IMG/VR virus record: IMGVR_UViG_2663762946_000001
Strand: one strand, 5' to 3'
Source of the DNA: a virus
Lineage: Duplodnaviria > Heunggongvirae > Uroviricota > Caudoviricetes
Length of the DNA stretch: 64,000 bases
In this document: positions 1 to 64,000 of the stretch, piece by piece
How the letters are laid out: each line of letters opens with the position of its first letter
Numbering within the stretch: the first letter of the stretch is position 1
Translations under genes and position numbers: made by a program
The notes under the pieces: generated by a model
What the model saw: the letters and a program-made list of their open reading frames with translations, nothing else
Told to the model about the DNA's origin: nothing
Database searches by the model: none

Positions 1-45
1 TGCGTCAACACATTTTATTGAAGTATTGAGTTAAGGTGATAGGAT

Positions 46-447
46 ATGACAGATAGAAAAACGACCACAGAAATTCAAACCAATATTATTGATAGCATAA
101 ATACCTTGGTAGATAGTAAGTTAAGTGCAACAAATACTCCTCAGAATAAGGTTGGAGTAGTTGTGCAAGACCCTTCTGGATATAATTGTATAGTTAAAAT
201 TAACGGAACTGAATTCACATGCACACTCCCCGAACATTTGCATGATTGGATTAGTAAAGATGATATAGTAATTGTACAGGATCTATATGGAAACGGTCTT
301 AGCTTAACTATAATTGGCTCTAGTGGTTCTACTAGAAATAATACATTGGTTATTCATGATGAAAAATTAAATAGGAATATTAGTGGTGTTACTAAATTTG
401 AATCAGAAGATGGCGTATTGTCTGATGAAGATATTATTATCAATTAG
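46..447 (+). CDS. hypothetical protein, probably a late structural or tail-associated gene
   Basis: An intact 133-aa ORF lying upstream of the tail-fibre-like gene and the lysis cassette. No recognisable motif. Confidence 0.4.
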   Translation: MTDRKTTTEIQTNIIDSINTLVDSKLSATNTPQNKVGVVVQDPSGYNCIVKINGTEFTCTLPEHLHDWISKDDIVIVQDLYGNGLSLTIIGSSGSTRNNTLVIHDEKLNRNISGVTKFESEDGVLSDEDIIIN

Positions 448-483
448 AAATAAACATATTGATAGAAAAGAACAGGAAGTGAA

Positions 484-1752
484 TTGATGGTTACTAAACA
501 TACAGGTAGATATTGGGTAGGTAAAGATAATTTCTACCATTTTGAAACAGAAGGTGATTCCGTTATTATTTATGACAATAGCGGTAATCAAATTGGGACT
601 TTAGATGATCTAATGTTTAAAGGGAAGGTTGTTACAGGTGTTAGTTTTAAAACTATTATTAAAACAGGTGTATATAATGTTAAAAATATGGAAGACTTGC
701 CAAACACAATCCCTACTGATAAAACTTCCATTTTATCAGTGATTGCGGTAGGGAATAATGAAAATCCAGATTTGATTGAATATAAAATAATTGGATCTAA
801 TGGTGTTATATCTGAATGTACTGCAATCGGATCAACGTACACTAGTTGGACAACGGGTGGAGTATCGTTAGATAATGCAATATCTACAATTAACACTACA
901 TTAACAGCGTTAAATTCAAAAATCACGAATACCAACAGTAGTCTTTTGGGAACAAATCAAACTTTATCAAATTTAAGTGTAAAATTTGATGGACATAATC
1001 ATGATGGAAGATATTTATTAAAATCAGGCGATACAGCACAAGGAAATATTGGTGTTAAATATGGTTCTGGTTTTAGATTTATGAGATCTAATGGTGCTAA
1101 TGTAAACTTAGCAAATGTTGACAGTAATGATAAGTTTACATTAGGGGATAATTCCGTTTCGTTAGGTATAGCTAGTAAAGATGATGTTAAAATTAATGGG
1201 CACAAAATTTATACCGATGCAAATAGTGGTCAAGGATCGGGTATAAATGCGGATATGATTGATGGTATTGAGTCTAGTTTATTGTTAAGGAATGATAAGG
1301 TAAATCAAGTCAATGCTGATTTTGAGCTAGAAAACGGTTCAGAAATTCGATTAATGCCAAATGGGAATAATAGTACAGATCTTTATGGTAGATTAACGGC
1401 ATCTGGAGGCGGTTTGGTTGCTGGTGTAAAAGGTCATAATGTATTGGGTATCTATCAAGATCAGATTTGGTCTAATAGCAAAATTGTTATAAATGGACAA
1501 GATACAGAAAGTTACTACCAATTTGCTGGCAGTAATGACGATCATATTGGTTTTTATTATAACGACTCTAGACATGAACTAGGAGTTTATGATTGGGGAA
1601 GAAATCAATACCTTATGGCATTTACTAAAGCAGGAGGAGATGGAATAGTCGATATACCATCTGCACCTAGAATACAAGGTAGAAGATTATTTCTTACCAA
1701 TGATACACCTACTGGAAATATCCCTTATGGATCAGTTTGGATTGGATTCTAG
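484..1752 (+). CDS. tail fibre or receptor-binding-like protein
   Basis: A 422-aa protein rich in Gly/Asn/Ser/Thr with repetitive beta-rich composition. It sits directly before the holin and endolysin, which is typical for distal tail or baseplate proteins. Confidence 0.45.
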   Translation: MMVTKHTGRYWVGKDNFYHFETEGDSVIIYDNSGNQIGTLDDLMFKGKVVTGVSFKTIIKTGVYNVKNMEDLPNTIPTDKTSILSVIAVGNNENPDLIEYKIIGSNGVISECTAIGSTYTSWTTGGVSLDNAISTINTTLTALNSKITNTNSSLLGTNQTLSNLSVKFDGHNHDGRYLLKSGDTAQGNIGVKYGSGFRFMRSNGANVNLANVDSNDKFTLGDNSVSLGIASKDDVKINGHKIYTDANSGQGSGINADMIDGIESSLLLRNDKVNQVNADFELENGSEIRLMPNGNNSTDLYGRLTASGGGLVAGVKGHNVLGIYQDQIWSNSKIVINGQDTESYYQFAGSNDDHIGFYYNDSRHELGVYDWGRNQYLMAFTKAGGDGIVDIPSAPRIQGRRLFLTNDTPTGNIPYGSVWIGF

Positions 1753-2468
1753 GAGGCGAGTTAATGACACAAGGAATAAAGATGAGTGATGGTAAGGGTG
1801 GTTGGCTAGATCGTCAAGGCCAGGCAAAAATATGGAATGGTTCTTCATGGATACCAGCTAAAGTTAAATTATGGACTGCTTCATCAGAAGGTTGGAGAAC
1901 AGTATCGAAAACAACAAATATTGCTACATTTGATTCAACATGGACACAAAGTTATTGGGGTGAAACTGCATGGACTAAATCTAGAGGATTAAGTGACTCT
2001 GCAAGACCAAGAGATAATAAAGGGAATAATATGTTGCAAGGTAGGTTTACAAACCCCGATGTTCGCTGGGAAGGCGATGGCGGTATTCAAGGTGGTCTTA
2101 TGGGATTTAATGACAGTGCTATTCGTAATGTATTACAGGGTGCAGAAATCAACGAAGTAAAATTATATCTACATTCTCAACATTGGTGGTATACGACTGG
2201 TGGACAAGCAGTTCTAGGAACACATAATTTTAGTAGTTGGCAGGGTAGGTTTGGATTTAAACAACTAGATATAGCTCGTCAAAGATACTGGAATAGAGAT
2301 GAGGGACAATGGATAACGTTACCAAATTGGGTGGGCGAACAGCTTAGAGATAATAGTATTAAAGGACTAGTAACCTATAATGGTTCTGCCGACCCTTATT
2401 ATTATGGTTATTTCTATGGGACAGATGATTGGCGTAAACCTAAGTTACAAATTAAATATACTAAATAA
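1737..2468 (+). CDS. hypothetical Trp/Gly-rich protein, possibly tail-associated or cell-wall binding
   Basis: A 243-aa ORF with many W and G residues. It overlaps the stop of the preceding gene by 16 nt. The true start may be the ATG at 1764. Confidence 0.35.
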   Translation: MDWILGGELMTQGIKMSDGKGGWLDRQGQAKIWNGSSWIPAKVKLWTASSEGWRTVSKTTNIATFDSTWTQSYWGETAWTKSRGLSDSARPRDNKGNNMLQGRFTNPDVRWEGDGGIQGGLMGFNDSAIRNVLQGAEINEVKLYLHSQHWWYTTGGQAVLGTHNFSSWQGRFGFKQLDIARQRYWNRDEGQWITLPNWVGEQLRDNSIKGLVTYNGSADPYYYGYFYGTDDWRKPKLQIKYTK

Positions 2469-2476
2469 ACATAATG
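2463..2476 (+). promoter_or_regulatory. class-2 phage motif AAATAAACATAATG(AAAAG) upstream of the holin gene
   Basis: An exact copy of the recurrent motif, 20 nt upstream of the start at 2497. Confidence 0.5.
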
Positions 2477-2496
2477 AAAAGAAAGAAGGAGTTTTA

Positions 2497-2895
2497 ATGT
2501 TAAAAAATATTAAGAGTAAGTTTATAGATAGCGATAATACTATCAATGGTAAGGTGTTGGCTGGTTTCATTTCACTTTTAATAGTTCTAATTCAACAAAT
2601 TTTTGCTAGTTTTGGAGTAAAGTTCACTGGAGATTTGAATAGTATCATTGCTGTGATCAATACTATTTTAGTTATTCTGGGGGCAGTTGGGGTATTGAGT
2701 GAACCAGCTACTGTTAGTACAAATATTAGTAATATACAAGATACAATTTCTACGCTTCAAGACAAAACTGAAAATAGTAAGACAACTTCCGAATTAGCTA
2801 ATACTAAAGCACAAGTTGCTATTTCAAAAGTTAATGAACTTAAAAATACTATTGATACGGTTCAATCTAAAGTTACTACAATTGCAGCTCAATAA
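2497..2895 (+). CDS. holin-like membrane protein
   Basis: About 132 aa from the ATG at 2497, which follows a GAAAGAAGGAG ribosome-binding site. It has two predicted hydrophobic helices (FISLLIVLIQQIF and ILVILGAVGVL) and a polar coiled C-terminus. It lies immediately upstream of the endolysin. The ORF-track start at 2380 is an upstream extension. Confidence 0.5.
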   Translation: MLKNIKSKFIDSDNTINGKVLAGFISLLIVLIQQIFASFGVKFTGDLNSIIAVINTILVILGAVGVLSEPATVSTNISNIQDTISTLQDKTENSKTTSELANTKAQVAISKVNELKNTIDTVQSKVTTIAAQ

Positions 2896-2926
2896 AAATA
2901 AACATAATGATAGAAAGGAAGATGAA

Positions 2927-4168
2927 ATGATTAAGAAAAATAAATATATTTTAGGTTTATTATCATTTTTTGGATCTTTATTAGTAATTTTGTCGTTTTA
3001 TGGCGCAGCTTCAGCAAATACATTGGGTTTTGATGTAGCTAGTTATCAAGACTCAACTCCCACTTATATGCAGTCTCTTAAGGACAAAGGTGGTTCGTTT
3101 GTTCTTGCTAAACTTGGTGGTTCAGGTGGTGGTGAAGGGACTCATTATAAGAACCCTAAAGCTTCTGCTCAGTTGGCTTCGGCTAGTTCGGTAGGAATGG
3201 AAATTGGTTCATATTTCTGGGGTCAATTCGGATCTAGTCAATCGGATGCTATTAAAATGGCTAATATGGCTATTGATGATGCACAAAGAGTAGGCTTAAA
3301 AACAGGTTCAGTAATTGCTTTGGACTATGAGCAGGGCGCGACTTCTGATAAAGAAGCTAACACTCAGGCGATTATCTCATTTATGGAGACTATTCAAAAA
3401 GCTAATTACAAAGCCGTATTATACTCAGGTGCTAGTTATCTAAAAAATTATATCAATGTTGAAGAAATTGGTTCTACTTTCGGTGCAAGGATTTGGGTTG
3501 CAAGTTATAAAACGATGAGTCTGCAGACAGCACCCGACTTTCGTTACTTCCCTAGCATGAACTATGTCGGAATGTGGCAATATGGCAGCAATGTTTATGG
3601 CGTAGATGGTAATGTTGATTTAACTAACCTTATGAAATCTGGAGACGTTAAGAACGATGTTAAGGTTACTCCAACAGCTCCTAAAACCGTGGTAAGTGCC
3701 GAAACCATTGATAACTCCAATAAGTATTATGTAGTTCAATCGGGTGATTCATGGTGGAAGATAGCCAATAAGTTAGGCTTAGAAATGAATCAGTTAGCTA
3801 AGTTAAATGGTTTGACTATTAACTCTGTAATCCATCCAAGCCAGAAACTGTTGATTAAGGGAACACTCAAGAATGATGCTAAACCGACTACTGTTAAGAA
3901 AACAACTGTTACTACAGCAGTATCATTACCAAGTGGTGTTAGGGTGCAATCAGGTTATTTCATTCCTAACCAAAGACTGATGGTGTGGAAAAATGCAGGA
4001 TCTAACCCTACAGATATCTACTATTATAAAGGCGAAGTTATCAAATATGTTGGTTATATTCGTAATGGTGGGTATAATTACGTAGCTTATAAGACTTCTG
4101 CTGGCAACTGGCGTTACGTTGCCGATAGACGTATGCCAAGTCGTGTAGCACTCGGTACTTTTAGATAA
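2927..4168 (+). CDS. endolysin: signal peptide, GH25 muramidase, LysM and a C-terminal SH3-like domain
   Basis: The start at 2927 follows a GAAAGGAAG ribosome-binding site. The N-terminus (KYILGLLSFFGSLLVILSFYGAASA) is a signal or signal-anchor sequence. The GFDVASYQ motif is the GH25 signature. YYVVQSGDSWWKIANKLGL...LAKLNGL is a LysM domain. The C-terminal YxY-rich region looks like an SH3b-type wall-binding domain. Confidence 0.75.
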   Translation: MIKKNKYILGLLSFFGSLLVILSFYGAASANTLGFDVASYQDSTPTYMQSLKDKGGSFVLAKLGGSGGGEGTHYKNPKASAQLASASSVGMEIGSYFWGQFGSSQSDAIKMANMAIDDAQRVGLKTGSVIALDYEQGATSDKEANTQAIISFMETIQKANYKAVLYSGASYLKNYINVEEIGSTFGARIWVASYKTMSLQTAPDFRYFPSMNYVGMWQYGSNVYGVDGNVDLTNLMKSGDVKNDVKVTPTAPKTVVSAETIDNSNKYYVVQSGDSWWKIANKLGLEMNQLAKLNGLTINSVIHPSQKLLIKGTLKNDAKPTTVKKTTVTTAVSLPSGVRVQSGYFIPNQRLMVWKNAGSNPTDIYYYKGEVIKYVGYIRNGGYNYVAYKTSAGNWRYVADRRMPSRVALGTFR

Positions 4169-4376
4169 ATTTAAGTCCAATCAGAAATGATTGGCATACA
4201 TATTACAGAAATGCAGTGCTTATGTTTACATTTATTTGCAAATAATCTATAATACAAGTAAGCAAAAAAAAAGAGAACGTACTTGCAATACGTTACTCTT
4301 CGCTATCATCGATGCTTGCAAATATTGTAAGTTCTGGTAGCTCCGCTGGTTTATTACTAATAAAATTAATAAAAAT

Positions 4377-4418
4377 CGACTGTCTACCCTTGATAAAAGT
4401 GACAGTCGTTTTTATTTT
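4377..4418 (+). terminator. rho-independent terminator after the lysis cassette
   Basis: A perfect 8-bp stem (CGACTGTC...GACAGTCG) with a 16-nt loop, followed by TTTTTATTTT. Confidence 0.6.
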
Positions 4419-4755
4419 ATCTACTTAAGATTACACACGTAGTACATACAATCATTACAATTACAACTACAACTATCAAAACTCCAAATGCAACAGAGTT
4501 AGGCAGTCCATGCAATTCATGTACTACTTCGGCGAAAGATTTTAATATATCAGCCACCTAAGAAACCTCCACTTAAAATGCAAGTGGTATAACGTAAAAA
4601 ATAAAAAATAACTGTTCATTTTAAAAGGTAACCACCTCCATTTTTAAAGTCGGTAGCTACCTCAACTCCAATATAGGGACTCAAGCTATAAGTATTATAT
4701 CATAACATATAAGAAAGCGTACTATAATATTTTATGTGGATATTATGAAATATAC

Positions 4756-4784
4756 TTTACAGTTAGAACGTATGTTCGTATAAT
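4756..4784 (+). promoter_or_regulatory. sigma-A-type early promoter (TTTACA-17-TATAAT)
   Basis: TTTACA at 4756-4761, a 17-nt spacer, and TATAAT at 4779-4784, about 18 nt upstream of the start at 4802. Confidence 0.6.
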
Positions 4785-4801
4785 GTGTGTGAGGTGATTT
4801 T

Positions 4802-5119
4802 ATGATTAGTGCGAAAAAACAAGCTGAAATAATTAACGAAAGAATAAACAAATATTTTATCCCTAATATTAGAGCGAGATATCAAATTAATGTAACAAAT
4901 AATATTTATGATAAAGTCTATGGATTTTATTTTCTTAGAGGCAAGCCAAATCATTTTACACGTTCTACACCTATTCGATCTCTTAAAAATGAAGAATATA
5001 ATATCGAGTATTTAGAATCAATCATCAGGGAATTAGAGAAACTTACAAATTTTACAATTAGATACATCGCTTTTGAGAATTTGAGATGGCATAGCAATGA
5101 CAAACTAATTCAAAGATAG
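4802..5119 (+). CDS. hypothetical early protein
   Basis: A 105-aa ORF with a GAGGTG ribosome-binding site, lying behind a strong sigma-A promoter. Confidence 0.45.
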   Translation: MISAKKQAEIINERINKYFIPNIRARYQINVTNNIYDKVYGFYFLRGKPNHFTRSTPIRSLKNEEYNIEYLESIIRELEKLTNFTIRYIAFENLRWHSNDKLIQR

Positions 5120-5135
5120 TATTTCTTTTGATATG

Positions 5136-5164
5136 TTGACTAGTTTATGAGTTGGTGATAATAT
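5136..5164 (+). promoter_or_regulatory. sigma-A-type early promoter (TTGACT-17-TAATAT)
   Basis: TTGACT at 5136-5141, a 17-nt spacer, and TAATAT at 5159-5164. It is followed by a GGAGG ribosome-binding site and an ATG at 5201 (the ORF-track start is 5189). Confidence 0.55.
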
Positions 5165-5188
5165 TTAAGTACCATATTATATTACTAA

Positions 5189-5434
5189 TTGGAGGTAGAA
5201 ATGGAAAAGAATGCAATAACTATCAGTAAACTTTTGGGAAATGATTTTAAAATAAATATTTCAAGAAGTGTAACTGTAAATGAATTAGATCTTTACACAT
5301 CGAGATTAGCTTATTATCTAGCAGAACGTTGGTCTGAATTGAACGATTTAGAATTCGAACATGCAAAAGAAGCAGTTTTAGCTTCTTTTGATAGTAAGAT
5401 CACTGACTGGCATGATGTTAAGAAGGAAAAATAA
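5189..5434 (+). CDS. hypothetical early protein
   Basis: An 81-aa acidic ORF. The probable start is 5201, after GGAGG. Confidence 0.4.
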   Translation: MEVEMEKNAITISKLLGNDFKINISRSVTVNELDLYTSRLAYYLAERWSELNDLEFEHAKEAVLASFDSKITDWHDVKKEK

Positions 5435-5444
5435 ATAATTATAA

Positions 5445-5488
5445 AAATAGAAAGTGGTTTGAAAATTTAAAAGCTACTTTCTATTTTT
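5445..5488 (+). terminator. rho-independent terminator
   Basis: ATAGAAAGTGG...CTACTTTCTAT inverted repeat followed by a T-run. Confidence 0.45.
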
Positions 5489-5563
5489 ATAACCTAGATT
5501 TTGATTCTATGTTATGATACAATTATACTGTCAATATGTTTATTTCATTAATTATGATATGGG

Positions 5564-6649
5564 GTGGTAAATTATTTGAGGGCGAAGGAATTAAAAATGT
5601 ACTTGTATAATAATAAAGACAAATTAATTACTATTCTTGAAGCTGCTGGCTTTCATGATATTTGGGAAAATAATGCTAATGAAATTAGATGTGCTACGCC
5701 CAATGGTACTAACAAGACCTCAGTAGCGATTAAACTGAACGAAAGTTTATATACGACAATATATTCATCAGATTTTTCAGGAGATATTATTGGAGCTATT
5801 CAAGTTGTTATGGACGATTCTTTAAAAGACACGATAATGTTTATACATGCCTGCCTAGGTCTTTCAATGAAGTATGTAAAGAACAAACACGATCCATTGA
5901 AATTGTTAAAAAAATATTCTAATGGCTCAAGATTGAGTAAGAATACTCATGAGAACAAGCTCTATTCTAAGCGTTATTTGAATAGATTCGTGAAAGGATT
6001 ACACAAACAAATAATTGAAGAAGGCATAACACCCAGTGTGGCTAGAAAATTTGAAATATGTTACGATCCAGAGCAGAGTAGAATTATATTCCCCCATTAT
6101 GATTGGGAAAAATCAAATCAAATAGTTGGGATAAAAGGAAGAACGACTATGGATGCGGATCTAGCAGCGGAACTTGATGTCCCAAAATATTGGAATTATA
6201 TTTCGGATTACAAAAAAACTAATAACTTATATGGATATTCTCTTTCAAAAGAAGGAATAGAAAAAAATAATATGATCATACTATTTGAAGCAGAAAAATC
6301 TGTCCTAAAACAGTTTACATTTGAAAAAGAAATTGGTTATTCGGTGGCATTAGGAGGACATGTGATCAGTGAAGAACAAGTCAGGTTTCTTTTAAAGAAT
6401 ACACCAATAGATTGTGAGATTGTTTTAGCTTTTGATAAAGATATTATGGTTAATGAAACAGAGGGAGAAACTTTCATTAAAAAGGAATGCAATAAGTTTC
6501 TAGGAATGAGGAGAATAAGCTATATATATGATAGTTTTAATATATTGAAAGATAAATCATCACCAATAGACGAGGGATATAAAAAATGGAATTATTTGTT
6601 AAAATGGAGAAAGAACTATAATAAACATATCGACAGAAAAGTTGTATAA
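5564..6649 (+). CDS. DNA primase-like protein with a TOPRIM domain
   Basis: A 361-aa protein. LFEAEKSVLKQ...VALGGH...LAFDKD matches the TOPRIM Glu and DxD motifs. It sits at the head of the replication module. Confidence 0.45.
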   Translation: MVNYLRAKELKMYLYNNKDKLITILEAAGFHDIWENNANEIRCATPNGTNKTSVAIKLNESLYTTIYSSDFSGDIIGAIQVVMDDSLKDTIMFIHACLGLSMKYVKNKHDPLKLLKKYSNGSRLSKNTHENKLYSKRYLNRFVKGLHKQIIEEGITPSVARKFEICYDPEQSRIIFPHYDWEKSNQIVGIKGRTTMDADLAAELDVPKYWNYISDYKKTNNLYGYSLSKEGIEKNNMIILFEAEKSVLKQFTFEKEIGYSVALGGHVISEEQVRFLLKNTPIDCEIVLAFDKDIMVNETEGETFIKKECNKFLGMRRISYIYDSFNILKDKSSPIDEGYKKWNYLLKWRKNYNKHIDRKVV

Positions 6650-6660
6650 TGTTATCATAC

Positions 6661-6674
6661 AAATAAACATAATG
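6661..6674 (+). promoter_or_regulatory. class-2 phage motif AAATAAACATAATGAAAG
   Basis: An exact motif copy 14 nt upstream of the ATG at 6688. Confidence 0.5.
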
Positions 6675-6687
6675 AAAGAGGGATTGC

Positions 6688-7854
6688 ATGAGATTAAAGT
6701 ATGAAGAACTAGAGTTATTAAAGAAAAAATATGGTGTTAATCGTATTTGGTCTTTTTCGCGTATTAGCACTTTTCTCAATTGTCGTTGGGCTTATAAGTT
6801 ATTATATATAGATAAAATAAGAGCGAACAATGACAATGTTTATACTATTATGGGTACAGAATGTCATAGAATCATACAAGATTATCTTGCAAATGATATT
6901 AAATATCCTGATATGGAGCATCAATGGGGCGAATTTATCCAAAAATGGAAAGATGATCCGAAATCTTTTCAGTTTGACACAAAAAAAATTGAAAATGGTT
7001 ATCTTGATAATATCGAACATTATTTTAAGAATACAGATAGTATTCCATTCAAGGTCAATAATGAAAAACCTATTCTTATTAAATTAAAAGATAAGGATGG
7101 AAAGCCCTTCATTTTTGTAGGTTATGCGGATACAGAATATAAAGATGATAAAGGCGATCTAAATATTATTGATTTTAAGACTTCAAGTAAATCAACATTT
7201 TCACCCAAAGGATTACCAAAAAAATCTATGCAGTTGATTTTGTATGCAATAGGAGAACATCAGCGTACGGGACTTCCTTACGATAAGATACATTGTAGAT
7301 TTGATATGCAAAAGTATTGTACAGTAAATTATCGTATGGAAAATGGAAAATGGAAGAATTCTATTCAGGCTAGGTCAGAATGGGTGTTCAAAATGAGTAA
7401 TAAATTAAAAACAAAATTACCAAAAGCTGGCGTAGATCCAATTACTACTGATGAAATGATAATAGAAGCAAGTCAAAATAATAATATGGACAATCTCCCA
7501 GAAGAAGTAAGAAACCAATTCAGAATAAGTAACTATTATATTGATATTGAATTAAGTGAAGAAATTTGTCAAAAGTTAGAAGAAAAAATAATAGGATATT
7601 GCAAGGATACATTAGAACTTGAAGATATGGGTGAAGACTTAAATGACTATCTAGAAATAAACTTTCCATATGACTCTAGTAATTATTATTGTCAAAAGCT
7701 ATGTGCTTATCATAGTAGTCAAGCATTCAAGGAAGAAATGGGAATTATAAAGAAACCACTTCTTGATGAACAAGAGATAGATAATTTATTTGGTAATGTC
7801 GAAAGCGAAGACGCTGAAGAGGATGACGAATTGTTAAAAGAGTTATTAAGCTAG
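6688..7854 (+). CDS. PD-(D/E)XK nuclease, Cas4/RecB-like exonuclease with a C-terminal Cys cluster
   Basis: GYADTEYKD...IIDFKTS corresponds to the D...E-x-K nuclease core. The C-terminus has CKDT...CQKLCAYH, a four-Cys arrangement like the Fe-S site of Cas4-type nucleases. Confidence 0.5.
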   Translation: MRLKYEELELLKKKYGVNRIWSFSRISTFLNCRWAYKLLYIDKIRANNDNVYTIMGTECHRIIQDYLANDIKYPDMEHQWGEFIQKWKDDPKSFQFDTKKIENGYLDNIEHYFKNTDSIPFKVNNEKPILIKLKDKDGKPFIFVGYADTEYKDDKGDLNIIDFKTSSKSTFSPKGLPKKSMQLILYAIGEHQRTGLPYDKIHCRFDMQKYCTVNYRMENGKWKNSIQARSEWVFKMSNKLKTKLPKAGVDPITTDEMIIEASQNNNMDNLPEEVRNQFRISNYYIDIELSEEICQKLEEKIIGYCKDTLELEDMGEDLNDYLEINFPYDSSNYYCQKLCAYHSSQAFKEEMGIIKKPLLDEQEIDNLFGNVESEDAEEDDELLKELLS

Positions 7855-7888
7855 ACTACAAATAAACATAATGAAAGGCGGAGAAACT

Positions 7889-8110
7889 ATGAAATTCAAA
7901 AATAATACGGTATTGGCTAAGCATTTAGGTAATGACAAGATTTATATGTGGCATGTTCCTGCCTCTATGGGGTTAAGACATAAAGTAAGAATTGGGAGTC
8001 TTATTAAGGTAGATACTCAATATGGCAATAAAATTGTAAAGGCTGTTGGGGTCGCACTTGTAAAAAATAGTAGCGGAAAATTCAGAGAGGTGGTCGAGTT
8101 TATTAAATGA
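7889..8110 (+). CDS. hypothetical small protein
   Basis: ORF from 7871 to 8110. The likely start is 7889, after AAAGGCGGAG. It overlaps the start of the next gene (ATGA). Confidence 0.35.
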   Translation: MKFKNNTVLAKHLGNDKIYMWHVPASMGLRHKVRIGSLIKVDTQYGNKIVKAVGVALVKNSSGKFREVVEFIK

Positions 8111-9333
8111 AACAATGGGTAAGCTTACATCAACACACCGATGAATCCAACGCAGGTGGTTATTTTGAAGTAGTGACTCAATATACTGATTATGTAAAAT
8201 ATGCCAAGGAAAACGAATTACCAGCAGTTTGTATAACTAATCATGGGAATGTAGCAAGATGGATGAAGCACAAAATGGCTATTAATGATTCTGGTATGAA
8301 ATATATTCATGCAATAGAAGCATATGTGACCATGAATTTGGAAGACAAAAATAGAGGGTATCATACAATTCTAATTGCAAAGAATTATGAGGGTGTGAAA
8401 GAGATTAATAGGTTATCCTCTGCATCATTTAATAGACAGGATGGACATTTTTATTATAAACCGAGAATTCTATTTGATGATCTAAAAAATACTTCAGACA
8501 ATATCTTTGTAACAACAGCATGTTTAGCAGGGGCACTTTGGCAAACATTTCCTCATCTGAATAGACAGACGAACAAAAGAGTTGAGGGCGATAAAAAAAT
8601 ATTTAAGGCTTGGATTGACTTCATTGAACAGAATAAAGAACGTGTATATCTGGAACTGCAGCCACATATCGATGAGGAACAAAAAGAGTACAACAAGCTA
8701 TTAGTAAAAATTGCTAAGAAAAAAGGTTTTAAATTAATTGCTTCAAATGATATTCATGCCCTAAACCAGCGACATAACGAAATTCGCTTAATGATAAAAA
8801 GAGGTAAAAAATCTGATTATGAGGGCGATGATAAATTTGAGATATGGTGCAAGAATTACGATGAAATGCTTGAAACTTTTGAAAGACAAGGCGTAGTAAG
8901 CAGGGGAATTGTTGAAAAAGCCCTGGATGCGACAATGGAAATTGTTAATCAAGTTGAAGACTTTGAATTAGACAGAACTCATAAATACCCACATTTATTT
9001 AAAGATGAAGAAAGTAAATTTAAAGAACTGATTGTGGAGGGTATGAAAAAAAGGGGTATCGCAAAACTCCCAAAAGAAGAAAGAAAAAAGTATATGAGTA
9101 GAGTCAATAAGGAGTTTAAAGTATATAAACAAAACGGGGCTATAAGTTATATGCTTGCTGATTGGCTTATGATTGAGGAAGCAAAGAAACAAGGTCGAAG
9201 AGTAGGGTATTCTCGTGGTAGTGTATCAGGTAGTTTGATTGCTTACTTACTCAATTCGACAGAAATTGATTCAGTTAAGGAAAATCTGAATTTTGAACGT
9301 TTTATGAACCCTGAGCGAATAAGTCTAGCGGAT
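8107..9333 (+). CDS. DNA polymerase III alpha (DnaE/C-family) exon 1, covering the PHP domain and part of the palm
   Basis: LHQHTDESNAGG...ITNHGNVAR...HAIEAY is the PHP domain. The C-terminal GYSRGSVSGSLIAYLLNSTEIDSVKENLNFERFMNPERISLAD aligns with the DnaE G(P)GRGSAAGSLVAYAL...FERFLNPERVSMPD motif. The reading frame stops right after this, and the protein continues at 10520. Confidence 0.7.
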
Positions 9334-10519
9334 TGATAGGTTTCTATCACAAATATCAGTAAGAAGGTGTTTGTGTGAGGATTGTAACTGACGAAGAAAA
9401 GATAAAGAGTGTTGAATTATATAAAAAGGGATTGTCAACAGTAAAAATAGGGAAGTTGTTTAACCGAGAGCCACGTACTATCAATAGAATGTTAAAAAGT
9501 ATGGGCGTTGAAATCAGGAGTAATAAGATTAATTCTCGTAAACATCATATCTATAACGAAAGGTACTTCAATAATATAGATACTCAAGAAAAAGCATACT
9601 TATTGGGTTTTATATATGCTGATGGTTTTATATCAATTAATGGTAATACTAAAAGGTTTGGTATATCAATCAATCGAGTTGATGAGTATTTATTAGAATT
9701 TGTTCGTAAAGAACTAAATACCGATTATCTCATTAACAGATATAAAGTCTCTTGTGGATATAGAGTCGGTGTAAATTATTCTCGTTTATTGATGACAAGT
9801 GATTTACTAGTTGATGATCTCATAAAACATGGAGTTGTCGAGCATAAAACCAATATATTATTGCCACCTAAAATATCAAACAATCTAAAAAGACATTTTA
9901 TCAGAGGATACATGGATGGCGATGGATCTATTAAAAAATGTAAAGGAAATTACAATTACGAATATGGAATTGATTTTGTAGGTACTACTGCTTTGCTGAC
10001 ATGGATTTATGATTATTTTTTAGAAAACAATTTAATTTCTAAAAGAAAAATCAATCTAGAAAAACGGAAAAAAGGCCAGTTAGTATCTCATATTCGTTGG
10101 GGCGGAAATCGACAAGTTCTCCGAATATTAAACCATTTATATAAGGATAGCGCTTTTTGTTTAAACAGGAAATTCGACAGATATTTACAATTGATGGAAC
10201 AAAGTAGTCCCATACAGGAGTGATCCTGTATTGCAAACCTCTTGAACCTATAAATATATAGGGTGTGGATATAAATATATCTGCTAACGGTTGAGTTCCC
10301 TTGCGGAAAAAACCGTGCTAACTCCTTGAAAAAGGAAATTGTGTAACGACTATCGAAAGGCAACGTTAAGTTGAACTGAGTAGAGTAGAGTTAATTGGTA
10401 ATTAATTCGAAGCGGGAGGCACTTATTTAATGATACTAATTAAATAAGTTGATGAGATAGTCTACTCCGACCACACAAAGATGTGGTGTTAAAGTATAAC
10501 GCAAGTTACGGTAGCTAGG
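9334..10519 (+). other. group I intron 1 in the DnaE gene, carrying a homing-endonuclease ORF
   Basis: Inferred from the polymerase alignment. Exon 1 ends ...SLAD (last nucleotide U at 9333). The protein resumes in frame at 10520 (IDHDWSGEDKIEVQKW, matching DnaE FDVDFC.DRRDEVIDYV) directly after a G at 10519. The sequence from 10224 to 10519 is a GC-richer, structured non-coding stretch. Confidence 0.55.
9375..10223 (+). CDS. LAGLIDADG homing endonuclease with two motifs, encoded inside the intron
   Basis: LLGFIYADGFI is motif 1 and FIRGYMDGDGSI is motif 2. There is an N-terminal HTH-like segment. The ORF lies entirely within the gap in the DnaE coding sequence. Confidence 0.75.
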   Translation: MRIVTDEEKIKSVELYKKGLSTVKIGKLFNREPRTINRMLKSMGVEIRSNKINSRKHHIYNERYFNNIDTQEKAYLLGFIYADGFISINGNTKRFGISINRVDEYLLEFVRKELNTDYLINRYKVSCGYRVGVNYSRLLMTSDLLVDDLIKHGVVEHKTNILLPPKISNNLKRHFIRGYMDGDGSIKKCKGNYNYEYGIDFVGTTALLTWIYDYFLENNLISKRKINLEKRKKGQLVSHIRWGGNRQVLRILNHLYKDSAFCLNRKFDRYLQLMEQSSPIQE

Positions 10520-11421
10520 ATAGATCATGATTGGTCAGGAGAAGATAAAATAGAAGTTCAAAAATGGTTGTTGACAAATCCAAATTTGCATTGCGCATCT
10601 ATTATGACAGCTAACACTTATGGACTGAAGGGCGCAATTAAAGTTATTGCAAAGGGAATGGATGGCTATAAAGACAAATCTCCGTTTGAGATTCAGGGAA
10701 TATGTAATCAAATAGATATTAAGGATAACTATCCAGACTCAATATATCAATCTCATAAGAAATTATTTGATACAGCCAAAGAGATAATTGGTGTTATTGA
10801 TTCGTTCGGTAGACATGCTTGTGGAATTGTTGTAAGTACAGAACCATTAGAAGGCGTAATGGGTACTCAAACTGTAAGTGGCTGGGATTATCCAGTAACA
10901 CAAGTTTATATGAAAGAAATAGACTATTGTAACTTCACAAAGTTTGATGTATTGGGTCTTGATAATCTTGGGTTAATAACAAAGTCTTGTGAGTTAGCTG
11001 GGTTACCTTTTTTAACACCAAACTCAACAGATATTGTCGATTTTCAAGATGAAAAAGTGTGGCAATCAATGGTCGAATCAAATATTGGTATTTTCCAATT
11101 TGAGGGAGAAAGAGCTGGTAGTATATTAAGACACTTATTCTCAGAAGAAACTATGAAAAAAATTAAAGAAAGAGTACCTGATATTAAATATATGGATTTA
11201 TTAAGTCTTGCTAATGCAGCACAAAGACCAAGTGGAGCAAGTTATCTTGAATCAGTAACGGAAGGTAAATTTACAGACAACGGGCACGATGCACTGAATA
11301 AATTTCTTGCCCCAACACTAGGAAATTTAGTTTATCAGGAACAACTTATTCAATTTTTGGTTGATTTTTGTGGATGGAGCTATGGGCAAGCTGATTTAAT
11401 TAGGCGTGGCATAGGTAAAAT
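10520..11421 (+). CDS. DNA polymerase III alpha (DnaE) exon 2
   Basis: ASIMTANTYGLKGAIKVIAKGM matches DnaE [28 protein letters not shown] matches HAAGVVIS. KFDVLGLDNLG matches DnaE DFLGLRTLT. It ends ...ADLIRRGIGK, which matches RRAMGK(KKPEEM). The exact 3' boundary is uncertain by a few nucleotides. Confidence 0.65.
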
Positions 11422-11787
11422 CTTTGCCTGTTAATGTGGAAACACATTATATGAAAGAGGACGAAATAGGGGAAGGTTGTAAAATATTAATCCCTAGATA
11501 ACACGATAAACTAAAGAATATTGTGTATTGTAACGCATAGTGGGTGAAACTGTAAAACAGAATATAATCCCACCAAGAGCGCCCTCCATGTAATCTTATA
11601 GAGATTACTATGCTAGTTTTGCCAACTAGATACCTAACGTTAAACGAGGATGAAAATGTATGCTAGTCTGAACTGGAATAGACCAGTTGATGAAAATGAG
11701 GAAAACCTCCAGAGCATGAGATAAAAAACTCATGGTTAATAACAATCGAAAAAGTCTCAAGCTATTATGGATAGCGAAGTGCCTAAG
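11422..11787 (+). other. group I intron 2 in the DnaE gene, with no ORF
   Basis: The frame terminates 4 codons after RRGIGK. The protein continues at ...KIKPSFIKTMIEKY (DnaE GKKKPEEM) near 11788. The roughly 365 nt between them are non-coding. The boundaries are approximate. Confidence 0.45.
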
Positions 11788-12924
11788 ATAAAACCTTCTT
11801 TTATTAAAACTATGATAGAAAAATATAATGATACCAAAGAACACGCAGAAGAAGTGGCAGATAGATTTATCCAGATATTCATGGATGCGGCTAATTATGG
11901 TTTTTCTGTAAATCATAGCCTTCCTTACTCCTACGTTGGATACATTGCGACATGGTTAAGATATTATTACTCTCTTGAATTTGCAACATCTGCCTTTGAA
12001 ATATGGAAAGATGATCAAAATAAAATTAATAAGGTTTCCAGTTATGCGCAAGAACATGGAATTACTCTAAAGAAAGCTATATTCGGAAAATCTAAAGGGC
12101 TGTATTTCATGGATAAAGATAATAATTCAATATACGAGGGTACTGCTTCTATTAAGGGAAATAATTCGCAGGTTGGGGATTTACTATATGATATTGCTAA
12201 AATTAAGAAGTATGAAAACTTTTGTGATCTTTTGTTAAAAATACATGACGATTCCTTTATAGCCGATAAAGAAGGAAATATTACAGCTATAGAAGACGTT
12301 TATAAGAAAGACGAAATTGAGCTTCAAAAAATAGATAAAGAGCTTAAATCAGGTGATATAGAGCTTCATCAAAATAAATATGATATTAATAAGACTAAAA
12401 TGGTAGGACTTATAAGATTGGGCTATTTTGATAAATTTGGGTCAATAAAAAAACTACAAACTATCTATGATTTCTTCAAAAAAGAGTATAAGCCTAATAA
12501 CAAAACTCTATCTGGTAAAGCTAAGAAATATCAATTGTGTGTAGAAACCGAAAAAAATACTCCAGAAGATGAGTACAGTTTTATACAATTACTAGAATTT
12601 GAATTATATTACACTGGGAAATGTAGTAAACATGATGATAGAATGCCAAGCAAATATGGCTTTATTGTTGATGTTAATAAAGGAAGGACTAGAACTAGAG
12701 CAACTGTGTATTCTATAAAGTATGGGAAAAATATGCCTATGCTTGTTGGAAATAGAGTTTATAACAATGTGCCTTTCAAAACTGGTGATCTAATTTCTAT
12801 TGAACAAATAGAGGAAAAACCAAAGTCTGTTTTCATGGACGGTCAATGGACTAAACACCCTACTGATGTAGATATTTGGGTCAAACAAGCAAAATTCATA
12901 AGAAAAGGTGAAATCAGCAAATGA
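11788..12924 (+). CDS. DNA polymerase III alpha (DnaE) exon 3
   Basis: ANYGFSVNHSLPYSYVGYIATWLRYYY matches the DnaE motif [25 protein letters not shown]. A C-terminal OB/tau-binding-like region follows. Confidence 0.65.
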   Translation: MKPSFIKTMIEKYNDTKEHAEEVADRFIQIFMDAANYGFSVNHSLPYSYVGYIATWLRYYYSLEFATSAFEIWKDDQNKINKVSSYAQEHGITLKKAIFGKSKGLYFMDKDNNSIYEGTASIKGNNSQVGDLLYDIAKIKKYENFCDLLLKIHDDSFIADKEGNITAIEDVYKKDEIELQKIDKELKSGDIELHQNKYDINKTKMVGLIRLGYFDKFGSIKKLQTIYDFFKKEYKPNNKTLSGKAKKYQLCVETEKNTPEDEYSFIQLLEFELYYTGKCSKHDDRMPSKYGFIVDVNKGRTRTRATVYSIKYGKNMPMLVGNRVYNNVPFKTGDLISIEQIEEKPKSVFMDGQWTKHPTDVDIWVKQAKFIRKGEISK

Positions 12925-13331
12925 TAAAAGATGATTTTGACAAAACTGTATTCCCAATTAAATTTTCAAAATTTTTCAAAAGTAGTGATAAAGATTTGAT
13001 AAAAGTAGTGACCGAATTAAATATGACAAAACTCTTGCTTTTTAAAGGTCAAATTGCTTCTAGTTCATATAAGAAAATTTATGAAAACTTAGAATCGAAA
13101 ATACAAAAAATATGTAAAACAGACAAGATGGTGGGTTTTGCATTAGGAAAGTCAGCTAGAAGAACTATAGTCTCAATGTTCATTCTTGACTATAATTACG
13201 TGGGTATGCCGTTAGAGATGGTCTATTGTGAGACACAAAATCATATTATATATGCACAAGAAATTGACAAGTATCTGGAGTACACTTATCCCAAAATTAT
13301 TGAACAACAAAAAATAGGAGGAATCAAATAA
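12921..13331 (+). CDS. hypothetical protein
   Basis: A 136-aa ORF with ATGA overlap coupling to both neighbours. Confidence 0.4.
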   Translation: MIKDDFDKTVFPIKFSKFFKSSDKDLIKVVTELNMTKLLLFKGQIASSSYKKIYENLESKIQKICKTDKMVGFALGKSARRTIVSMFILDYNYVGMPLEMVYCETQNHIIYAQEIDKYLEYTYPKIIEQQKIGGIK

Positions 13332-14677
13332 TGAATATAGATTATAAACTTGTAGAGGTAGCGAATATTTTCCAAAGAATTAGCGAGACAAGTTCAAAAA
13401 ATGAAAAGATATCAATTATTAAAGAGAATAATGATAATGAATTATTTAGGGATATTTTAAAGTTTGTTTTTGATGATTTTATTCGCACTGGGATTAGCAC
13501 AAAGAAAATGTCGATGACTAACTTAAATGAATCTGATAAAGAATTTGATAATATCAATCAACTTATGGATTATGTAAAAGAGAATAATACTGGTAAGTTA
13601 CAAGTTGTATCAAATATAAAGCAATTTTCGAGGGACTATTCACCTAGTGTTACGACTTTTATACATTCAATTTTTGCAAAGAATATTAAAGTTGGTATAA
13701 CTTCAAAGTCTATCAATAAAGCATTAGGAAAAGGATTTATTAAGGAATTTTCCTGTCAATTAGCTTATCCGATGGATAAATATATTAATCGTGTGGATGG
13801 AAGTGAATTTGTATTAACTCAAAAATTAGATGGGCATAGATGTATCGCAATTTACGACAAGGGAAGAGTAAATTTATTTACGAGAAAGGGTTTTCCTTAT
13901 GAGGGGTTAGAATTGGTTGAACGAGATGTTTCTAAGTTAGCTGCGTTATTCCAAAAAGAAGATGAAGGTATAGTTTTAGATGGTGAACTCGTCTTAGAGA
14001 ACGTTTCTCAACTTGAAACGAAAGATTTATTTCGAGCGACAGCAAAAGTTTTGAAGAATAGTGACATTGATAAAACTGGCATTTTATTTAATGTATTTGA
14101 TTGGATTCCGTTGGATGAGTTCTACAATTCACTTTCAGATTTGAGTTATAAGTCTCGCAGAAGAGAATTAGATAAAAACTATGAGGAATTTTTATTCGCA
14201 ACACAAGATGAAGTAAAAGTAAAATTAGTACCAAGTTTGTATATTGGGAAAGATACAAATAAAATTGCAGAGTTGCAAGACTCATTGGTTACTAAGTTAG
14301 GCTGGGAAGGATTGATGTTAAATTTTGCTGATGGAAAATATGCTACAAAAAGAACATCAGATCTTTTGAAAATTAAAAAATTCTACAGTTCCGATGTATT
14401 GGTTTTAGATGTTTATGAGGGTTCAGGTGTAAACAAAGGAAGACTTGGTGGCGTAATTATTCAATTTAAAGATACAGAAGTTCAAGTCGGTTCGGGGTTC
14501 AGCGAACAAGAAAGAATTGACTTTTGGAATAGTCCAGAAAACATTATTGGCAAAATAATTGAAGTCCAATACTTTGAAGAGTCAGAAAATCAAAATGGTG
14601 GGAAATCACTAAGATTTCCAACTTATAAAACATTGAGAGCAGAGAAAACTGTAGAAGATATTAACTATGAAAGTTGA
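13331..14677 (+). CDS. ATP-dependent DNA ligase
   Basis: Adenylation motif I KLDGHRCI (KxDG). There is a downstream nucleotidyltransferase and OB-domain pattern (DGELVL, EGLMLN, KIK). Confidence 0.75.
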   Translation: MNIDYKLVEVANIFQRISETSSKNEKISIIKENNDNELFRDILKFVFDDFIRTGISTKKMSMTNLNESDKEFDNINQLMDYVKENNTGKLQVVSNIKQFSRDYSPSVTTFIHSIFAKNIKVGITSKSINKALGKGFIKEFSCQLAYPMDKYINRVDGSEFVLTQKLDGHRCIAIYDKGRVNLFTRKGFPYEGLELVERDVSKLAALFQKEDEGIVLDGELVLENVSQLETKDLFRATAKVLKNSDIDKTGILFNVFDWIPLDEFYNSLSDLSYKSRRRELDKNYEEFLFATQDEVKVKLVPSLYIGKDTNKIAELQDSLVTKLGWEGLMLNFADGKYATKRTSDLLKIKKFYSSDVLVLDVYEGSGVNKGRLGGVIIQFKDTEVQVGSGFSEQERIDFWNSPENIIGKIIEVQYFEESENQNGGKSLRFPTYKTLRAEKTVEDINYES

Positions 14678-14735
14678 CACATACAAATAAACATATTACA
14701 ATATTAATATACTAAATTACTAGGAGAAATCATAA

Positions 14736-14903
14736 TGAATGCAAAACATTCTGAAATTAAAATTATTAAGAAATTAGCTAAGAAACAAGGAATTAAGCAC
14801 GTGTTAAGTATTAGAAGAGAAGATGAGAATGAATTTACTTTTGAGACAAATGAAGGTATCCTATATTTTATTGATTTAATAAGTAAAGAAATAAAAGCTG
14901 TAT
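14736..14903 (+). CDS. hypothetical small protein (55 aa)
   Basis: ATG at 14736 after an AGGAGAAATC ribosome-binding site. Not in the ORF track because it is shorter than 60 aa. Confidence 0.3.
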
Positions 14904-14906
14904 AGA

Positions 14907-14920
14907 AATAAACATAATGA
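14907..14920 (+). promoter_or_regulatory. class-2 phage motif AAATAAACATAATGAAAGG
   Basis: An exact copy 13 nt upstream of the ATG at 14933. Confidence 0.5.
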
Positions 14921-14932
14921 AAGGTTAGCGGA

Positions 14933-15712
14933 ATGAGTAAAAATCTAGTTTTATTAAAAGGTGATTGTCTAGAATTAATGAAAAAAATTCCAGACAAATC
15001 AATTGATATGATTTTATGTGATTTACCATATGGAACGAGCGCACTGAAATGGGATAATGTTATTCCAATAAGTATACTATGGAGTTTTTATAAGAGAATA
15101 ATAAAAAATAATGGTGCCATTGTTATTTTTGGAAGTGAACCATTTAGTAGTTTGATGCGCACTAGCAATCTTGATATGTATAAATACGATTGGAAATGGG
15201 AAAAACCTAATGGAGCTAATTTTTTGAATTTCAAATATCAACCAGCCAAGGTGTATGAAGATATCATGGTGTTTGGTAAGATGGCAACTTCATATTCAAA
15301 AAAGGGTAATATGAAATATTATCCACAAATGGAGATTGGAAAACCATATAAGGGTTTGTCTGGGAAACAAAAAAAGAAAAGCAATAATTCAACAGTACGA
15401 AGTGAAATTAGTCAAGTAGTTACTGATAATAATGGGACAAGATATCCAAGAAGTATACAAAAATTTAAGTTAGACAAAGATAAATTACATCCTACTCAAA
15501 AACCAGTAGCATTATTGGAATATTTGATTAAGACTTATACAAATGAAGGGGATTTAATACTAGATAATTGTATGGGATCGGGTTCAACAGGCGTAGCAGC
15601 AGTAAATACTAATCGTAAATTTATTGGTATGGAATTAGATAAAGAATATTTTGATATTGCTAAAAACCGCATTAGTGAACATATAGCAGGTAAAGAGGGG
15701 GTTTCAGTTTAA
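14933..15712 (+). CDS. DNA methyltransferase, N6-adenine or N4-cytosine, beta class
   Basis: Motif IV CDLPYGT is near the N-terminus and motif I LILDNCMGSGSTGVAA is near the C-terminus. This is the ParB-MTase/N6_N4_Mtase architecture. Confidence 0.75.
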   Translation: MSKNLVLLKGDCLELMKKIPDKSIDMILCDLPYGTSALKWDNVIPISILWSFYKRIIKNNGAIVIFGSEPFSSLMRTSNLDMYKYDWKWEKPNGANFLNFKYQPAKVYEDIMVFGKMATSYSKKGNMKYYPQMEIGKPYKGLSGKQKKKSNNSTVRSEISQVVTDNNGTRYPRSIQKFKLDKDKLHPTQKPVALLEYLIKTYTNEGDLILDNCMGSGSTGVAAVNTNRKFIGMELDKEYFDIAKNRISEHIAGKEGVSV

Positions 15713-16485
15713 TGAGCAAAGATTTAGTATTGCTACAAGGTGATTGTTTAGAAAATCTTACTAAAATTCCAGATCACAGCATAGACCTCTTATTAACCGA
15801 TCCTCCATATGAACACGTTATGGGTGGTATGAAATCGAAAGTATACAATAAATCAGGAACTTATAGGGCTAATAGTTATATGAATATGAAAATGTCGCAA
15901 TTTAAGCATGATAATATTTTTAATTTTTTAAATACTGTAATCCCAAAATTAAAGAAAATTAATATGTTTATATTTTGTTCAAAACTACAATTAGCACACT
16001 ATTTCAATTATATCAACCAACATAAGAAACTTAAATTCGATTTGTTAATTTGGGATAAAAGCTCAATAGAAGGTAAATATGGTATGAAGTCTAGTAAGTT
16101 TTTCACACAAGATATTGAATATGTTGTAAGAATTTACGAGAGCGGAGTTAGCCTAAACAAAATTTGGAATGAGGATCATACAAAAAGTAATTCTAGCTAC
16201 TACATGAAAAGACAAAAGTTTACTCAACCACATGGGTTACACGAATCCATGAAACCTGTAGAGTTATTACAAAGATATATAGAACTAACCTCTAATGAAA
16301 ATGATATAGTACTAGATCCATTTATGGGCAGTGGTTCAACGGGTATTGCTGCTCTGAACTTAAATAGGCGCTTTATTGGTATGGAACTTGATGATAAATA
16401 TTTTGGTGTAGCCAAAGGTAGAATAGAAAACACATTTACAGATATAAATAAACATAATGAAAGAAAAGAGGAAACGACAGTATGA
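15712..16485 (+). CDS. second DNA methyltransferase (N6/N4, beta class)
   Basis: TDPPYEH (motif IV) and VLDPFMGSGSTGIAA (motif I). It is translationally coupled to the previous methyltransferase (TAATG). Confidence 0.75.
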   Translation: MSKDLVLLQGDCLENLTKIPDHSIDLLLTDPPYEHVMGGMKSKVYNKSGTYRANSYMNMKMSQFKHDNIFNFLNTVIPKLKKINMFIFCSKLQLAHYFNYINQHKKLKFDLLIWDKSSIEGKYGMKSSKFFTQDIEYVVRIYESGVSLNKIWNEDHTKSNSSYYMKRQKFTQPHGLHESMKPVELLQRYIELTSNENDIVLDPFMGSGSTGIAALNLNRRFIGMELDDKYFGVAKGRIENTFTDINKHNERKEETTV

Positions 16486-17036
16486 TTATTGCAGTAGATT
16501 TTGATGGGACATTATGTAGCGAAGCATATCCTAATATTGGAAAGAAAAACGTTAAACTCTTCAATGCTCTAATTTATTTAAGAGAAAAGGGACATAAATT
16601 AATATTATGGACTTGTCGCAACGGACAATTATTAAGACAAGCAGAAAATTGGTGTTCTAATAATGGACTGTATTTTGATGCAGTCAATGAAAATCTACCA
16701 GAAGTTTTAAAAATATATACAGGAGTGGATTCTAGAAAAATTAGCTATGATATTTTGATTGATGATAAAAATATCAATATCAAAGATCTAAATAGTTTAT
16801 CTACTAAAAGAATTAAAGAATATATTCTTAATAAGAATCAGTATTCTGTAATGATACCACTACGGGGATTACTTAGTGATAATGGACAACAGTATTTAAG
16901 CTATAAGGATGGAAAATATTTTGCTTGTTCATATCGAGATAGTCTTAAACAAGAATTTACACAATCTGAACTGAATGATATCCCAGAAGCATTTAAACCA
17001 TTTATACCCAGATTTTTAGGAGACGATAAAATATGA
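16482..17036 (+). CDS. HAD-superfamily hydrolase, a possible nucleotide phosphatase
   Basis: The N-terminal MIIAVDFDGTL matches HAD motif I (DxDGT). There is a later Lys/Asp pattern. Confidence 0.45.
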   Translation: MIIAVDFDGTLCSEAYPNIGKKNVKLFNALIYLREKGHKLILWTCRNGQLLRQAENWCSNNGLYFDAVNENLPEVLKIYTGVDSRKISYDILIDDKNINIKDLNSLSTKRIKEYILNKNQYSVMIPLRGLLSDNGQQYLSYKDGKYFACSYRDSLKQEFTQSELNDIPEAFKPFIPRFLGDDKI

Positions 17037-17338
17037 AAAAAACAACAGAAGATGCGATAAAAGTGTTAGTTAATAGTCTGACTCAAGATACCTTACAGGA
17101 CATTGGCGCATTGCTAATTTTTAACAAGCCAACAGAGATGAAATATATTTTTGGGCTAATCGAAATTGATAATGAGTATTTGGAGAACTTGATTGCTGCA
17201 ATTGATAAACATTTAGAAGTTCATACCCCTGATCAAGAAGATACTGATATATTCCTTGATATTAAAAAACATGCAGAAGAAAGGTTGGCTTTACAAAAAA
17301 ATGAAATTGGAAACTTTAACGAAGATAATAAAAACTGA
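17033..17338 (+). CDS. hypothetical acidic protein
   Basis: A 101-aa ORF. Confidence 0.35.
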   Translation: MKKTTEDAIKVLVNSLTQDTLQDIGALLIFNKPTEMKYIFGLIEIDNEYLENLIAAIDKHLEVHTPDQEDTDIFLDIKKHAEERLALQKNEIGNFNEDNKN

Positions 17339-18119
17339 TGAAGAAAGACTTAATTTGATTAGAAATTTAGTTTTTGATTTACCTAAAACTTATGATGATT
17401 TCTTATCACTTGATAATCTTCAACAGAGTCGTACATTCAGCGTCATTTCTGCAATAGAAGAATTGACAATAAGCAAATCAAATTTTGTTGTTAAATATGT
17501 CCTAACTGAAGATAGAAGGCCACATTTTCTTAGTATCGAAAAAGGAAATATATCTACCACATGGTCAAAACCCGATGAAGAGGGAACACTATATTGTCTG
17601 ATTGGAGCATCTGGTTCAGGTAAAACAACGTTGGGCTATATGACTTTTGGCAAAAAGAAAGAAGTAATTAGTACCACTACACGTAAACCAAGAAAGAATG
17701 AAATAGATGGACAGGACTATTTCTTTGTAAACCCAAGATGTTTTGCTGAAATGTATAAAAAAGGTAAGTATGCTGAAATTGATAGCTATAATAATAACTA
17801 TTATGGAATCGAATTATCAGAGATTCAGGACAAAACTAAAAATGGAGATGCTTATGCGGTAGTTACGTATGAAGGATATAAGCAAATCAAGAAACTGCAT
17901 CCAAAAACTAAGTCTATTTTTATTTACTCCAGCTTTAGAGATACCAGGAAACAAATGGTTGAACGTGGAGATCCTTATTGGCAAATAAGTAAAAGGCTTG
18001 ATCTATATGAGAAAGATATGGAAAACAAAAATAAATGTGACTATGTTGTAGAGAACCATCTTGGTAAACTAAGTGACAGTTTAGAGCAAATTCAAGAAAT
18101 CGTAAAGGAGAATAAATAA
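17256..18119 (+). CDS. guanylate kinase-like nucleoside monophosphate kinase
   Basis: The P-loop GASGSGKTT plus STTTRKPRKNEIDGQDYFFV match the TTRxPRxGE-DG-DY-F signature of guanylate kinase. The start is uncertain: the ORF overlaps its upstream neighbour by 82 nt. Confidence 0.6.
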   Translation: MILKNMQKKGWLYKKMKLETLTKIIKTDEERLNLIRNLVFDLPKTYDDFLSLDNLQQSRTFSVISAIEELTISKSNFVVKYVLTEDRRPHFLSIEKGNISTTWSKPDEEGTLYCLIGASGSGKTTLGYMTFGKKKEVISTTTRKPRKNEIDGQDYFFVNPRCFAEMYKKGKYAEIDSYNNNYYGIELSEIQDKTKNGDAYAVVTYEGYKQIKKLHPKTKSIFIYSSFRDTRKQMVERGDPYWQISKRLDLYEKDMENKNKCDYVVENHLGKLSDSLEQIQEIVKENK

Positions 18120-18589
18120 TGAAAAGAACAGTATACTTTGGTGCAGGGTGGTTCACTCCCAAACAAGAATTAGCATATGATAAGGCAATGCACGCTTTAA
18201 AAAATAATTTAAGTGTTGATTTAGTCCATTCATATGTTCCATTAGAACATCAATATAAGGGTATCAGAGTCGATTTAAATCCCGAATATTTACATGATCT
18301 TGAATGGTCAAACGGGACATTTAATGGAGATATTTTGGGTATTAAATCGACTGATGTAGCATTATTTATTTATGTCCCCACAGAAGAAGATATTGGTTGT
18401 GGAGTCGAATTAGGATATGCGAAAGCTATTAATAAGACAATCATAGTCGCAATTCCAGATGAGGAGTGGGGTGAACCAATTAACCTTATGTCATTTGGTG
18501 CAGCCGATTCATTTATTAAATTAAGCGAACTAAACAAATATGACTTTACAAAGCCAGAATATAAATTTTATGAAGGGGAAGTTTATTAA
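18119..18589 (+). CDS. nucleoside 2-deoxyribosyltransferase
   Basis: MKRTVYFGAGWFTP...IYVPTEEDIGCGVELGYA matches the NDT-family fold and motifs. This enzyme family is essentially restricted to lactobacilli. Confidence 0.55.
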   Translation: MKRTVYFGAGWFTPKQELAYDKAMHALKNNLSVDLVHSYVPLEHQYKGIRVDLNPEYLHDLEWSNGTFNGDILGIKSTDVALFIYVPTEEDIGCGVELGYAKAINKTIIVAIPDEEWGEPINLMSFGAADSFIKLSELNKYDFTKPEYKFYEGEVY

Positions 18590-18604
18590 AACTTAGGTAA
18601 ATCA

Positions 18605-19034
18605 ATGACATTATCAAAAGGATTATTCACATCAGATAAAGAATATTGGGAAACACCTCGTGACTTTTTCAATAAGTTAAATGATAAATTTCACTTTAAT
18701 TGGGATCTAGCATCGACAGATAATAATGCACTTTGTAAGAATCATTTAACAGAGCAAGATGATTCCTTATCAATTGATTGGGGGGGGGTCTCTGACAGGC
18801 AACTTGTTCCTAAATCCTCCTTATGGGAGAGAATTGAAGAAATGGGTTAAGAAAGCTTCGGAAACAAAACTAGCAAAAGGTCAATTTTTAGTGATGTTAA
18901 TACCCTCAAGGACAGATACAAGTTATTGGCATGATTACATTTTTAATAAGGCCAAAATAAAATTTCTGAGAGGTAGACTGAAATTCACAATCAATGGTGT
19001 TCAGAAAGACGCAGCACCTTTCCGTCAGCGTTAG
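18605..19034 (+). CDS. Dam-family (PF05869-like) DNA N6-adenine methyltransferase interrupted by a frameshift in a G9 tract
   Basis: WETPRDFFNKLNDKFHFNWDLAST, then the NPPYGRELKKW catalytic motif, then LIPSRTDTSYWH. The ORFs 18605..18850 and 18759..19034 are one gene in two frames, joined across GGGGGGGGG at 18780-18788. Ten (or seven) Gs would restore a single frame. Confidence 0.7.
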
Positions 19035-19056
19035 CAATTTATAAAGGGGAGTAGAT

Positions 19057-19386
19057 ATGAAACATTTAATTTTGTTAATAGTATTATTGTATATCTTGTT
19101 CAAAATTACCAGGCATAGACTCATGTTAGATTTAGATTATGATCCTGAAGAAATGGAATCAGTTTATTATATTAACAATGATGGTGGGTATGATATAAGA
19201 GTACTGCCAGTAGAAACAGGTTCTAATTACACTAAATGGGGTGTCTATAAGAAAGTCAATAATGAAATTGTGACTTTAGAAGAGCATTTATTTTTATGGT
19301 TGACACCTGTTACAAGTGGCAGTGGTCAAGTAGCATTAAATAATATAATGTTACGAAAAAGAAGAGTTATTTTAGGAAAGGAATGA
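19057..19386 (+). CDS. hypothetical membrane-anchored protein
   Basis: A 109-aa ORF with an N-terminal hydrophobic helix. Confidence 0.35.
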   Translation: MKHLILLIVLLYILFKITRHRLMLDLDYDPEEMESVYYINNDGGYDIRVLPVETGSNYTKWGVYKKVNNEIVTLEEHLFLWLTPVTSGSGQVALNNIMLRKRRVILGKE

Positions 19387-19390
19387 TAAT

Positions 19391-19645
19391 TTGTCTGAAG
19401 GATATAATGCAAAAGTTTATTGGAAAGATGGTTGTAGTAGGTGTAAACAAACCATGAATTTATTTAAGATTCCATTTGAATCAGTAAAAGCTAGTCAGGA
19501 ATTCATTGAATATTTAAAAGAAGAAAAAGAAGTTAGATCTATGCCTTATGTAGAAATATTTGATAAAGATAGAAGAATAGTAGATAGCTGGAGTAACTTT
19601 GAATACGATAAGATTCGTGAATGGAATAAGAAGATAGATGCTTAA
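19391..19645 (+). CDS. glutaredoxin/NrdH-like redoxin
   Basis: An 84-aa ORF. CSRC (CxxC) lies in a VYWKDGCSRCK context. Confidence 0.5.
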   Translation: MSEGYNAKVYWKDGCSRCKQTMNLFKIPFESVKASQEFIEYLKEEKEVRSMPYVEIFDKDRRIVDSWSNFEYDKIREWNKKIDA

Positions 19646-19910
19646 TGAACTGGAAGAAAAAATATTCAGGTGGATTTGATATGAAACCACCAACCGAATT
19701 ACGAGGATCGGTATATATTGACACATGGTTACTTGATCGTGATAAATCAAGTAAAAACAAGTTGTATTTTAAATCTTAAGATTCCAATTTATTCCCTTTG
19801 ATCGACATAACTAGTTGGATAAGTAGTAAAGAACGAGAAATACAAATAGAATATGCACGCCAAAAATTTACTAAGTTTAATGGGAATGTTTGGTTAGATA
19901 GTTTACAAAT

Positions 19911-19991
19911 TAAATAAACATAATGATATAATAACCGTTGACTTTGATAAGTTTAGCGGTTATTATTATATATAGAAATAAACAAAATGAA
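19911..19991 (+). promoter_or_regulatory. two class-2 motifs (19911-19924 and 19978-19991) flanking a hairpin terminator
   Basis: AAATAAACATAATG, then TAACCG...CGGTTA hairpin plus a T-run, then AAATAAACAAAATGAAAGGAAG, 10 nt before the ATG at 20002. Confidence 0.45.
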
Positions 19992-20001
19992 AGGAAGACC
20001 A

Positions 20002-20346
20002 ATGAAATTATCGTTGTGGATTGAGAAGCGGGAAAAGAAAAAGATCAAATTAAATATGTGGCAAAGTATTGTTTTGAGACAAGAAGTTAAAAGTGCAGTA
20101 AGAGCTGGTTATGACGGAATAGTGAAACCAATTAAAGATTTAGATGATTTAATAAAGTGTGTAAATTGGTGTAAGAGAGAAAATCTATCATATGCTCGGA
20201 TATTTGAAAACAGCATATCTATTTATTGGGTATATGCTTTGCCTGAAGATAATAAAAATTACAAATACCTTTTTCCAGTTGGGAAACATCCATTATCTTT
20301 AGTGGAGAATAGGCATAGTCCTTTTGGTGTAGGTAACAAGAAATAG
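20002..20346 (+). CDS. hypothetical protein
   Basis: ORF from 19987 to 20346. The likely start is 20002, after GAAAGGAAG. Confidence 0.35.
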   Translation: MKLSLWIEKREKKKIKLNMWQSIVLRQEVKSAVRAGYDGIVKPIKDLDDLIKCVNWCKRENLSYARIFENSISIYWVYALPEDNKNYKYLFPVGKHPLSLVENRHSPFGVGNKK

Positions 20347-20357
20347 GAGGAAATAAA

Positions 20358-20660
20358 ATGAATGACGTGGCAGATTTAGATAAGAATGCGGCTAAAGATT
20401 TAGTCAAAAAAGGTGAAATGTTTTGGACTATCATGATGTCAGATATGGGAACAGGTGCAGTAAAAATAAAGTATTTACAATTAGCTAAACCTAGTGAAGA
20501 ACACGTTTCAAGATTTGACTGGAGCGATAGTCGTGAAAAGGCTACAAAATTCCTAAATTTTAATGAAACCGTAAGGATCTTCAAACAAGTATTTGAAGCA
20601 ACACACCTACCTATTACAATGGCATTTTGTGGTTGGTATCTTGAACGGGAGGAGAAATAA
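20358..20660 (+). CDS. hypothetical protein
   Basis: A 100-aa ORF with an AGGAGG ribosome-binding site. Confidence 0.4.
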   Translation: MNDVADLDKNAAKDLVKKGEMFWTIMMSDMGTGAVKIKYLQLAKPSEEHVSRFDWSDSREKATKFLNFNETVRIFKQVFEATHLPITMAFCGWYLEREEK

Positions 20661-21244
20661 TGGCACAGTTATTTTTTAGATATGGGACTATGAATAGTGG
20701 GAAAAGTGTTGAATTATTGAAAGTAGCCCATAACTATCGAGAGAGTGGTAAAATTGTCATTTTATTTACTAGCTCATTGGACACAAGATCGGGCAAAGGA
20801 AAGATAAGTAGTCGCATAGGCATATCTGATTCCGCAATAGATTTAAGTCCTACTTCAAGCGTTTGCGATGAAATTAATAACAACCCAGATCATATTTCTA
20901 ATGTTTCATGTATTCTAGTTGACGAATCACAATTTCTCACAGAGAAACAAGTTGAGGAATTAGTGTCGGTAGTAGATATTTTAAATATTCCCGTTATATG
21001 TTATGGCCTAAAAAATGACTTTATGAATAACTTATTTGAGGGTAGTGAAGCTTTGCTAAAATATGCAGATAAAATTGAAGAGATTAAGACTGTATGTAAA
21101 TTTTGTAATAGGAAAGCCACTATGAATCTTAGAATGGTCGATGGTAGGCCTGCAAGAAAAGGTGAGCAATTGCAAATTGGTGATAGTGAGTACTACTCAG
21201 TATGCAGAGAACATTGGTATTCACCAAATATGAAAAAACTATAG
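20660..21244 (+). CDS. tdk: thymidine kinase
   Basis: P-loop GTMNSGKS. The VDESQF and VICYGL motifs are present. The C-terminal zinc ribbon is CKFCNRKA...CREHW. Confidence 0.8.
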   Translation: MAQLFFRYGTMNSGKSVELLKVAHNYRESGKIVILFTSSLDTRSGKGKISSRIGISDSAIDLSPTSSVCDEINNNPDHISNVSCILVDESQFLTEKQVEELVSVVDILNIPVICYGLKNDFMNNLFEGSEALLKYADKIEEIKTVCKFCNRKATMNLRMVDGRPARKGEQLQIGDSEYYSVCREHWYSPNMKKL

Positions 21245-21253
21245 GAGGTAAAC

Positions 21254-21985
21254 ATGAAAGAGATTAATGTGCCGCAATCAATTATTAAGGAAATTAAAGA
21301 GAAAATTCCTAACTTGGCTATTTTATATCTTACAGGTTCAAGGCTAACAGGTACCCAAAACAACAAATCAGATTATGATTTCTATGCTTTCACAGTTTCA
21401 CATAAAAGCGAATTTGTTTTAAGAGATCGGAATAAAGGGACAACATACAAAGGTGATAATTATGAAATTAAATGTTTTGATATTACACATTTATTTGCAC
21501 TTTTGAGAAAAACAAATCCTAATTTTATTGAATTGTTTTTTAATGTTCCAATTTTCGTTGGTGGTTATTTTGATATTTTAACTCGTTTGATTTATCGCGA
21601 CAGAGAAAAGTTGCCATATATAAATGAAAAACATTTCGTTGCATCTTCCGTTGGAATGATTAAATCAAATCTATCTCGGATATCCCCGAATAAAGTATAC
21701 AAGGGGAGTGGATCTTTTGGTAAAGAGCTATTCAATTTAATTAAAGCATATAGGTATGGATTGGCCGTTGCTAATGGAAAGTCTTTGGAAGCTGAAATTA
21801 ATATTATGAATGAATATTTATATGTTAAAAATACAGAAGTCTATGATCAAAATTTATTGAATAAGATTAATCCTGAATATCTATATCAATGTTTGAAAGA
21901 AAAATGTGACGACATGAAAGATTCAACTGAGAAACTTGATTTGTTGAATGAATATATCTACAATACGCCATTATATTTTAAATAG
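21254..21985 (+). CDS. predicted nucleotidyltransferase (Pol-beta superfamily)
   Basis: LTGSRLTGTQNNKSDYDFYAF fits the GS-x9-13-DxD minimal nucleotidyltransferase signature. Confidence 0.45.
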   Translation: MKEINVPQSIIKEIKEKIPNLAILYLTGSRLTGTQNNKSDYDFYAFTVSHKSEFVLRDRNKGTTYKGDNYEIKCFDITHLFALLRKTNPNFIELFFNVPIFVGGYFDILTRLIYRDREKLPYINEKHFVASSVGMIKSNLSRISPNKVYKGSGSFGKELFNLIKAYRYGLAVANGKSLEAEINIMNEYLYVKNTEVYDQNLLNKINPEYLYQCLKEKCDDMKDSTEKLDLLNEYIYNTPLYFK

Positions 21986-22002
21986 ATAGGAGACAAAACA
22001 TT

Positions 22003-22317
22003 ATGTACCTTAGATATAATAGCAAATCTAAATACTATGTATTAAACATTGTTGATGAACCAACTATTAAAGAAAACTTTGTTCATTCTGATACAGGATT
22101 GCTAATTTCATACTATGCAGAACGACTTAATACACATGAAATTACACCAAAACAAGTATTCGGTATTTTCAAGGCTAGCTATAGGGATTTTAAGTATTCC
22201 GTTAAACAATATAGACATCTAACTGATGGTGGTATTCATACTTATAGTGCAGTTGACATTATTGCGATTAAATTAATCAAAAATGGATATATGAGAAAGG
22301 GTAATGTTATTGTTTAA
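22003..22317 (+). CDS. hypothetical protein
   Basis: A 104-aa ORF. Confidence 0.35.
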   Translation: MYLRYNSKSKYYVLNIVDEPTIKENFVHSDTGLLISYYAERLNTHEITPKQVFGIFKASYRDFKYSVKQYRHLTDGGIHTYSAVDIIAIKLIKNGYMRKGNVIV

Positions 22318-22349
22318 ATAAACATAATGACATAGTGTGATTGATAATA

Positions 22350-22694
22350 ATGAAATTATTAAGAGAATTTTTTGAACACTGTCTGCTAGACACGATTATT
22401 TATGACAAAGAGAAACCTAAGTTTAGTGAAATCTGTACTGTTTTGTTTGCAATGATATTTAGTATTTTTATAATGGTTTACTGCATTGCCTTAGTATTCG
22501 CTGTAATATATGAAGTTTATTACTTTATAGTAATTAACCATCTGTATATATCGGCAGAATTTTGGGCAATTACACTTTATACGTTAGGAATAGTGGCTTC
22601 ATTCTTCTTAGTAGCATTAATTATATGGGAAGCAATAAAACTAAACGTAAAACTTAAAAATTGGAGTGATAGAAAACATGTACACAATGAATAA
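22350..22694 (+). CDS. hypothetical membrane protein
   Basis: Three predicted hydrophobic helices. The likely start is 22350. A class-2 motif lies at 22315-22328. Confidence 0.4.
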   Translation: MKLLREFFEHCLLDTIIYDKEKPKFSEICTVLFAMIFSIFIMVYCIALVFAVIYEVYYFIVINHLYISAEFWAITLYTLGIVASFFLVALIIWEAIKLNVKLKNWSDRKHVHNE

Positions 22695-22932
22695 ATCTGG
22701 TGCGAATGTAAGGACTTTTGATTTCATAGATACAGATAAATTATGTGAAGAATATGTTAAAGGAGTCATAAGTTTAAAAGAACTAGCATTTCAACTTAGT
22801 ATAGCCAACTTTACTTTTTCAAAAGAGAGGTTAGACAAATTAAAAACCAGGGCTTTTGAAGCAACACCAACTGAAATAGCTGCACAAGCATTAATCAAGC
22901 AAGGTTTAATGTATGAGGTGAATAATGGATAA
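22666..22932 (+). CDS. hypothetical protein
   Basis: An 88-aa ORF. Confidence 0.3.
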   Translation: MIENMYTMNKSGANVRTFDFIDTDKLCEEYVKGVISLKELAFQLSIANFTFSKERLDKLKTRAFEATPTEIAAQALIKQGLMYEVNNG

Positions 22933-23623
22933 GATAGAAGTTACAGTAGAAACATTGAATGCAGCGGTGACAAAAGGTAGATCTAATGCTGTGATAGCAG
23001 AACTTAGATCAAGAAATGGGAAACCAGTTAATTCTCAGAAATTAAATGACATCCATAAACAACTTCGCTATAAGGATTATGCCGAGGCAACGTTGGAAAG
23101 TTCATTAATGGGTTGGATCTGGGTTCCACTAATATTTATATTGTTCGTAATCATTATTGTATTAAATTTAAAAAACATTTTCTTAAGTATTCCTCTTTTG
23201 GTATCTCCTATTCTTTTACCTTTGTGTTATAGAATATATCTTACATGTTATTTCAAAAAATATTACAAAAAAATACCTGATTCTTTCGTGGAGAATAGCA
23301 TTGAACTGCCTTGCAGTGATACTAAATTTTATGAAAACGAGATTATACAAGCAGCTGATTGGTGTTCCAACAAAGTAAGAGAATACCCTTATAATTATTG
23401 GGATCTCATTTGTAATAATAGAGATATAACTCTTGCATATGTATTGTATCAAAGAGATAAAAATACAAATAATTTCCCTATAATACTTCAATTAAAAGTG
23501 ACGGATTTTCTAGCAGAGTTAGCTGATATTTTAAATAACAAAAGTAAATATAATGCAATAAAAAATAACGATACACAGTTTCTTGTTTGGATTCAGAGAA
23601 TAGTTGAGTTATACGATAGATAA
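22925..23623 (+). CDS. hypothetical membrane protein
   Basis: A 232-aa protein with two hydrophobic helices in its middle section. Confidence 0.4.
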   Translation: MDKIEVTVETLNAAVTKGRSNAVIAELRSRNGKPVNSQKLNDIHKQLRYKDYAEATLESSLMGWIWVPLIFILFVIIIVLNLKNIFLSIPLLVSPILLPLCYRIYLTCYFKKYYKKIPDSFVENSIELPCSDTKFYENEIIQAADWCSNKVREYPYNYWDLICNNRDITLAYVLYQRDKNTNNFPIILQLKVTDFLAELADILNNKSKYNAIKNNDTQFLVWIQRIVELYDR

Positions 23624-23643
23624 GAGAGTGAGAGGAAAATGAA

Positions 23644-23862
23644 ATGACAAAACAAAAGATGGTTTACGTGGTACACAATAGCGCAGGAATTGCATCAGTA
23701 TATACAAAAATAGAAGATGCTAGAAAAGATGCGAAATTTCTAGGTGCGCATACAACCTTAGTTCCATTAAGAACTAGTGCACTAGTAAATCTTGATTATC
23801 TACAAACAAACATAGTGCAAGAAGACAGGAGGAAAGTAAATGATGTTCAGAGAAAGAAATAG
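23644..23862 (+). CDS. hypothetical protein
   Basis: A 72-aa ORF with an AGGAAAATGAAATG context. Confidence 0.3.
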   Translation: MTKQKMVYVVHNSAGIASVYTKIEDARKDAKFLGAHTTLVPLRTSALVNLDYLQTNIVQEDRRKVNDVQRKK

Positions 23863-24211
23863 TGATAATTTCAGAAAAGTAAAGGTCACATATACCCCAG
23901 AACCAAATGACGATGGGACTACAACATATTACCCACGTTCATGGCAATATTTAAGTAAAAGAAATGAACTTATGTTTAATGAAGACCAGATGGAAATTAT
24001 AGAATGGATTCACACATATTGGTATAAGTATGGTGAAAACAGTATGCTGGAAGCAATTATGTTGTTAATTAATAGCGGATTATACGAACCATCAAGAAAT
24101 CCAACATTCAGTGAAGTGCCAATGAAATTAGAAGAGATTTGGGATAGTTTAGGTGAATATTCAAGACTAGACATTATTCATGAGGTGACTACTATATGTT
24201 TGAGAAATTAA
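23840..24211 (+). CDS. hypothetical protein
   Basis: A 123-aa ORF. Confidence 0.35.
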   Translation: MMFRERNSDNFRKVKVTYTPEPNDDGTTTYYPRSWQYLSKRNELMFNEDQMEIIEWIHTYWYKYGENSMLEAIMLLINSGLYEPSRNPTFSEVPMKLEEIWDSLGEYSRLDIIHEVTTICLRN

Positions 24212-24224
24212 GGGAGGGTTTTAT

Positions 24225-24497
24225 ATGACCTATGAAGAAGCAACTACAAAACTAAAAGAAATTGATTTAAGAATTACGGTAGATAGAGCTTGGAGTGCTG
24301 TCTTTGCAATTACACTACCATATAAAACAGATCTACATGAAACGGCAAACTTTAATATTGATACAAATAAAATTAAAACTGGTTTAATTGTAGGAGAAGA
24401 TGTAGCCCATTTTCTATGTGATCCATTAGCATTACGTGTCGTTACTGAGGTAGCTGTCCCATTAATGAATACACCATTAAATGAAAGAAGTAAGTAG
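24225..24497 (+). CDS. hypothetical protein
   Basis: A 90-aa ORF after a GGGAGGG ribosome-binding site. Confidence 0.4.
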   Translation: MTYEEATTKLKEIDLRITVDRAWSAVFAITLPYKTDLHETANFNIDTNKIKTGLIVGEDVAHFLCDPLALRVVTEVAVPLMNTPLNERSK

Positions 24498-24520
24498 ACA
24501 ATAGAATAGGAGATTACTTA

Positions 24521-24871
24521 ATGACAAAAAACACTCGATTAGCACAAAAGGCTCTTGAATTTTCTGCAGAATATATGGGTTTTATTATAGATCATCCACA
24601 AAATTATTTTAAACTTAATAATGAAGAAGAAAAAATATTCGAACCTGTATCGTTCAGTCTTATAAATAAAACAGGGGTACATGAAGTATGCTACCTAACC
24701 TATGACAAAGAGAATAAACCTATCATAAAATTTAGTGCTACTCAATCTGGTAGTTTTTCATCTCATAATATTTTCGATCTTGCTATGTTATTTAGATACA
24801 TTAGCCAATTTATTATACAGCTAGAAGATGATATAAGAAATTATTATAGTAAGAATAATGGGAAAAAATAA
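24521..24871 (+). CDS. hypothetical protein
   Basis: A 116-aa ORF after a GGAG ribosome-binding site. Confidence 0.4.
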   Translation: MTKNTRLAQKALEFSAEYMGFIIDHPQNYFKLNNEEEKIFEPVSFSLINKTGVHEVCYLTYDKENKPIIKFSATQSGSFSSHNIFDLAMLFRYISQFIIQLEDDIRNYYSKNNGKK

Positions 24872-25154
24872 GAGGAGAACAATAATGACAGAAAAATTCA
24901 CAGAAGAAAAATTAAATCAAAGGATTTTTGATTTATTTACAGAAGCTAATGTCATAAAAAGTATACTACCTAGTGGTATTGTTCAAAATGATGTTAATGG
25001 TGACTATGATAAGTTCCGTAAAACCATGTTAGGAGTCAGCCGTGAATATTTTGAATCGGATATGGATGTAACCGAGTCAAAATTAAAGCAATGGAAGGAT
25101 AGTGTAAGAGAGTTACTTACTGATATTTTAGATCATAAAGTTCTAGATGAATAA
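24858..25154 (+). CDS. hypothetical protein
   Basis: A 98-aa ORF. The likely start is the ATG at 24885, after GAGGAG. Confidence 0.35.
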   Translation: MGKNKRRTIMTEKFTEEKLNQRIFDLFTEANVIKSILPSGIVQNDVNGDYDKFRKTMLGVSREYFESDMDVTESKLKQWKDSVRELLTDILDHKVLDE

Positions 25155-25183
25155 TAAAACTGAAATATAAAGGAGATCATTTA

Positions 25184-25486
25184 ATGAAAGTTACAACTTC
25201 AAAAAAACAAACTCAAAAACTAATCAATGTCCCACACTATGTGTTTGATTTTATAAATAGATTCGGAGTAAATGCTATATACGATATGATTAAAGGCTCA
25301 TCAGGTGACAATTATTATATTTGTGATATGAGGGTGGACGACGGGGACTTAAGCGAAGATGATGCACTTAAAATTCAGGAATGGTCTGAAAAGCAAGAGG
25401 TAGAAACTTTACTTAAATTAGCGAATGGTGTAGTGTGCAGAATAAACGCAGCATTAACACATGAGAACATATTTAAAGGTGTATAA
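25184..25486 (+). CDS. hypothetical protein
   Basis: A 100-aa ORF after AAGGAG. Confidence 0.4.
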   Translation: MKVTTSKKQTQKLINVPHYVFDFINRFGVNAIYDMIKGSSGDNYYICDMRVDDGDLSEDDALKIQEWSEKQEVETLLKLANGVVCRINAALTHENIFKGV

Positions 25487-26105
25487 CATGAATGAGAGTG
25501 AGAAATACGAAAATGTTGCACAATTTTTAAAAGGTGAAAAATTCGTCCATGGTCTAACAAAATACGAAAATCTTTTGATGAAAAGTAAAGTGTATTTCCG
25601 TATACCAGATACACAATCAAAATTTGATGAGGGTTATTACTCAAATTCGTCAGTTAGATATAGTGGTTTTACGTGGTTGGGTAGAATTATCGTTTCTCTA
25701 ATCTTACTGGTATGTGTTCTAGGGTTAGCACTGATTGGTGTATTTACAGGAAATATTAAATATATTTTTAATTGGTCGGCTTATAGAGAATATGATCTTA
25801 TTGATGATATAATAGATGAATTCTTTGATGGCGAACCCTTTAGCAGGAATATCAACAGTCGTTTTGATGGTTATGATAATATTCCCACAGTATTAAAAAC
25901 AAACAAAGAAGCTAGGGCGTTCTTAAAGTATAAATACAAGTATAAGAATAAAAAATTTGTATTTAACTCAGATGAGTATAATTTACAAAAGTATGATAGT
26001 GGGACAACTATTTTAGCCTTATTGAAAATAGGGAAACTAGATCCTTACTGGGATAAGATGAGATTAAACTTAACAGAAAAAGAAAATAAGAAGCAAGAGG
26101 AGTAA
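25461..26105 (+). CDS. hypothetical membrane protein
   Basis: A 214-aa protein with one central transmembrane helix (IIVSLILLVCVLGLALIGVF). Confidence 0.4.
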   Translation: MRTYLKVYNMNESEKYENVAQFLKGEKFVHGLTKYENLLMKSKVYFRIPDTQSKFDEGYYSNSSVRYSGFTWLGRIIVSLILLVCVLGLALIGVFTGNIKYIFNWSAYREYDLIDDIIDEFFDGEPFSRNINSRFDGYDNIPTVLKTNKEARAFLKYKYKYKNKKFVFNSDEYNLQKYDSGTTILALLKIGKLDPYWDKMRLNLTEKENKKQEE

Positions 26106-26111
26106 TGAGAA

Positions 26112-26660
26112 TTGGTAGCAAATAAGAATATAGATTATCCTGATCAAGAATTATATGATTACGTAATGAAAGGTTTGGCAGATAAGAATATAACTCCAAA
26201 GACTATTGGGGAAGCTGTATATGAAATGGAACATGAGTATTTTCCAGAAAAGACAGCAGAAGATTTCGGAGAAGATTTTTATAGTCTATTTAAGAAACGT
26301 GAAGTATTAAATCTGGTAGGCACAGGGCTGATGATTGATGATTTAGCAAATAGAGAGCTATTGCCAGAACCAATGCAAACCATTATCGCCAATGATCTTG
26401 GGCAATTTGGTGTAGACGAACTTATTAGTATCGGTATCGCAAATCTATACGGCTCTTTAGGTGTAACTAATTATGGCTATGGAGATAAGATTAAAATTGG
26501 ATACGCAAAAGAGTTAGATAATGAACATGGTGAAATTAATACCTTCAGTGATGATATATTCACAGCACTGGCATCAGGTATGGTCGGTAGATTAGGCCAT
26601 GGTAGGCCACTGGATATTAATAATAAGAAACAAGAAGATTATAAGGAAGATGCACGATAG
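26112..26660 (+). CDS. hypothetical protein
   Basis: A 182-aa ORF. Confidence 0.35.
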   Translation: MVANKNIDYPDQELYDYVMKGLADKNITPKTIGEAVYEMEHEYFPEKTAEDFGEDFYSLFKKREVLNLVGTGLMIDDLANRELLPEPMQTIIANDLGQFGVDELISIGIANLYGSLGVTNYGYGDKIKIGYAKELDNEHGEINTFSDDIFTALASGMVGRLGHGRPLDINNKKQEDYKEDAR

Positions 26661-26716
26661 AATAATTGATAAAATCCATATTTTATAAATTGGACATGTA
26701 TTGAGATAGGAGAAAA

Positions 26717-27799
26717 ATGGGAGCATACTATGACACATTAAAAGAATTGCAGACCAAAATTATATCAAAGGCTCTCTTGCCAATAAAAAAGTTTCAAGGA
26801 GTAATGTTTAAACCAGATAGCTACATGCGCACAGATGGTTTGCCAGTTGACAAAACCATAGCAAATTTAGAAAAGAATATTGTCGAGCAGTCTGATCCGA
26901 AGGAGAAAGCAAAATTAGAAGCATTATTAGAAAGAATTGAATCAGTATCAGATTTAACTGAAAATTTATATGATAGATTAAATGAGAATCCCAATACATT
27001 CTCCTATTGGTTTCCAGCATTATTAAAAAGTAACAGAAAATGTATCAGAGATGGGCATACCTTCTTTAAGATACCTGCAAGTAGCTGTATCACATTACCA
27101 CTGCCATTATCACAATTTATGAGAATTGAATATCAGAATACAAATGATGAGTCACGTAAAAAATTCAATGAAATACTATTGGAAAAACTTAATCTTGATA
27201 AGAATAAACATTATTTTATCAAAAATGGAGTCTTTTCAGGAAAATTTGAATGGCGTAATTGTCATATTGTACCTTCAGAACAAAATCAGATTGGGGAGTA
27301 TTTTCAGGTTGTAAACAATCATGCTATGTTGGTGGGAGCAGGTCGAACAAATGATATCGTGATACGAGAATACATTGATGATCCAGAACATAGACCAACT
27401 ATCTATAATGGTATGCCTTTACGTACAGAATTCAGATGTTTTATTGATTGTGATACTAAAGACTTAATACAAACAGTACCATATTGGAATCCACTTGTAA
27501 TGAAAAAGGTTTTACAATCACAGGGGCAGCAAAATAAAAGTATATACAAGTGGTATGAAACTTATAAATGGTTTGAAGAGGTACTAAATCAGGATTTCAA
27601 TGCTAATATCGGTAGAATTAATAAGAATATTCAATATGTTATTAATGAACTCTCATTAAAAGGACGTTGGTCTTTAGATGTTATGAAGTCTGGAAATGAC
27701 TTTTATCTCATCGACATGGCCGAAATGAAGTCTTCAGCTTTAACTGAATTAATTAATCCATCAAGGTTAAATGAATTAAAAATTAAATTAGAACAATAA
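26717..27799 (+). CDS. hypothetical protein (360 aa)
   Basis: It has a GGAG ribosome-binding site, no clear motif, and ends at a bidirectional terminator. Confidence 0.4.
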   Translation: MGAYYDTLKELQTKIISKALLPIKKFQGVMFKPDSYMRTDGLPVDKTIANLEKNIVEQSDPKEKAKLEALLERIESVSDLTENLYDRLNENPNTFSYWFPALLKSNRKCIRDGHTFFKIPASSCITLPLPLSQFMRIEYQNTNDESRKKFNEILLEKLNLDKNKHYFIKNGVFSGKFEWRNCHIVPSEQNQIGEYFQVVNNHAMLVGAGRTNDIVIREYIDDPEHRPTIYNGMPLRTEFRCFIDCDTKDLIQTVPYWNPLVMKKVLQSQGQQNKSIYKWYETYKWFEEVLNQDFNANIGRINKNIQYVINELSLKGRWSLDVMKSGNDFYLIDMAEMKSSALTELINPSRLNELKIKLEQ

Positions 27800-27805
27800 A
27801 CGTAA

Positions 27806-27838
27806 ATAAAAAAGACCTGATTAAAGGTCTTTTTTATT
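27806..27838. terminator. bidirectional rho-independent terminator between convergent genes
   Basis: AAAAAAGACCT-gattaa-AGGTCTTTTTTATT. It has a 6-bp stem, an A-tract upstream and a T-tract downstream. Confidence 0.6.
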
Positions 27839-28750
27839 ATCTGCTTCTAGTTTATTTTTGATTTCTTTAAAGAGCTTTTTCTCTTCCTCTGACATATTCT
27901 TTCTTTCTTTTGATATATCTTTCTCACTTGACATATAAGTGTCGAGAACTTTGGTGAGATCTTCAAGTTTTTTCTTATTTTCTTCAGATATTTTTTCGAG
28001 AACACTTCTACGTAAATAATAATTTGTCTTGAGAGAATAGGCACTTATATTAATACCCCTTAATATCATAAGGATATAAGTCATGGGAATTTTATTATTT
28101 ATATTCTCACTTATAATATATAGTAGTAAAACAATCGATACAATAAATAAAAAGATAGACAAAAATAACATAGTGTTCAATACTGAATCTTTTCCTAATT
28201 TATCAATAAAAGAATATATCATTTTACCTATAAGAGTAGTAATACCTAATGGACTTGCTAAAGAGAGAACTTTTCCTGCGTTTGAATTTTTGGGGTGAGA
28301 AATTGCTACGATCTCATTGATGAGCGGTTTTATAACTTTAACATTATAATCTTCGTCCCGTAGTTTATCTATAACAACTTTTTGATTGTATCTATCGATG
28401 TAACGAAGTAAATTCTGATTATTGTTATTTATAGAATATTTTTTTGATTTCCGTTGTTCCATGATAAATAGTGTAATAAATATAAAACTAATGATATAAA
28501 CGATTGATTTACCAATATTATTGTTTGTTATGATTGGAGTGAATAATAATAATAAACACGTACAAATTACCACATTGTATATAGCTGTCTTTTGCTCCGA
28601 CTTTAATTTTTTCTCATTGTACCAACGTGATCTTCCTAGAAAATTAGCTTTAATATATTCTATAAACTCACTTAAATTAACGCTCATCATCAATTTTTTC
28701 ACTCCTTTAAATATGTCTTTCATACCCAATAAAGAAAGCCGTTCTTTCAA
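27821..28750 (-). CDS. hypothetical multi-pass membrane protein
   Basis: A 309-aa protein with several hydrophobic helices and a charged Lys/Glu C-terminal tail. The start may be the internal Met (MKDIFKG). Confidence 0.4.
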   Translation of the reverse strand: MKERLSLLGMKDIFKGVKKLMMSVNLSEFIEYIKANFLGRSRWYNEKKLKSEQKTAIYNVVICTCLLLLFTPIITNNNIGKSIVYIISFIFITLFIMEQRKSKKYSINNNNQNLLRYIDRYNQKVVIDKLRDEDYNVKVIKPLINEIVAISHPKNSNAGKVLSLASPLGITTLIGKMIYSFIDKLGKDSVLNTMLFLSIFLFIVSIVLLLYIISENINNKIPMTYILMILRGINISAYSLKTNYYLRRSVLEKISEENKKKLEDLTKVLDTYMSSEKDISKERKNMSEEEKKLFKEIKNKLEADNKKDL

Positions 28751-28988
28751 CTTTGGCGAGTTTGCGAACGGCTTTCTTTATGTTTTTGTAGTTTTCTAAC
28801 TTGGTCACCGTCTAAACGGTTTTGCGCGGAAAGCGTGTTCCCGCACGCATGTATTCCACAATGTAATAATAACCTATTTGTATAAATTTGTAAATAATTT
28901 TACTATCTTAATCTGAAGAGGTATCAAATTAAAATTTCAATACTAATATTTGGTGAGGGGTTAATAAAAATATTTATTGGAATTAATT

Positions 28989-29699
28989 TTAGAACAATTT
29001 GAAATTATAGTTCTTAACTATTTTAGTTTCAATCGTTTTTTTCTCTGTCATTTGTTCTTTTCGAATATTATCTAATTTAATATTTTTAAGAATATTTAAT
29101 GCGTAAGCATAAATATAAGGTTCGTTCCTTTTCTTATTGAAGCTATGCACTATAAGAGAACTAATTAGTCCAATAATCCAAATTCCAATCGGTAGAATTT
29201 TGGGGTGAGTTAGAAATTGTGTAAATATTGAACTAAAACCAAAAAAAGATCCAACAGCAAAAATGTTCCTCATACTTGGTTTCATTTTATCGTTCATTTC
29301 AGTTAGGTCATTAATCAAGAAATCAATGCTTACATTATCTGTATATCCCATGGATTTTAGTTCCGTCTTTATTTTAGGTAAGAGGGGTTCTGAATATTTT
29401 TCAACAGTATCAATAGCAATCTTCCGCTCACGTTTATCGCAATCAATTTCTAGTAAAGCCGTACATATTCCAACTATGATCAATATCATACAGGCCACCA
29501 TTCTAATTATTAGAGGTTCATTACGCAATGCAATAGCTGCAAACGGAATAACACAGTATAAAGTAATACATATCCTTGAAACTATTTTTCTTTTATTGTT
29601 GATAGCCGTTATTGTCTTAATATAATCCTCATGTTTTCCATCTTCTTTTTTTACTATTTCCAAAAATCTCAATACATCTTTATGATACATATACATCAC
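28989..29699 (-). CDS. hypothetical multi-pass membrane protein
   Basis: A 236-aa protein with at least four hydrophobic helices. Confidence 0.4.
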   Translation of the reverse strand: MMYMYHKDVLRFLEIVKKEDGKHEDYIKTITAINNKRKIVSRICITLYCVIPFAAIALRNEPLIIRMVACMILIIVGICTALLEIDCDKRERKIAIDTVEKYSEPLLPKIKTELKSMGYTDNVSIDFLINDLTEMNDKMKPSMRNIFAVGSFFGFSSIFTQFLTHPKILPIGIWIIGLISSLIVHSFNKKRNEPYIYAYALNILKNIKLDNIRKEQMTEKKTIETKIVKNYNFKLF

Positions 29700-29878
29700 A
29701 ACCTTTTATTTATGTTTATAAATCGCATAAGAAATTAGTATTTTACTACTTTCGATAATATATCTTATGTAAACTAGAAAAATAAAAAGAACCTATTGAT
29801 AACCTAAAATAGATTCCTTTGTAATTACCTATGCTGAGAAACGTATTCTAAGCATAGGTTTATAATTTACATGATAAA

Positions 29879-30505
29879 TTATATGTTCTTGCGTTCCTCA
29901 CCGCCATATACAGCACCATGAGACTGAGCAATGGTAGTAAACTGAGATAACCAATCTTTGATTCTTTGATATTCAAGTGTTCTTGTGTCAATAGGATGGT
30001 TTACAAGTTTTATAGACATTTCAGGAACAAGACGGACTTGACCATTTATATAGCAATTTATATTTAAAGTAGTTAGGTTACTGCTTTGCGTACCACGCCC
30101 CGCACCACCAACGATTGCTCCAGTTGTACCGAAGAGTAGTCCACCCACAAGGGCTTTTTTGAAACTACCGCCACCTTTGACAATATCCTCATATCTTTCA
30201 TCTACCCTAAACAATAATGATGTGCAAGGAATAAAAGACCATTGATTTGCAGTTAGTCCACTTTTTGCTTGATCCATGAATACACCGCTATCCTCAGCAT
30301 CATCATCATTAACATACAAGTGATATCTGCCATTTGACATTTTTTGGTATAACTCGACTCTCCTTTGTAAAAATGCTAACTTTTCTTCTAGACTTAATTC
30401 TGACATAATAGCTCCCCCAATTAATAAACATAATACAATTTTTATATTATTAATTATATTATCTTTGGTGTGAAAAAACAACAAAAAATATGACATTTCT
30501 ATCAT
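29879..30505 (-). CDS. hypothetical protein with a C-terminal glycine-zipper segment
   Basis: GGGSFKKALVGGLLFGTTGAIVGGAGRG is a GxxxG-type glycine zipper. The likely true start is MSELSLEEK at about 30403. Confidence 0.35.
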   Translation of the reverse strand: MIEMSYFLLFFHTKDNIINNIKIVLCLLIGGAIMSELSLEEKLAFLQRRVELYQKMSNGRYHLYVNDDDAEDSGVFMDQAKSGLTANQWSFIPCTSLLFRVDERYEDIVKGGGSFKKALVGGLLFGTTGAIVGGAGRGTQSSNLTTLNINCYINGQVRLVPEMSIKLVNHPIDTRTLEYQRIKDWLSQFTTIAQSHGAVYGGEERKNI

Positions 30506-30515
30506 ATTTTTTGCC

Positions 30516-31157
30516 TTATCTAATAGTATTTAATTTTTGTTCTATTAACTCCAATACCTTTTTTGCATCTTCAGGGTTTTCAACAAAATCATATTTATCG
30601 CCATCAATTTGAATTTTAGGACAAATATCGAAATCTTCATACCATTTATCATATCGCTTGTTTAATTCTTGGTAGTAGTTAAATAAGCTTGGATCAGTAT
30701 CTAGTTGCTCAAATTCACGACCACGTTTATTAATCCGCTCAAGCATCTTATCGAATGATACTTTAATATGAATCAGCAAGTCGGGTGCAGTCTTGATATC
30801 TGATTTGCTTATACGTTCCAACATATTACTTAATAAATCATCATAGACCTCAACTTCTTTTTGATTAGCTCTTCCTAAGTCAGCATTTAAATGAAATAGC
30901 AAACTATCTTCATAAATTGAACGATCTAGAATGTTATTATCATCTGCTAATGCTTCCTTAATTGAGGCGAAACGCTTATTCAAAAAATATATTTGCAGCA
31001 AGAAAGCGTACTTTTCTGGATCTGAGTAGAATAGAGGTAGTACATCATTATCCTCAACACTCTCATATAATGCTTTTGTCCCCAATTTATTAGCTAACAT
31101 TTCAGTTAGACTTGATTTTCCTGCACCAATAGTTCCACTTAATACAATCACGCTCAT
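30516..31157 (-). CDS. deoxynucleoside kinase (dAK/dGK family)
   Basis: VIVLSGTIGAGKSSLTEMLANKLG P-loop, the DRSIYED motif and an LxxRIxKRGRxxE lid match the dNK family. Confidence 0.7.
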   Translation of the reverse strand: MSVIVLSGTIGAGKSSLTEMLANKLGTKALYESVEDNDVLPLFYSDPEKYAFLLQIYFLNKRFASIKEALADDNNILDRSIYEDSLLFHLNADLGRANQKEVEVYDDLLSNMLERISKSDIKTAPDLLIHIKVSFDKMLERINKRGREFEQLDTDPSLFNYYQELNKRYDKWYEDFDICPKIQIDGDKYDFVENPEDAKKVLELIEQKLNTIR

Positions 31158-31391
31158 TTCAGCTCCCCTTTATTAATTTTTTCAAAAATAAAACACAATG
31201 CCCAGCCTTTGTCTTGCTGGTGTCATTGTGTGAGAATTTGCATATATTATCACCCCTTATTGTTGTATTTGTTGATTGAAGTATAGTAAAAACACGAGAC
31301 AAAATTCGTATTTTTATTTTCCATAATCTTAGTATGGAATAAGAATGAGGGAAAAGTTGCATTTCCCTTCAATGGCTCGCCCATTTTCATC

Positions 31392-31586
31392 CTAATCTTT
31401 CTTAGATTCAATCTTTACCTTCTTACCATTCACATTAATTTGTGTAATATTTCCATTACGATCAGTAACATTAACTTGCGTATCATCTTTACCTTTTTTC
31501 AAATATTGTTTAATTAAGATATAAGCGATTGCCAAAAGAATAATAATAATCAATAACAAAAGTATTTTAGTTACAAAGAAAGCCAT
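31392..31586 (-). CDS. small membrane protein
   Basis: A 64-aa ORF with an N-terminal transmembrane helix, translationally close to the SPFH gene. Confidence 0.35.
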   Translation of the reverse strand: MAFFVTKILLLLIIIILLAIAYILIKQYLKKGKDDTQVNVTDRNGNITQINVNGKKVKIESKKD

Positions 31587-31595
31587 AATTTACAC

Positions 31596-32399
31596 CTACT
31601 TTGTTTGATCAGTAATAACAGAACCATTACCCTGAGTAGTAACCCAGCCATGTTTCAATCTAGCTTGTGCTTCCATGTATTGAATAGTCTTATCAGTGAC
31701 AGAATTGTTGATTTTTTCATTTGCCTGAGCTGTAGCATCTGCTCTTGTTAACTTAGCTTTAGCTGCGGCCTCGGCTTTAATTTGCTTAGATTTTGCTTCA
31801 AGTTCAGCTCTCTTATTATCTTGTCCAGCTTTGATTAAATCATCGATTGACTTTTGTGTCTGTGCGTCCACACTAGGCACACCGAATGACAAATCTTCAA
31901 TGATAAAACCTTGTTTTTCAACTGATTTTTGGAATGTGGTTAGAATACCACCTTGAACTTTAGCAGAAGAAGAACCCATTACATCTAATAATGTGTATTC
32001 AGACATTGTATCTCGGCCAGCTTTTTGTAACTTTTGAGATAACCAACCTTTTTCAATACTTAGGATATCTGCTGATCCAAATTTCTTATAAACATTGACT
32101 GCCTTAGTAGCATCTACATGATAAGCGTATGAAATCTTTACAACAGTTTTCTTCCCATCTTTAGTTGCTAAACCTACTTCTTGATGAACTGTTTGTGTTC
32201 TGATTGGATATTGTGTAACATAATCGAGTCCTACAAAATGAACACCTTGTCCAAGAGCTTTATCTTTCACTCCTCCATTCATAGAATAACGAATACCCAC
32301 ATTCCCATTATCAATTCTTTCAGTAAACCTGATTAAACCGATAATTAATGCTACCAAGATAATAAGACCCGAAACCAAACCAAACATTGCTTTTTTCAA
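31596..32399 (-). CDS. SPFH/band-7 (prohibitin-like) domain membrane protein
   Basis: An N-terminal transmembrane anchor, then NVGIRYSMNGGV...GVHFVGLDYVTQYPIRTQTV... and a coiled-coil Ala/Lys-rich C-terminal region. This is the typical SPFH architecture. Confidence 0.6.
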   Translation of the reverse strand: MKKAMFGLVSGLIILVALIIGLIRFTERIDNGNVGIRYSMNGGVKDKALGQGVHFVGLDYVTQYPIRTQTVHQEVGLATKDGKKTVVKISYAYHVDATKAVNVYKKFGSADILSIEKGWLSQKLQKAGRDTMSEYTLLDVMGSSSAKVQGGILTTFQKSVEKQGFIIEDLSFGVPSVDAQTQKSIDDLIKAGQDNKRAELEAKSKQIKAEAAAKAKLTRADATAQANEKINNSVTDKTIQYMEAQARLKHGWVTTQGNGSVITDQTK

Positions 32400-32608
32400 A
32401 AACTATTCCCCCTAATATATTTTTCCCATCAACGACACTATATGTCATTAATGAATACCTGGTAACAGAATCGAACTGCTGTTTTGGATTATTAGACCAA
32501 TGTTTTGCCATTAAACTAACCAGGTACATGAGTTGTTGGAACTCACAAATGTTAGTACAAACTTACATTAATTACCAAAAAATACTCCATGAATTTTATT
32601 TTTGATAA

Positions 32609-32681
32609 CAGTCATGATCGGATTTGAACCGATAACCTACTGATTAGAAGTCAGTTGCTCTATCCAATTGAGCTACACAAC
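32609..32681 (-). tRNA. tRNA-Arg (anticodon UCU)
   Basis: Read on the minus strand, a 7-bp acceptor stem AGTTGTG/CATGACT (2 G-U pairs), D-arm GCTC-AATTGGAT-AGAGC, anticodon arm ACTGA-CTTCTAA-TCAGT, T-arm ATCGG-TTCAAAT-CCGAT. No CCA is encoded. Confidence 0.7.
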
Positions 32682-32949
32682 TATGTCAGCAGACAAACAA
32701 GAATAATTCTGCGACAAACACTATCATCATTGAATTTTGATATTACCATCTCACTCCGATAGTTATTTTTATTGTTAATACAGGGTAATCTGCTAACACT
32801 TGAAATAAAAGGAATAATGACTTTAAGCTTACAATTATTACTAAATTGGGTTTCTCCTATAAATAGGATCAGGGTCACTTGTTTTCATTAAATTACATAT
32901 CAACTACTATTGACTATCCTTTTTCGTTAATACAACCAAATTGAATTTA

Positions 32950-33294
32950 TTAAACAACATAAAATTTACTCTTCTTTTCACCAAGTACTTCTAATGAAAT
33001 ATTTTTTGGAACAACATGAACACACCAATCCGAATAAATGCAGTATTTACCAGAATAAAATTGTTTGAGATAATCTCTTATACGGGAATCTAATTTTACT
33101 TGCATTATGTTTATTTGGTTGCCAGGATATTCATCATTATAATCATCGGCAATCAAGTAGATCAGATGCTTATGTGACGGCATATCTTTTAAAAAATTAT
33201 TAAATTCATATTCCACAACATCATCCATAACTATATTCCCTTCTTCCTCATGTTTATGCCGCCCCTTGGGATTCGAACCTAAGTTACTCTGCAT
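32950..33294 (-). CDS. hypothetical protein
   Basis: A 114-aa ORF. Its 5' end overlaps a T-loop-like sequence (GGTTCGAATCC, 33268-33290), so the N-terminus is uncertain. Confidence 0.3.
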   Translation of the reverse strand: MQSNLGSNPKGRHKHEEEGNIVMDDVVEYEFNNFLKDMPSHKHLIYLIADDYNDEYPGNQINIMQVKLDSRIRDYLKQFYSGKYCIYSDWCVHVVPKNISLEVLGEKKSKFYVV

Positions 33295-33737
33295 GGTTTT
33301 GCAGAAATGTTTCCTATATTACCGTGTCCATGGTCTAACGGATAACTCATACAGTTATCGGATACGCGATTACTACATCAGTACGGCTTTGCGAGATATA
33401 TTTTATATGCGGTAGTCTCGATTTACCTACAGCCAATTGCTGCCATACGGATTATTTCCGTCTACGCCACTGGACTTTGTAATATTGAGTGACTTTCAGC
33501 TCACTTGTGTCCTCAAAGTTTATATAAGGTACTTTTTTAATGCGAAGTACCAAACAGCAATGTGAATAGAAGGTAACGCTCCTCCCAACATACACTAGTA
33601 ATATGCTCTTTCTGATATATTCACTGCCAATCGCCAGAAAAAGGTACGGAAATTTAACAAAACCAAGCGACCTTAAAGATTTAGTATTCTTTGTTTTCTT
33701 TAGACGATACAGCGACAAATACTCTCACTTCGTCTCC

Positions 33738-33866
33738 CAATTATGCAAGTGGTATGGATTCGCACCATACATAACCATTAACCCTTCTTACACATTTACT
33801 TGCTCTTTAATGGTCTATCTCTCTAAAGACAGGCTTGGAGCTTACTAGCGTCTACCTATTCCGCCA
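33738..33866 (-). ncRNA. aberrant tRNA-like element, about 129 nt, with a tRNA-Leu-like D-arm and an insertion
   Basis: The 5' end GCAAGTG-TG-GCG-GAATAGGTAGA-CGC resembles the tRNA-Leu D-arm. The 3' end is GTATGG-TGCGAAT-CCATAC (6-bp T-stem) followed by CACTTGC-A, which pairs perfectly with the 5' acceptor. About 77 nt lie between the D- and T-arms, including a 7-bp hairpin CCATTAA...TTAATGG. Confidence 0.3.
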
Positions 33867-33883
33867 CACTTGCACATTTATTC

Positions 33884-34099
33884 TCATAAAATGTTCGTTT
33901 GTGTAATTATAGAGTTCATGTTTGAGATGTTAATGAGATTAGCGGTATTTAAAATATTTAAGGTATCGCCATCAATCTCATTTTGTTTACTACTGTCATC
34001 AACAATGAGGTAAGCTATAATGGACACAACAACTACTACTATTATTATTGTTGTTGTAATACCAAGGCCACTACTTAAGAAATTCATCACTTTGTTCAT
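33884..34099 (-). CDS. small membrane protein
   Basis: A 71-aa ORF with one transmembrane helix (TTIIVVVVVSIIAYLIV). Confidence 0.35.
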   Translation of the reverse strand: MNKVMNFLSSGLGITTTIIIVVVVVSIIAYLIVDDSSKQNEIDGDTLNILNTANLINISNMNSIITQTNIL

Positions 34100-34110
34100 A
34101 CCATATCACC

Positions 34111-34335
34111 TTATTTCTTCTTAAGTTTTGGAACTACTCTCGGAACAGTATAAACATGTTCGCCAGATGAATCTTGAACTGTAATTTCAGCAGTCTTTCC
34201 ATGAGAATTCACAGAAACTACTTTCATTTTATCTTTTGCTAGATATGATGCTCTTGTCATTTTTTTATCACCGCCTCGATGAATAAATAAACTATAACGA
34301 TAAATATGATAGTAGCTGCTAATCCACTTATCCAA
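34111..34335 (-). CDS. hypothetical small basic protein
   Basis: The likely start is the internal Met (MTRASYLAKDKMKVV...). Confidence 0.3.
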   Translation of the reverse strand: MDKWISSYYHIYRYSLFIHRGGDKKMTRASYLAKDKMKVVSVNSHGKTAEITVQDSSGEHVYTVPRVVPKLKKK

Positions 34336-34469
34336 GGATGATCATTAAAGTTGAATCTACCTATGGTAAAAGTATTCCCTTTAAAGTAGGTGGATAACAA
34401 CAATGTTAGTAATATCGTAAAGTATCCTGTAAAAATTCCATATATAAAGCGTATCTTAATCACCACCCG

Positions 34470-34811
34470 TTATAAAATATTAAAGATTGTTGGACAATCA
34501 TCATGACCACTATGCCATCCATGCTTTTCCATTTTTGTATTTTCAATAGCTTCTTGAATTGTATCTGCTTCTTTATCAATCAAATACCCTTTATCATCCA
34601 GATCACTGTAGCCTAAACTAATTTTTCCCTCTGTAACAAAAACACTAAATTCAACTGTATCATCGAAATTTTGAAATGTATAAACTCCGTCTTCTAATGG
34701 GATTTCCTTTAAATCCCATTTATCTAAATTGAACCCCGATTCGATTAATTTATTCTTTACAAAATTTAAAACCTTTCTATCTACTTTTGTTAAGTTCACT
34801 ATAAATTCCAC
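34470..34811 (-). CDS. hypothetical protein
   Basis: A 113-aa ORF that appears to start at a GTG. A class-2 motif (34834-34847) and a GAGGTGG ribosome-binding site lie upstream. Confidence 0.4.
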   Translation of the reverse strand: MEFIVNLTKVDRKVLNFVKNKLIESGFNLDKWDLKEIPLEDGVYTFQNFDDTVEFSVFVTEGKISLGYSDLDDKGYLIDKEADTIQEAIENTKMEKHGWHSGHDDCPTIFNIL

Positions 34812-34854
34812 CTCTAAGTTTAATTTTTATGTCATTATGTTTATTTTAATAAAC

Positions 34855-34928
34855 AGATTGTACAGGAATCGAACCCGCGTTACAGTCTTTCTTAGAGACC
34901 ATTGTTCTACCAATTGAACTAATCAGGC
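34855..34928 (-). ncRNA. tRNA-like element, a possible pseudo-tRNA
   Basis: On the minus strand there is a D-arm GTTC-AATTGGTA-GAAC, a stem-loop GGTCT-CTAAGAA-AGACT, and a T-arm GCGGG-TTCGATT-CCTGT. The acceptor ends (GCCTGAT / ACAATCT) do not pair. Confidence 0.3.
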
Positions 34929-34946
34929 ACTATCATTAATTCTATA

Positions 34947-35717
34947 TTAGCTTGTTTTACGTGATTCGCCCCTCCATTTATACCCAAACGAGGTCTTTCG
35001 TCTATTTTTATTATTACTATCTGGAAAGGCTCTTTCTATATTGCTGGGATCAACATTCATATATCTAGCTGCTTCTGCAATTGATTCAAATTCCATTAGC
35101 ACATCTTCGTTTTTCTTATCTAACATATAAACCTTACGTTTTCTAGAATACTTACCACCAATTAATCTCATCTTATTTTTGAATTTATCTTTTTTTAATT
35201 CTGTTTGATAATCTTGTGCAAAAGAAGATATACCAAGAGTTCTACACCATTGCTTTACAGTGTTTCCTGTTACGTTATATTTTCTACCTAATTCTTCAAA
35301 ATTATAGTTTTCTAGAAGTAATAGTAATTTATGTTTATCAAGTTTATACTTATTTTCTATCCTTATCCGAGATTGTACATTAGAATATTTATCTTTATGC
35401 GAAACAAATTTATTATATCCATTTGGAATAAAACTATTATATTTTAACATATAGTAATTTTCTCTTTCATTAAGTTTATTTGTATCACATTCTTCTAATA
35501 TTATAAAATCAAAATTGGATACTCCAACATTTATCATATCTTGATATAAGTTCAAATGATGTCTTGGGTCAGAAGGCTTATTCAATGTTCTGATATGTTC
35601 ACTCCATCTGCTTTTAATATCTTTTGATTGTCCTATATAATACTTATTATTTAATAGGTTGACAATTGCATAAATACCTTGAGTCAAATTATCCCTTCTT
35701 TCACTGAAGTACGTCAT
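34947..35717 (-). CDS. free-standing GIY-YIG homing endonuclease
   Basis: The N-terminal GIYAIVN...KYYIGQSKDIKSRWSEH is the GIY-YIG signature, with a conserved Arg/Glu (ERENYYM). The C-terminus has HTH/NUMOD-like DNA-binding segments (KYNVTGNTVKQWCRTLGI, AEAARYMNVDPSNIERA). The ATG lies within a class-2 motif copy (35714-35727). Confidence 0.7.
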   Translation of the reverse strand: MTYFSERRDNLTQGIYAIVNLLNNKYYIGQSKDIKSRWSEHIRTLNKPSDPRHHLNLYQDMINVGVSNFDFIILEECDTNKLNERENYYMLKYNSFIPNGYNKFVSHKDKYSNVQSRIRIENKYKLDKHKLLLLLENYNFEELGRKYNVTGNTVKQWCRTLGISSFAQDYQTELKKDKFKNKMRLIGGKYSRKRKVYMLDKKNEDVLMEFESIAEAARYMNVDPSNIERAFPDSNNKNRRKTSFGYKWRGESRKTS

Positions 35718-35895
35718 TATGTTTACTTCTTAACAATTTTTAAAGAAGACTATTACTAATTAAAGTTATTACGATAACTTCTCGAATTCATATCATAAAG
35801 TGGCCTTGTCAATCTTTCCTGAATCACCCATAATTTATGTGTGTTTTCTTTGTTTTTGTCATCTCTATGTTCCTTCATGCTACCTCATGTATATT

Positions 35896-35938
35896 AGTAT
35901 ACATGCTTCTACTTTTTCTGTCAATATGTTTATTTAGA
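35896..35938 (-). promoter_or_regulatory. class-1 promoter AAATAAACATATTGACAG-N17-TATACT
   Basis: Read on the minus strand, TTGACA, a 17-nt spacer and TATACT, preceded by the conserved AAATAAACATA extension. It drives a small unannotated ORF (about 35883..35761, MKEHRDDKNKE...). Confidence 0.55.
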
Positions 35939-36148
35939 ATTATTCATAAGTCCAGTGGTTACACTACCATCTTTCAAATAAACAGCATCACTGTTATTAA
36001 TTTTGAAGTGATTCTGTATACCTGAAAGATAATCCCCAAAGCGACTATTATTAGTAATGATCTCTATTGCTTCTAGTTTTGCTTCTGAAGACAAGCCTTT
36101 AGATGCTAAAATACCATTAATAATTTCAATCTTTTCTTCTTTTTTCAT
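35930..36148 (-). CDS. hypothetical protein
   Basis: A 72-aa ORF after a GGAGG ribosome-binding site. Confidence 0.35.
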   Translation of the reverse strand: MKKEEKIEIINGILASKGLSSEAKLEAIEIITNNSRFGDYLSGIQNHFKINNSDAVYLKDGSVTTGLMNNSK

Positions 36149-36181
36149 AACTTCACCTCCTTCAATTTTTCTGAATCTCTC

Positions 36182-36547
36182 CTAAGTAATAATAGGTTTA
36201 TGTGTTGATATATAAACTCCTCTAATAACACTAACATTCCTGTAGAGATGATTAGATGCGTGTCCATTAGCATAGGTAGTAAGAGGGAAACCATGAGTCC
36301 TTCTAAATAAACTTTTACCGTTTTTTGTATTACATAAGGAATCCATTATTCTTGTACATAGTTGAGGGAAACGGATTTTTTTATAGTCCTCATCTGGATA
36401 TAGAATATCAATCAAGTCTATAAATGTGCTTACCATATCCATACCCAGGTCATTTATTTCATTGTCAATACAATAAATATATGTTTTTTTTCTGCAATGG
36501 TTAAATTCATAACTAAGTCTACTCCTTCCCAAATTCGACTTAATCAT
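36182..36547 (-). CDS. hypothetical protein
   Basis: A 121-aa ORF. Confidence 0.35.
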   Translation of the reverse strand: MIKSNLGRSRLSYEFNHCRKKTYIYCIDNEINDLGMDMVSTFIDLIDILYPDEDYKKIRFPQLCTRIMDSLCNTKNGKSLFRRTHGFPLTTYANGHASNHLYRNVSVIRGVYISTHKPIIT

Positions 36548-36776
36548 TTATTCGTTTGGCTGCAATGATCATTTTATTCATTAGCTCGAACTCTTCCCTA
36601 TCAATAAAAGCAATTTGATCATACATTTCTAAACCTGTATACGAAATCGTCATTAGTAAAGATAATGAATCTCTAAATTGAACTGAATTCCCATTTCTAT
36701 TAGCTATAAAAAAATAATCGTTACTTTTTTCACCTAATTCATTAAATTGTTCAATTAGAATATCTAAATCATCCAT
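36540..36776 (-). CDS. hypothetical protein
   Basis: A 78-aa ORF after a GGAGG ribosome-binding site. Confidence 0.35.
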   Translation of the reverse strand: MDDLDILIEQFNELGEKSNDYFFIANRNGNSVQFRDSLSLLMTISYTGLEMYDQIAFIDREEFELMNKMIIAAKRIND

Positions 36777-36836
36777 TATCTCGTTCCTCCATGAAACCTC
36801 ATTTGTAAAATCTTAGTTTTATCATTTTAATAATTA

Positions 36837-37784
36837 CTAAAATGAAATACCTTTTGACTTTTCATTTACCATTTTACGAAATTCCATCTTCTTCTTTTCT
36901 TTCTCTATCCTTAGTTTTTCTTCTTCTATAATTCTATCATTGTACATTTTGTTTGCTGCATTTACTGAAGATATTAGAGTGTCTCTATGATATTCAGCTA
37001 CCTCATCCATAGTTGTTCCCTTTAGCCAAATTTCATCAAAAGATACTGATGCTATACTAGGTCTGTGCATAGTAGTAAAACTGGAAGGATTTCTCCAACA
37101 ATATATGAAAAATTTATCCCAATCACGTGGGGGTTGAGTATTCAACTTAAACGGAATATCATATAGAGCCGAACCCCTGCTTCCATCCAATGTGGGTTGT
37201 GTAACTTTTTCTGTTACAATCCCTAGTATCTTCACATTAACAAGATTCAACTCCTGTTTACTTTTGACTTCTTTGATATCAACATTCATCAACTCGGCAA
37301 TGGTTTCTCTAGGATCTTTTGTTATAACTTTCTTTTCTATTTTTAAGTCTAATATATTTTTTAGTAAATCACCAAAATGTTTATCATTAAATTGATCATT
37401 TAGAATTACACCATTAATACCCATTAAACAATTAGGAGTTTTGTCGTTAGCATATTCATCTTTATATATTGGTATTACTTTATGAGTTTTGTCTTTAATA
37501 ACTTGCGCCAACATTCTGCCCTCATACCCGCTACCATTTTCTCTTTGATCAATGTGTGATTTGTATTTTTTTGTGCATATAGGTAAAAGTATATCGGAAT
37601 TAGAAACAAGTAATTCCATGAATTGATTAATATCATCTCCAAGATTAAGTTTGTCATGATCGTAATTTACATATACTTTATTCTCTTTTAATTTATTTAC
37701 CAATTCCTCTACCCATTCACGATGTTGATCGTCATCATATGAATAGAGAACTGCAACCGTTGGATTCTCGTTTGTTTTTTCCAC
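36837..37784 (-). CDS. TIR-like (flavodoxin-fold, DUF1863/ThsB-type) domain protein with a C-terminal domain of unknown function
   Basis: The N-terminal 110 aa, VAVLYSYDDDQHREWVEELVNKLKENKVYVNYDHDKLNLGDDINQFMELLVSNSDILLPICTKKYKS...SGYEGRM, follow the TIR-like pattern (betaA xFISYxxxD, helix, xG-D-xI loop, SxxxLLxxSxxY). About 200 further aa have no recognisable motif. Confidence 0.45.
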   Translation of the reverse strand: MEKTNENPTVAVLYSYDDDQHREWVEELVNKLKENKVYVNYDHDKLNLGDDINQFMELLVSNSDILLPICTKKYKSHIDQRENGSGYEGRMLAQVIKDKTHKVIPIYKDEYANDKTPNCLMGINGVILNDQFNDKHFGDLLKNILDLKIEKKVITKDPRETIAELMNVDIKEVKSKQELNLVNVKILGIVTEKVTQPTLDGSRGSALYDIPFKLNTQPPRDWDKFFIYCWRNPSSFTTMHRPSIASVSFDEIWLKGTTMDEVAEYHRDTLISSVNAANKMYNDRIIEEEKLRIEKEKKKMEFRKMVNEKSKGISF

Positions 37785-37803
37785 GATAACTATTACCTCT
37801 TTC

Positions 37804-38199
37804 TTATGCCTTTACTGCTTTTTCTACTGCTTTAGTTAATAATTCAGAAAAATTCAAACCAGCTTCATTACCTTTTTCATTTAAATAATTTGGAATCATA
37901 ACTGTTTTCTTAACTTTTTTCATATCATGTTCTTTCTTATATTTATCGACATCTACATCTATAAGATTAACAATAGCATCTTTAATCTTTGGTGTTTTAA
38001 ATATTGATCTTGGCAGTGGTTCTTTACTATCTAATTTATCCATTAAAACTAGTCCTATATAGTCACGAGCGTTAGTAATTGCATCTGGAATATCTGTACC
38101 TTGTGTGTAGCCGTCAAGCGCAGGAATCTCAACAAAATATGGAACCGTATCATTATCATTTTTTGTGATAATTACTGGGTATATTCTAATATTTCCCAT
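37804..38199 (-). CDS. hicB: HicB-family antitoxin
   Basis: IRIYPVIITKNDNDTVPYFVEIPALDGYTQGTDIPDAITNARDYIGLVL is the HicB/UPF0150 RNase-H-like N-domain. The C-terminal TVMIPNYLNEKGNEAGLNFSELLTKAVEKA is a ribbon-helix-helix-like DNA-binding tail. Confidence 0.65.
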   Translation of the reverse strand: MGNIRIYPVIITKNDNDTVPYFVEIPALDGYTQGTDIPDAITNARDYIGLVLMDKLDSKEPLPRSIFKTPKIKDAIVNLIDVDVDKYKKEHDMKKVKKTVMIPNYLNEKGNEAGLNFSELLTKAVEKAVKA

Positions 38200-38231
38200 T
38201 ATAAAAACTCCTTTCTATATATTTAAATCTA

Positions 38232-38405
38232 TTACTTAAGGTTATTACGTTTAATAATAATTTTCGCTAAACGTTCATTAATATCTGGGTGTCTCGGAAT
38301 CGTCTCTTTATCCTTACCATTTGTCCAGATATCATGATTCCCACCATTACGATATAGATACCAATTATTCTTCTGCAATTTTTTTATTAACTCTCGTCTT
38401 TTCAC
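38232..38405 (-). CDS. hicA: HicA-family mRNA interferase toxin (57 aa, GTG start)
   Basis: Not in the ORF track because it is shorter than 60 aa. Minus-strand translation gives (M)KRRELIKKLQKNNWYLYRNGGNHDIWTNGKDKETIPRHPDINERLAKIIIKRNNLK. This matches HicA/YcfA (ELIKLLEKNGW...GSHxxxxH). AAAGGAGG sits 7 nt upstream of the GTG. It is immediately upstream of hicB. Confidence 0.65.
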   Translation of the reverse strand: MKRRELIKKLQKNNWYLYRNGGNHDIWTNGKDKETIPRHPDINERLAKIIIKRNNLK

Positions 38406-38483
38406 ATTTTGTAACCTCCTTTGACTATCATTAGTATACGTATTATATACGTATATGTCAAATCAAAAGTTTAGTATAAAATA

Positions 38484-39137
38484 CTACTTCGAAATCAACT
38501 TTTTCTGATAGATATCGCTACTTAGGTGAAATCTTCCAATATCATCTTCTGTAAAAGTTCTACTATATCTATTTGGGAACTTAGCTTCCAATCTCATAAT
38601 TTCATCTTCTTCTGCAAGTCCAAGTATTGCTGGGTTTAAAACATCTTTATAATAATAAATGTCTTCAGTATGAGGTACTAATACACGATATTCTAATTGA
38701 ATATACTCCTTCCCTTTATAATTATCTAATAGGATTACCGACTTGTTCGTAGGGGTTAAAGTATAACCAATTAATTTAATGCGTTCTTCAATAATTAGAT
38801 TCAATAATGCATATAGGAAATGTGCATTGAATCTGTCTATTTCATCAATAAATATATTACTACCATCTGCAACTTCATGTTGAAATATTAAATCAGTTTT
38901 TGAGTTCAGAATCTTTATTCCATCTTTGCCTATTCTATTGTTTTGATACTTTCCTAACGCTTTACGAAACTCATTATTAAAAGAATTCAAAGCAATATTA
39001 GAATGTGTTAAAACAATAATCCCACCATGTGTTTTGCTATAATTAATTACTTTTCTAATTAAAGTTGATGTTTTACCACTTCCTCTATCTCCGATAATCA
39101 TTTCTGTGTCCTGTAAAATATCGCCTAAAGTTACCAT
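38484..39137 (-). CDS. P-loop NTPase, function unknown
   Basis: Walker A IIGDRGSGKTST and a Walker B-like IFIDEID. Confidence 0.4.
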   Translation of the reverse strand: MVTLGDILQDTEMIIGDRGSGKTSTLIRKVINYSKTHGGIIVLTHSNIALNSFNNEFRKALGKYQNNRIGKDGIKILNSKTDLIFQHEVADGSNIFIDEIDRFNAHFLYALLNLIIEERIKLIGYTLTPTNKSVILLDNYKGKEYIQLEYRVLVPHTEDIYYYKDVLNPAILGLAEEDEIMRLEAKFPNRYSRTFTEDDIGRFHLSSDIYQKKLISK

Positions 39138-39296
39138 ATTGTTCCTCCGTTATTTCATTATGTGTATTTGTATATACAAAAATAGTCATGGCTGTTCAGA
39201 CCATGACAAGCAATGTTCAAGTGGTTTACTGATTTATCAGTAATACTTGATAACTAACTATATCATGTCCAAAATCTAATTACAATATGTTTATTT

Positions 39297-39662
39297 CTAC
39301 CAGTCTTCTTCCCATTCTCCAAATTCATCTTGGTCATTATCAAAGCTAATTGCAACCTGCAATCCAATAATACTGTCTCTTAGATCATTACCACCAGAAT
39401 ATAATACCCTGTTTAGCGGTAATTTAGTAATTGAAACTCCATAATTAGAAATCTCCATTCGTTCTTCATAATACCCATTCTCATCTATACTATCTATTCT
39501 AAGATTCTCTCTTCTACACATTAATCTGGCCTCAAATAGATTACTAAAGATACCTAGTATGTCAGTACATTCATCGAATGTCCCATTATTATATTTTTCA
39601 ATAACAATAAAAACATAATTTGATTGAGAAAGAGCTGCTTTCCTCTTTATCGTCTTCTTCAT
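39297..39662 (-). CDS. hypothetical protein
   Basis: A 121-aa ORF. Its 3' end overlaps a motif copy (39283-39296). Confidence 0.35.
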   Translation of the reverse strand: MKKTIKRKAALSQSNYVFIVIEKYNNGTFDECTDILGIFSNLFEARLMCRRENLRIDSIDENGYYEERMEISNYGVSITKLPLNRVLYSGGNDLRDSIIGLQVAISFDNDQDEFGEWEEDW

Positions 39663-39706
39663 TTGTAGATATCAACTCCTCTTGCTGAAAAATTTGTATA
39701 TTTTGA

Positions 39707-40018
39707 CTAAATATTGGTTTCCGTTATACTATATTGTTCACGTTCATCATCAGTAAAACCATCAATATATCCACGGGCTTTATACCTTGCATCAAAACGT
39801 CTAACGATATCGCCTGTTTTGCGATTAGTAATAATATATAGTTTACTCATCATCTTTTCCAATTGATCTTCTCTATATTTTTTAGTCAAAATTCCAAATG
39901 ATGTATAAATTGATAATGTATATACTTTGTCATTAACATCAATAATATTACCAATTAACAAGTAATTTTCATCATTTTTATCTATGACTCTTACGCTATT
40001 TTTTAGTCCCAAATCCAT
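39707..40018 (-). CDS. hypothetical protein
   Basis: A 103-aa ORF. Confidence 0.35.
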   Translation of the reverse strand: MDLGLKNSVRVIDKNDENYLLIGNIIDVNDKVYTLSIYTSFGILTKKYREDQLEKMMSKLYIITNRKTGDIVRRFDARYKARGYIDGFTDDEREQYSITETNI

Positions 40019-40610
40019 CTAATTCTAGCTCCTTATTATTGTTTTCGTATTCATTAACATCATTTTTGAACTGTATCATAGCAGAGGAAATTACCTTCTT
40101 TGTGTCCTCACGCAATCTTTCTCTTAAAAAAGGAATCATATCTTTTGATAGATTATCTAGTCTATTCACCATATAAAGTATGTCTGCCTTATCTTGTTTA
40201 CCAATTGACTTTTTCTTTAAGATGTCCTGTACATTGTCGGAAATTTTATTATACTCATCTTGAAATGATTCAAAATTTGCATCAATGGTATGATTGCTTC
40301 GCTCAATAGTATTGGGAGTTATATAATCTTGAGCGACTCTCTTCCCATCAATTTCGGACAAAGTACAAGTAACACCAGAACCATCACCAAAAGATGATAC
40401 GAATTCACTCCATTGCCTTGCTGACATATCAACTGTCAGAATATTTCTTGTAGTTCCACGAACAATATCTTTTTTCATTAAGCTATCTTCCTCAACCACG
40501 CCTTGGACTACTTCAATCGTAATATAATTATTGATATCGAATTCTTCACCTACTAATCTTGTCCTACCATGCGTTCGATTCACTCTAATTTTCCCAACAT
40601 TATCATTCAT
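39996..40610 (-). CDS. hypothetical protein
   Basis: A 204-aa ORF after a GGAGG ribosome-binding site. Confidence 0.4.
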   Translation of the reverse strand: MNDNVGKIRVNRTHGRTRLVGEEFDINNYITIEVVQGVVEEDSLMKKDIVRGTTRNILTVDMSARQWSEFVSSFGDGSGVTCTLSEIDGKRVAQDYITPNTIERSNHTIDANFESFQDEYNKISDNVQDILKKKSIGKQDKADILYMVNRLDNLSKDMIPFLRERLREDTKKVISSAMIQFKNDVNEYENNNKELELDGFGTKK

Positions 40611-40675
40611 AATTAATTCCTCCTGTGAAGTTGATTGTATATGTATTGGAGCATAAAGCCCCTTAGATCAATATG

Positions 40676-41455
40676 TTATTTTGATTCTGTTGCTACTTCA
40701 TCTTGTTTGCGAAACCAACCTTTTTTACTGAAAAAAGCATACATGTCATTTAGGAAAAAGACGCTATAACTAAAGATAAGTGCAAAGTTTCCATCTCCTT
40801 GTAGCATTGTTTGTGTCCATAGAGCAATTGTAAACACTGAACTAATAGTCCATACAAAATATTGCTCACGTTTCCGATTTAATTCCAATAATGAACCAGT
40901 AATAGCCATGGCCAAGTTCATGCTATCCAAGAAAACTCGTGGATCACTTGTGAGACTGAATAAATAATAGATTACGCCCCATGCTACTACGAAGAACACA
41001 ATATATTTCACCCATTCAAAAGCATTTTTGAATTTTTCAGCTTGAATATTGTCATTCCACTTTGGGTCAAGAATACAGAATAGATCTAAGAAAATTAAGT
41101 ATCCGATTTGTTCCCAAGCTGTAGCAAAGTTTCCTGCCATGAATCCTACGCTTGCAATACAAATTGCAGATGTAGCACCTAACCAACCTTGAATACCAGA
41201 CTTATTTGAGATACCAACAACGCAAGCAACTGACAGGTTCCCACCAATAAACGACAATACTGACAAAAGTGGGCTGCCACTAAATGATTGCAGTAACGAG
41301 ATTACTTGCAATACAAAGTTGAATAAAATTAAGCCATAACTAAACTTACCCCAACCTTTACATTGATTAATCAACCAACTAAAATATCCTTTTCTAAAAA
41401 CATTTTTTGAATAAACTGATAAATTTGATAAAACATCTGCATAACGACTAAACAT
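40676..41455 (-). CDS. PnuC-like nicotinamide riboside/NMN transporter (tentative)
   Basis: A 259-aa polytopic membrane protein with 7-8 helices. Trp/Asn-rich helix ends (WLINQC, WEQIGY, WNDNIQ, WTISSVF) resemble PnuC. Homologues are common in large Firmicutes phages. Confidence 0.4.
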   Translation of the reverse strand: MFSRYADVLSNLSVYSKNVFRKGYFSWLINQCKGWGKFSYGLILFNFVLQVISLLQSFSGSPLLSVLSFIGGNLSVACVVGISNKSGIQGWLGATSAICIASVGFMAGNFATAWEQIGYLIFLDLFCILDPKWNDNIQAEKFKNAFEWVKYIVFFVVAWGVIYYLFSLTSDPRVFLDSMNLAMAITGSLLELNRKREQYFVWTISSVFTIALWTQTMLQGDGNFALIFSYSVFFLNDMYAFFSKKGWFRKQDEVATESK

Positions 41456-41655
41456 ATAATTAAATCTCTCCCTTATTTTTATATTAGCTTTTTAATTTAA
41501 TAATTCGCTTATCCAGTTAAGCCCTATTTTCTGATAGCCTAACTATCTTTGTCTTATAATCTACACATTTCATTATGTTTATTTATATGGTGGCGAATGT
41601 TGACTTTCCAGTATCAATACACCTCCCTTCAGTTAATTGTAAGTAGGTTTTTATT

Positions 41656-41991
41656 TTAAAAGGGAACTTCTATTATTCTTAATTGATCCCTTTTATTAAA
41701 AGACAGTTTAAACCAACTGGCGATACTATCTTTACGCGATTCAATAGAAATACCTAATTTGTTTATTAAAATTTTATCATTCTGTTTTACGAAATTATAT
41801 AAATTTTGATTTTGAATATCATTAAAATAAATATAGTTTATACCATTTTTTGCTGATTCCATCAGTTCTTCTTTTATAATTTTATAAGTAGGTGATTTCT
41901 CAAAATCTTTATAATATTCATAATTAACCTTATTTGCTATTTCATATAACTCATCTGCAAAAGTCATTTTACATCTCCTTATTCTTGACAA
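41656..41991 (-). CDS. hypothetical protein
   Basis: A 111-aa ORF. Confidence 0.35.
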   Translation of the reverse strand: MSRIRRCKMTFADELYEIANKVNYEYYKDFEKSPTYKIIKEELMESAKNGINYIYFNDIQNQNLYNFVKQNDKILINKLGISIESRKDSIASWFKLSFNKRDQLRIIEVPF

Positions 41992-42386
41992 TATATTAAA
42001 TTGTTTAAATAGTCTACATCGACTTCAGTCATTTTATCTTTGAAAGCAGGACTCAACTTGCAAATTAGTATAGATACGTTTTCGTAATCCGTGGTAAAAG
42101 TCATTTCTGGCATAACAACTTCAAGTCTATTCATCATTTGTATTACTCGCTGACGTCTATGATCACGGTCATATTCAGGTGAGAAAAAACCGTCTTCTAT
42201 TGGAATTCTTATCTCTGTGAGTCCTTTGGAAGTAGCATCAATCATTTCTCTTTGAATCTTTTTAATAAGTTTATTATTCTCTTCGATAAATAATTTTTTC
42301 GTTCGATCTGCATATTTTGTTAAATTATCACGAATTTTGTCAGCAAAATCCACACTAGGCATGATCACATTCGTTGCTCCTTTCAT
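41979..42386 (-). CDS. hypothetical protein
   Basis: The start is set to ATG at 42386 (MKGATNV...). That ATG is the ATG of the class-2 motif CATAATGAAAGGAG. The ORF-track start at 42434 would place the promoter motif inside the coding sequence. Confidence 0.4.
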   Translation of the reverse strand: MKGATNVIMPSVDFADKIRDNLTKYADRTKKLFIEENNKLIKKIQREMIDATSKGLTEIRIPIEDGFFSPEYDRDHRRQRVIQMMNRLEVVMPEMTFTTDYENVSILICKLSPAFKDKMTEVDVDYLNNLIYCQE

Positions 42387-42493
42387 TATGTTTATTTGTA
42401 TGACGATAATATTAAATATATTCCATCTTGTCACTTGAATAGTATATCATTATGTTTATTTAATGTAAATACTATATTTATAAAATAGAACTT

Positions 42494-42700
42494 TTACCAA
42501 TCACTATTTGCTCCTTTTAAATATGCTATAACAGCGATTCTTTTACTTTGGGGTTCTAAAAATTCATCCGACATAATCTCACCTATTTTGCAAAATGTAA
42601 TATTTTGAGTATTAGTTTTATTCCAAAGTAAGTTTTCCATACCCTCTAGATAATTTGTCCTATTCTCCAGATAATTTATTCTATTATATACTTCATCCAT
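42494..42700 (-). CDS. hypothetical protein
   Basis: A 68-aa ORF. Confidence 0.3.
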   Translation of the reverse strand: MDEVYNRINYLENRTNYLEGMENLLWNKTNTQNITFCKIGEIMSDEFLEPQSKRIAVIAYLKGANSDW

Positions 42701-43163
42701 TTTCTATCACACCCTTTGGCAACTTAAAGGTATGATATTCACCAACTATCTCGTCTGTTTTTGATAGCTTATATGTTACGATATCCTTGAGTTCCATGTC
42801 ATTATACCCAAATGGGAATGCAGAGAACTGACTGACTAGTTTTTCTCCCTTTCCACCAATTTCCGCTTGGTAGTCAACTACTTCCTGATAATTACCTTTT
42901 TCTGTCTTGATTATATCCCCATCATAAAATAATCTACCATTTTTATCTTGTTTCTGTGTACATCTTTCTAATACAATTTCATCTAATTCTGCACCTTGGT
43001 ACACATGTATTTCATGTTTTTCGGTGTCTAAAGCTCTTATATAGTCAACTCTTAGTCTTAAATTATTGTATTTGTCAAAACCTTCAGGGATATAATTTAA
43101 CTCTAAGACATATAAAATCCTACCAAGATAACTGTCCCAAATTCTATATTGATAATTCATCAT
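42693..43163 (-). CDS. YopX-like protein (tentative)
   Basis: The N-terminal MMNYQYRIWDSYLGRILYV resembles the YopX N-terminal signature (KFRAWD...MIY). Confidence 0.35.
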   Translation of the reverse strand: MMNYQYRIWDSYLGRILYVLELNYIPEGFDKYNNLRLRVDYIRALDTEKHEIHVYQGAELDEIVLERCTQKQDKNGRLFYDGDIIKTEKGNYQEVVDYQAEIGGKGEKLVSQFSAFPFGYNDMELKDIVTYKLSKTDEIVGEYHTFKLPKGVIENG

Positions 43164-43505
43164 TTTACCTCCTAAAATAAACGTACTGATTCATAATAGT
43201 AAGTACCTTCAGTGCTTTGAAGGTTCATTTCTCTAACTTCATCGGCGGCATCAATTACATCTCGATGTGCCTGTATTATTCTTACGTCATCATAAAATTG
43301 ATAATAAACTACATATATCATTCTACACATTCTCCTTGCCTGCTCTCACTTTCATATTATTCGCTATTATGCTCTCCGTTTCTGTGAGAAAAGTGTCCAT
43401 TTCAACTGCGTTAAAGTTTGGAGTCATGTTCCTAGCCATTATTAGTAATAGCGATTCACGAATTTGAGATACTTTGATTGTCTCATTGTTCATTTATATT
43501 TCCTC

Positions 43506-43844
43506 CTACCCCATCCAATACTCCATTTTAGTAACATCTACATGTACGAGTTTATAATTGAAGTCCGTATTTATATATGAATTTGTATTCTTATATCCTA
43601 ATTTTTCAAGATCCTCAATAAGACTAGTGTGATAAGATAAATCAAATATTTTGACTGAGTATTCCTTTTTACGCTTTTGAAATCTTTTAAAGTTAATAAG
43701 ACAATATGAAGTAAAGCAAGCTATAATTAGAATCACACTTAATATTATTGTCAAATAGAATAACCATACTGCATTAATACTTTCACAAAACTTATAATAG
43801 AAATAAATATCCATTATCTTCATTCTCCCTTTAGTTTCAACCAA
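43506..43844 (-). CDS. hypothetical membrane protein
   Basis: One transmembrane helix (LFYLTIILSVILIIACF). Confidence 0.35.
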   Translation of the reverse strand: MVETKGRMKIMDIYFYYKFCESINAVWLFYLTIILSVILIIACFTSYCLINFKRFQKRKKEYSVKIFDLSYHTSLIEDLEKLGYKNTNSYINTDFNYKLVHVDVTKMEYWMG

Positions 43845-44011
43845 TTCTCTAGGTACCTAACTTGCTGCCACACATATGCTTCCTTTGCATGTTCATCGTT
43901 ATTTCCTAGCTGATTACTTTGAAGTCTGCTTAGGATGTCGCGCTTAACTGCAATTGGGAAATCATGGTCATTAATTAGTCTGTTTAACGCCATGCCTGCT
44001 ATTTCACTCAT
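43820..44011 (-). CDS. hypothetical protein
   Basis: A 63-aa ORF. Confidence 0.3.
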   Translation of the reverse strand: MSEIAGMALNRLINDHDFPIAVKRDILSRLQSNQLGNNDEHAKEAYVWQQVRYLENWLKLKGE

Positions 44012-44310
44012 TCCGACACCTCCATTTTTCTACCACATTTAGGACAATTGTTAATAGAAATACTTATGAAGTCTGGTACATCAAAAGCTGGAAAGTATAA
44101 TGATACTAGTATTCCTTTTTTAGGAAGCACTACTGAACTAAGGTCAGGAAAAATAGATCCAGCATCTTCTGAATCAAAACCTGCCACATACGACTCAAAA
44201 TTATCATAGTCATTATCTTCTTGAATATGACAGTATTTACATCTTTTTTGCTCTTGTGTTTCAGCAGGAGCTAAATTGTGGCCATTCAAATCGTTATCTC
44301 TAGTTTTCAT
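44008..44310 (-). CDS. hypothetical zinc-ribbon protein
   Basis: CKYCH...CPKCG gives two CxxC pairs. Confidence 0.35.
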   Translation of the reverse strand: MKTRDNDLNGHNLAPAETQEQKRCKYCHIQEDNDYDNFESYVAGFDSEDAGSIFPDLSSVVLPKKGILVSLYFPAFDVPDFISISINNCPKCGRKMEVSE

Positions 44311-44702
44311 TTTGACACCTCCAGCATGTCCATTACTCTAAATACGAAAGACTGACACTTTGCTTTATTAAATCTATACCATAGTAATGTTTCGCCTTGT
44401 AAATATCTCCTATCAAAACTAATTTTCTGATTAGCAAATGAAACTGATAAATAACCATTGTTATCAGTTTTTTTATCATAAAATTCGTAGTAGTCACTGC
44501 CTTCCGAAAATGTCTCTTTAGGTTTAAAATCTTTCCAAACAGACAAAGCTCCTTTATAAATGAAATTCAAAATATCCTTTGACTTGTCTATAGAAAAGCT
44601 TGGAGCGTCTTTATCTGCACCGTAAATTTCAATATTAGAACGATTAATCCTTACTAAAACTTGTGTACCTAATTCATCTCTAAAATATTCTTCAACGCTC
44701 AT
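44307..44702 (-). CDS. hypothetical protein
   Basis: A 131-aa ORF, translationally coupled to its neighbours. Confidence 0.35.
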   Translation of the reverse strand: MSVEEYFRDELGTQVLVRINRSNIEIYGADKDAPSFSIDKSKDILNFIYKGALSVWKDFKPKETFSEGSDYYEFYDKKTDNNGYLSVSFANQKISFDRRYLQGETLLWYRFNKAKCQSFVFRVMDMLEVSK

Positions 44703-45034
44703 TTCGACACCTCCAGCAAATCATAGTTATTGTGTATATCGCCTACAACCTCGCCTTTACGAATTACATAGTCAATACGAACTCCGCCTGTGTAGAAGCA
44801 AGCATCTTCTTGAGACCATTTGACAGTTAGATATAGAATTTCACCAGAAAAATTCTTGTATTTTATAATATCTCCCTCATAGATTTCCTTGCCGTTCTTG
44901 TCTTTCAGGCCAGTAAATTGTTCAACAATAATGTTTTCATCACGAAAGAAATATCTAAGACTTAAAAAATTCTGTACCCCATTAATCATTTCTTTATCTT
45001 CTTTATTCCAAGCTCTAAATTTATACTCTTCCAT
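44699..45034 (-). CDS. YopX-family protein
   Basis: MEEYKFRAWNKEDKEMI...FTGLKDKNGKEIYEGDII...GDIHNN matches the YopX consensus. Confidence 0.55.
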   Translation of the reverse strand: MEEYKFRAWNKEDKEMINGVQNFLSLRYFFRDENIIVEQFTGLKDKNGKEIYEGDIIKYKNFSGEILYLTVKWSQEDACFYTGGVRIDYVIRKGEVVGDIHNNYDLLEVSK

Positions 45035-45154
45035 CAGTTCATCCTCTTTCCTTGCGGCTCATAATCAGGATTATATTTTTTCCATTTACCACTAACTACC
45101 TGACCCAACGTAAAATTTCTACTACATTGAAAATCTACTAATAACTTATGATTC

Positions 45155-45520
45155 CTAGCTCTTTTGTGCATTTTCCCTTACCTCCGAATGCCTTTTCTCG
45201 AAGTATTTTCTTGTTCCTTCTAATCCCAATTCACTAAATTCTGTACTAGCAAGCTCTGCAAATTTTTCACCTAAATACCAGTACCTCACAACTCTGTTTA
45301 GTGCAACCGAATGCGAGTAACCGCTCTGTTGCTCAACACCCTTTGCGTTCCAAATATCATCACGCCAAACATCTTCTAGCTTTTTACTCTCGGACAAATG
45401 TTTTTCCATCAAGTTCATTAAATTTTCAGCATAATCTAGAATTAACGTTCCATAAGAGTCTGAATTGACCGATCGTTCTGTAGTCCAACCAAACTTAGCT
45501 TTGTCATTGTAAAACTTCAT
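45155..45520 (-). CDS. hypothetical protein
   Basis: A 121-aa ORF after a GGAGG ribosome-binding site. Confidence 0.35.
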   Translation of the reverse strand: MKFYNDKAKFGWTTERSVNSDSYGTLILDYAENLMNLMEKHLSESKKLEDVWRDDIWNAKGVEQQSGYSHSVALNRVVRYWYLGEKFAELASTEFSELGLEGTRKYFEKRHSEVRENAQKS

Positions 45521-45548
45521 CGCTGTTCCTCCTCAATTCTTGAATGAA

Positions 45549-45821
45549 TTAGCCCCATATTTTTCTAAGATAATCAAGATATTCATTTAAAGACTGGTAG
45601 TCACTAAATTCTTTTAGCTCCAAGCAAACTCCATGAGTACCATCGAGAAATAGTGGCTGTACATTCTTAAATTTGACATTTTCAACCTTGGTTTTCGTCT
45701 CAAATTTATCAAAGTAAATTTCTCTCTTTTTATTCTTAATTGTCAACACAAATCTAATCTTGCTGGGTAGTTCCATATTAGCTTCCTTCATAGCTTTTTC
45801 TAAATGTTGTACTTTATTCAT
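45549..45821 (-). CDS. hypothetical protein
   Basis: A 90-aa ORF after a GGAGG ribosome-binding site. Confidence 0.35.
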   Translation of the reverse strand: MNKVQHLEKAMKEANMELPSKIRFVLTIKNKKREIYFDKFETKTKVENVKFKNVQPLFLDGTHGVCLELKEFSDYQSLNEYLDYLRKIWG

Positions 45822-45867
45822 CTTTTATTCCTCCGCTATTCCTATTAATATAATTTGTGCATTTGTC

Positions 45868-46236
45868 TTATATGTTACTTGACTCAAACAAGCTATAAAT
45901 TATTCGTCTATATTTCCTAATAAATTGATAATTATCATGTGTACATTCGGCAAAATATATTATATTAATTCTTTCAGCATAAACTGGAAATGTCACTATA
46001 TCTGATTTTAATAAGCAAATATTTGTTTTATCTTTGTATATTCGTAAACAGTAATTTTCATCATCGAATTTAGTATCTATACCTTGTTCCCTAAAGTATT
46101 TCTTGATCTTAGTCTTATCTCTTGAAAACTTGTCTTTTCTTTTTATGCTTATTGCTATTCCAAGTCCAACTAATGCTATTGATAATGCCGCAACAGCAAT
46201 TAGTAATACAAATCTCGTTTCTATCATTATGTTCAC
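45868..46236 (-). CDS. hypothetical membrane-anchored protein
   Basis: An N-terminal transmembrane helix (FVLLIAVAALSIALVGLGIAI). Confidence 0.35.
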   Translation of the reverse strand: MNIMIETRFVLLIAVAALSIALVGLGIAISIKRKDKFSRDKTKIKKYFREQGIDTKFDDENYCLRIYKDKTNICLLKSDIVTFPVYAERINIIYFAECTHDNYQFIRKYRRIIYSLFESSNI

Positions 46237-46249
46237 TTCCTAGTAAAAT

Positions 46250-46672
46250 TTAGAGGTTACTTAGCAATACGATAAACAGATATATAAATACTGCAAGTTC
46301 AATTAACTCAACCGTAATAAAAACAATATTTCTATACTCACTTATAGCATATTCAATTACCTTTTCTTTAGTTTCTAAGATAGTCAGTTTTGAAATCCTA
46401 TAAAAGTATTCAGCACATTCAACACCGAAAATTAACAAACATAGTAAAATTCCTATAATACTATTTACTCTTAATCCAACTATAAATAGTGTGACAGAAT
46501 ATAATATTAAACCCCAAAATAAGGAAATTCTGGTTTCATTTTTATATTCTACATCGTGTAGCGTTTTTTCTAACTTTGCTTTGTTTTCATCATCAGTTTT
46601 AAATGCACTAAAATCTCCCATGATATTCATTACTATTAATAATGTTAATAGTATTAATGCAAATATTGTCAT
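46250..46672 (-). CDS. hypothetical multi-pass membrane protein
   Basis: Four hydrophobic helices. Confidence 0.4.
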   Translation of the reverse strand: MTIFALILLTLLIVMNIMGDFSAFKTDDENKAKLEKTLHDVEYKNETRISLFWGLILYSVTLFIVGLRVNSIIGILLCLLIFGVECAEYFYRISKLTILETKEKVIEYAISEYRNIVFITVELIELAVFIYLFIVLLSNL

Positions 46673-46791
46673 ATGATTCCTTCTTTCTATTCATATTATT
46701 TATAAAATCAACATTTTATCTAGTTTTCTTTGCGTCATTTGCATAATTTTTATCTCCAATAAACTTTTTTATTTGTATGTGTATACAAACT

Positions 46792-47355
46792 TCATTTTGT
46801 TTCCTCCTTTGCAGCTTCGTGCCACTTGGCTTGCAAGCCTTGAATGCCTAGTTGCTTTTCTGCTTCTTTTACTTCATCAAGGGTTAATTCTGTTCGAAGA
46901 CTAACAATGCCAAGTTCACTTGCTAATAAAAACACATTTGACTTATTCAATTGCAAATACTGACGTCCTATTTTAATCTCATACTTTTCAGGTTCACTAA
47001 CCTCAATGAGTGATGGATTAACCCATGCTTTAGCCAGATTAAATTGATTTATATCATTAGCTTGAAATTTATACAGGGCTGGAAATTGTGTGCAATTATT
47101 AATTATGGAAAATAACACCATATAAATTCTTGCACTTGATATTCTAGATTTTAATTCTTCAAACTCTTTTGCTTCTTCCACCGTCATTTTAATCTTTTCT
47201 TCTGCCGGCTGAAAATTTTCTAGCTTGCCTAAAACTTGTTCATTAATTATTGTTATGTTATCCCTACCTTTATTCAAACGATTCTTAGCAGTATTGTCTA
47301 ATTTAATTACTACTCTATCATCCACTTTATATAAATGTTTTTCATATTTCACCAT
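46792..47355 (-). CDS. hypothetical protein, paralogue of 47349..47924
   Basis: It shares the FKPAEEKIK motif and overall layout with the upstream gene. Confidence 0.4.
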   Translation of the reverse strand: MVKYEKHLYKVDDRVVIKLDNTAKNRLNKGRDNITIINEQVLGKLENFQPAEEKIKMTVEEAKEFEELKSRISSARIYMVLFSIINNCTQFPALYKFQANDINQFNLAKAWVNPSLIEVSEPEKYEIKIGRQYLQLNKSNVFLLASELGIVSLRTELTLDEVKEAEKQLGIQGLQAKWHEAAKEETK

Positions 47356-47924
47356 TTACTTTCCTCCCATGCACCTACTAATTCTATATATTTGAATTTA
47401 GGTAATTTTGCAATTTCTTCAATCTCTTTTTTGGTAAAATGACAGTTTTCATTAAATAAGCTAAATTTTTCTATTAAACGATAATCATTCTCAACTTTCC
47501 ATAACCACATATTAGCAACTTTTACTGCATGTCTTGGTTCAATAAGCTCTATCAATTCTGGATTCTCCCATGCTCTAGCAAATTCAAATTGATTACTAAA
47601 TCCCGTTTCTTTATTAAAAAGTTTGTTGTCTAAATAGGGGAAGAAACGACTTATTTCTGTGCTTCTTATACGGTTAAGAGCGTCAAACAAAGTGCGACCC
47701 AATGATTTTAAATGATCAAATTCTTTCTTTTCTTCAGGCGTAAACTTGATTTTTTCTTCCGCTGGTTTAAAGTCTTCTAGCTTGCCTAAAAAATGTTTAT
47801 CATTTATGGGAACTTCTAAAAAACTATCTTCATCAAATATCAATACCTGTTTTCCCAACGTATTATGGCCTATTTCTGGCACTGAAATTACTACCTTATC
47901 GCCTTTTTTATATTCTGTTGTCAT
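47349..47924 (-). CDS. hypothetical protein, paralogue of 46792..47355
   Basis: Both proteins share (L)GKLE(D/N)F(K/Q)PAEEKIK(F/M)T(P/V)EE(K/A)KEF(D/E)(H/E)LKS. Confidence 0.4.
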   Translation of the reverse strand: MTTEYKKGDKVVISVPEIGHNTLGKQVLIFDEDSFLEVPINDKHFLGKLEDFKPAEEKIKFTPEEKKEFDHLKSLGRTLFDALNRIRSTEISRFFPYLDNKLFNKETGFSNQFEFARAWENPELIELIEPRHAVKVANMWLWKVENDYRLIEKFSLFNENCHFTKKEIEEIAKLPKFKYIELVGAWEESKW

Positions 47925-47925
47925 T

Positions 47926-48225
47926 TTATATCTCCTTTACTAATTTAATAAATTCTTCTTTAGTTAAGTCCTCATTATTCAATTGCGGAATCTCAAACCA
48001 TATCCAACCTTCTTGATGCTGTTTCCATGCAAAATCATCTGCATTCATATTCTCGCAATCATCAAAGCCTGAAGATCGTGTTACCCTTAAATCAAGAAAT
48101 CCATCTGCATTACCTGCCATTTCAGTACATCTAGCCTTTTTCCTTGCTTCTTTAGTATTTTCAGCCCATATTATTTCTTGTCCATAATCAGGATCGCTAA
48201 TTACTTCAACAGAATATGCTTTCAT
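47926..48225 (-). CDS. hypothetical protein
   Basis: A 99-aa ORF after GAGGGAATAGC. Confidence 0.35.
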   Translation of the reverse strand: MKAYSVEVISDPDYGQEIIWAENTKEARKKARCTEMAGNADGFLDLRVTRSSGFDDCENMNADDFAWKQHQEGWIWFEIPQLNNEDLTKEEFIKLVKEI

Positions 48226-48235
48226 GCTATTCCCT

Positions 48236-48502
48236 CTATTCTTTCATTATGTTTATTAAAGCAACAAAATCTGTATAATCTAATTCTGAAATAATACTTA
48301 GATCTTCTGTATCTCCGTACGTGAGAAATTTGTCTTTAAGAATGAAAATAGTATTCTCTTCAAACATATCAAAGTTACACAATTCTGTTGGGCGCAAGCG
48401 TCCACCCCATTTTATTTCAGGGTCTATTTTTTCTAACAAAGTCACTAAACTTCTCCACTGCTTTTCAGTCTTAACTTTTATATTGTAATTTCCAATGTTC
48501 AT
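48236..48502 (-). CDS. hypothetical protein
   Basis: An 88-aa ORF downstream of the class-1 promoter at 48657..48696. Confidence 0.4.
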   Translation of the reverse strand: MNIGNYNIKVKTEKQWRSLVTLLEKIDPEIKWGGRLRPTELCNFDMFEENTIFILKDKFLTYGDTEDLSIISELDYTDFVALINIMKE

Positions 48503-48656
48503 TGATTTTACACCATTCTTTCTTACTTGATTAAATAAAAAAAGAAGGACAAGTACATTGATATAATTTGAAATATAAATACAAAGTTATTTGTATAATT
48601 TCTTATTAACCAATTCACTACGTCACTTCCTTCATTTGAGTTGTTTTGACAATTTT

Positions 48657-48696
48657 AGTATAATTCAAACGTTAAATTCTGTCAATATGTTTATTT
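48657..48696 (-). promoter_or_regulatory. class-1 promoter AAATAAACATATTGACAG-N17-TATACT
   Basis: Read on the minus strand: TTGACAgaatttaacgtttgaatTATACT. Confidence 0.55.
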
Positions 48697-48924
48697 AGGT
48701 ATTAATAATTATCTTCGTTTAACTCATTTTCATAGTCTTTTTGATCTTCTATTTTGAAAATACTTTCTATTTCTAATTGCTCTCTTTGCTTTTCCAATGC
48801 CTCCCAGTCTGGCATTCTCTACCATCTCCTAATATACTTTTGAATCCTGCTGCACTTTCTATTACAAAACCAAAAATGATTATACTGATAACAATATCAA
48901 ATGAAATCATATTAACCTCCGTAA

Positions 48925-49143
48925 TTACTTCTTTTTACTTAATACTGTTGTATAAATCACAAAACCATTTTTATCATACCTAGAAACAAATTCATCTTCT
49001 CCATCCTTAATTACTACTTCAATGACATCTTTTTTATATTCTCTAAACGTTGTTTTTATACCATTCTCATATTTAGTAATATATCTATTAGTACCCTTAA
49101 TACTTTTATAAATTTTTTTTAGAATATTCTGATTTATTCTCAC
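48925..49143 (-). CDS. hypothetical protein
   Basis: A 72-aa ORF. Confidence 0.3.
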   Translation of the reverse strand: MRINQNILKKIYKSIKGTNRYITKYENGIKTTFREYKKDVIEVVIKDGEDEFVSRYDKNGFVIYTTVLSKKK

Positions 49144-49574
49144 TTCATACCCTCCTTCACATTGAGTAATTCAAGTTGATTAACTTTATGCAAATAAATC
49201 ATAGTTTTTGGATTTTTTGTATCATAATCAAGCCATTGAACTCTTGGTAAAATATTTTTATCATCTTCGATAGCCAATCCAATGAAAGAGTCTATGAGAA
49301 TTTTGAAAAAATTATTACAGTCCTGATTTTTGCGCTTTAAAACAAAACCACAATCTAAATACCAATGGCCGTCACCAGTCTGTTCTTTCTTAAAATCTTG
49401 GTGTTTCATAGCTCTTAATATTGCTGTCCTAAATAATAATTTCCAATCTTTAGATGTTTTCGTTTCATACATTGTTGGGATTACCTTATTACCTACTCTC
49501 TGTATTCTAGGAGCTAAATATTTATTAACTGAAATTGGTAAATAAGGTACTTCTACCCTAAGTTCATTCTTCAA
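49140..49574 (-). CDS. RusA-family Holliday-junction resolvase
   Basis: YLPISVNKYL..., and DCNNFFKILIDSFIGLAIEDDKNI which matches RusA D-x-D-N...K...D-x-L...DD. Confidence 0.55.
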   Translation of the reverse strand: MKNELRVEVPYLPISVNKYLAPRIQRVGNKVIPTMYETKTSKDWKLLFRTAILRAMKHQDFKKEQTGDGHWYLDCGFVLKRKNQDCNNFFKILIDSFIGLAIEDDKNILPRVQWLDYDTKNPKTMIYLHKVNQLELLNVKEGMK

Positions 49575-50592
49575 ATTTCAAGCCCTCTAAATTACCATTA
49601 TTTTTAATTTCATACATATAAATAACTTTGTCAAATTTGCCACCAGCGGCCTTCGCATGACCACCTCCGCCAAATACTTGTTCAGCAATCTTACTAACAT
49701 CTACATCTTCTTTTACAGTCCTTAAAGAGACACGATCACTACCTTGGATAACTATTGAAAAATCTACTGGTCTGCCTTTATACTCAAGTTTAGCAAGTTG
49801 ATTTCCCAAATTTGATACATATTCTTCTGCATTTACTACTGAAATTAGAAACTTATTATTCAAAGTCGCAAATTCCACACTCTCAATTTTCTTCTTTATA
49901 TATTTCTTCTCTTTTTCTTTCAATATGTTTACTAGACCTGAATTGTTTTCTAAAAATTGATGTACACCTTTGTTTAAGCATAGCTCCAACATTTCTTCTC
50001 TGTCTTTGACGAGCATAAAATAAAATAAGTTGTTCAAATTTATAGCTGCTAAAGATAAGGAAGTATTAGGTAACTTTGACCATTCCCATGTATCATATCT
50101 TCTCACGGCTTCTACATAATTAAGTGAATTAACACCCATAGAATAGTTAGGTAATGTTGCGAGAGCTAATTCTAAAACTAACGAGGTTGCACATTGTAGA
50201 TTCTCGTTCTCTGCTTTAATTTCAATAAAAACATTATCAGGATATTTCTCTTTTGCCCAAAGAGCAGTTTTATGATGATCTACTACTCCCCATTCAAAAC
50301 CATATTCATTACTTTTCTTAAGTAATTTCTCTAGTACATTTTCTGAAGGAGTTAGGTCTGTAATATAAATCTTATCAGTTCTTTTGACAGAATCAGATTC
50401 TAAAAAATTCAAAATGTCATTATCAATACTCCCACTTTTACCTGTAGATGAATAAGTGGTAGGTAAAAATGTAATTCCAATCTTTTCTTTTACATGTTTA
50501 TATCTATTTCTTACTATTTGTCTTAATAACACTGGTGCTGCATAACCATCCAAATCATTATGTGAGAAAATCTTAAATACTCTTTCTTCCAT
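49564..50592 (-). CDS. DHH/DHHA1 phosphoesterase (NrnA/RecJ-core-like)
   Basis: DHH motif I is FSHNDLDGY. There is a DHH-region Asp/His pattern (VVDHHKT). The DHHA1 GGGH motif is VFGGGGHAKAAGG. Confidence 0.65.
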   Translation of the reverse strand: MEERVFKIFSHNDLDGYAAPVLLRQIVRNRYKHVKEKIGITFLPTTYSSTGKSGSIDNDILNFLESDSVKRTDKIYITDLTPSENVLEKLLKKSNEYGFEWGVVDHHKTALWAKEKYPDNVFIEIKAENENLQCATSLVLELALATLPNYSMGVNSLNYVEAVRRYDTWEWSKLPNTSLSLAAINLNNLFYFMLVKDREEMLELCLNKGVHQFLENNSGLVNILKEKEKKYIKKKIESVEFATLNNKFLISVVNAEEYVSNLGNQLAKLEYKGRPVDFSIVIQGSDRVSLRTVKEDVDVSKIAEQVFGGGGHAKAAGGKFDKVIYMYEIKNNGNLEGLKFEE

Positions 50593-50827
50593 ATTCTTCC
50601 TCCTAAATTAAAACCACATTTCTCAATGTGGTCTATATTAATATAATAATGTAAGTAAATGAGATCTATTACTAAGCTCATCAAGACATGATTTATATAC
50701 CGCACCAATCATATTTATTTTAACCAAGTAATTTAACTCTTCAATTAACTCCCAAGTCATATAATCTTTAAAATTCATATTCTACTCTCCGAAATTGATA
50801 TTTTCCCCGAACCAATTTCCTATAAAT

Positions 50828-50867
50828 AGTATAACAATCACATACTATTCTGTCAATATGTTTATTT
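50828..50867 (-). promoter_or_regulatory. class-1 promoter AAATAAACATATTGACAG-N17-TATACT
   Basis: Read on the minus strand: TTGACAgaatagtatgtgattgtTATACT. It lies upstream of a small unannotated ORF of about 46 aa (about 50778..50638). Confidence 0.55.
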
Positions 50868-50870
50868 CTA

Positions 50871-51218
50871 TTATTTAATTAACTCAAAACTATATCCTTT
50901 ATGTGTCTTTTGTTTTCCACTAATACAATTACCAACCATTATGGTATTGAGTTCCTTTTTGGCCACAAACTCTGTAAAATCATCGCTCGGATACTCAAAT
51001 ACAGTAGTACTATCTTTAGATGTAACTCTCAATTTGTCTTTTGTCTCTTGTTTGTATTCTTTTTTCTCTGGATCAATAAACTCACCTTTACCATTTACTA
51101 CAACCCCTTTAATCGTCTTACCAGAGTTTAGTTTAATAAGATTAGCATAATGAACACCACCAACTTTGTATTCTCTTCCAACGGTTACTTTTGTTCCTCT
51201 AAATTTTAGTATTCTCAT
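50871..51218 (-). CDS. hypothetical protein
   Basis: A 115-aa ORF. Confidence 0.35.
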   Translation of the reverse strand: MRILKFRGTKVTVGREYKVGGVHYANLIKLNSGKTIKGVVVNGKGEFIDPEKKEYKQETKDKLRVTSKDSTTVFEYPSDDFTEFVAKKELNTIMVGNCISGKQKTHKGYSFELIK

Positions 51219-53460
51219 TATCTTTTTCTCCTTTGTTTTTTAATAGATTAATCGCTTCTTTTCTCAATAAGTTCCCTAAGTTATTATGATGAGTTTTCTT
51301 ACTTGTTTTACTTAAAGTTGCTTTTAATGTCCTGGGCGTAGTAATAACATAGGCTAGTTTCGCCGATCTTGTAATAGCTGTATAAATCAACTCTCTTGTA
51401 TTAAGCATAAATTGATATGGTAAGGGTATTAACACACAATCTATCGTACTACCTTGAGATTTATGAACTGTTATCGCGTAACCTAGATTTATATCTTTAA
51501 AATCCTTTTTTGCTACTCTAACCAATCCTATACCATCAAAATCAATAATCATAAATGGATTATCGTCAAGTGTTATCTTTTTTACAACACCAGTATTACC
51601 ATTGAATATAGGCAATGGCAAATTTGTATCTGCTTTGACCGTTGTTTTGTTATTTCTTACATTTATTACTCGATCGTTTTCTCTAATTATGAACTTTCTG
51701 TCTTTTGATAATGTAATTTCTATTTCTAATTTATTTGGTGTTGCTGGATTGATAAATCTTTGACAAGCTTCATTTAATCTATCACAATTCGTTGAGCCTG
51801 AAGATATTGTTGGTGTAATAATTTGTGTATTACCCACTCCATATTTTTTTACTAGAACCTTATACATCTTCATTGCTTCTTTGATTATTCGTTCTTCATT
51901 ATCTGAAGGAATGAAACTATAACCTAAATCCTTTTTAGTTCCATATAATGCTCTAGGTGTTTTTGTTGATAGTTCTTTTGGTTTTTTGCCCAATCTAAAT
52001 GAAATGGAATGAGTAATAATCGCCGATTCTTTAGCTTGTCTATGAATCTCTTTTAGGGTAATAGTAGGAATAATTTTTGAACTAAGCATTTCAGACATTA
52101 CACCAATACCAATTGAATCTAATTGTCCACTATCGCCAATCATAATTAGCTTAGCTCCGCTCGGTATAGCTTGTATTAAAGAATAGAATATGTCTAAATC
52201 CACCATGGATATTTCATCGAGAATGACTACATTTGTCGGTATTTTATTATTACGTTTATATAAAAACTCATCTCCCTGTACTCCAAGTAATTTGTGAATC
52301 GTACTCCCCTTTTCTCCAGTTATACCTGCAAGATTTTGCGCAGCCTTTCCTGATAATGCACATTGCCTATATAGATAGTTGTTCTCTTTTAAAACTTTTA
52401 CAAAAGCATTTACTACAGAACTTTTACCAGTACCAGCTAAACCCTGAAGTAAGAACACATTCTTGTCAAACATCAAGTCTATTGCCCGCTTCTGTTCTTC
52501 AGAGTAAGTCCAGCCTTGCTTTTGTTCTACATCTGTTATTAGTTTCTCTTTATCCTTCAATTCTAAGGTGCTTTTTGAAAATAATAATCTTAATAACTCT
52601 AAGGCCACAAATTTTTCTTTTTCAAAAATAGAGGTTTTAGATACTCTTAACTTATCCTTTACTTTATAGACAGTGTAATCTTGACTTTCTTTTAAATAAT
52701 TCAAAATAAATTTAATATCACATTCATATATTTCTTTATTTACATAATCAATAAATTGATCTAATTCTGAATATGAATTTCCTTCTGAACGTAATTTATC
52801 AAAATAGTCAAATATAAATCCTTTTACTCTTCGTGTGTCATTAGGCAAAATACCATGTTCCAATGCCTTATCGTCAATGGTCTTGAAACCAATTCCGTTT
52901 ATCCCCATTAAATTATAAACATTTTGATCAAGTATCTTTATAGCCAATTCTACAGAACCCTTATTTTTTATTACTTTCCTAGTAAAACTAGGCGTGAATC
53001 CCCATTTGCCAAACTCCACATACGCTTCGCCATAGTCCTTTTGTTCTTCATATTGTTCAAGGTATTTTTCAGCTAAATTCTCTCCTATACCTTTTACTTG
53101 TATTAAAGTTGCCTTATCACCTTCTGCAAAGACTTTACGAGGATCATCTATTGTATCAAAAATTGATTTTACTTTGGATGCGCCAGCTATTCCTAATAAA
53201 AATTTCTTAAAGTCCTCTTTGCTCATATCTTCAATAGGGTTACTGCGTTTACTAGAAATAAAGTTGAACTGTTCACCATATCTAGGGTCTATTACCTTAT
53301 CTGCCTTGATGGAATATTCCGTATCTGGTAAAAGAGACATCTCACCTTTTAATGTTACAATTCCCCGTTTCGAATTAAATAAAACTATCTGAAAATCATT
53401 ATTGTCGCTTTGAAATATTACTCGTTCAAGTTTGCCAACTAACAGTATTTCCTCTTCCAT
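51199..53460 (-). CDS. RecD/RecD2-like SF1 DNA helicase
   Basis: Motif I LQGLAGTGKSS, motif II ILDEISMVD, motif III IMIGDSGQLDSIG, motif V/VI AITVHKSQGST. The N-terminus has an HhH-like segment (VKGIGENLAEKYLE). Confidence 0.75.
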   Translation of the reverse strand: MEEEILLVGKLERVIFQSDNNDFQIVLFNSKRGIVTLKGEMSLLPDTEYSIKADKVIDPRYGEQFNFISSKRSNPIEDMSKEDFKKFLLGIAGASKVKSIFDTIDDPRKVFAEGDKATLIQVKGIGENLAEKYLEQYEEQKDYGEAYVEFGKWGFTPSFTRKVIKNKGSVELAIKILDQNVYNLMGINGIGFKTIDDKALEHGILPNDTRRVKGFIFDYFDKLRSEGNSYSELDQFIDYVNKEIYECDIKFILNYLKESQDYTVYKVKDKLRVSKTSIFEKEKFVALELLRLLFSKSTLELKDKEKLITDVEQKQGWTYSEEQKRAIDLMFDKNVFLLQGLAGTGKSSVVNAFVKVLKENNYLYRQCALSGKAAQNLAGITGEKGSTIHKLLGVQGDEFLYKRNNKIPTNVVILDEISMVDLDIFYSLIQAIPSGAKLIMIGDSGQLDSIGIGVMSEMLSSKIIPTITLKEIHRQAKESAIITHSISFRLGKKPKELSTKTPRALYGTKKDLGYSFIPSDNEERIIKEAMKMYKVLVKKYGVGNTQIITPTISSGSTNCDRLNEACQRFINPATPNKLEIEITLSKDRKFIIRENDRVINVRNNKTTVKADTNLPLPIFNGNTGVVKKITLDDNPFMIIDFDGIGLVRVAKKDFKDINLGYAITVHKSQGSTIDCVLIPLPYQFMLNTRELIYTAITRSAKLAYVITTPRTLKATLSKTSKKTHHNNLGNLLRKEAINLLKNKGEKDNENTKI

Positions 53461-53795
53461 TAGTAAGTTATCACCATACTCAATAATTTCGATTCATCTT
53501 CAAAATTATAACAATCCATTTTATGTTCTGCCTCATATAGTACAATAACAGTATTCTTACTCTTAATAAGATTGGCGACATCAATCTCCTTAAGGGTTAC
53601 ATTACTGTTGGTATTTATCTGTTCAAAATCTACCCCACCCACATGTGTTGTTTTAAACATATATTTTGGCTTACATTTAATTAAAAAATTTGTTAATTTA
53701 AAATCTCTTTTTATTGTAAAAGTTATTTCCCCATATTTATTTAACTCATTCATAGTGTTTATCCTCCTTAAATTCATACCAACCCAGGATATCAA
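53460..53795 (-). CDS. hypothetical protein
   Basis: A 111-aa ORF. Confidence 0.35.
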   Translation of the reverse strand: MISWVGMNLRRINTMNELNKYGEITFTIKRDFKLTNFLIKCKPKYMFKTTHVGGVDFEQINTNSNVTLKEIDVANLIKSKNTVIVLYEAEHKMDCYNFEDESKLLSMVITY

Positions 53796-54216
53796 AAATT
53801 AAATAACCATTATATGCTTCAAAAGAATTAAGATATTTATTTACTTCTCTTCTTTCTATATTCATCTTATTAGAAACCTGATTCTTGCTCCTATAAATAA
53901 TTAATTTATTAGAATCACAATGATACACATATGTTTTCGATAAGTTTGAGAAAGCTTTATTAACATGATTCATACTTATTCCTAGCTTTTGAGAAATCAT
54001 TAATTTGACCTTGTTACCTTTTTGTTTTTCAAAGTAAACGTCTTTTATTTCTTTATATATTCTTAGTTCTTCTAACTCATTTTCTTTTCTCTGAACATAT
54101 TTTTGCATGTAAATAATTCTAGGATCTGTGTTCGATAATACATTCGCCCAATTTGGCACTTCATAGTCTAGGTTAGATAAAAACTTATAAAAATCATCTC
54201 CAAATAAATTAGCCAT
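53746..54216 (-). CDS. HTH protein, a possible sigma-factor region-4-like transcription regulator
   Basis: ELEELRIYKEIKDVYFEKQKGNKVKLMISQKLGISMNHVNKAFSNL resembles the sigma-70 region-4 or LuxR-type HTH. Confidence 0.3.
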   Translation of the reverse strand: MANLFGDDFYKFLSNLDYEVPNWANVLSNTDPRIIYMQKYVQRKENELEELRIYKEIKDVYFEKQKGNKVKLMISQKLGISMNHVNKAFSNLSKTYVYHCDSNKLIIYRSKNQVSNKMNIERREVNKYLNSFEAYNGYLIFDILGWYEFKEDKHYE

Positions 54217-54221
54217 TAACT

Positions 54222-54746
54222 CTACACCCCATAACTTAAATTGAGTATCGAATTAGGCTTATTCTGCAACGAATCCCTAATTATTCTTACATCTAATCCC
54301 AAAGCAGTGGCAGCCTTATTTATTGAACTCCAAACATGTCGATTATTATCTTCGTCATAATATACGACATATCTACCATCAATCGTCCTTTGTGATACAA
54401 TTTTAAAGTTTTCCTCATTTATATTTATGTCATTATGTTTATTTATAACTCTCTTAACAGTATATTCTTTTCCAATTGGTTTAATAAATGCTTCATACAT
54501 CATTTTATCTTTAGAAACTGTTTGGTTACTTTTAACACCAAAAGGATCTTTTAAAACTGCTATAGCATTTTCTAAACCATCGTTTTTAATATAGGCCTTT
54601 TTTAAAACAGCAATATATTTATCTTTTTTAAACAGAATACCATTACTACTAATGCAGTATATTCCTTCCCAACCATAGACCCAACGTAAATTTAAACCTA
54701 ATTCTTCCTGAAATTTTTCAAGCATAATCTTATATCTTAAATTCAT
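54222..54746 (-). CDS. homing-endonuclease-like protein (NUMOD4-type N-terminus and C-terminal HTH) lacking a recognisable nuclease motif
   Basis: LRWVYGWEGIYCISSNG matches the NUMOD4 motif. The C-terminal HVWSSINKAATALGLDVRIIRDSLQNK is a NUMOD1/IENR-like HTH. Confidence 0.35.
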   Translation of the reverse strand: MNLRYKIMLEKFQEELGLNLRWVYGWEGIYCISSNGILFKKDKYIAVLKKAYIKNDGLENAIAVLKDPFGVKSNQTVSKDKMMYEAFIKPIGKEYTVKRVINKHNDININEENFKIVSQRTIDGRYVVYYDEDNNRHVWSSINKAATALGLDVRIIRDSLQNKPNSILNLSYGV

Positions 54747-54850
54747 ATGCCTCCTCCTTATTCTTTCATTATGTTTACTAGTATATAATAAAATAAAAGC
54801 CTTTGAAAGTCAATATAAAAAAGAGATCGTTAGCACAATCTCTCCCTAAA

Positions 54851-56332
54851 TTAACTATATTCTGGTGATATTCTGACTTTCCCAATATCTTTAACTTTAT
54901 TTCTCCCACGGTCAACCTTTAATACTGCTTGCTCAGATGTAGAACCTTGTCTATTTTTGTCCCAAAATACCACAAAATAGTCTTCATCCTCATTCAATGC
55001 AACTGTTCTACCGTCTTCATTCTTTACTTTTAACGATCCAGCACCTTCACCTTTTTCAGTCTCAGAAAGAAGTCTAATTAGAAGTAGCGATGAGACAACA
55101 TCGGCCACGTTCTTAGATATACCTAAATCATTCTGACTTAAATATTTACCTTTGGGATTCTTCGACATTTGATAAGTCACCCATACATGACAATTCCTAT
55201 TAGTAGGTTTGATAGCATTATATAGTTTAACCATATTTTGCTGTAATTGTAGCCAAGAATTATCACTAATTTTTGATCCAACATCATTATCAGATTTTAG
55301 TGTATCTACTATAAAATATTTGATGCCTAATCCAGTACTATATTTCTTTATTAATTTTATTGTTTTATTCATTGAAAAGTCATTCAAATTAACAAACTGA
55401 ATTAACCCATCCGACATCTTATCTCTAAGCCATTTAACTGCTTTTGCTATTTGTGTCTTTTCTTCTTTAGAAAACTTTCCTTGACTAAATCTTTCTTTCT
55501 CAAAATTACCATCTTTTTGCAAATTGTTAATTTGCCATGTAATAATCTCTCTTTGCCATTTTGCTCTATCTTCCTCATTAGCTATAATCATAAGACGTTC
55601 TTCTAAATCTACATGAGTTGGCAATAATTGATTCAATGTTAAGAATGTTTTTCCTACCCCAGAGTTGGCAGCTAACATGGTAATATTACCTAGTGACATT
55701 CCGTTTTGAATACCATTCATTAATTGTGATGTTAATGGCAAACCTCGATCTATTCCTGAGTCTGCTCTCTTCACCATATCCTCAATTCCAGTAAGTATAT
55801 CTACTACCTTATCTTCGCCAAAGTCTGCATCTAAAAAAGCTGAATTTAATTGCCCTTCAAGGTAATCTGATAATTCATCAAGATTCATTTTTGCATATTT
55901 ATTCCAGTTTTCTTGAATAGGATAGCCCATATCCAATAATTTTAATATGACTTTATACCTTTGAATTTCTGAATAAAATACATCAACATTACCATCTTCT
56001 ATAATTCTTGACCCAGTTGCTATAGTCTCATAGCCCCCATTTTCATTATAGAACTCTTGTAATTTATCTGACTTTGACTGCACATATTCTTCAACAGCAA
56101 TCATATCAACAACTTTCAATTTTTTTGTTGTCATCAAGTCTTTCAGTACCCCATAGTAAAATCTCCATGATATATCACTAATATCTGAAGGGTCAATATC
56201 ATATTCAAAAAATAAATCTGGGTTCTTATATAGAGATAATATGAACTGACTTTCTGCTACCCTCTTATGCCCTTTTACTTCTTTATAAAACTCTGATTTT
56301 ACCACCTTATTATCTTTCTCTTTAACAGGCAT
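54851..56332 (-). CDS. DnaB-like replicative DNA helicase
   Basis: A 493-aa protein. Walker A is MLAANSGVGKTFLTLNQL. A RecA-like C-terminal domain, IIANEED and VVFWDKNRQG patterns match the DnaB family. Confidence 0.65.
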   Translation of the reverse strand: MPVKEKDNKVVKSEFYKEVKGHKRVAESQFILSLYKNPDLFFEYDIDPSDISDISWRFYYGVLKDLMTTKKLKVVDMIAVEEYVQSKSDKLQEFYNENGGYETIATGSRIIEDGNVDVFYSEIQRYKVILKLLDMGYPIQENWNKYAKMNLDELSDYLEGQLNSAFLDADFGEDKVVDILTGIEDMVKRADSGIDRGLPLTSQLMNGIQNGMSLGNITMLAANSGVGKTFLTLNQLLPTHVDLEERLMIIANEEDRAKWQREIITWQINNLQKDGNFEKERFSQGKFSKEEKTQIAKAVKWLRDKMSDGLIQFVNLNDFSMNKTIKLIKKYSTGLGIKYFIVDTLKSDNDVGSKISDNSWLQLQQNMVKLYNAIKPTNRNCHVWVTYQMSKNPKGKYLSQNDLGISKNVADVVSSLLLIRLLSETEKGEGAGSLKVKNEDGRTVALNEDEDYFVVFWDKNRQGSTSEQAVLKVDRGRNKVKDIGKVRISPEYS

Positions 56333-56337
56333 TTACT

Positions 56338-56655
56338 TTAAAGACCTCCATAAATCTTTTTAAAATATTCTTGCTCTTCTTCAATATATTCAACTAATTC
56401 TTGCCTTGTGAATATTCTCAATGTATTGTCATTCAAATATACATCGCTGAGCATACCAAAAAACAAATTAACTACTTCCCATGTTTTTTTATGGGTACGC
56501 CAGGCAACTTCCTTTATGATGTTTCTGATCATATTCATTTTCATTTCAGATTGTCTTAATCCGTTTTCACCAAAAGAAGAAAGCATTACTTCTTTGTTAT
56601 TTGAAATAATTAACGAGATATATAAATTTAATGGGACATGACTCATCATTGCCAC
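56338..56655 (-). CDS. hypothetical protein
   Basis: A 105-aa ORF. Confidence 0.35.
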   Translation of the reverse strand: MAMMSHVPLNLYISLIISNNKEVMLSSFGENGLRQSEMKMNMIRNIIKEVAWRTHKKTWEVVNLFFGMLSDVYLNDNTLRIFTRQELVEYIEEEQEYFKKIYGGL

Positions 56656-56666
56656 GCTAACACCTC

Positions 56667-57278
56667 CTAAATAAAATCAAAATTACGCTTCTTACTCTTC
56701 TTAATATATTTGGCAACAGTTGGTTTTTTAAACTCGATTTCTTGGTTTTTACTATTAATTTCTTCTACTTTCCTAATTCTCTCTTCAACAAAATCAATGT
56801 GTTTATTGATTACAAACATTGCCAAGTTTATCTTGTGCTGCATATCGCTAAAGGCTTGTGTCTTAAATGCTTTCTGTATTTCGATATTAGCTAATTTCAT
56901 AGTGGCAAGTATCGTACTAAACGAATGTCCTTGTTTGATAACTCTAGTGTTTATCGCATTAGGCATAAATTTACCAACTCTTAGACCGAGTAGTCTCTTT
57001 GTTGCAAAATCTGGCAAATTGACATCTTCAGGAAGACATAATACATCTAACTTGAAGTATTTATATACCTTATCCCATTCACTAGTTTCTTTCTTAGTTT
57101 CAAATTCATCTTCGTGTTCGGCTACGAATTTCTCAACACAATTTATGTGGAACTTACGTTTGTAATTCCTTTTCTTCCCATTTTTACAAACCAGAGGTAT
57201 AGGTTTTATTACCATATCTCTCTCTGCTAATTCTTTATTACAGTAATAACATTTCTCTATGCTTATAACCTTACCCAC
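56667..57278 (-). CDS. hypothetical zinc-finger protein
   Basis: The N-terminal CYYCNKEL...CKNGKKRNYKRKFHINC Cys cluster. Confidence 0.4.
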   Translation of the reverse strand: MGKVISIEKCYYCNKELAERDMVIKPIPLVCKNGKKRNYKRKFHINCVEKFVAEHEDEFETKKETSEWDKVYKYFKLDVLCLPEDVNLPDFATKRLLGLRVGKFMPNAINTRVIKQGHSFSTILATMKLANIEIQKAFKTQAFSDMQHKINLAMFVINKHIDFVEERIRKVEEINSKNQEIEFKKPTVAKYIKKSKKRNFDFI

Positions 57279-57289
57279 TTAATCACTCC

Positions 57290-58531
57290 CTATAGCCCTA
57301 TCTTTCTAATTTCGAAACCGTCCTTTCCAATAAGAACGACACCTTGTGATCTTGATGATTTTGCACCAATAATATTTACAGAATATTCATCTATTCCCTT
57401 TATGCTCCCAAAAGTAACTTGGTATTGATCATTACCCACTTCCAACATTGTAAAATGATGTATGTGTCCACCAATTACTGCTACAAAATGTTTGCCATGT
57501 AGATTACTTAACTCAGCAAGTAATGTTTTCTTTTGAAGATTATTGAGATCTCCATGAATAAAACAGAAGGAATATTTACCTACATCTATAGAATGATAAT
57601 AATCTTCGGCTGCCACAAACTTGACTTGTGTGTTTGAATATTTTGCATAAGTCTCTATAATCTTGTTACTTACTCTAATTGCATGATCTGCACTTAGATT
57701 AGAGTCTTTCTTGCCTTGCAACCTATCATGATTACCAGCAATAGCAGAATATTTAACTTTTACATAAGCTGATATTTTGTCTAGAAACTTAATAACTAAT
57801 TCGGTAGCATTAACTATCTGTTCTGATAATGTTTCTTCTGAGTTATATAAATTTTGATTACGCATATAAACATTCTCAATCAAGTCACCTAGGTTCATAA
57901 CGTAGACAGAGCTAACATTCTCTTTAATAATTGTTGCAATAACTTTATCAGCATACTTATTTAATAATCTTGCACAAATATCTCTATTGAATTTATTGTC
58001 TGGTAAATTTACTACAGCTCCATAATGAATATCAGAAAGACATACAATCATTGTTTTTTGTTCTTTATATTTTTCGGGTGCATATTTACTAAATACTCCT
58101 ACTTTACTGAAGTCCTTCTTTTTCAATGCTTCTTCAATATGCTCAATGAATAAAACGTCTTTATTTACATCGCGAACAAGTTTTCTTACACTAGTTCCTT
58201 GCTTTTGTAGCTCTAATTTAGCTGAATTTAATTCACCTATTTCGAATTTTATACTTTGGAGCTTATTATCACTTAATAGATCTGCGTGTTTATTTACACT
58301 TGGTAATACTCCACGTTCCTTCTGTTCGCTTTTAATCAAACAGCGGTAGGCTTCATTAGTATCGCTATCAAGAAATCCTTCCTTTTTCATCATATTCTTG
58401 TGTCTAGCCCATGATGTTCTTCTTGTTGGGGATAGTTTCTGTAATTCCTCTTTAATCTTAATAGCCGTATCCAAATGTTTCTCCGTAACAACTACTTTTG
58501 TACCTTTTCGATTTATATATGAACGCATCAT
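57290..58531 (-). CDS. SbcD/Mre11-like calcineurin-fold metallophosphoesterase nuclease
   Basis: Motifs IVCLSDIHYG (D-x-H), NLGDLIE (GD), IAGNHDRL (GNHD/E), IGGHIHH (GH-x-H). Confidence 0.7.
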   Translation of the reverse strand: MMRSYINRKGTKVVVTEKHLDTAIKIKEELQKLSPTRRTSWARHKNMMKKEGFLDSDTNEAYRCLIKSEQKERGVLPSVNKHADLLSDNKLQSIKFEIGELNSAKLELQKQGTSVRKLVRDVNKDVLFIEHIEEALKKKDFSKVGVFSKYAPEKYKEQKTMIVCLSDIHYGAVVNLPDNKFNRDICARLLNKYADKVIATIIKENVSSVYVMNLGDLIENVYMRNQNLYNSEETLSEQIVNATELVIKFLDKISAYVKVKYSAIAGNHDRLQGKKDSNLSADHAIRVSNKIIETYAKYSNTQVKFVAAEDYYHSIDVGKYSFCFIHGDLNNLQKKTLLAELSNLHGKHFVAVIGGHIHHFTMLEVGNDQYQVTFGSIKGIDEYSVNIIGAKSSRSQGVVLIGKDGFEIRKIGL

Positions 58532-58588
58532 TACACCTCTCGTAATGTGCTACACCCGATATTCACATATATATAAGAAAAAAGGGTA

Positions 58589-59554
58589 TTATAACCCTCT
58601 GTCCTTTTTAAATTTCTCGGCCATCTCTAATGACTTAATTAATTGTTCTTCGCTTGCCTTACTTAGTGTTTTAATACCCAATTCACTTGTTAGTAATCCA
58701 GCAAAATCTTTCTTATCACTTGCTTTTTCTAACGAATTAACAAATTTAGTTAATTTCTCTTTATCTGTAAGCCCCATTTCATCAAGTTCTTCTTCATAAC
58801 GTTCCTTAGACTTCATTGAGTCTGCTACAAAGTTTTTGTTTACAATTTCTCCTTGATTTTTCTTATTCTCGATCTTGCTCTTCCAGATATTGTAAGATGG
58901 GTTTTCTACTACTTCACCTACGCTAGTAACCTTTGTACGATCTTTTTCAATCTCTCCATAGAATTTCTGATCTTTTACAAAGAGTCGAATTACAACATCG
59001 TAATCGTAATCAGCTTTCTTTTTCATATTAGGTGCCTCTCCAACTTTGACACGCTTATTGGCACTAACCTCTTCCATAATGTCTACTGATTGAGCGATAG
59101 AGACAATATTTACTCCACGACTAGCCAACTCAATCTTTGAATTTTGTAATTTTGTTTCTATTTGTTTGATTTTTCCATAAGATCTTATTGAAACATTTGC
59201 GTCCAAAACATTCTGGCCTTTTTGTTTTGCTCGCTTTTCATCAATATCAAGCAATGCCTGTTGTACGTCTTCATGAATCTTAGTCTCGGAATCTACAATA
59301 AATGTCCCAAAGTTACTATCTTCCTTCAATTCTTCTAATACATCTTCTAAATCGTAAAAACTTTGTGTATCAAAAATTTCAAGGATATTCTTTCCTTCTT
59401 CATCGTTTTCATACCAACCAAGACCATCTTCTGAATCTAGAACTTTGATCTTTGGAAAACTCAATCCAAATAAACTTTTACCTGAACCAGTATCACCATA
59501 AACTAAAACTTTCAAACCTTTTTTTCGACTATTAGGTTTTCTACCTACTACCAT
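58589..59554 (-). CDS. AAA_24/Sak4-like ATPase, a recombination mediator
   Basis: KVLVYGDTGSGKSLFGLSFPKIKVLDSEDG matches the AAA_24 N-terminus (xxLIYGxxGSGKTxxA...VIDTE). It lies in a recombination and replication gene block. Confidence 0.45.
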   Translation of the reverse strand: MVVGRKPNSRKKGLKVLVYGDTGSGKSLFGLSFPKIKVLDSEDGLGWYENDEEGKNILEIFDTQSFYDLEDVLEELKEDSNFGTFIVDSETKIHEDVQQALLDIDEKRAKQKGQNVLDANVSIRSYGKIKQIETKLQNSKIELASRGVNIVSIAQSVDIMEEVSANKRVKVGEAPNMKKKADYDYDVVIRLFVKDQKFYGEIEKDRTKVTSVGEVVENPSYNIWKSKIENKKNQGEIVNKNFVADSMKSKERYEEELDEMGLTDKEKLTKFVNSLEKASDKKDFAGLLTSELGIKTLSKASEEQLIKSLEMAEKFKKDRGL

Positions 59555-59596
59555 TCGTATTCCTCTTTTCTTTCATTATGTTTATTTGTATTTGTT

Positions 59597-60787
59597 CTAA
59601 GCTCCAAACATCGCTTCTAAATCTTCATCTGTAGTTTCTTCATCTTCACCCCATGGGCTTTCTTCTGTATCACTCTCATTTTTTTCTTCTTCTACTTCTT
59701 CTGTTTCTGGGACTACTAAAACTTCTGGATCATACTTGTCTTCCAACATTAATCGTGGTTGACCTGATTCATCCTTATCAGTTCTTGGCCGTAAAAATAA
59801 TACCTCACTTATTTTATTCCCACGAATCGTAAGTTCGCTTTTGATTTCATCTTCATCAGCAAGCCCTAATTCAATCAATTCTTTAACTTCATCGTTTAGT
59901 TCGATATCTCCTGAAGACTGTTCATACCCCTCATTAAAACCAATGTTACATGTTATTTCACGAACCACATCACGAGATTTTACTTTGAAAAACTTTTCTA
60001 CAACTTTTTTACGTAATTCAAGATTCTCTTCTGTTGCTGTAACAGTAATACTCTGTGGTAGTGCTACAACTTCTTTAATTTCTTTTCCATCTTCTTTAGA
60101 AATATATTGTGGAACAAACGCTGAAATAATAGTTTTCCCATCTTCTATTAATTCTTTATCATAACGTTTTGACACCGATGTATTATCTACTAGGTAAGTT
60201 TGTGTACCTAATATTTCATGTTTATGTGGTTCTACCTCAGTCCCATCAGATTTTTTATACCCCTCATTTAATCTAATTCGTTTAATATTCAATCTACGTT
60301 GAATTTTCCCATTGTAACGAGAATACTCAATATCACCTGATACAAAGACTTCTTCGCCATCTTTCAAATTTGTCTTTAGATATGCAATAGCATCAAGTTC
60401 GGATAAAAACTTCTTCTCATCAAGTTTCCCGTCTTCCTTATGCTCTAAAGAAACAAAAATGAATGAATTGTCTGCTACTTGTTTTAGAATTTCTTCATTA
60501 TCGCGATGTTCCCACTTTATATCCATAATTCCTTCGTCTTTATTTTTAGAAAATCTCTTAAGGATTGGTTTAGCAGGATCATATCCTCCCATTAACTGAA
60601 CGTATACCTGTTGCCCTTCACCAAATTTTAAAGCGAAATTTGCATTGGCATATTTGTAAGTAGAATGTTTTGAAACTTGTGGCTCTCCAATACTATCTTC
60701 TCCAAGACCTACCATTCCCCATGCCCTGAATGAAGCGTATCCTCGTTTTAATTCTTTCTCTAATTTATTCTTTGATTTTGTTGGCAT
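59597..60787 (-). CDS. putative ssDNA-binding or annealing protein with an acidic C-terminal tail
   Basis: A 396-aa protein. The C-terminus EEEKNESDTEESPWGEDEETTDEDLEAMFGA is strongly acidic, as in SSB tails. It is adjacent to the Sak4-like ATPase. Confidence 0.3.
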   Translation of the reverse strand: MPTKSKNKLEKELKRGYASFRAWGMVGLGEDSIGEPQVSKHSTYKYANANFALKFGEGQQVYVQLMGGYDPAKPILKRFSKNKDEGIMDIKWEHRDNEEILKQVADNSFIFVSLEHKEDGKLDEKKFLSELDAIAYLKTNLKDGEEVFVSGDIEYSRYNGKIQRRLNIKRIRLNEGYKKSDGTEVEPHKHEILGTQTYLVDNTSVSKRYDKELIEDGKTIISAFVPQYISKEDGKEIKEVVALPQSITVTATEENLELRKKVVEKFFKVKSRDVVREITCNIGFNEGYEQSSGDIELNDEVKELIELGLADEDEIKSELTIRGNKISEVLFLRPRTDKDESGQPRLMLEDKYDPEVLVVPETEEVEEEKNESDTEESPWGEDEETTDEDLEAMFGA

Positions 60788-61380
60788 TAATTAATTGTCC
60801 CCTTTTCTTCAATAATAAAACTGAATTTGCTATCAATATGTTCATTTGATACTACAACATCATAATTTTTAAAATATCTTTTAATCTTCTGGATTAATGT
60901 TTTAGAGTTAAGTAATTCCTTGGTAAGAACAATTTTTTTAATTTTTACGCCGCTACTCATCTTATCGAACTCTTCACGAATCATATCGTTATAAATAATT
61001 TCTTCCTCATCACTTGTTATTTCTGGTTCTTTTAAAGATGAGACATTCTTATCTTCATCGGGAATTTCTTTTTCTTGATTTTTCTGAATATTTTGTTGTT
61101 GCTCAGTAATTTTCTTTACGCTTTCAATAAAGTCTTGATACTGTATCAACTCACCATTAACTGGCGTTAAAGGATATCCCCTTGTAACAACATAAGTTCT
61201 GATTTCTTGCCCAATTCTATCCAAATATCTAATAAATAATTCATCTTTTTCCACATTTCCTAGAATAAGTTTTAAACCTGCAATCTTATCGTCACCAATA
61301 ATTTTATCAATATCAAAAGCAAAATTAAATTTAACAACGTGTGATGCTGTTACTTCTTCTGCCAAACTATTCCCTCCCAA
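60787..61380 (-). CDS. hypothetical acidic protein
   Basis: A 197-aa ORF. Confidence 0.35.
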   Translation of the reverse strand: MGGNSLAEEVTASHVVKFNFAFDIDKIIGDDKIAGLKLILGNVEKDELFIRYLDRIGQEIRTYVVTRGYPLTPVNGELIQYQDFIESVKKITEQQQNIQKNQEKEIPDEDKNVSSLKEPEITSDEEEIIYNDMIREEFDKMSSGVKIKKIVLTKELLNSKTLIQKIKRYFKNYDVVVSNEHIDSKFSFIIEEKGTIN

Positions 61381-62000
61381 TCTTCTAATTGTTTTTGTAA
61401 GTCGGTAAGTCCACCATTATTATCCATTATGGCAATTTTGTTCAAAGGACTATTATCAATATTGACAAATTTTAGCTTGCTGTTCTTTATACTTCTTGTT
61501 GGTAATGATTCTATGAAATTTAACTGTTGTTCAATAATAGAGTTTTTTATTTCTTTTTTATCAAACTCTTGATCGCGTTTAACCAATCTTCTTTCAGCAG
61601 TGTTCACATCTGCCTTCAGATAAATCGCATCATATTCCTTTTCAATAAAGAAATGTGAAAAATCTGTCAACTTTCTGACATCTGGTACAACAATATTTAT
61701 TTTGTCTCCAGATTTTTCCTCTAATAATTCTTTTTCTCTCTCTAATTTCTTTATCCAAATATCATTGCCAAAAAATACTCTGAATTCCTCACCTATAAAT
61801 TGCATAGCACTTCTTCTGGTGATATGTTTATTACTAAACGGGAAATACTCATCCGTAATCTTGTGTACCTCTTTACCCAGGGATATTTTTTGAATATTTT
61901 TACCATAACGCTTTGCTTCTTCTCGTATAAAATCAGCCAATGTATCTTTTCCGCTACCTGCATAGCTTGCCATTATTATAATATCTTTCAAGTCAAACAC
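61350..62000 (-). CDS. deoxynucleoside monophosphate kinase (T4 gp1-like)
   Basis: IIIMASYAGSGKDTLADFI matches the T4 dNMP kinase N-terminus (IFLSGVKRSGKDTTADFI). It lies downstream of the class-1 promoter at 62017..62055. Confidence 0.5.
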   Translation of the reverse strand: MFDLKDIIIMASYAGSGKDTLADFIREEAKRYGKNIQKISLGKEVHKITDEYFPFSNKHITRRSAMQFIGEEFRVFFGNDIWIKKLEREKELLEEKSGDKINIVVPDVRKLTDFSHFFIEKEYDAIYLKADVNTAERRLVKRDQEFDKKEIKNSIIEQQLNFIESLPTRSIKNSKLKFVNIDNSPLNKIAIMDNNGGLTDLQKQLEDWEGIVWQKK

Positions 62001-62016
62001 CTCCTTAACAGATAAT

Positions 62017-62055
62017 AGTATAACAAAAGCACGGCAGTTCTGTCAATATGTTTAG
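62017..62055 (-). promoter_or_regulatory. class-1 promoter variant AACTAAACATATTGACAG-N18-TATACT
   Basis: Read on the minus strand: TTGACAgaactgccgtgcttttgtTATACT. Then comes a GGAGGTG ribosome-binding site and the start at 62000. Confidence 0.55.
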
Positions 62056-62078
62056 TTGTAAAATAAAAAGAGAAATGT

Positions 62079-62291
62079 CTATTCAAACATTTCTCTTACT
62101 CTATCTACATATATTAATTTTAAATTAGCATCAATCTTAGATTCATATAGGGTTTCAAAAAAATTTGAATATTCTTGAACTAATTTACTATGAAACTCCA
62201 TACTATAATTTTCAATTGTAGTATTTCTCAAATCAAAAACCATTTCTTGAATTTTTTTTATTTTTTTTTCAAATTTTACTATATCATTCAA
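62079..62291 (-). CDS. hypothetical protein
   Basis: A 70-aa ORF. Confidence 0.3.
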   Translation of the reverse strand: MNDIVKFEKKIKKIQEMVFDLRNTTIENYSMEFHSKLVQEYSNFFETLYESKIDANLKLIYVDRVREMFE

Positions 62292-62784
62292 TAACTACTC
62301 TTTGCCTTCTTTCTAGTTTAAATATATTTTGCATAGTATTCTCCAACATATTCAATAAATACATACATAAACCCATTGGTGATCTGGCTCCGAATCTATA
62401 ATACTCCCTCATTGCTTCATATAATTTCATAGCCAGTTTCTCTGGAACAATTTGCTGCATAACTGCTATCAACATTGACGAATATTTTTCTAAAAAACTT
62501 TCTGGGAAATTATCATTTACCATCAGTAGGCAAATAGACTCATAATTTCTATCTAAGAACATTTTAATATCATCTTGTTTTTGAAATTGTAATTCTATTA
62601 AAGTTTCTTTTAGCAGTTCAAGTGGATAGTCGTTTAAGATATAGTATCTTATTACTTCTAACTCAATTTGATCTTGAAATGAGGTTCTAGTATTAATCCC
62701 GATATCTTCTGGACGCTCTATACTAAGTTTTTTCATGATAGCCCTGAAAAGATCTCCCCCATTATCAACATAAAAATTCTCCAT
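62284..62784 (-). CDS. hypothetical protein
   Basis: A 166-aa ORF after a GGGGGA ribosome-binding site. Confidence 0.35.
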   Translation of the reverse strand: MENFYVDNGGDLFRAIMKKLSIERPEDIGINTRTSFQDQIELEVIRYYILNDYPLELLKETLIELQFQKQDDIKMFLDRNYESICLLMVNDNFPESFLEKYSSMLIAVMQQIVPEKLAMKLYEAMREYYRFGARSPMGLCMYLLNMLENTMQNIFKLERRQRVVIE

Positions 62785-62805
62785 TCAAAAATCCCCCACA
62801 AATTG

Positions 62806-63969
62806 TTATTTTACATTTTTATACTTTTCATAATTTTGCACTAAACTATATTTTCTGTAATACTCGTCCTCAGATTTTTTGTTGTTTAATGAACTTTCCT
62901 TCATATCCCCAAATTTAACCATGCTTTCATACATTGCTTCATCTAGAGATATTGACTTATTTAAGTACATTAAGTCATCTACAAATTCGATTCTACCTGC
63001 AGTCCTGATAGTACTATAAGTAAGTTGTCGATCTGCAATAAATTGAGAATAATTTTCTCTAATCTTCCTTAATCTTCTCTGGATTCCATATTCGGACATT
63101 TTTCCATTTTTAGAGCTTCTTCCATATGTTCTAAGTAGATAACCAGTCCGACTAACTGTTTGAATAGTTTTAGAAGTAGAACTATAAAAGGTCTGTTCCA
63201 ATGCTTCATGCACAATAGACAATGCTTCTGGGTCTAACTTAATATCACGTTCAAATTTACCTCTAATATGAATCGTATTGCCAGTTATATCGTCTTCTCT
63301 TATATTTCTAATCTCATCATCTTCTTCTATTCTTGATAACTTAATACCATTCATCATCAAAGAAATTATGACCGCATCTTGAGGGTTATCAATTGCTCTA
63401 ACTATTCTTTTTAATTCATCAGCTTCAATAAAACTTTTAGGTTTTTCATTTTCTGGAATGCTGTCAAAAAGTTTATTTTTATTCCAACTCTTCTCCAACT
63501 TGTAACCTAACTCATCAAATTTTTTAATAGAGTAGTCAACAAATAAATTAATTACAAGAATATAGTTATTGTAAGTCATATAATTTATGAAATTATTTCT
63601 ATAATAGCTAATGATGTCTAACATGTCTTCAAAATTGAATTGCAAAATAGATTTATTTTTTTCAATTTCAAATTGTTCTACTTGGTTCAAAATTTTAATT
63701 ATTTTTTTTACATTACTATAATTTTCTAATTCTCGGCTTCTCTGTGCTATAAAAGCTGCCTTTAGATTATGATCAAATTTGTAATCAATACTAAAGTTAT
63801 CATTATGTTTACTATCATCTTCTAATCTTAACTTAACTAACTTTTCTATATCCTTATTCAATACAGATAATCCAAAAATCATTTCTACAGTCTTGCTGTA
63901 TGAGAGTTCATCTGTATCAATAGTAGTAGCATTAAAAAATTTATCAATAAACCTTTGACTGATTTTCAT
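62806..63969 (-). CDS. hypothetical protein (387 aa)
   Basis: A long intact ORF. A weak resemblance to the tyrosine-recombinase layout (LTYSTIRTAGR) is not convincing. Confidence 0.35.
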   Translation of the reverse strand: MKISQRFIDKFFNATTIDTDELSYSKTVEMIFGLSVLNKDIEKLVKLRLEDDSKHNDNFSIDYKFDHNLKAAFIAQRSRELENYSNVKKIIKILNQVEQFEIEKNKSILQFNFEDMLDIISYYRNNFINYMTYNNYILVINLFVDYSIKKFDELGYKLEKSWNKNKLFDSIPENEKPKSFIEADELKRIVRAIDNPQDAVIISLMMNGIKLSRIEEDDEIRNIREDDITGNTIHIRGKFERDIKLDPEALSIVHEALEQTFYSSTSKTIQTVSRTGYLLRTYGRSSKNGKMSEYGIQRRLRKIRENYSQFIADRQLTYSTIRTAGRIEFVDDLMYLNKSISLDEAMYESMVKFGDMKESSLNNKKSEDEYYRKYSLVQNYEKYKNVK

Positions 63970-64000
63970 TTGTAATAATCGTTCATTATAGTTGTTTTTT

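What the first reader, a model, noticed from the sequence alone, without database searches (positions are those of the whole stretch)
8107..12924. DnaE-type (C-family) replicative polymerase split into three exons by two group I introns, one carrying a LAGLIDADG homing endonuclease
Exon 1 ends exactly within the conserved FERFLNPERVSMPD|FDVDF motif (ours is ...FERFMNPERISLAD|IDHDWSGEDKIEV). Exon 2 ends within RRAMGK|KKPEEM (ours is RRGIGK|(I)KPSFIKTM). Exon 3 carries the [15 protein letters not shown] motif (ours is GFSVNHSLPYSYVGY). Both insertions fall within highly conserved polymerase positions, which is a characteristic of self-splicing introns and homing endonucleases. Intron 1 (about 1.19 kb) carries a double-motif LAGLIDADG ORF. 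Intron 2 (about 0.36 kb) has no ORF. Intron-split family-A polymerases are known in SPO1- and Twort-like phages. A doubly intron-split DnaE-type polymerase in a phage is less usual. It also means the correctly spliced protein is invisible to ORF-based annotation.
Basis: partly seen in the sequence, partly recalled or inferred. Interest (0 to 1): 0.6.

Follow-up and report, generated by a model that had tools for sequence, protein, structure and literature searches.

The report
Two group I introns split DnaE
The replicative DNA polymerase gene of a 145-kb phage-like replicon of Liquorilactobacillus hordei is interrupted at its catalytic centre by two self-splicing-type (group I) introns, a known kind of selfish element in a host gene where it has rarely been described and which gene annotation misses.

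Summary
The finding holds, with corrected coordinates. Window 8107-12924 encodes one DnaE-type (PHP + Pol III alpha + finger) polymerase in three exons: 8107-9333, 10520-11416 and 11749-12924. Joining them gives a 1099-aa protein. It is colinear, with no gap at either junction, with an uninterrupted 1099-aa homologue from other L. hordei strains (78% identity).

Intron 1 (9334-10519, 1186 nt) follows the codon aligned with E. coli catalytic D401. It carries a 282-aa double-motif LAGLIDADG + HTH endonuclease ORF in its P1 loop and has an IA2-like core.

The junction is RRGIG|KKSQAIMDSEVPKI, not RRGIGK|IKPSF.

Both introns have U at -1 paired with G in P1, a terminal G, and the P3/P7 pseudoknot topology. 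Both belong to large families in viral contigs with strong compensatory covariation. Relatives carry one intron, the other, or neither, and some carry an intein.

Rfam's Intron_gpI model does not detect either intron. It also misses complete members of the intron-2 family, so this is a sensitivity gap.

Splicing itself was not tested. This is a new member of a known kind, of moderate interest.

The parts
8107..9333 (+). Exon 1 of the DnaE-type polymerase (409 codons): PHP domain plus the first part of the Pol III alpha catalytic domain. It ends with the GAU codon for the Asp aligned with E. coli D401.
   Evidence: Pfam PHP (E 9e-22) and DNA_pol3_alpha profile positions 2-103/260. Alignment to E. 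coli Pol III alpha 2hnh/4jom. Colinear with P0001.
9334..10519 (+). Intron 1, a group I intron with an IA2-like core, 1186 nt. It starts with UGA, an in-frame stop, and ends with G10519.
   Evidence: Boundaries come from the Pfam profile break and the intron-less homologues P0001 and L177. The same intron sits at the same codon in Lysinibacillus phage LC76P1 (L003) and viral contig L116.
9375..10223 (+). Homing endonuclease ORF inside the P1 loop of intron 1. It is 282 aa with a GTG start, preceded by GAAGGUG at 9363-9369. It has an N-terminal HTH and two LAGLIDADG motifs. Its stop codon UGA (10221-10223) lies in the GUGA loop of P2.
   Evidence: Pfam LAGLIDADG_3 at 33.4 bits (cut-off 22.5) and HTH_38. 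It is 48% identical to the ORFs at the same place in L003 and L116. UniRef names it 'DOD-type homing endonuclease domain-containing protein'.
10207..10231 (+). Intron 1 internal guide sequence and P2. GUCC 10207-10210 pairs with exon G9330-U9333, giving the U9333.G10207 wobble. P2 is 10212-10219 / 10224-10231.
   Evidence: The arrangement 'GU(C/U)C + hairpin + P3' recurs in L116 (GUUCC, P2 AUAUAGGG/CCCUAUAU), in L003, and in the ORF-less relative L097 (P1 CGGAU/GUCCG). P1 is short, and the MFE fold of an ORF-deleted construct did not recover it.
10238..10519 (+). Intron 1 catalytic core.
- P3 10238-10244 / 10413-10419
- Two extra hairpins: 10247-10262 and 10267-10282
- J3/4 + P4 10287-10292 / 10311-10316
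- P5 10296-10299 / 10305-10308
- P6 10323-10327 / 10332-10336
- P7 10348-10352 / 10458-10462 (G10348-C10462 is the proposed G-binding pair)
- P7.1 10361-10364 / 10370-10373
- P7.2 10391-10396 / 10400-10405
- P8 10421-10431 / 10439-10449
- P9 10470-10475 / 10482-10487
- P9.1 10497-10500 / 10505-10508
   Evidence: Pair counts on 20 relatives: P3 100% paired with 5 of 7 pairs changed on both sides, P4 99%, P9 95%, P9.1 96%. The whole structure is 75% paired against 33-45% for slid controls. Positions 10341-10387 are 89% identical to the annotated group IA2 intron of Aeromonas phage 25 gene 43B. Rfam RF00028 gives family member L070 28.3 bits, E 0.0024.
10520..11416 (+). Exon 2 (299 codons): the rest of the Pol III alpha catalytic domain, including the Asp aligned with E. 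coli D403 and the KFDVLGL Asp, plus most of the finger domain. It ends at ..RRGIG. It has no start codon of its own at its 5' end.
   Evidence: Pfam DNA_pol3_alpha positions 104-260/260 and DNA_pol3_finger 25-145/166. Translation. Alignments.
11417..11748 (+). Intron 2, an ORF-less group I intron of 332 nt.
- P1 11411-11416 / 11426-11431 (U11416.G11426)
- P2 11432-11438 / 11443-11449
- P3 11457-11463 / 11580-11586
- P4 11467-11471 / 11492-11496
- P6 11501-11508 / 11519-11526
- P7 11535-11539 / 11659-11663
- P7.1 11540-11544 / 11569-11573
- P8 11587-11589 / 11650-11652, closing hairpins 11590-11608 and 11613-11629 and the invariant CUAACGUUAAACGAGG at 11634-11649
- P9 11671-11676 / 11683-11688
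- P9.1 11698-11701 / 11706-11709
- P9.2 11715-11720 / 11729-11734
- Terminal G11748
   Evidence: Relatives L177 and L181 have an intron at the same codon with the same P1 and compensatory P2, P3 and P7.1 changes. Their introns carry a LAGLIDADG ORF in the P4/P5 loop. The core motif occurs in 94 viral loci. Pair counts on 23 sequences: 83.9% paired against 31-44% slid, 54 of 66 pairs changed on both sides, and P7, P7.1 and P8 100% paired. The MFE fold recovers P1, P2, P3, P4, P6, P7.1, P8a/b and P9-P9.2 with z = -4.1. The 3' part is 82% identical to an intervening sequence of the 3-piece gyrA CDS of Bacillus phage AR9.
11749..12924 (+). Exon 3 (391 codons plus stop). It starts KKSQAIMDSEVPKIKPSF, six codons upstream of the ATG that ORF callers use. 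It contains the GFSVNHSLPYSYVGY finger motif and the C-terminal region.
   Evidence: Spliced length and sequence match P0001, P0002 and L116. Alignment to E. coli Pol III alpha.

Best explanation
One gene for a DnaE-type (C-family) replicative polymerase has been invaded at two conserved positions by two unrelated mobile group I introns.

The gene is transcribed as a single pre-mRNA. Each intron is expected to fold into a group I ribozyme. In that fold, P1 presents the U.G pair at the 5' splice site, P7 binds guanosine, and the terminal G defines the 3' splice site. Each intron then removes itself by two transesterifications. The exons join as 9333|10520 and 11416|11749, giving an mRNA for a 1099-aa polymerase.

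Intron 1 sits between the codon aligned with E. coli catalytic D401 and the next codon. It encodes a LAGLIDADG endonuclease translated from its own ribosome-binding site. That enzyme is expected to cut intron-less alleles at this site and spread the intron by double-strand-break repair (homing). Intron 2 has lost, or never had, its endonuclease gene. Relatives keep one in the P4/P5 loop.

Shown here: exon colinearity, boundaries, RNA structure with covariation, sporadic presence or absence among relatives, and endonuclease family. Inferred: that splicing and homing actually occur.
For: 1. Exon continuity.
- The Pfam profile breaks exactly at 103|104 across intron 1.
- The spliced protein is 1099 aa, the same length as uninterrupted P0001 (78% identity, 100% coverage). 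The junction contexts are identical or near-identical.
- It aligns end to end with E. coli Pol III alpha across both junctions.

2. Group I hallmarks at both introns.
- Both 5' exons end in U, paired with G of an internal guide sequence. Both introns end in G.
- Stop codons follow each 5' splice site: immediately after the first (UGA) and after five codons at the second.

3. Structure with covariation.
- Intron 2 family: 83.9% of cells paired against at most 43.5% for slid controls. 54 of 66 pairs change on both sides. No shuffle out of 500 reaches the observed values for four of the five measures, and only 2 of 500 for the fifth.
- Intron 1 family: 75.2% against at most 45%. P3 is 100% paired with multiple pair types.
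- Both have the P3/P7 pseudoknot order 5'P3-P4-P6-5'P7-3'P3-P8-3'P7.

4. Links to annotated introns.
- The intron 1 core matches the annotated 'group IA2 intron' of Aeromonas phage 25 gene 43B.
- The intron 2 3' domain matches an intervening sequence of the joined gyrA CDS of phage AR9.
- Rfam gives a full-length sub-threshold Intron_gpI hit to intron-1-family member L070.

5. Mobility signature.
- LC76P1 and L116 have intron 1 only.
- P0087 and P0111 (loci L177, L181) have intron 2 only, with an endonuclease ORF.
- P0001 and most of the 120 listed homologues have neither.
- Distant PHP polymerases (L097, L064) have an ORF-less intron at the same ..D|(V/I)D.D codon.

6. The ORF is a LAGLIDADG_3 + HTH protein.
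Against: - Rfam RF00028 gives no hit to either intron, even at E <= 10.
- P1 of intron 1 is only 4-6 bp and forms across about 870 nt. It was not recovered by the MFE fold of an ORF-deleted construct, which instead paired the intron's first bases with the free P7 strand.
- P3 of intron 2 has one A x C mismatch.
- P7 of the intron 1 family is invariant in my sample, because the sample was collected with that motif. It therefore gives no covariation evidence.
- No RNA data or biochemical data are available, so splicing competence and endonuclease activity are unproven.
Confidence: 0.88

Rival explanations
1. Split polymerase without RNA splicing. Insertions of a homing-endonuclease gene and other DNA have broken the gene, and three separate polypeptides assemble into a working enzyme. 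The gp43A/gp43B pair of some T4-like phages works this way.
For: ORF callers and RefSeq list the pieces as separate proteins. An ATG at 11767 lies only six codons into exon 3. Aeromonas phage 25 shows that split polymerases exist next to endonuclease genes.
Against: - Exon 2 has no start codon at its 5' end. The first possible start is TTG at 10568, 16 codons in.
- No Shine-Dalgarno-like sequence precedes 11767.
- A cut between the two catalytic aspartates (the D401 and D403 equivalents) would have to be bridged non-covalently.
- Both gaps hold conserved, covarying group I structures with correctly placed U.G and terminal G. A mere insertion would have no reason to keep these.
- The reading frames join without gain or loss of a single residue relative to P0001.
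Confidence: 0.05
2. Decaying gene. The introns are real group I relics, but one or both no longer splice (for example ORF-less intron 2, with its P3 mismatch). The polymerase would then be a pseudogene, and the replicon would rely on host replication.
For: Intron 2 lacks an endonuclease ORF and has an A x C mismatch in P3. P1 of intron 1 is weak. No expression data exist.
Against: - All three exons are intact open frames, with no frameshift or stop over 1099 codons, and are 78% identical to intact homologues.
- Every column that is invariant in the intron 2 family alignment is by definition kept in the window. Its one deviation in P8 (CAU/AUG in place of CAC/GUG) is compensated on both sides.
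- Identical exon 1, endonuclease and exon 3 product lengths appear in an independent assembly of a sequencing run (Logan ERR387525).
Confidence: 0.06
3. The intervening sequences are another kind of element: inteins, group II introns or IS elements.
For: Close relatives of this polymerase do carry an intein with a LAGLIDADG domain. LAGLIDADG genes also occur in inteins and in some group II introns (PMC12350094).
Against: - In-frame stop codons occur at or just after both 5' boundaries, so protein splicing is impossible.
- No Hint or intein Pfam domain is found in the ORF.
- The intein of relatives sits at a different site, GRGS|C.
- There is no reverse transcriptase.
- The conserved helices have group I order, with the P3/P7 pseudoknot and a terminal G.
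Confidence: 0.01

Closest known systems
Group IA2 intron in gene 43B (PolB DNA polymerase) of Aeromonas phage 25 (DQ529280, annotated 'split by group IA2 intron')
   Same: It is a group I intron in a phage replicative polymerase gene. The J6/7-P7-P7.1 segment is 89% identical over 47 nt to window 10341-10387. It has the same P3-AAC, CCAAG-P6, AAGGUG(U/C)AACGACUAUCGAAAGGCAAC core and a P7.1/P7.2 region.
   Different: The host gene is a family B polymerase, not DnaE. The phage 25 intron is ORF-less, and P4 follows P3-AAC directly. The window's intron 1 family has two additional hairpins between P3 and J3/4, and carries a LAGLIDADG ORF in the P1 loop.
Group I introns in DNA polymerase (PolA) genes of Bacillus phages SPO1/SP82/Bastille and of Staphylococcus phages K/Twort (Goodrich-Blair 1990; Landthaler & Shub 2003, cited in PMC3984707)
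   Same: These are mobile group I introns with homing endonuclease ORFs, inserted at conserved sites of a phage replicative polymerase in Firmicutes phages. The expected self-splicing and homing logic is the same.
   Different: The polymerases are family A. The endonucleases are HNH-type nicking enzymes (I-HmuI, I-BasI), not LAGLIDADG (from memory and PMC3984707). No sequence comparison was made here.
The same intron in the DnaE gene of Lysinibacillus phage LC76P1 (OP172811), unannotated
   Same: The insertion codon is identical (..SLAD|IDIDF). A 282-aa LAGLIDADG ORF, 48% identical, lies in the same loop, and the core is homologous with compensatory changes in P3.
   Different: LC76P1 has no intron at the second site. 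Its record lists the pieces only as hypothetical proteins, so it is not a described case.
Inteins in DnaE (cyanobacterial split DnaE intein; inteins in relatives P0038/P0061)
   Same: This is a selfish element with a LAGLIDADG endonuclease domain lodged in a conserved motif of the same polymerase family (PMC4760082).
   Different: Removal is at the protein level and the element is in frame. It sits at a different site (GRGS|C), about 37 codons upstream of intron 1.

Membership tests
Group I intron (intron 1, 9334-10519) | The 5' exon ends in U, which forms a U.G wobble with an internal guide sequence (P1) | tested here: met
   U9333.G10207 lies within G9330-U9333 / G10207-C10210. The same 'GU(C/U)C just 5' of P2' arrangement is found in L116, L003 and L097. 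The helix is short (4-6 bp) and was not recovered by MFE.
Group I intron (intron 1, 9334-10519) | The last intron nucleotide is G (omega-G) | tested here: met
   G10519 immediately precedes AUAGAUCAU, which encodes IDH. All aligned relatives end ..CGGU(A/G)N(3-5)G.
Group I intron (intron 1, 9334-10519) | Conserved core helices P3-P9 with the P3/P7 pseudoknot, supported by covariation | tested here: met
   P3 100% paired with 5 of 7 pairs changed on both sides, P4 99%, P9 95%, P9.1 96%. The whole structure is 75% paired against 33-45% slid. P7 is invariant because of how the sample was collected, so it is uninformative. Peripheral hairpins were poorly aligned by MFE-independent MAFFT alignment.
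Group I intron (intron 1, 9334-10519) | Match to the curated covariance model Rfam RF00028 | tested here: not met
   There is no hit at gathering score or at E <= 10. The ORF-less family member L070 scores 28.3 bits, E 0.0024, below the cut-off of 50. L097 gets no hit.
Group I intron, subgroup IA | Extra helices P7.1/P7.2 between the 5' strand of P7 and the 3' strand of P3 (Michel & Westhof criterion, from memory; named as a class-defining peripheral element in PMC3984707) | tested here: met
   Intron 1 has hairpins 10361-10373 and 10391-10405 between P7 and P3'. Intron 2 has P7.1 11540-11573, 100% paired with 4 of 5 pairs covarying. Intron 1 matches an intron annotated IA2.
Group I intron (intron 2, 11417-11748) | U.G wobble at the 5' splice site in P1, and a terminal G | tested here: met
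   AUAGGU 11411-11416 pairs with GCCUGU 11426-11431, with U11416.G11426. G11748 is the last base. L177 and L181 share the same P1 and end ..AUCG.
Group I intron (intron 2, 11417-11748) | Core helices with the P3/P7 pseudoknot and a G-C pair in P7, supported by covariation | tested here: met
   83.9% paired against at most 43.5% slid. P3 changes on both sides in 7 of 7 pairs. P7 is 100% paired with A-U to G-C and C-G to A-U exchanges, and G11535-C11663 is invariant. P7.1, P8, P8a, P9 and P9.2 are 93-100% paired.
Group I intron (intron 2, 11417-11748) | Match to Rfam RF00028 | tested here: not met
   There is no hit at E <= 10. Complete ORF-less family members L187 and L252 are also missed at E <= 1, although two other introns in L252 score 67-72 bits.
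Group I intron (both) | Guanosine-dependent self-splicing with exon ligation | not testable with these tools
   This needs RT-PCR or RNA-seq, or in vitro transcription with GTP.
LAGLIDADG homing endonuclease (ORF 9375-10223) | LAGLIDADG domain(s). Monomeric enzymes carry two motifs. | tested here: met
   Pfam LAGLIDADG_3 scores 33.4 bits against a cut-off of 22.5, over residues 172-252. The two motifs LLGFIYADGF and FIRGYMDGDGS are seen in the translation. Homologous ORFs occupy introns in L003, L116, L177 and L181.
LAGLIDADG homing endonuclease (ORF 9375-10223) | Site-specific cleavage of the intron-less allele | not testable with these tools
   A cleavage assay is needed on the intron-less site, for example GGCTGAC|ATAGACCATGATTGG of L177.
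DnaE / Pol III alpha (C-family polymerase) | PHP domain, Pol III alpha catalytic (palm) domain with the catalytic aspartates, and finger domain | tested here: met
   Pfam PHP, DNA_pol3_alpha (profile positions 2-260 across exons 1 and 2) and DNA_pol3_finger. phmmer against E. coli Pol III alpha gives E 1e-36, with D409/D411 aligned to D401/D403 and KFDVLGL aligned to KFDFLGL. The catalytic role of these residues is from memory of the E. coli literature.

The most novel reading that the evidence does not exclude
The intron 2 family may be a structurally distinct branch of subgroup IA that has not been catalogued.

Its features:
- An invariant CUAACGUUAAACGAGG(G/A)UGA element.
- A P8 reduced to a 3-bp long-range helix that closes a multi-hairpin domain.
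- A P7 of GCAUA/UAUGC instead of the usual GACUA/UAGUC.

It is abundant in phages: 94 IMG/VR loci, plus AR9/PBS1, phiR1-37 and Staphylococcus and Clostridium phages. The standard Rfam model cannot see it. If so, group I introns in phage genomes, and the number of phage genes mis-annotated as fragments, would be systematically under-counted.
Probability: 0.3. Interest if true: 0.5.

Novelty: new member of a known kind. Interest (0 to 1): 0.4.

Why it matters
Group I introns with homing endonucleases in phage DNA-metabolism genes are textbook material (PMC3984707). The mechanism is therefore not new.

What is worth recording:

1. A C-family (DnaE) polymerase is a host for such introns, with one placed between the two catalytic aspartates. 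My literature searches found no description of this.

2. One gene family carries three independent mobile-element sites: two intron sites and one intein site. This gives a clean natural system for studying competition between selfish elements for a replication gene.

3. The public annotation splits the polymerase into unrelated-looking 'PHP domain', 'HTH domain' and 'hypothetical' proteins. The same thing happens in phage LC76P1.

4. The standard Rfam model misses both introns and a family found in 94 viral loci. This is a practical blind spot for phage annotation.

Tried and rejected
- **Rfam at gathering threshold and at E <= 10.** Neither intron gave a group I hit. I treat this as uninformative after the calibration on relatives.
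- **megablast of the whole region against phages and plasmids.** No match, so the replicon is not in those collections.
- **Scan of viral contigs with ATGCTAGTCTGAAC.** It returned 48 unrelated coding sequences. I had wrongly taken GCUAGUC as the 3' strand of P7 of intron 2.
- **Two earlier P7 assignments for intron 2 (AACUAG or ACUAUGC pairing with GCUAGU).** Rejected because AACUAG belongs to a covarying local hairpin with a UUGCC loop, and because GCAUA/UAUGC covaries across the family.
- **An alternative P3 for intron 1 (UCUGC next to J3/4).** Rejected because its register is inconsistent in LC76P1 and it fails in L097. CCUCUUG/CGGGAGG covaries in every relative.
Rejected on homologue alignment.
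- **The search for related loci with exon 3 alone.** It gave only one locus.
- **MFE folding of an ORF-deleted intron 1.** It did not give P1. A pseudoknot-blind fold leaves the P7 strand free to pair with the intron's 5' end.
- **Motif scan of the rest of the window for further intron cores.** Nothing found.

Full report
**What is in the sequence**

On the + strand between 8107 and 12924 there are four ORFs:
- 8107-9336, 409 aa
- 9375-10223, 282 aa
- 10568-11434
- 11767-12924

Pfam assigns the first ORF PHP plus positions 2-103 of the 260-position DNA_pol3_alpha profile. The frame opening at 10520 carries positions 104-260 of that profile, followed by the Pol III finger domain. The 282-aa ORF is LAGLIDADG_3 plus an HTH. 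The profile is therefore cut exactly between 9333 and 10520.

A TGA stop follows 9333 directly. The frame of the second piece is open back only to 10517 and has no start codon there.

**Source**

The window is from CP049301.1, a 145,196-bp record of assembly GCA_019443985.1, Liquorilactobacillus hordei DSM 19519.

The surrounding genes are of phage type: endolysin, primase, DnaB-like helicase, exonucleases, ligase, methyltransferases and tRNAs. The replicon is best described as a large phage-like extrachromosomal element.

RefSeq lists the polymerase pieces as separate proteins: 'PHP domain-containing', 'helix-turn-helix domain-containing' and 'hypothetical'.

**Junctions**

Joining 8107-9333, 10520-11416 and 11749-12924 gives an open frame of 1099 codons.

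A search of the protein collection with this product returns P0001 from other L. hordei strains. P0001 is 1099 aa, 78% identical and covers 100% of the query. Dozens of further uninterrupted homologues of 1085-1126 aa follow.

- At junction 1, P0001 reads ERISLADIDHDWSGKDK. Ours reads ERISLAD|IDHDWSGEDK.
- At junction 2, P0001 reads RRGIGKKLQSIMDEEVPKIKPSF and P0002 reads RRGIGKKSKEIMDSEVPKIKPTF. Ours reads RRGIG|KKSQAIMDSEVPKIKPSF.

The intron is 11417-11748, 332 nt. The ATG at 11767 is an internal Met codon.

Against E. coli Pol III alpha (2hnh/4jom, E 1e-36) the alignment runs through both junctions. It places the last codon of exon 1 opposite D401 and the second codon of exon 2 opposite D403. 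That these are the catalytic aspartates is from my memory of the E. coli literature.

**Intron 1**

Lysinibacillus phage LC76P1 has an insertion at the identical codon (SLAD|IDIDF), with a 282-aa ORF 48% identical to ours. Viral contig L116 encodes a much closer DnaE and has the same arrangement.

The 3' 300 nt contain the classical group I 'R' and 'S' elements, GUAACGACUA and GAGAUAGUCUA. A scan for the latter found 104 viral stretches. Of 107 occurrences examined, 72 have ACGACUA upstream at the expected distance.

From these I derived the structure listed under parts. The endonuclease ORF lies in the P1 loop. The guide sequence GUCC (10207-10210), just 5' of P2, pairs with GGAU at the exon end. 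The ORF's stop codon sits in the P2 tetraloop. ORF-less relatives in other PHP polymerases (L097 and others, junction ..ELSD|VDIDS) show the compact version, P1 CGGAU/GUCCG.

Counting pairs on a MAFFT alignment of 20 family members gave these results:
- P3 is 100% paired, with 5 of 7 pairs changed on both sides.
- P4 is 99% paired, P9 95% and P9.1 96%.
- Overall 75% of cells are paired, against 33-45% when partners are slid.
- The covariation score is 0.275, against at most 0.131 for slid controls.

P7 is invariant by construction of the sample. Several variable hairpins were misaligned, so their counts are inconclusive.

Positions 10341-10387 are 89% identical to the intron that the Aeromonas phage 25 record annotates as 'group IA2' in gene 43B. 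Compared with that intron, the present family has two extra hairpins between P3 and J3/4. I saw these by eye in all relatives, and the formal count is inconclusive.

**Intron 2**

Proteins P0087-P0092 (727 aa) and P0111 (709 aa) are relatives that end ..RRGIGEFFAC* and ..RRGIGKFVAC*. They lack intron 1.

Their loci, L177 and L181, have an intron at the same codon. It shares the same P1 (AUAGGU/GCCUGU) and shows compensatory changes in P2, P3 and P7.1. It carries a LAGLIDADG ORF of 469 or 312 aa inside the P4/P5 loop. Exon 3 in these loci starts KKSKEIMDNEVPKI and HKIKSVMDEEVPKI.

The invariant stretch CUAACGUUAAACGAGGNUGA occurs in 94 viral stretches.

On 23 aligned members, counted against the proposed structure:
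- 83.9% of cells are paired, against 31-44% slid.
- 54 of 66 pairs change on both sides.
- The covariation score is 0.448, against at most 0.121 for slid controls.
- P7 (GCAUA/UAUGC, exchanged for GCGUA/UACGC and GAGUA/UACUC in relatives), P7.1 and P8 are 100% paired.
- P3 covaries at all seven pairs.

An independent search for the P3 partner found perfect 7-mer complements followed by AAAUCG in most members.

The thermodynamic fold of the window sequence alone recovers P1, P2, P3, P4, P6, P7.1, P8a/b and P9-P9.2, with z = -4.1.

The 3' domain is about 82% identical to an intervening sequence in the three-piece gyrA CDS of Bacillus phage AR9/PBS1. It also matches Yersinia phage phiR1-37 and Staphylococcus and Clostridium phages.

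**The Rfam test**

There is no Intron_gpI hit in the window at gathering score, and none in 9200-12000 at E <= 10.

I calibrated this on relatives. RF00028 gives L070 (intron 1 family, ORF-less) only 28.3 bits. It gives nothing to L097, L187 or L252 at the family members. In L252 it finds two other introns at 67-72 bits.

The model therefore lacks sensitivity for these families. The negative result does not weigh against the structure shown by covariation.

**Mechanism and rivals**

The best explanation is standard group I self-splicing of both introns from one pre-mRNA, plus homing of intron 1 by its LAGLIDADG enzyme. The patchy distribution supports mobility: intron 1 only, intron 2 only, both, neither, or an intein at GRGS|C.

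- A non-spliced three-subunit polymerase is unlikely. Exon 2 has no start signal, the cut falls between the catalytic aspartates, and both gaps retain covarying ribozyme structures.
- A decaying pseudogene cannot be excluded without RNA data. However, all 1099 codons are intact, and the core keeps every invariant position.
- Inteins and group II introns are excluded by in-frame stops and by the helix topology.

**Novelty**

[quoted passage not shown] The known polymerase cases are family A and family B.

Full-text searches for group I introns in dnaE / DNA polymerase III of phages found only intein papers.

This is a new member of a known kind. Its practical value lies in annotation and in RNA-family coverage.

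Noticed in passing
relatives P0038, P0061, P0068, P0072; equivalent window position about 9220 (GYSRGS|VSGSLIAYL): Close DnaE relatives carry a 390-400-aa intein (Hint + LAGLIDADG Pfam domains) at GRGS|C...HN|(C/T)(S/G)GS, about 37 codons upstream of the intron 1 site. One polymerase family therefore has three separate selfish-element insertion sites.
   Followed up: partly
L187, L252 and window 11417-11748: Rfam RF00028 fails to detect complete ORF-less members of the intron 2 family at E <= 1. The family appears in 94 IMG/VR loci found with a 19-base invariant motif. This is a likely blind spot for phage genome annotation.
   Followed up: partly
L252 3145-4237 (minus strand): Three group I introns lie within about 1.1 kb of one viral contig. 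Two RF00028 hits (67 and 72 bits) flank the intron-2-family member at 3502-3799, leaving exons of only about 80 and about 165 nt.
   Followed up: no
window 10247-10282: The intron 1 family has two hairpins inserted between P3 and J3/4. They are absent from the annotated IA2 intron of Aeromonas phage 25 (L276 about 2345-2690). I saw them by eye in about 12 relatives, but the MAFFT-based pair count was inconclusive because of loop-length shifts.
   Followed up: partly
window 9334-9350 and 10350-10356: The first six intron bases, UGAUAG (two overlapping stop codons), can pair with CUAUCA at 9345-9350. Alternatively they can pair with CUAUCG in the 5' strand of P7. The MFE fold of an ORF-deleted construct chose the latter. 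This could be an alternative pairing that competes with the active fold, or it could be chance.
   Followed up: no
L097, L064, L111, L117, L031, L046, L077, L085: A different, distantly related PHP-type polymerase in viral contigs has an ORF-less member of the intron 1 family at the homologous codon (..AELSD|VDIDSQ). This suggests the site just before the catalytic DxD is a recurrent homing target across divergent C-family polymerases.
   Followed up: partly
window 32456-32682 and 34861-34922 (minus strand): The replicon carries three tRNA genes. Two are strong Rfam hits and one is at the threshold (29.1 bits).
   Followed up: no
L003 (Lysinibacillus phage LC76P1, OP172811) 5983-10529: The published phage record annotates its intron-split DnaE and the intron ORF as three 'hypothetical proteins'. 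The intron there is unrecognised.
   Followed up: partly

Follow-up and report, generated by a model that had tools for sequence, protein, structure and literature searches.

A run of nine guanines interrupts a phage gene of Liquorilactobacillus hordei, which is an orphan N6-adenine DNA methyltransferase gene of the PF05869 (PamA/HP1-Dam) family. The explanation that we favor, with a probability of about 0.6, is that this run is a slippage-prone tract of the phase-variable type, and that it would here be in the OFF state, within a copy of the gene that appears to be decaying already. Five features combine into the pattern that is expected, in comparative data, of a contingency locus subject to slipped-strand mispairing: the homopolymer sets the reading frame; it is more frequent than codon usage would predict; ON and OFF lengths flank G8; near-identical genomes differ only at the tract; and OFF alleles are otherwise intact.

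Two frameshifts in the methylase gene

A sequence-only reading of the DNA analyzed here (a stretch of 64 kb, referred to in its entirety as the window) had proposed that two open reading frames, 18605-18850 and 18759-19034, encode the halves of one Dam methylase, separated by a homopolymer of nine guanines at 18780-18788. Both points are borne out. G9 is found at these positions when the sequence is read directly, and the two frames, of 81 and 91 amino acids, each score 46 bits against PF05869 (Dam), the first over profile positions 6-60 and the second over positions 60-130. It had also been proposed that G10 or G7 would join the halves; this is incorrect, as both lengths give immediate stops. 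The C-terminal half sits in the +1 frame, and for this reason G8 or G11 is needed.

The gene lies on the + strand and can be divided into several segments. The N-terminal segment, Met1-Gly61 (18605-18787), corresponds to profile positions 6-60 and aligns to residues 1-61 of intact homologs. It ends in W59-G60-G61, written as TGG (18779-18781), GGG (18782-18784), and GGG (18785-18787), after which the N-terminal frame continues out of register to the stop at 18850. The frame-determining tract, with its surplus base at 18788, overlaps these codons. The middle segment (18789-19021), which is in the +1 frame and reads SLTGNLFLNPPYGRE...DAAPF, covers profile positions 60-130 and carries the catalytic NPPY, as the alignment with homologs indicates. 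The NPPYG motif of this segment is invariant in both homolog alignments, of 16 and 26 sequences, and corresponds to N64-Y67 of PamA. In a G8 form of the window, the junction reads ...SIDWGG-SLTGNLFLNPPYG.

A second frameshift, absent from the sequence-only reading, is located near the 3′ end. The C-terminal half ends ...DAAPFRQR* at 19034, whereas the tail PSALAIYKGE* (19022-19054, + strand) is stranded back in the frame of 18605. The cause is a deletion of one nucleotide in the T-run at 19019-19021 (+ strand), which is T3 in the window and T4 (CCT TTT CCG) in a haplotype with 98.4% identity, described below. In the DNA alignment, the Pro-Phe codons of homologs are CCN TTY CCN, compared with CC TTT CCG in the window. 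The frameshift replaces the invariant C-terminal strand (PFPSALAIYKGE) with RQR*. The stranded tail is the family-invariant PFPSA..Y segment, with the invariant residues P140, S141, A142, and Y146, and the A-P-F-P-S-A stretch is invariant in the 16 as well as in the 26 homologs. Apart from the two indels, the window gene keeps all conserved residues of the family. Working members of the family have a single uninterrupted frame of about 140-155 aa that includes the APFPSA..Y strand, and no such frame is present at the window locus. Given the two frameshifts and the tail in another frame, the locus is a disrupted PF05869 gene and not a working member.

The history of the first site appears to be more than a single slip, since the junction has four extra bases, not one, in the DNA alignment with the two nearest intact homologs. 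Even the G8 form is one residue (Ser) longer at the junction than all 16 aligned homologs. The extra Ser falls in the turn before the NPPY strand; it is plausibly tolerated, because the spacing from the Trp to NPPY spans 7 to 12 codons among intact family members. We also considered a native in-frame G9 followed by a 4-nt insertion (removal of GACA gives DWGGVSGN). This alternative leaves unchanged the fact that G8 restores the frame, as is seen in the complete-genome record CP049301.1.

The tract is exceptional for its surroundings. The window has a GC content of 31%, and G9 is its sole G/C homopolymer longer than 5. The expected number of nine-G runs per window is 0.02, and 2 of 100 dinucleotide-preserving shuffles contained one. 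Moreover, GGG makes up 13% of the glycine codons of the window, and GGG-GGG is used in none of its 34 other Gly-Gly pairs.

Family membership and structural context

When both frameshifts are repaired, the resulting 149-aa protein scores 101.5 bits against PF05869 (gathering score, 28.1) and can be aligned over its full length with intact homologs. Its identity is 83% to P0001, the closest intact homolog, 70% to the genes of Lactobacillus phages Silenus and Sabazios, and 55% to PamA over 133 residues. PamA, encoded by a prophage (mosaic phi11) of S. aureus, has been shown experimentally to methylate GATC in an NPPY-dependent manner (Ulrich et al. 2025, J Clin Invest; PMC12435837). By analogy with PamA, an ON form of the window gene would be expected to methylate GATC-like sites on phage and host DNA. 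The two genes share the Pfam family, the NPPY motif, and the APFPSA..Y tail, and both encode small orphan enzymes of about 140-150 aa with no adjacent restriction gene. They differ in that PamA has DWSEDI at the site in question, lacks a G-tract, and is an intact single frame, whereas the window gene has two frameshifts.

In the AlphaFold model of P0001 (pLDDT 82.6, pTM 0.80), W-G-G lies in a turn that precedes the strand running into NPPY, and residues 140-146 form a confident seven-residue β-strand. The nearest solved folds are those of the PCIF1/CAPAM N6-adenosine methyltransferases, with a TM-score of ~0.65. A profile search of PDB sequences returned only a spurious match to a cysteine-rich secreted protein (E = 0.003). 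A near-DNA search of INPHARED phages gave nothing but a 56-bp match to S. aureus methylase genes, and PLSDB plasmids gave no match.

The C-terminal half has an ATG of its own at 18759, and split methyltransferases exist elsewhere. The 81-aa and 91-aa products could thus be imagined to assemble into an active two-subunit enzyme. We nevertheless regard this as the least probable of the explanations weighed here. No Shine-Dalgarno-like sequence precedes 18759 (GAGCAAG ATG), all close homologs are single chains, and the split falls, according to the P0001 model, in the turn immediately before the catalytic strand. In addition, the C-terminal strand would still be missing from such an assembly.

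The gene directly upstream encodes a nucleoside 2-deoxyribosyltransferase (18119-18589, + strand) and is separated from the methylase start by 15 nt. We identified no restriction endonuclease gene adjoining the methylase, the other neighbors being small proteins without a Pfam match. Two intact tandem genes for N6_N4 DNA methyltransferases (14933-15712 and 15712-16485, + strand; PF01555, 110 and 101 bits; phrog_67) are found further upstream. They overlap by one base and form, together with the Dam gene, a block of three methylases within 4 kb.

Tract length in copies of the L. hordei element

Four independent copies of the locus, which were recruited by exact-protein look-up and compared base by base, resolve into three haplotypes. 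Haplotype A (G9 with T3) comprises the window and the Logan short-read assembly of ERR387525, which match at every position over 10,246 bp (100% identity). Haplotype B (G8 with T3) is CP049301.1; over the 47,096 bp compared (window positions 13119-23590 and 26837-63460), its only difference from the window is one G in the tract. Haplotype C (G9 with T4), found in SRR26215808 and SRR26216058, is 98.4% identical to the window and has an intact second site. The window and CP049301.1 thus represent a polymorphism of tract length, G9 versus G8, between otherwise identical genomes, and the T3 run is the same in CP049301.1 and ERR387525.

Among the options that had been named at the outset was a sequencing or assembly artefact, in which case the true sequence of the window would have G8 and a single frame. 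Long homopolymers are indeed error-prone, and one public assembly of the same element, CP049301.1, has G8. This option is now essentially excluded. An identical 81-aa fragment is encoded on contigs from ERR387525, SRR26215808, and SRR26216058, and G9 was read directly in each; this tract length is thus reproduced by three short-read assemblies that are independent of one another, stem from different samples, and represent two haplotypes. Moreover, a gene with G8 would still be without the conserved C-terminus, a lesion that the window and CP049301.1 have in common. Conversely, the G8 of CP049301.1 could be a homopolymer miscall, though the T8 and T9 runs of this record are correct: three T8 runs and one T9 run agree between it and the window. 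The length of the tract is a real, variable character of this element, and the T3 deletion is likewise real and is fixed in the lineage of haplotypes A and B.

Comparison of the window with haplotype C (L057/L058; 18384-20145) reveals no substitutions at 18384-19015 and ~24 in the 1.1 kb from 19016 on. This distribution suggests recombination, with its breakpoint precisely where the methylase gene ends (3′), beside the T3/T4 indel. As the stretch 18384-19015 has no substitutions, the G9 of haplotypes A and C is probably identical by descent and would have been stable over a short time.

Exact patterns of the window's own allele were not found in IMG/VR, in GTDB representative genomes, or in JGI metagenomes. 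Likewise, exact look-up among ~15 billion catalogued proteins returned none of the products expected from G7, G10, G11, or the intact G8/T4 combination (149 aa).

The tract in other phages

Related tracts are present in isolated phages. In Faecalibacterium phage FP_Lagaffe (L001, MG711461.1) the split falls at the same D-W-G-G site, where the gene has G7 but would need G8. In phage nd12 (L002, OR777946.1) it is a G9 at a different Gly-Gly site that throws the gene out of frame. A contig from IMG/VR with only 59% identity (L049) has G9 at the W-G-G site and needs G10 or G7. The annotations of the two isolates should be mentioned here: in FP_Lagaffe, only the C-terminal half bears the label Dam, and the beginning of the gene overlaps a neighboring 'hypothetical protein'; the nd12 gene is listed as a single full-length hypothetical frame, which passes the frameshift and continues out of frame. 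Located ~0.8 kb upstream in FP_Lagaffe is a gene for a deoxyribosyltransferase, matching the upstream neighbor of the window gene.

For a broader survey, IMG/VR was scanned for T followed by at least 7 Gs upstream of NPPYG, which gave at least 120 loci; ON and OFF were called from the frames that carry the N- and C-terminal parts of the family profile. Among the 120 matches listed, 65 are in frame, 48 are out of frame, and 7 are incomplete. These listed loci fall into 98 clusters at 97% identity, and ON and OFF alleles are mixed in 6 of the 11 clusters with multiple members. An unselected scan for TGG GGN GGN upstream of NPPYG gave at least 120 sites in IMG/VR; among the 120 matches listed, 80 have 7 or more Gs and 40 are tract-less. 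The first Gly codon of W-G-G is GGG in 67% of the listed sites, compared with 18% for the control Gly of NPPYG in the same genes. In this comparison, which takes no account of kinship, the tract is over-represented relative to codon usage, being 3-4 times commoner than predicted at this site; such an excess would point to selection for mutability. Its presence is also associated with loss of frame: 48 of 113 listed tract-bearing genes (42%) are out of frame, as against 2 of 36 tract-less ones (6%), with an odds ratio of 12.6 (p = 1.4e-5) that ignores kinship within a sample made up of the listed matches, many of whose contigs come from one large metagenome.

Two tract-less genes are out of frame, the only such genes among those listed (IMG/VR L201 and L219), and each contains a T7 run (GTTTTTTTG) in the interval from W-G-G to NPPY. 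In these two genes, a homopolymer other than poly-G may serve the same function.

The commonest OFF lengths among the listed alleles are G9, with one G too many, and G7, with one too few. These lengths flank G8, which points to G8 as the usual ON state. The survey also contains pairs of sequences from different metagenomes that have no mismatch over 500-720 bp, differ solely by one G, and change between ON and OFF (L098/L118, L118/L143, L082/L169, and L106/L110). Moreover, 33 of the 48 listed OFF alleles are otherwise intact, compared with 52 of the 65 ON alleles. Since OFF alleles are intact nearly as often as ON alleles, recent or reversible inactivation fits better than a collection of old pseudogenes. 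The phages that bear the tract span 29-63% GC at the locus. It should be noted that genes with W-G-G are only a subset of PF05869, and that just 1 of the 47 closest IMG/VR relatives has a tract.

These data also bear on the question of whether the split is only apparent, that is, whether the G9 allele is expressed by +1 ribosomal frameshifting on GGG_G or by transcriptional slippage. Polymerases can slip on homopolymers, and judging from the sequence, a P-site tRNA-Gly could re-pair from GGG at 18785-18787 to 18786-18788 and continue with TCT CTG, which would yield exactly homologous sequence. Yet 65 of the 113 listed tract alleles, the majority, are in frame without any shift. Among the OFF alleles, 24 carry a single surplus base, and 21 either lack one base or have two in excess; the required shifts go both ways, and no direction is conserved. 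Programmed recoding is for these reasons very unlikely. In the window, it would also take a second event, of -1, at CCT TTC, where P-site re-pairing is poor. No terminator-like hairpin was found within 17900-19700, the region covered by the hairpin scan, and scans for promoters and terminators gave nothing above the shuffled background.

A more serious competitor is a plain pseudogene, in which the insertion of a single G inactivated the gene, the second frameshift represents further decay, no meaningful reversible switching takes place, and the G8 of CP049301.1 is an assembly or polishing error. The presence of two independent frameshifts within 450 bp, the occurrence of G9 in two haplotypes, and the absence of the intact product from the ~15 billion catalogued proteins are all in keeping with this explanation; besides, the two other intact methyltransferases 2-4 kb upstream could make a Dam gene dispensable. 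Against it stands the observation that the tract is the only difference between two assemblies in 47 kb, in which the T8 and T9 runs agree. Identical genes flip in tract length in four or more further lineages as well, the tract exceeds what codon usage predicts at this site, and the conserved family residues have been kept apart from the two indels. We consider a plain pseudogene unlikely on balance, while giving it more weight than any of the explanations discussed so far as competitors. The sequence-only reading had also named an inactivated gene as an option, and this copy is probably inactive.

The element and its other genes

The window belongs to a large phage-like element of L. hordei, with genes for an endolysin, a Pol III alpha-type polymerase, a ligase, helicases, and nucleotide metabolism. 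In the complete genome GCA_019443985.1 the element is a separate record of 145,196 bp (CP049301.1; L059, L180, L181), and its sequence is also found on a 112,875-bp Logan contig of run ERR387525. The available sequence suggests that it is an episomal prophage, a phage-plasmid, or a large phage in a carrier state. Its deposited phage relatives have only ~32% protein identity. The 81-aa and 91-aa methylase fragments are both catalogued as L. hordei proteins, the former as KRL07962.1 from the draft genome of DSM 19519. Exact look-ups of the window proteins 5564-6649 and 19057-19386 came back empty, probably owing to differing start-codon calls.

Two further features of the window deserve mention. 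The gene for the Pol III alpha-type polymerase (8107-12924) is in at least three pieces, 8107-9336, 10568-11434, and 11767-12924. The first comprises the PHP domain and the first part of the alpha NTPase domain, and the second the remainder of that domain and the finger domain. An ORF resembling LAGLIDADG homing endonucleases (9375-10223) lies between these two pieces, and the split looks like interruption by an intron or intein rather than the result of frameshifts. The region 26837-47784 (L180), on the minus strand, contains a cluster of genes of the defense and counter-defense type. It includes a TIR-domain protein (36837-37784), a HicA/HicB pair, a Tad4-family protein, YopX, an NMN transporter (PnuC-type), a GIY-YIG endonuclease, and a Band_7 protein.

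Discussion

The mechanism that we propose starts from the W-G-G codons just upstream of NPPY. Written TGG GGG GGG, these form a poly-G tract, which would gain or lose single Gs through slipped-strand mispairing during replication. G8 keeps the gene in frame (ON). The window has G9 (OFF), and translation would therefore end at 18850. If the rate of slippage is high and reversible, as phase variation implies, progeny or lysogens with mixed methylation states would result.

Whether the copy in the window can take part in such switching is a separate matter. The tract is long enough for a frame-setting homopolymer of a contingency locus (about 7 or more). The rest of a contingency gene is expected to be intact, and this is not so in the window or in CP049301.1; haplotype C keeps the C-terminal strand. 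The product of the G8/T3 combination is a protein of 142 aa without the conserved core β-strand, which is annotated in CP049301.1 as an intact methyltransferase; judging from the structural model, this G8 form is probably inactive. Since G8 gives only this protein, the copy is probably inactivated at any tract length, and the second frameshift implies that selection has not kept it functional. Haplotype C, with its intact 3′ end, would be the copy in which a slip from G9 to G8 regenerates the full protein. The ON/OFF switch envisaged by the sequence-only reading thus gains support from the G8/G9 variation and from the ON and OFF lengths found across unrelated phages, but it does not hold in full for the gene at hand, where G8 yields 142 aa without the core strand.

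A broader proposal can be put forward tentatively, at somewhat less than even odds, namely that poly-G at W-G-G is a selected reversible switch in a large and diverse set of phage and prophage PF05869 genes. Progeny mixed for GATC-type methylation would then be hedged against hosts that cut unmethylated DNA as well as hosts that cut methylated DNA. PamA reprograms host gene expression, and because it is related to these enzymes, lysogens would carry a prophage-borne phasevarion.

Phase-variable methyltransferases driven by repeats are well established, and include phasevarions (Type III Mod and Type I HsdM/S) and the poly-G Type IIG gene cj0031 of Campylobacter jejuni (PMC5909438, PMC7383803, PMC4889913). 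In these systems, as in the window gene, an intragenic repeat sets the frame of a DNA adenine methyltransferase, and ON and OFF lengths occur in near-identical genomes. They differ in being chromosomal restriction-modification systems of bacterial pathogens with measured switching rates and regulons, whereas the window gene is a PF05869 orphan of a phage or prophage, for which comparative data suggest switching. Its classification as a phasevarion proper, as a component of a Type I or Type III system, was rejected: it is a PF05869 orphan situated beside a deoxyribosyltransferase and small proteins without a Pfam match. A paper on Salmonella phage Rissen phi1 was also set aside as a precedent, as it concerns host genes.

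Hypermutable poly-G tracts are also established for the genomes of Campylobacter phages (Sorensen et al. 2021, Cell Rep 35:109214, as cited in PMC12823448). The resemblance lies in a phage-encoded poly-G that would produce ON/OFF diversity in progeny, and in a low GC content against which such tracts stand out. Unlike those tracts, which reportedly generate phenotypic diversity in receptor-binding functions, the one in the window affects a gene for DNA modification and occupies a W-G-G codon triplet that is conserved. Full-text literature searches yielded no account of repeat-driven switching in phage-encoded orphan Dam enzymes or of poly-G in PF05869 genes of phages, nor is one given in a 2026 review of phage-encoded, orphan, and phase-variable methyltransferases. 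The mechanism is familiar; what seems not to have been described before is the gene family involved, the conserved position of the codons, and how widely the tract is spread among phages.

For the window alone the consequence is small, since this copy is most likely non-functional. A practical implication concerns annotation, which is inconsistent for genes split by the tract: one assembly gives the same L. hordei gene as two fragments, and another gives it as a protein of 142 aa. Should the tract prove to be a true switch, methylation in these phages and prophages would be a heritable but unstable trait. This would bear on host range, escape from restriction, the design of phage therapy, and the assignment of hosts in metagenomes by methylation, and effects like those of PamA could bear on epigenetic heterogeneity in lysogens.

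What the first reader, a model, noticed from the sequence alone, without database searches (positions are those of the whole stretch)
36837..38405. A TIR-like domain protein followed directly by a complete hicA-hicB toxin-antitoxin pair inside a lytic-phage accessory block
Three consecutive minus-strand genes are involved. The first is a 315-aa protein whose N-terminal 110 aa fit the TIR-like/ThsB (DUF1863) flavodoxin-fold pattern, with a 200-aa C-terminal domain of unknown function. The second is a 57-aa HicA mRNA-interferase toxin, which the ORF track missed because it is shorter than 60 aa and starts at a GTG. The third is a HicB antitoxin with an RNase-H-like N-domain and a ribbon-helix-helix-like tail. 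TIR domains and HicAB modules are both hallmarks of bacterial anti-phage immunity (Thoeris and abortive infection). Finding them adjacent on a virulent phage suggests a counter-defence module, such as a TIR-signal sponge or mimic. Other possibilities are superinfection exclusion against rival phages, or a TA-stabilised selfish cassette. In the canonical hicA-hicB order, HicB would autoregulate the operon. Whether the TIR gene belongs to that operon or to a downstream one is open.
Basis: partly seen in the sequence, partly recalled or inferred. Interest (0 to 1): 0.8.

Follow-up and report, generated by a model that had tools for sequence, protein, structure and literature searches.

The report
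Phage-borne bSEFIR NADase fused to hicAB
A large phage-like replicon of Liquorilactobacillus hordei carries a full-length copy of the known bacterial anti-phage NAD+-degrading protein bSEFIR, placed directly behind an ordinary HicA-HicB toxin-antitoxin pair, which looks like a phage-carried weapon against rival phages rather than a new kind of system.

Summary
The three minus-strand genes exist exactly as described: hicA (57 aa, GTG), hicB (131 aa) and a 315-aa TIR-clan protein.

The 315-aa protein is a full-length member of the known single-gene defence family bSEFIR.
- It matches the PADLOC bSEFIR model at E=5e-41 over residues 3-304.
- It keeps all 41 residues that are invariant in the family.
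- Its "unknown" C-terminal domain is the family's most conserved part.

The hicAB pair is homologous to hicAB morons of Levilactobacillus prophages (74% and 59% identity) and shares their promoter/operator. The prophage cassette ends in a terminator. Here the SEFIR gene starts 19 nt after hicB, so a three-gene operon is likely.

The linkage is a one-off: none of 85 loci encoding relatives has HicA or HicB nearby.

The window is a 145-kb separate replicon of an L. hordei isolate with tyrosine recombinases, so "virulent" is unproven.

Best reading: a phage-carried defence or superinfection-exclusion cassette. The counter-defence (sponge or mimic) idea is not supported.

Verdict: a new member of a known kind, of modest interest.

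The parts
38433..38461 (-). Sigma-A/sigma-70-type promoter of the cassette (TTGACA-17-TATACT, 11 of 12 matches), 27 nt upstream of the hicA start codon
   Evidence: This is the best promoter-like site in 36000-39400. The homologous position in the Levilactobacillus brevis prophage cassette is TTGACA-17-TATAAT, 12 of 12. The region aligns between the two cassettes.
38435..38455 (.). Candidate HicB (ribbon-helix-helix) operator: two copies of the palindromic TATACGTAT, 11 nt apart, inside the promoter spacer and -10 region
   Evidence: The repeat and palindrome were found. The core ACGTrTATAATACGTATA is conserved in the L. brevis prophage hicAB promoter. Binding by HicB is inferred, not tested.
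38232..38405 (-). hicA, 57-aa HicA mRNA-interferase-type toxin (GTG start)
   Evidence: ORF. Pfam HicA_toxin E=2.9e-10. PHROG 353 'toxin' E=6e-17. 74% identical to the HicA of an L. brevis prophage, which starts with ATG at the same position. His24 is present in a GGNH motif.
37804..38199 (-). hicB, 131-aa HicB antitoxin (HicB-like N-domain plus C-terminal ribbon-helix-helix)
   Evidence: Pfam HicB_lk_antitox E=9.6e-8. PHROG 497 E=2.7e-22. Full-length alignment to the solved HicB structures 5yrz (E=4e-12) and 9svk (E=3e-9), including the C-terminal KKT(v/l)(m/t)IP...NFS(e/q)(l/i)L segment. The closest homologue is 59% identical, from L. brevis.
36837..37784 (-). Full-length bSEFIR-family gene (315 aa, GTG start 19 nt after the hicB stop codon)
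   Evidence: PADLOC bSEFIR PDLC03957 E=5.2e-41, residues 3-304. 97 homologous protein clusters, with the same two-domain layout in the 34 members aligned. Identical to an NCBI protein of L. hordei. AlphaFold2 model with mean pLDDT 83.5.
37365..37763 (-). SEFIR (STIR-clan) domain, residues about 8-140, the presumed NADase domain
36840..37238 (-). Conserved bSEFIR C-terminal domain (residues about 183-275, a small alpha/beta unit) followed by a roughly 50-residue helix

Best explanation
The locus is a moron-type cassette on a large phage-like replicon of Liquorilactobacillus hordei. It is built from two known modules that here form one transcription unit.

**Module 1: hicAB.** This is an ordinary type II toxin-antitoxin pair. 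It has its own host-type promoter and a palindromic operator that HicB's ribbon-helix-helix tail would bind.

**Module 2: bSEFIR.** This is a complete gene of the single-protein anti-phage system bSEFIR. In the studied Bacillus member, the N-terminal SEFIR domain cleaves NAD+ to ADP-ribose and nicotinamide when a phage infects, which aborts the infection.

**How the two are joined.** The SEFIR gene sits where the ancestral hicAB cassette had its terminator. It is therefore expressed from the HicB-controlled promoter by the host RNA polymerase, that is, in cells that carry the replicon or early in infection.

**Likely function.**
- The SEFIR protein protects cells carrying the replicon against competing phages by NAD+-depletion abortive infection (superinfection exclusion).
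- HicAB stabilises the cassette or the replicon by addiction, sets the expression level, and may add a second abortive activity.

**Shown here:** gene structures, family membership by sequence and fold, retention of all family-invariant residues, promoter/operator homology, absence of a terminator, and non-conservation of the linkage.

**Inferred:** NADase activity, the trigger, co-transcription, HicB binding, and the benefit to the phage.
For: - The protein is a full-length bSEFIR match and keeps all 41 family-invariant residues.
- By fold, the N-domain is SEFIR first.
- bSEFIR is an experimentally shown single-gene defence that depletes NAD+ through its N-terminal SEFIR domain (bioRxiv 10.1101/2022.05.11.491447; 10.1101/2024.02.11.579819).
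- The closest relatives (46-51% identity) lie in defence-island or mobile-element contexts. They sit next to retron type VI RT, AbiK, Fic and integrases.
- More distant relatives lie next to restriction-modification genes, Vsr and ThsB.
- Two IMG/VR viral contigs carry full-length relatives as morons. One sits beside a Thoeris system and an integrase, the other between portal and terminase genes.
- hicAB occurs as an autonomous promoter-hicA-hicB-terminator moron in L. brevis prophages, with a homologous promoter/operator.
- In the window the hicB stop codon is 19 nt from the SEFIR start. No terminator-like site lies between hicA and the end of the SEFIR gene.
- The G+C content of the three genes (0.30-0.32) equals that of the replicon (0.31), so this is not a fresh insertion.
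- The replicon is carried as a separate molecule in an isolate and has tyrosine recombinases.
Against: - No experiment was done on this protein. The catalytic residue of SEFIR NADases was not mapped here.
- An NAD+-depleting effector is also dangerous to the phage that carries it, and no self-immunity mechanism is demonstrated.
- The lifestyle of the replicon is unresolved. It has its own replication machinery, tRNAs and homing endonucleases, as in virulent phages, and no repressor or partition genes were seen in the roughly 73 kb inspected.
- Full-length bSEFIR is very rare on phages. There were 0 of 50,697 GenBank phage records and 3 IMG/VR contigs (a pattern-limited search). There is therefore little precedent for a selective benefit.
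- Co-transcription rests on sequence features only.
Confidence: 0.55

Rival explanations
1. The three genes form one integrated system in which the toxin-antitoxin pair gates the NADase. When a competing phage shuts off host gene expression, the labile HicB decays. This derepresses the promoter, giving a burst of SEFIR, and frees HicA, so two abortive effectors fire together. HicAB would then be the sensor or switch and SEFIR the effector.
For: - The layout is operon-like: one strong promoter carrying palindromes, gaps of 32 nt and 19 nt, and no terminator.
- The terminator present in the homologous hicAB cassette is missing here.
- Toxin-antitoxin modules acting as phage sensors are established in general (my own knowledge of ToxIN, DarTG and CapRel, not tested here).
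Against: - The linkage is not conserved. None of 85 loci of bSEFIR relatives has HicA or HicB within 1.5 kb.
- The nearest hicAB cassettes have no SEFIR gene.
- bSEFIR works as a single gene in Bacillus.
- The protein keeps its own conserved C-domain, so it needs no external sensor.
Confidence: 0.15
2. This is the first reader's lead idea: a counter-defence device. The SEFIR/TIR-like protein would act as a decoy, a dominant-negative partner or a signal sponge. It would poison host TIR or SEFIR immunity, such as Thoeris or host bSEFIR.
For: - SEFIR and TIR domains act through homotypic assemblies, so a phage copy could in principle co-assemble with a host copy. This is inference, based on the SEFIR-SEFIR interface mutant D40A that abolishes defence.
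- The same replicon invests in this conflict. It has a Tad4-family ThsB inhibitor at 45155..45520 and a PnuC-type NMN transporter.
Against: - Every family-invariant residue in both domains is retained, and the full two-domain architecture is kept. Decoys usually lose catalytic residues.
- There is no similarity to known sponges. Pfam shows only TIR_2 and SEFIR at significant level.
- The protein is about 50% identical to copies in bacterial defence islands.
- It is expressed from a host-type, TA-regulated promoter rather than as an obvious early anti-defence gene.
Confidence: 0.08
3. This is a selfish passenger with no benefit to the phage. A hicAB addiction module picked up an adjacent defence gene by illegitimate recombination and persists because loss of the cassette kills the cell. 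SEFIR would be silent or irrelevant.
For: - The juxtaposition is unique.
- hicAB travels as an independent moron with variable neighbours: a small recombinase gene in L. brevis prophages and housekeeping genes in Lentilactobacillus.
- bSEFIR is rare on phages.
Against: - The SEFIR ORF is intact, with all conserved residues, and its composition matches the replicon. This argues for maintained function over some time.
- The start codon is tightly coupled to hicB and has its own ribosome-binding site.
Confidence: 0.15
4. This is host takeover. The phage would use the NADase on purpose during its own lytic growth to shut down host metabolism, and would cover its own needs through the PnuC transporter.
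For: A PnuC-type NMN transporter gene lies 2.9 kb upstream on the same strand. Phage pnuC genes have been linked to NAD+ salvage.
Against: - No NadR, NMNAT or NAMPT partner was seen near pnuC in the inspected Pfam annotations.
- NAD+ depletion is known to block phage replication.
- bSEFIR family members are infection-triggered and not constitutive.
Confidence: 0.04

Closest known systems
bSEFIR single-gene anti-phage defence (Bacillus sp. NIO-1130 SEFIR; Millman et al. 2022; PADLOC PDLC03957)
   Same: - The two-domain architecture is the same: an N-terminal SEFIR domain and a conserved C-terminal domain ending in a long helix.
- It matches the family HMM over the full length (E=5e-41).
- It keeps all 41 invariant residues of 34 aligned family members.
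- The SEFIR fold ranks first in both structure searches.
   Different: - It is encoded on a 145-kb phage-like replicon, not in a chromosomal defence island.
- It is probably co-transcribed with hicAB from a TA-type promoter.
- It is the short form (315 aa), without the N-terminal extensions of the 400-530-aa members.
- Position 16 is Tyr where at least 90% of the family have Trp.
- Its activity is untested.
HicAB type II toxin-antitoxin modules carried as prophage morons (PHROG 353/497; L. brevis prophage cassette L094-L096; S. pneumoniae HicBA, PDB 5yrz)
   Same: - The gene order hicA then hicB is the same.
- The toxin is 57 aa with the conserved His.
- HicB has a C-terminal ribbon-helix-helix.
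- The promoter and palindromic operator core are conserved.
- Identity to the L. brevis prophage pair is 74% (HicA) and 59% (HicB).
   Different: The terminator-like hairpins that follow hicB in the prophage cassette are absent. A 948-nt defence gene follows after 19 nt instead.
Phage- and prophage-encoded defence systems used against competing phages (defence hotspots of temperate phages and satellites)
   Same: A known bacterial defence gene sits in an accessory block of a phage-like element, under a host-type promoter. Two IMG/VR contigs carry full-length bSEFIR relatives as morons in the same way.
   Different: - The carrier is a large replicon with its own DnaE-type polymerase, primase, helicases, ligase and tRNAs, not a typical 40-kb temperate phage.
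- Its lifestyle is unresolved.
   Different: - There is no Pfam ThsB_TIR hit.
- No ThsA partner was seen in the annotated genes of the roughly 73 kb of the replicon inspected.
- bSEFIR depletes NAD+ itself rather than making a signal for a second protein.

Membership tests
bSEFIR (single-gene SEFIR defence) | Significant, near full-length match to the family profile | tested here: met
   PADLOC PDLC03957 bSEFIR E=5.2e-41, 139.8 bits, residues 3-304 on profile positions 34-324 of 412. In the aligned family members, the longer forms differ only by N-terminal extensions.
bSEFIR (single-gene SEFIR defence) | N-terminal domain is SEFIR, with the SEFIR hit stronger than the TIR hit (the criterion used by Millman et al.) | tested here: inconclusive
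   [not shown]
bSEFIR (single-gene SEFIR defence) | Conserved C-terminal domain (GSALY..PF / FTTMHRP.IA / GTT.EEV..YHRDTL motifs) | tested here: met
   All motifs are present. C-domain identity to the 33 relatives is 48-59%.
bSEFIR (single-gene SEFIR defence) | Asp needed for SEFIR-SEFIR interaction (D40 of the Bacillus sp. NIO-1130 protein; D40A abolishes defence) | tested here: inconclusive
   An invariant Asp (D42, in the motif (L/Y)D(Q/H)) aligns with D37 of the B. cereus SEFIR structure. The NIO-1130 sequence itself was not in hand, so the equivalence to D40 is inferred.
bSEFIR (single-gene SEFIR defence) | Infection-triggered NAD+ depletion and protection against phage | not testable with these tools
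   This needs plaque assays and NAD+ measurement. The property is known only for the Bacillus member.
HicAB type II toxin-antitoxin | HicA toxin domain above the curated threshold, with the conserved catalytic His | tested here: met
   PF07927 scores 40.5 bits against a cut-off of 27. His24 in GGNH aligns with NGSNH of E. coli HicA 6hpb, although that alignment is weak (E=0.63). The protein is 74% identical to a prophage HicA.
HicAB type II toxin-antitoxin | Adjacent HicB antitoxin with a HicB-like N-domain and a DNA-binding C-terminal domain | tested here: met
   PF15919 scores 32.7 bits against a cut-off of 27. HicB aligns over its full length to the solved structures 5yrz and 9svk, including the ribbon-helix-helix segment.
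HicAB type II toxin-antitoxin | Bicistronic hicA-hicB unit with its own promoter overlapping a palindromic operator | tested here: met
   The promoter matches 11 of 12 consensus positions and contains two TATACGTAT palindromes. This region is conserved in the L. brevis cassette. The unit is extended here by a third gene.
HicAB type II toxin-antitoxin | Toxicity of HicA and its neutralisation by HicB | not testable with these tools
   This needs expression experiments.
Thoeris (ThsA + ThsB) | ThsB-type TIR (PF08937/DUF1863) next to a ThsA effector (SIR2 or Macro/SLOG) | tested here: not met
   [not shown]
Phage anti-Thoeris / anti-TIR sponges and inhibitors (Tad families) | Sequence or fold similarity to a known Tad family; small protein | tested here: not met
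   The 315-aa protein hits only TIR_2 and SEFIR at significant level. A separate gene at 45155..45520 is the replicon's Tad4-family member.

The most novel reading that the evidence does not exclude
The phage has wired a bacterial NADase immune effector into a toxin-antitoxin switch for phage-versus-phage warfare. HicB decay on a rival's shut-off of host expression would both free HicA and derepress SEFIR. The replicon's own Tad4-family TIR-active-site blocker (45155..45520) and PnuC transporter would shield its own lytic growth from its own NADase. This would be a three-layer system, with a TA gate, a SEFIR effector and self-immunity by an anti-TIR protein, that has not been described.
Probability: 0.1. 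Interest if true: 0.7.

Novelty: new member of a known kind. Interest (0 to 1): 0.33.

Why it matters
If the phage copy is active, it would be a clear case of a large phage carrying the NAD+-depleting bSEFIR immune protein, probably for use against competitors. The same genome also carries tools against NAD+- and TIR-based host immunity (a Tad4-family gene and PnuC). That makes it a compact natural system for asking how a virus avoids being hit by its own abortive-infection effector. The apparent replacement of a terminator by a defence gene behind hicAB also shows how toxin-antitoxin morons can act as landing pads and expression platforms for defence cargo. None of this changes current concepts. 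The parts and the general theme of phage-encoded defence are already known.

Tried and rejected

2. **Close phage or plasmid relatives for synteny comparison: none found.**
   - Megablast of 36000-39500 found nothing in 50,697 phage records or 72,556 plasmids.
   - IMG/VR scans with the upstream 217-aa ATPase and with PnuC found no relatives.
   - The best helicase hits in GenBank phages are only about 32% identical.
   - "Do the three genes travel together in related phages" therefore could not be asked directly. It was answered through relatives of each gene instead.

3. **Conserved partnership of bSEFIR with HicAB: rejected**.

4. **Insertion scars: none convincing.** No convincing flanking direct repeats were found. 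There is one 15-nt perfect inverted repeat inside the neighbouring ORFs, of uncertain meaning.

5. **Structured RNAs in 35500-39500:** no Rfam match at E<=0.1.

6. **ThsB/DUF1863 and nucleoside deoxyribosyltransferase assignments for the N-domain:** both rank below SEFIR and TIR.

7. **Literature:** searches for 'bSEFIR' and for 'CP049301' returned nothing.
Full report
**What is in the sequence**

- hicA, 38232..38405, 57 aa, GTG start.
- hicB, 37804..38199, 131 aa, ATG start.
- A 315-aa ORF, 36837..37784, GTG start.

The sequence shows Shine-Dalgarno-like motifs before each gene. The intergenic gaps are 32 nt (hicA to hicB) and 19 nt (hicB to the 315-aa ORF).

The domain assignments are well above chance.
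- HicA_toxin E=2.9e-10, HicB_lk_antitox E=9.6e-8, and TIR_2 E=1.8e-10 plus SEFIR E=9e-6 in Pfam.
- PHROG families 'toxin' (E=6e-17) and 'HicB-like' (E=2.7e-22), both filed as morons.
- HicB aligns end to end with the solved HicB structures 5yrz and 9svk, including the C-terminal ribbon-helix-helix segment.
- HicA keeps His24 in a GGNH motif that aligns with NGSNH of E. coli HicA, although that alignment is weak (E=0.63).

**What the 315-aa protein is**

The decisive result is a near full-length match to the PADLOC model of bSEFIR (E=5.2e-41, residues 3-304).

bSEFIR is a single-gene anti-phage system found by Millman et al. A Bacillus sp. NIO-1130 member protects B. subtilis from phi29, and a D40A change in the SEFIR-SEFIR interface abolishes defence. 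It is described as depleting NAD+ through its N-terminal SEFIR domain, and it is overcome by the phage NAD+ reconstitution pathway NARP1.

The large protein database holds 97 homologous clusters. An alignment of 34 of them shows two conserved blocks joined by a variable linker. The window protein keeps all 41 invariant residues.

A model built on that alignment (pLDDT 83.5) was compared with solved structures.
- Foldseek ranks the prokaryotic SEFIR crystal structure 5y8e/5y8f first (E=1e-6).

The specific family, however, is SEFIR, not ThsB/DUF1863.

One caveat applies. Plain Pfam scoring puts TIR_2 above SEFIR, so Millman's 'SEFIR stronger than TIR' criterion is met on the PDB side only.

**Where the window comes from**

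The protein is 100% identical to an NCBI protein of Liquorilactobacillus hordei. The window maps to CP049301.1, a separate 145,196-bp record of assembly GCA_019443985.1. That record has no nucleotide match in either the GenBank phage collection or PLSDB.

The content is phage-type.
- Endolysin, split DnaE-type polymerase, primase, DnaB-like and RecD2-like helicases, ligase and exonucleases.
- Nucleotide kinases, methyltransferases, two tRNAs and homing endonucleases.
- SPbeta-type YorH and YopX genes.

"Virulent" is not shown, for three reasons.
- The element is carried as its own molecule in an isolate genome.
- Two tyrosine recombinase genes lie at, and just beyond, the right edge of the window.
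- The nearest characterised phage by helicase similarity is Thomasclavelia phage TR-TP1. It has the same replication-module layout plus an integrase, an anti-repressor and a MazF-like toxin.

I regard the lifestyle as unresolved, leaning temperate or episomal.

**Do the three genes belong together?**

*Within this replicon, probably yes as a transcription unit.*
- The best promoter-like site in 36000-39400 is TTGACA-17-TATACT (11 of 12), ending 27 nt before the hicA start codon. No terminator-like site lies between it and the end of the SEFIR gene.
- The promoter contains two copies of the palindrome TATACGTAT, 11 nt apart. This is the kind of site a ribbon-helix-helix antitoxin binds.

*Comparison with the nearest hicAB cassette.*
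- The closest HicB homologue (59%) and its HicA partner (74%) form a two-gene moron between the terminase genes of Levilactobacillus brevis prophages.
- That cassette has a 12-of-12 promoter with the same ACGTrTATAATACGTATA core.
- Directly after its hicB stop codon it has terminator-like hairpins.
- In the window those are absent, and the SEFIR start codon follows after 19 nt.

This looks like an operon fusion that puts a defence gene under a TA promoter.

*Across evolution, the linkage is a one-off.*
- The three closest SEFIR relatives (46-51% identity, Enterococcus and metagenomes) have no hicAB. They sit beside integrases, Fic, HTH regulators and reverse transcriptases, which PADLOC identifies as retron type VI RT and AbiK.
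- I fetched 80 further loci from species-representative genomes; 176 stretches in that collection encode a relative.
- I then scanned all small ORFs within 1.5 kb of the SEFIR gene. phmmer found no HicA or HicB.
- Pfam scans of 87 upstream and 122 downstream ORFs hit HicA and HicB only in the window controls. The neighbours include restriction enzymes, Vsr, methylases, ThsB, Fic, integrases and other toxin-antitoxin genes.

**Mechanism**

The best-supported reading is two known modules joined in one cassette.
- The SEFIR protein is an intact, presumably active, infection-triggered NADase. It protects cells that carry the replicon against other phages by abortive infection.
- HicAB acts as an addiction and regulatory module and possibly as a second abortive effector.

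The host-type promoter fits expression in the carried state or early in infection.

Full-length bSEFIR on phages is rare. There are none in 50,697 GenBank phage records; only a Klebsiella prophage shares the N-domain. Three IMG/VR contigs carry a relative, and the two full-length ones are morons: one sits next to Thoeris genes and an integrase, the other between portal and terminase genes.

The counter-defence idea is disfavoured because nothing in the protein is degenerate, and its closest kin are defence-island genes. A TA-gated three-part system cannot be excluded, but it lacks any conservation support.

**Novelty and score**

The parts and the theme are known, and NCBI already names all three proteins generically. 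What is new is modest:
- A bSEFIR member on a large phage-like replicon.
- Its fusion to a hicAB promoter unit.
- Its co-residence with a Tad4-family ThsB inhibitor (function) and a PnuC transporter.

I rate it a new member of a known kind, with interest about 0.33.

Noticed in passing
window 45155..45520 (-): A 121-aa protein matches Pfam PF25186 'Type I Thoeris inhibitor Tad4' (E=1.6e-10, 41.7 bits against a cut-off of 25). Tad3-6 are reported to bind ThsB and insert a loop into the TIR active site. The replicon thus carries an anti-TIR protein 7.4 kb upstream of its own SEFIR NADase. Whether it also acts on that SEFIR is untested.
   Followed up: partly
window 40676..41455 (-): This is a PnuC-type nicotinamide mononucleotide/riboside transporter (PF04973, E=8e-22), 2.3 kb upstream of hicA on the same strand. 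No NadR, NMNAT or NAMPT partner was seen in the annotated neighbourhood. Phage pnuC genes have been proposed to be part of NAD+ salvage against NAD+-depleting defences.
   Followed up: partly
window 62806..64000 (-, runs over the window edge) and the next gene beyond the edge (L013 7595-8650): There are two tandem tyrosine recombinase genes: a 413-aa MrpR_C_cat protein and a 351-aa Phage_integrase protein. Together with carriage as a separate 145-kb replicon in an isolate assembly, they question the 'virulent phage' label.
   Followed up: partly
L002 4968-5969, L005 7907-8791, L007 7052-8857: In all three contexts of the closest cellular relatives inspected, the SEFIR gene lies next to a defence reverse transcriptase. 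These are retron type VI RT (E=1e-67 and 2e-79) or AbiK (E=1e-200). In L002 the RT ends 31 nt before the SEFIR start. A possible functional tie between this SEFIR subclade and retrons was not pursued.
   Followed up: no
L008 3527-5906 (IMG/VR UViG 3300029305_011244): A 42%-identical bSEFIR relative sits directly after a ThsB-TIR and ThsA-Macro pair and an AAA_21 ATPase gene, about 1 kb from an integrase gene. This is a small defence cluster in a prophage-like contig.
   Followed up: partly
[not shown]
   Followed up: partly
window 36750-36764 and 38687-38701: A perfect 15-nt inverted repeat (TTCAATTAGAATATC / GATATTCTAATTGAA) brackets the three-gene cassette. Both arms lie inside the neighbouring ORFs. 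My rough estimate is about 0.03 such pairs expected by chance in 2.5 kb of this composition. Its meaning is unknown.
   Followed up: no
window 8107..12924 (+): The DnaE-type (Pol III alpha-like) polymerase is encoded in several separate ORFs (8107-9336, 10568-11434, 11767-12924) with intervening ORFs. The same arrangement is seen in Thomasclavelia phage TR-TP1, where an HNH endonuclease gene splits it.
   Followed up: no
window 18119..18589 (+): A separate 156-aa nucleoside 2-deoxyribosyltransferase gene (PF05014) is present. It is present on the replicon, but as a different gene.
   Followed up: no
window 32455..32526 and 32608..32683 (-): Two tRNA genes are present: tRNA-Ile with the unusual anticodon AAT, and tRNA-Arg (TCT).
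   Followed up: no
L096 7315-7557: One of the L. brevis-type prophages that carry the homologous hicAB moron also has a Tad2-like gene (PF11195) about 2 kb away.
   Followed up: no
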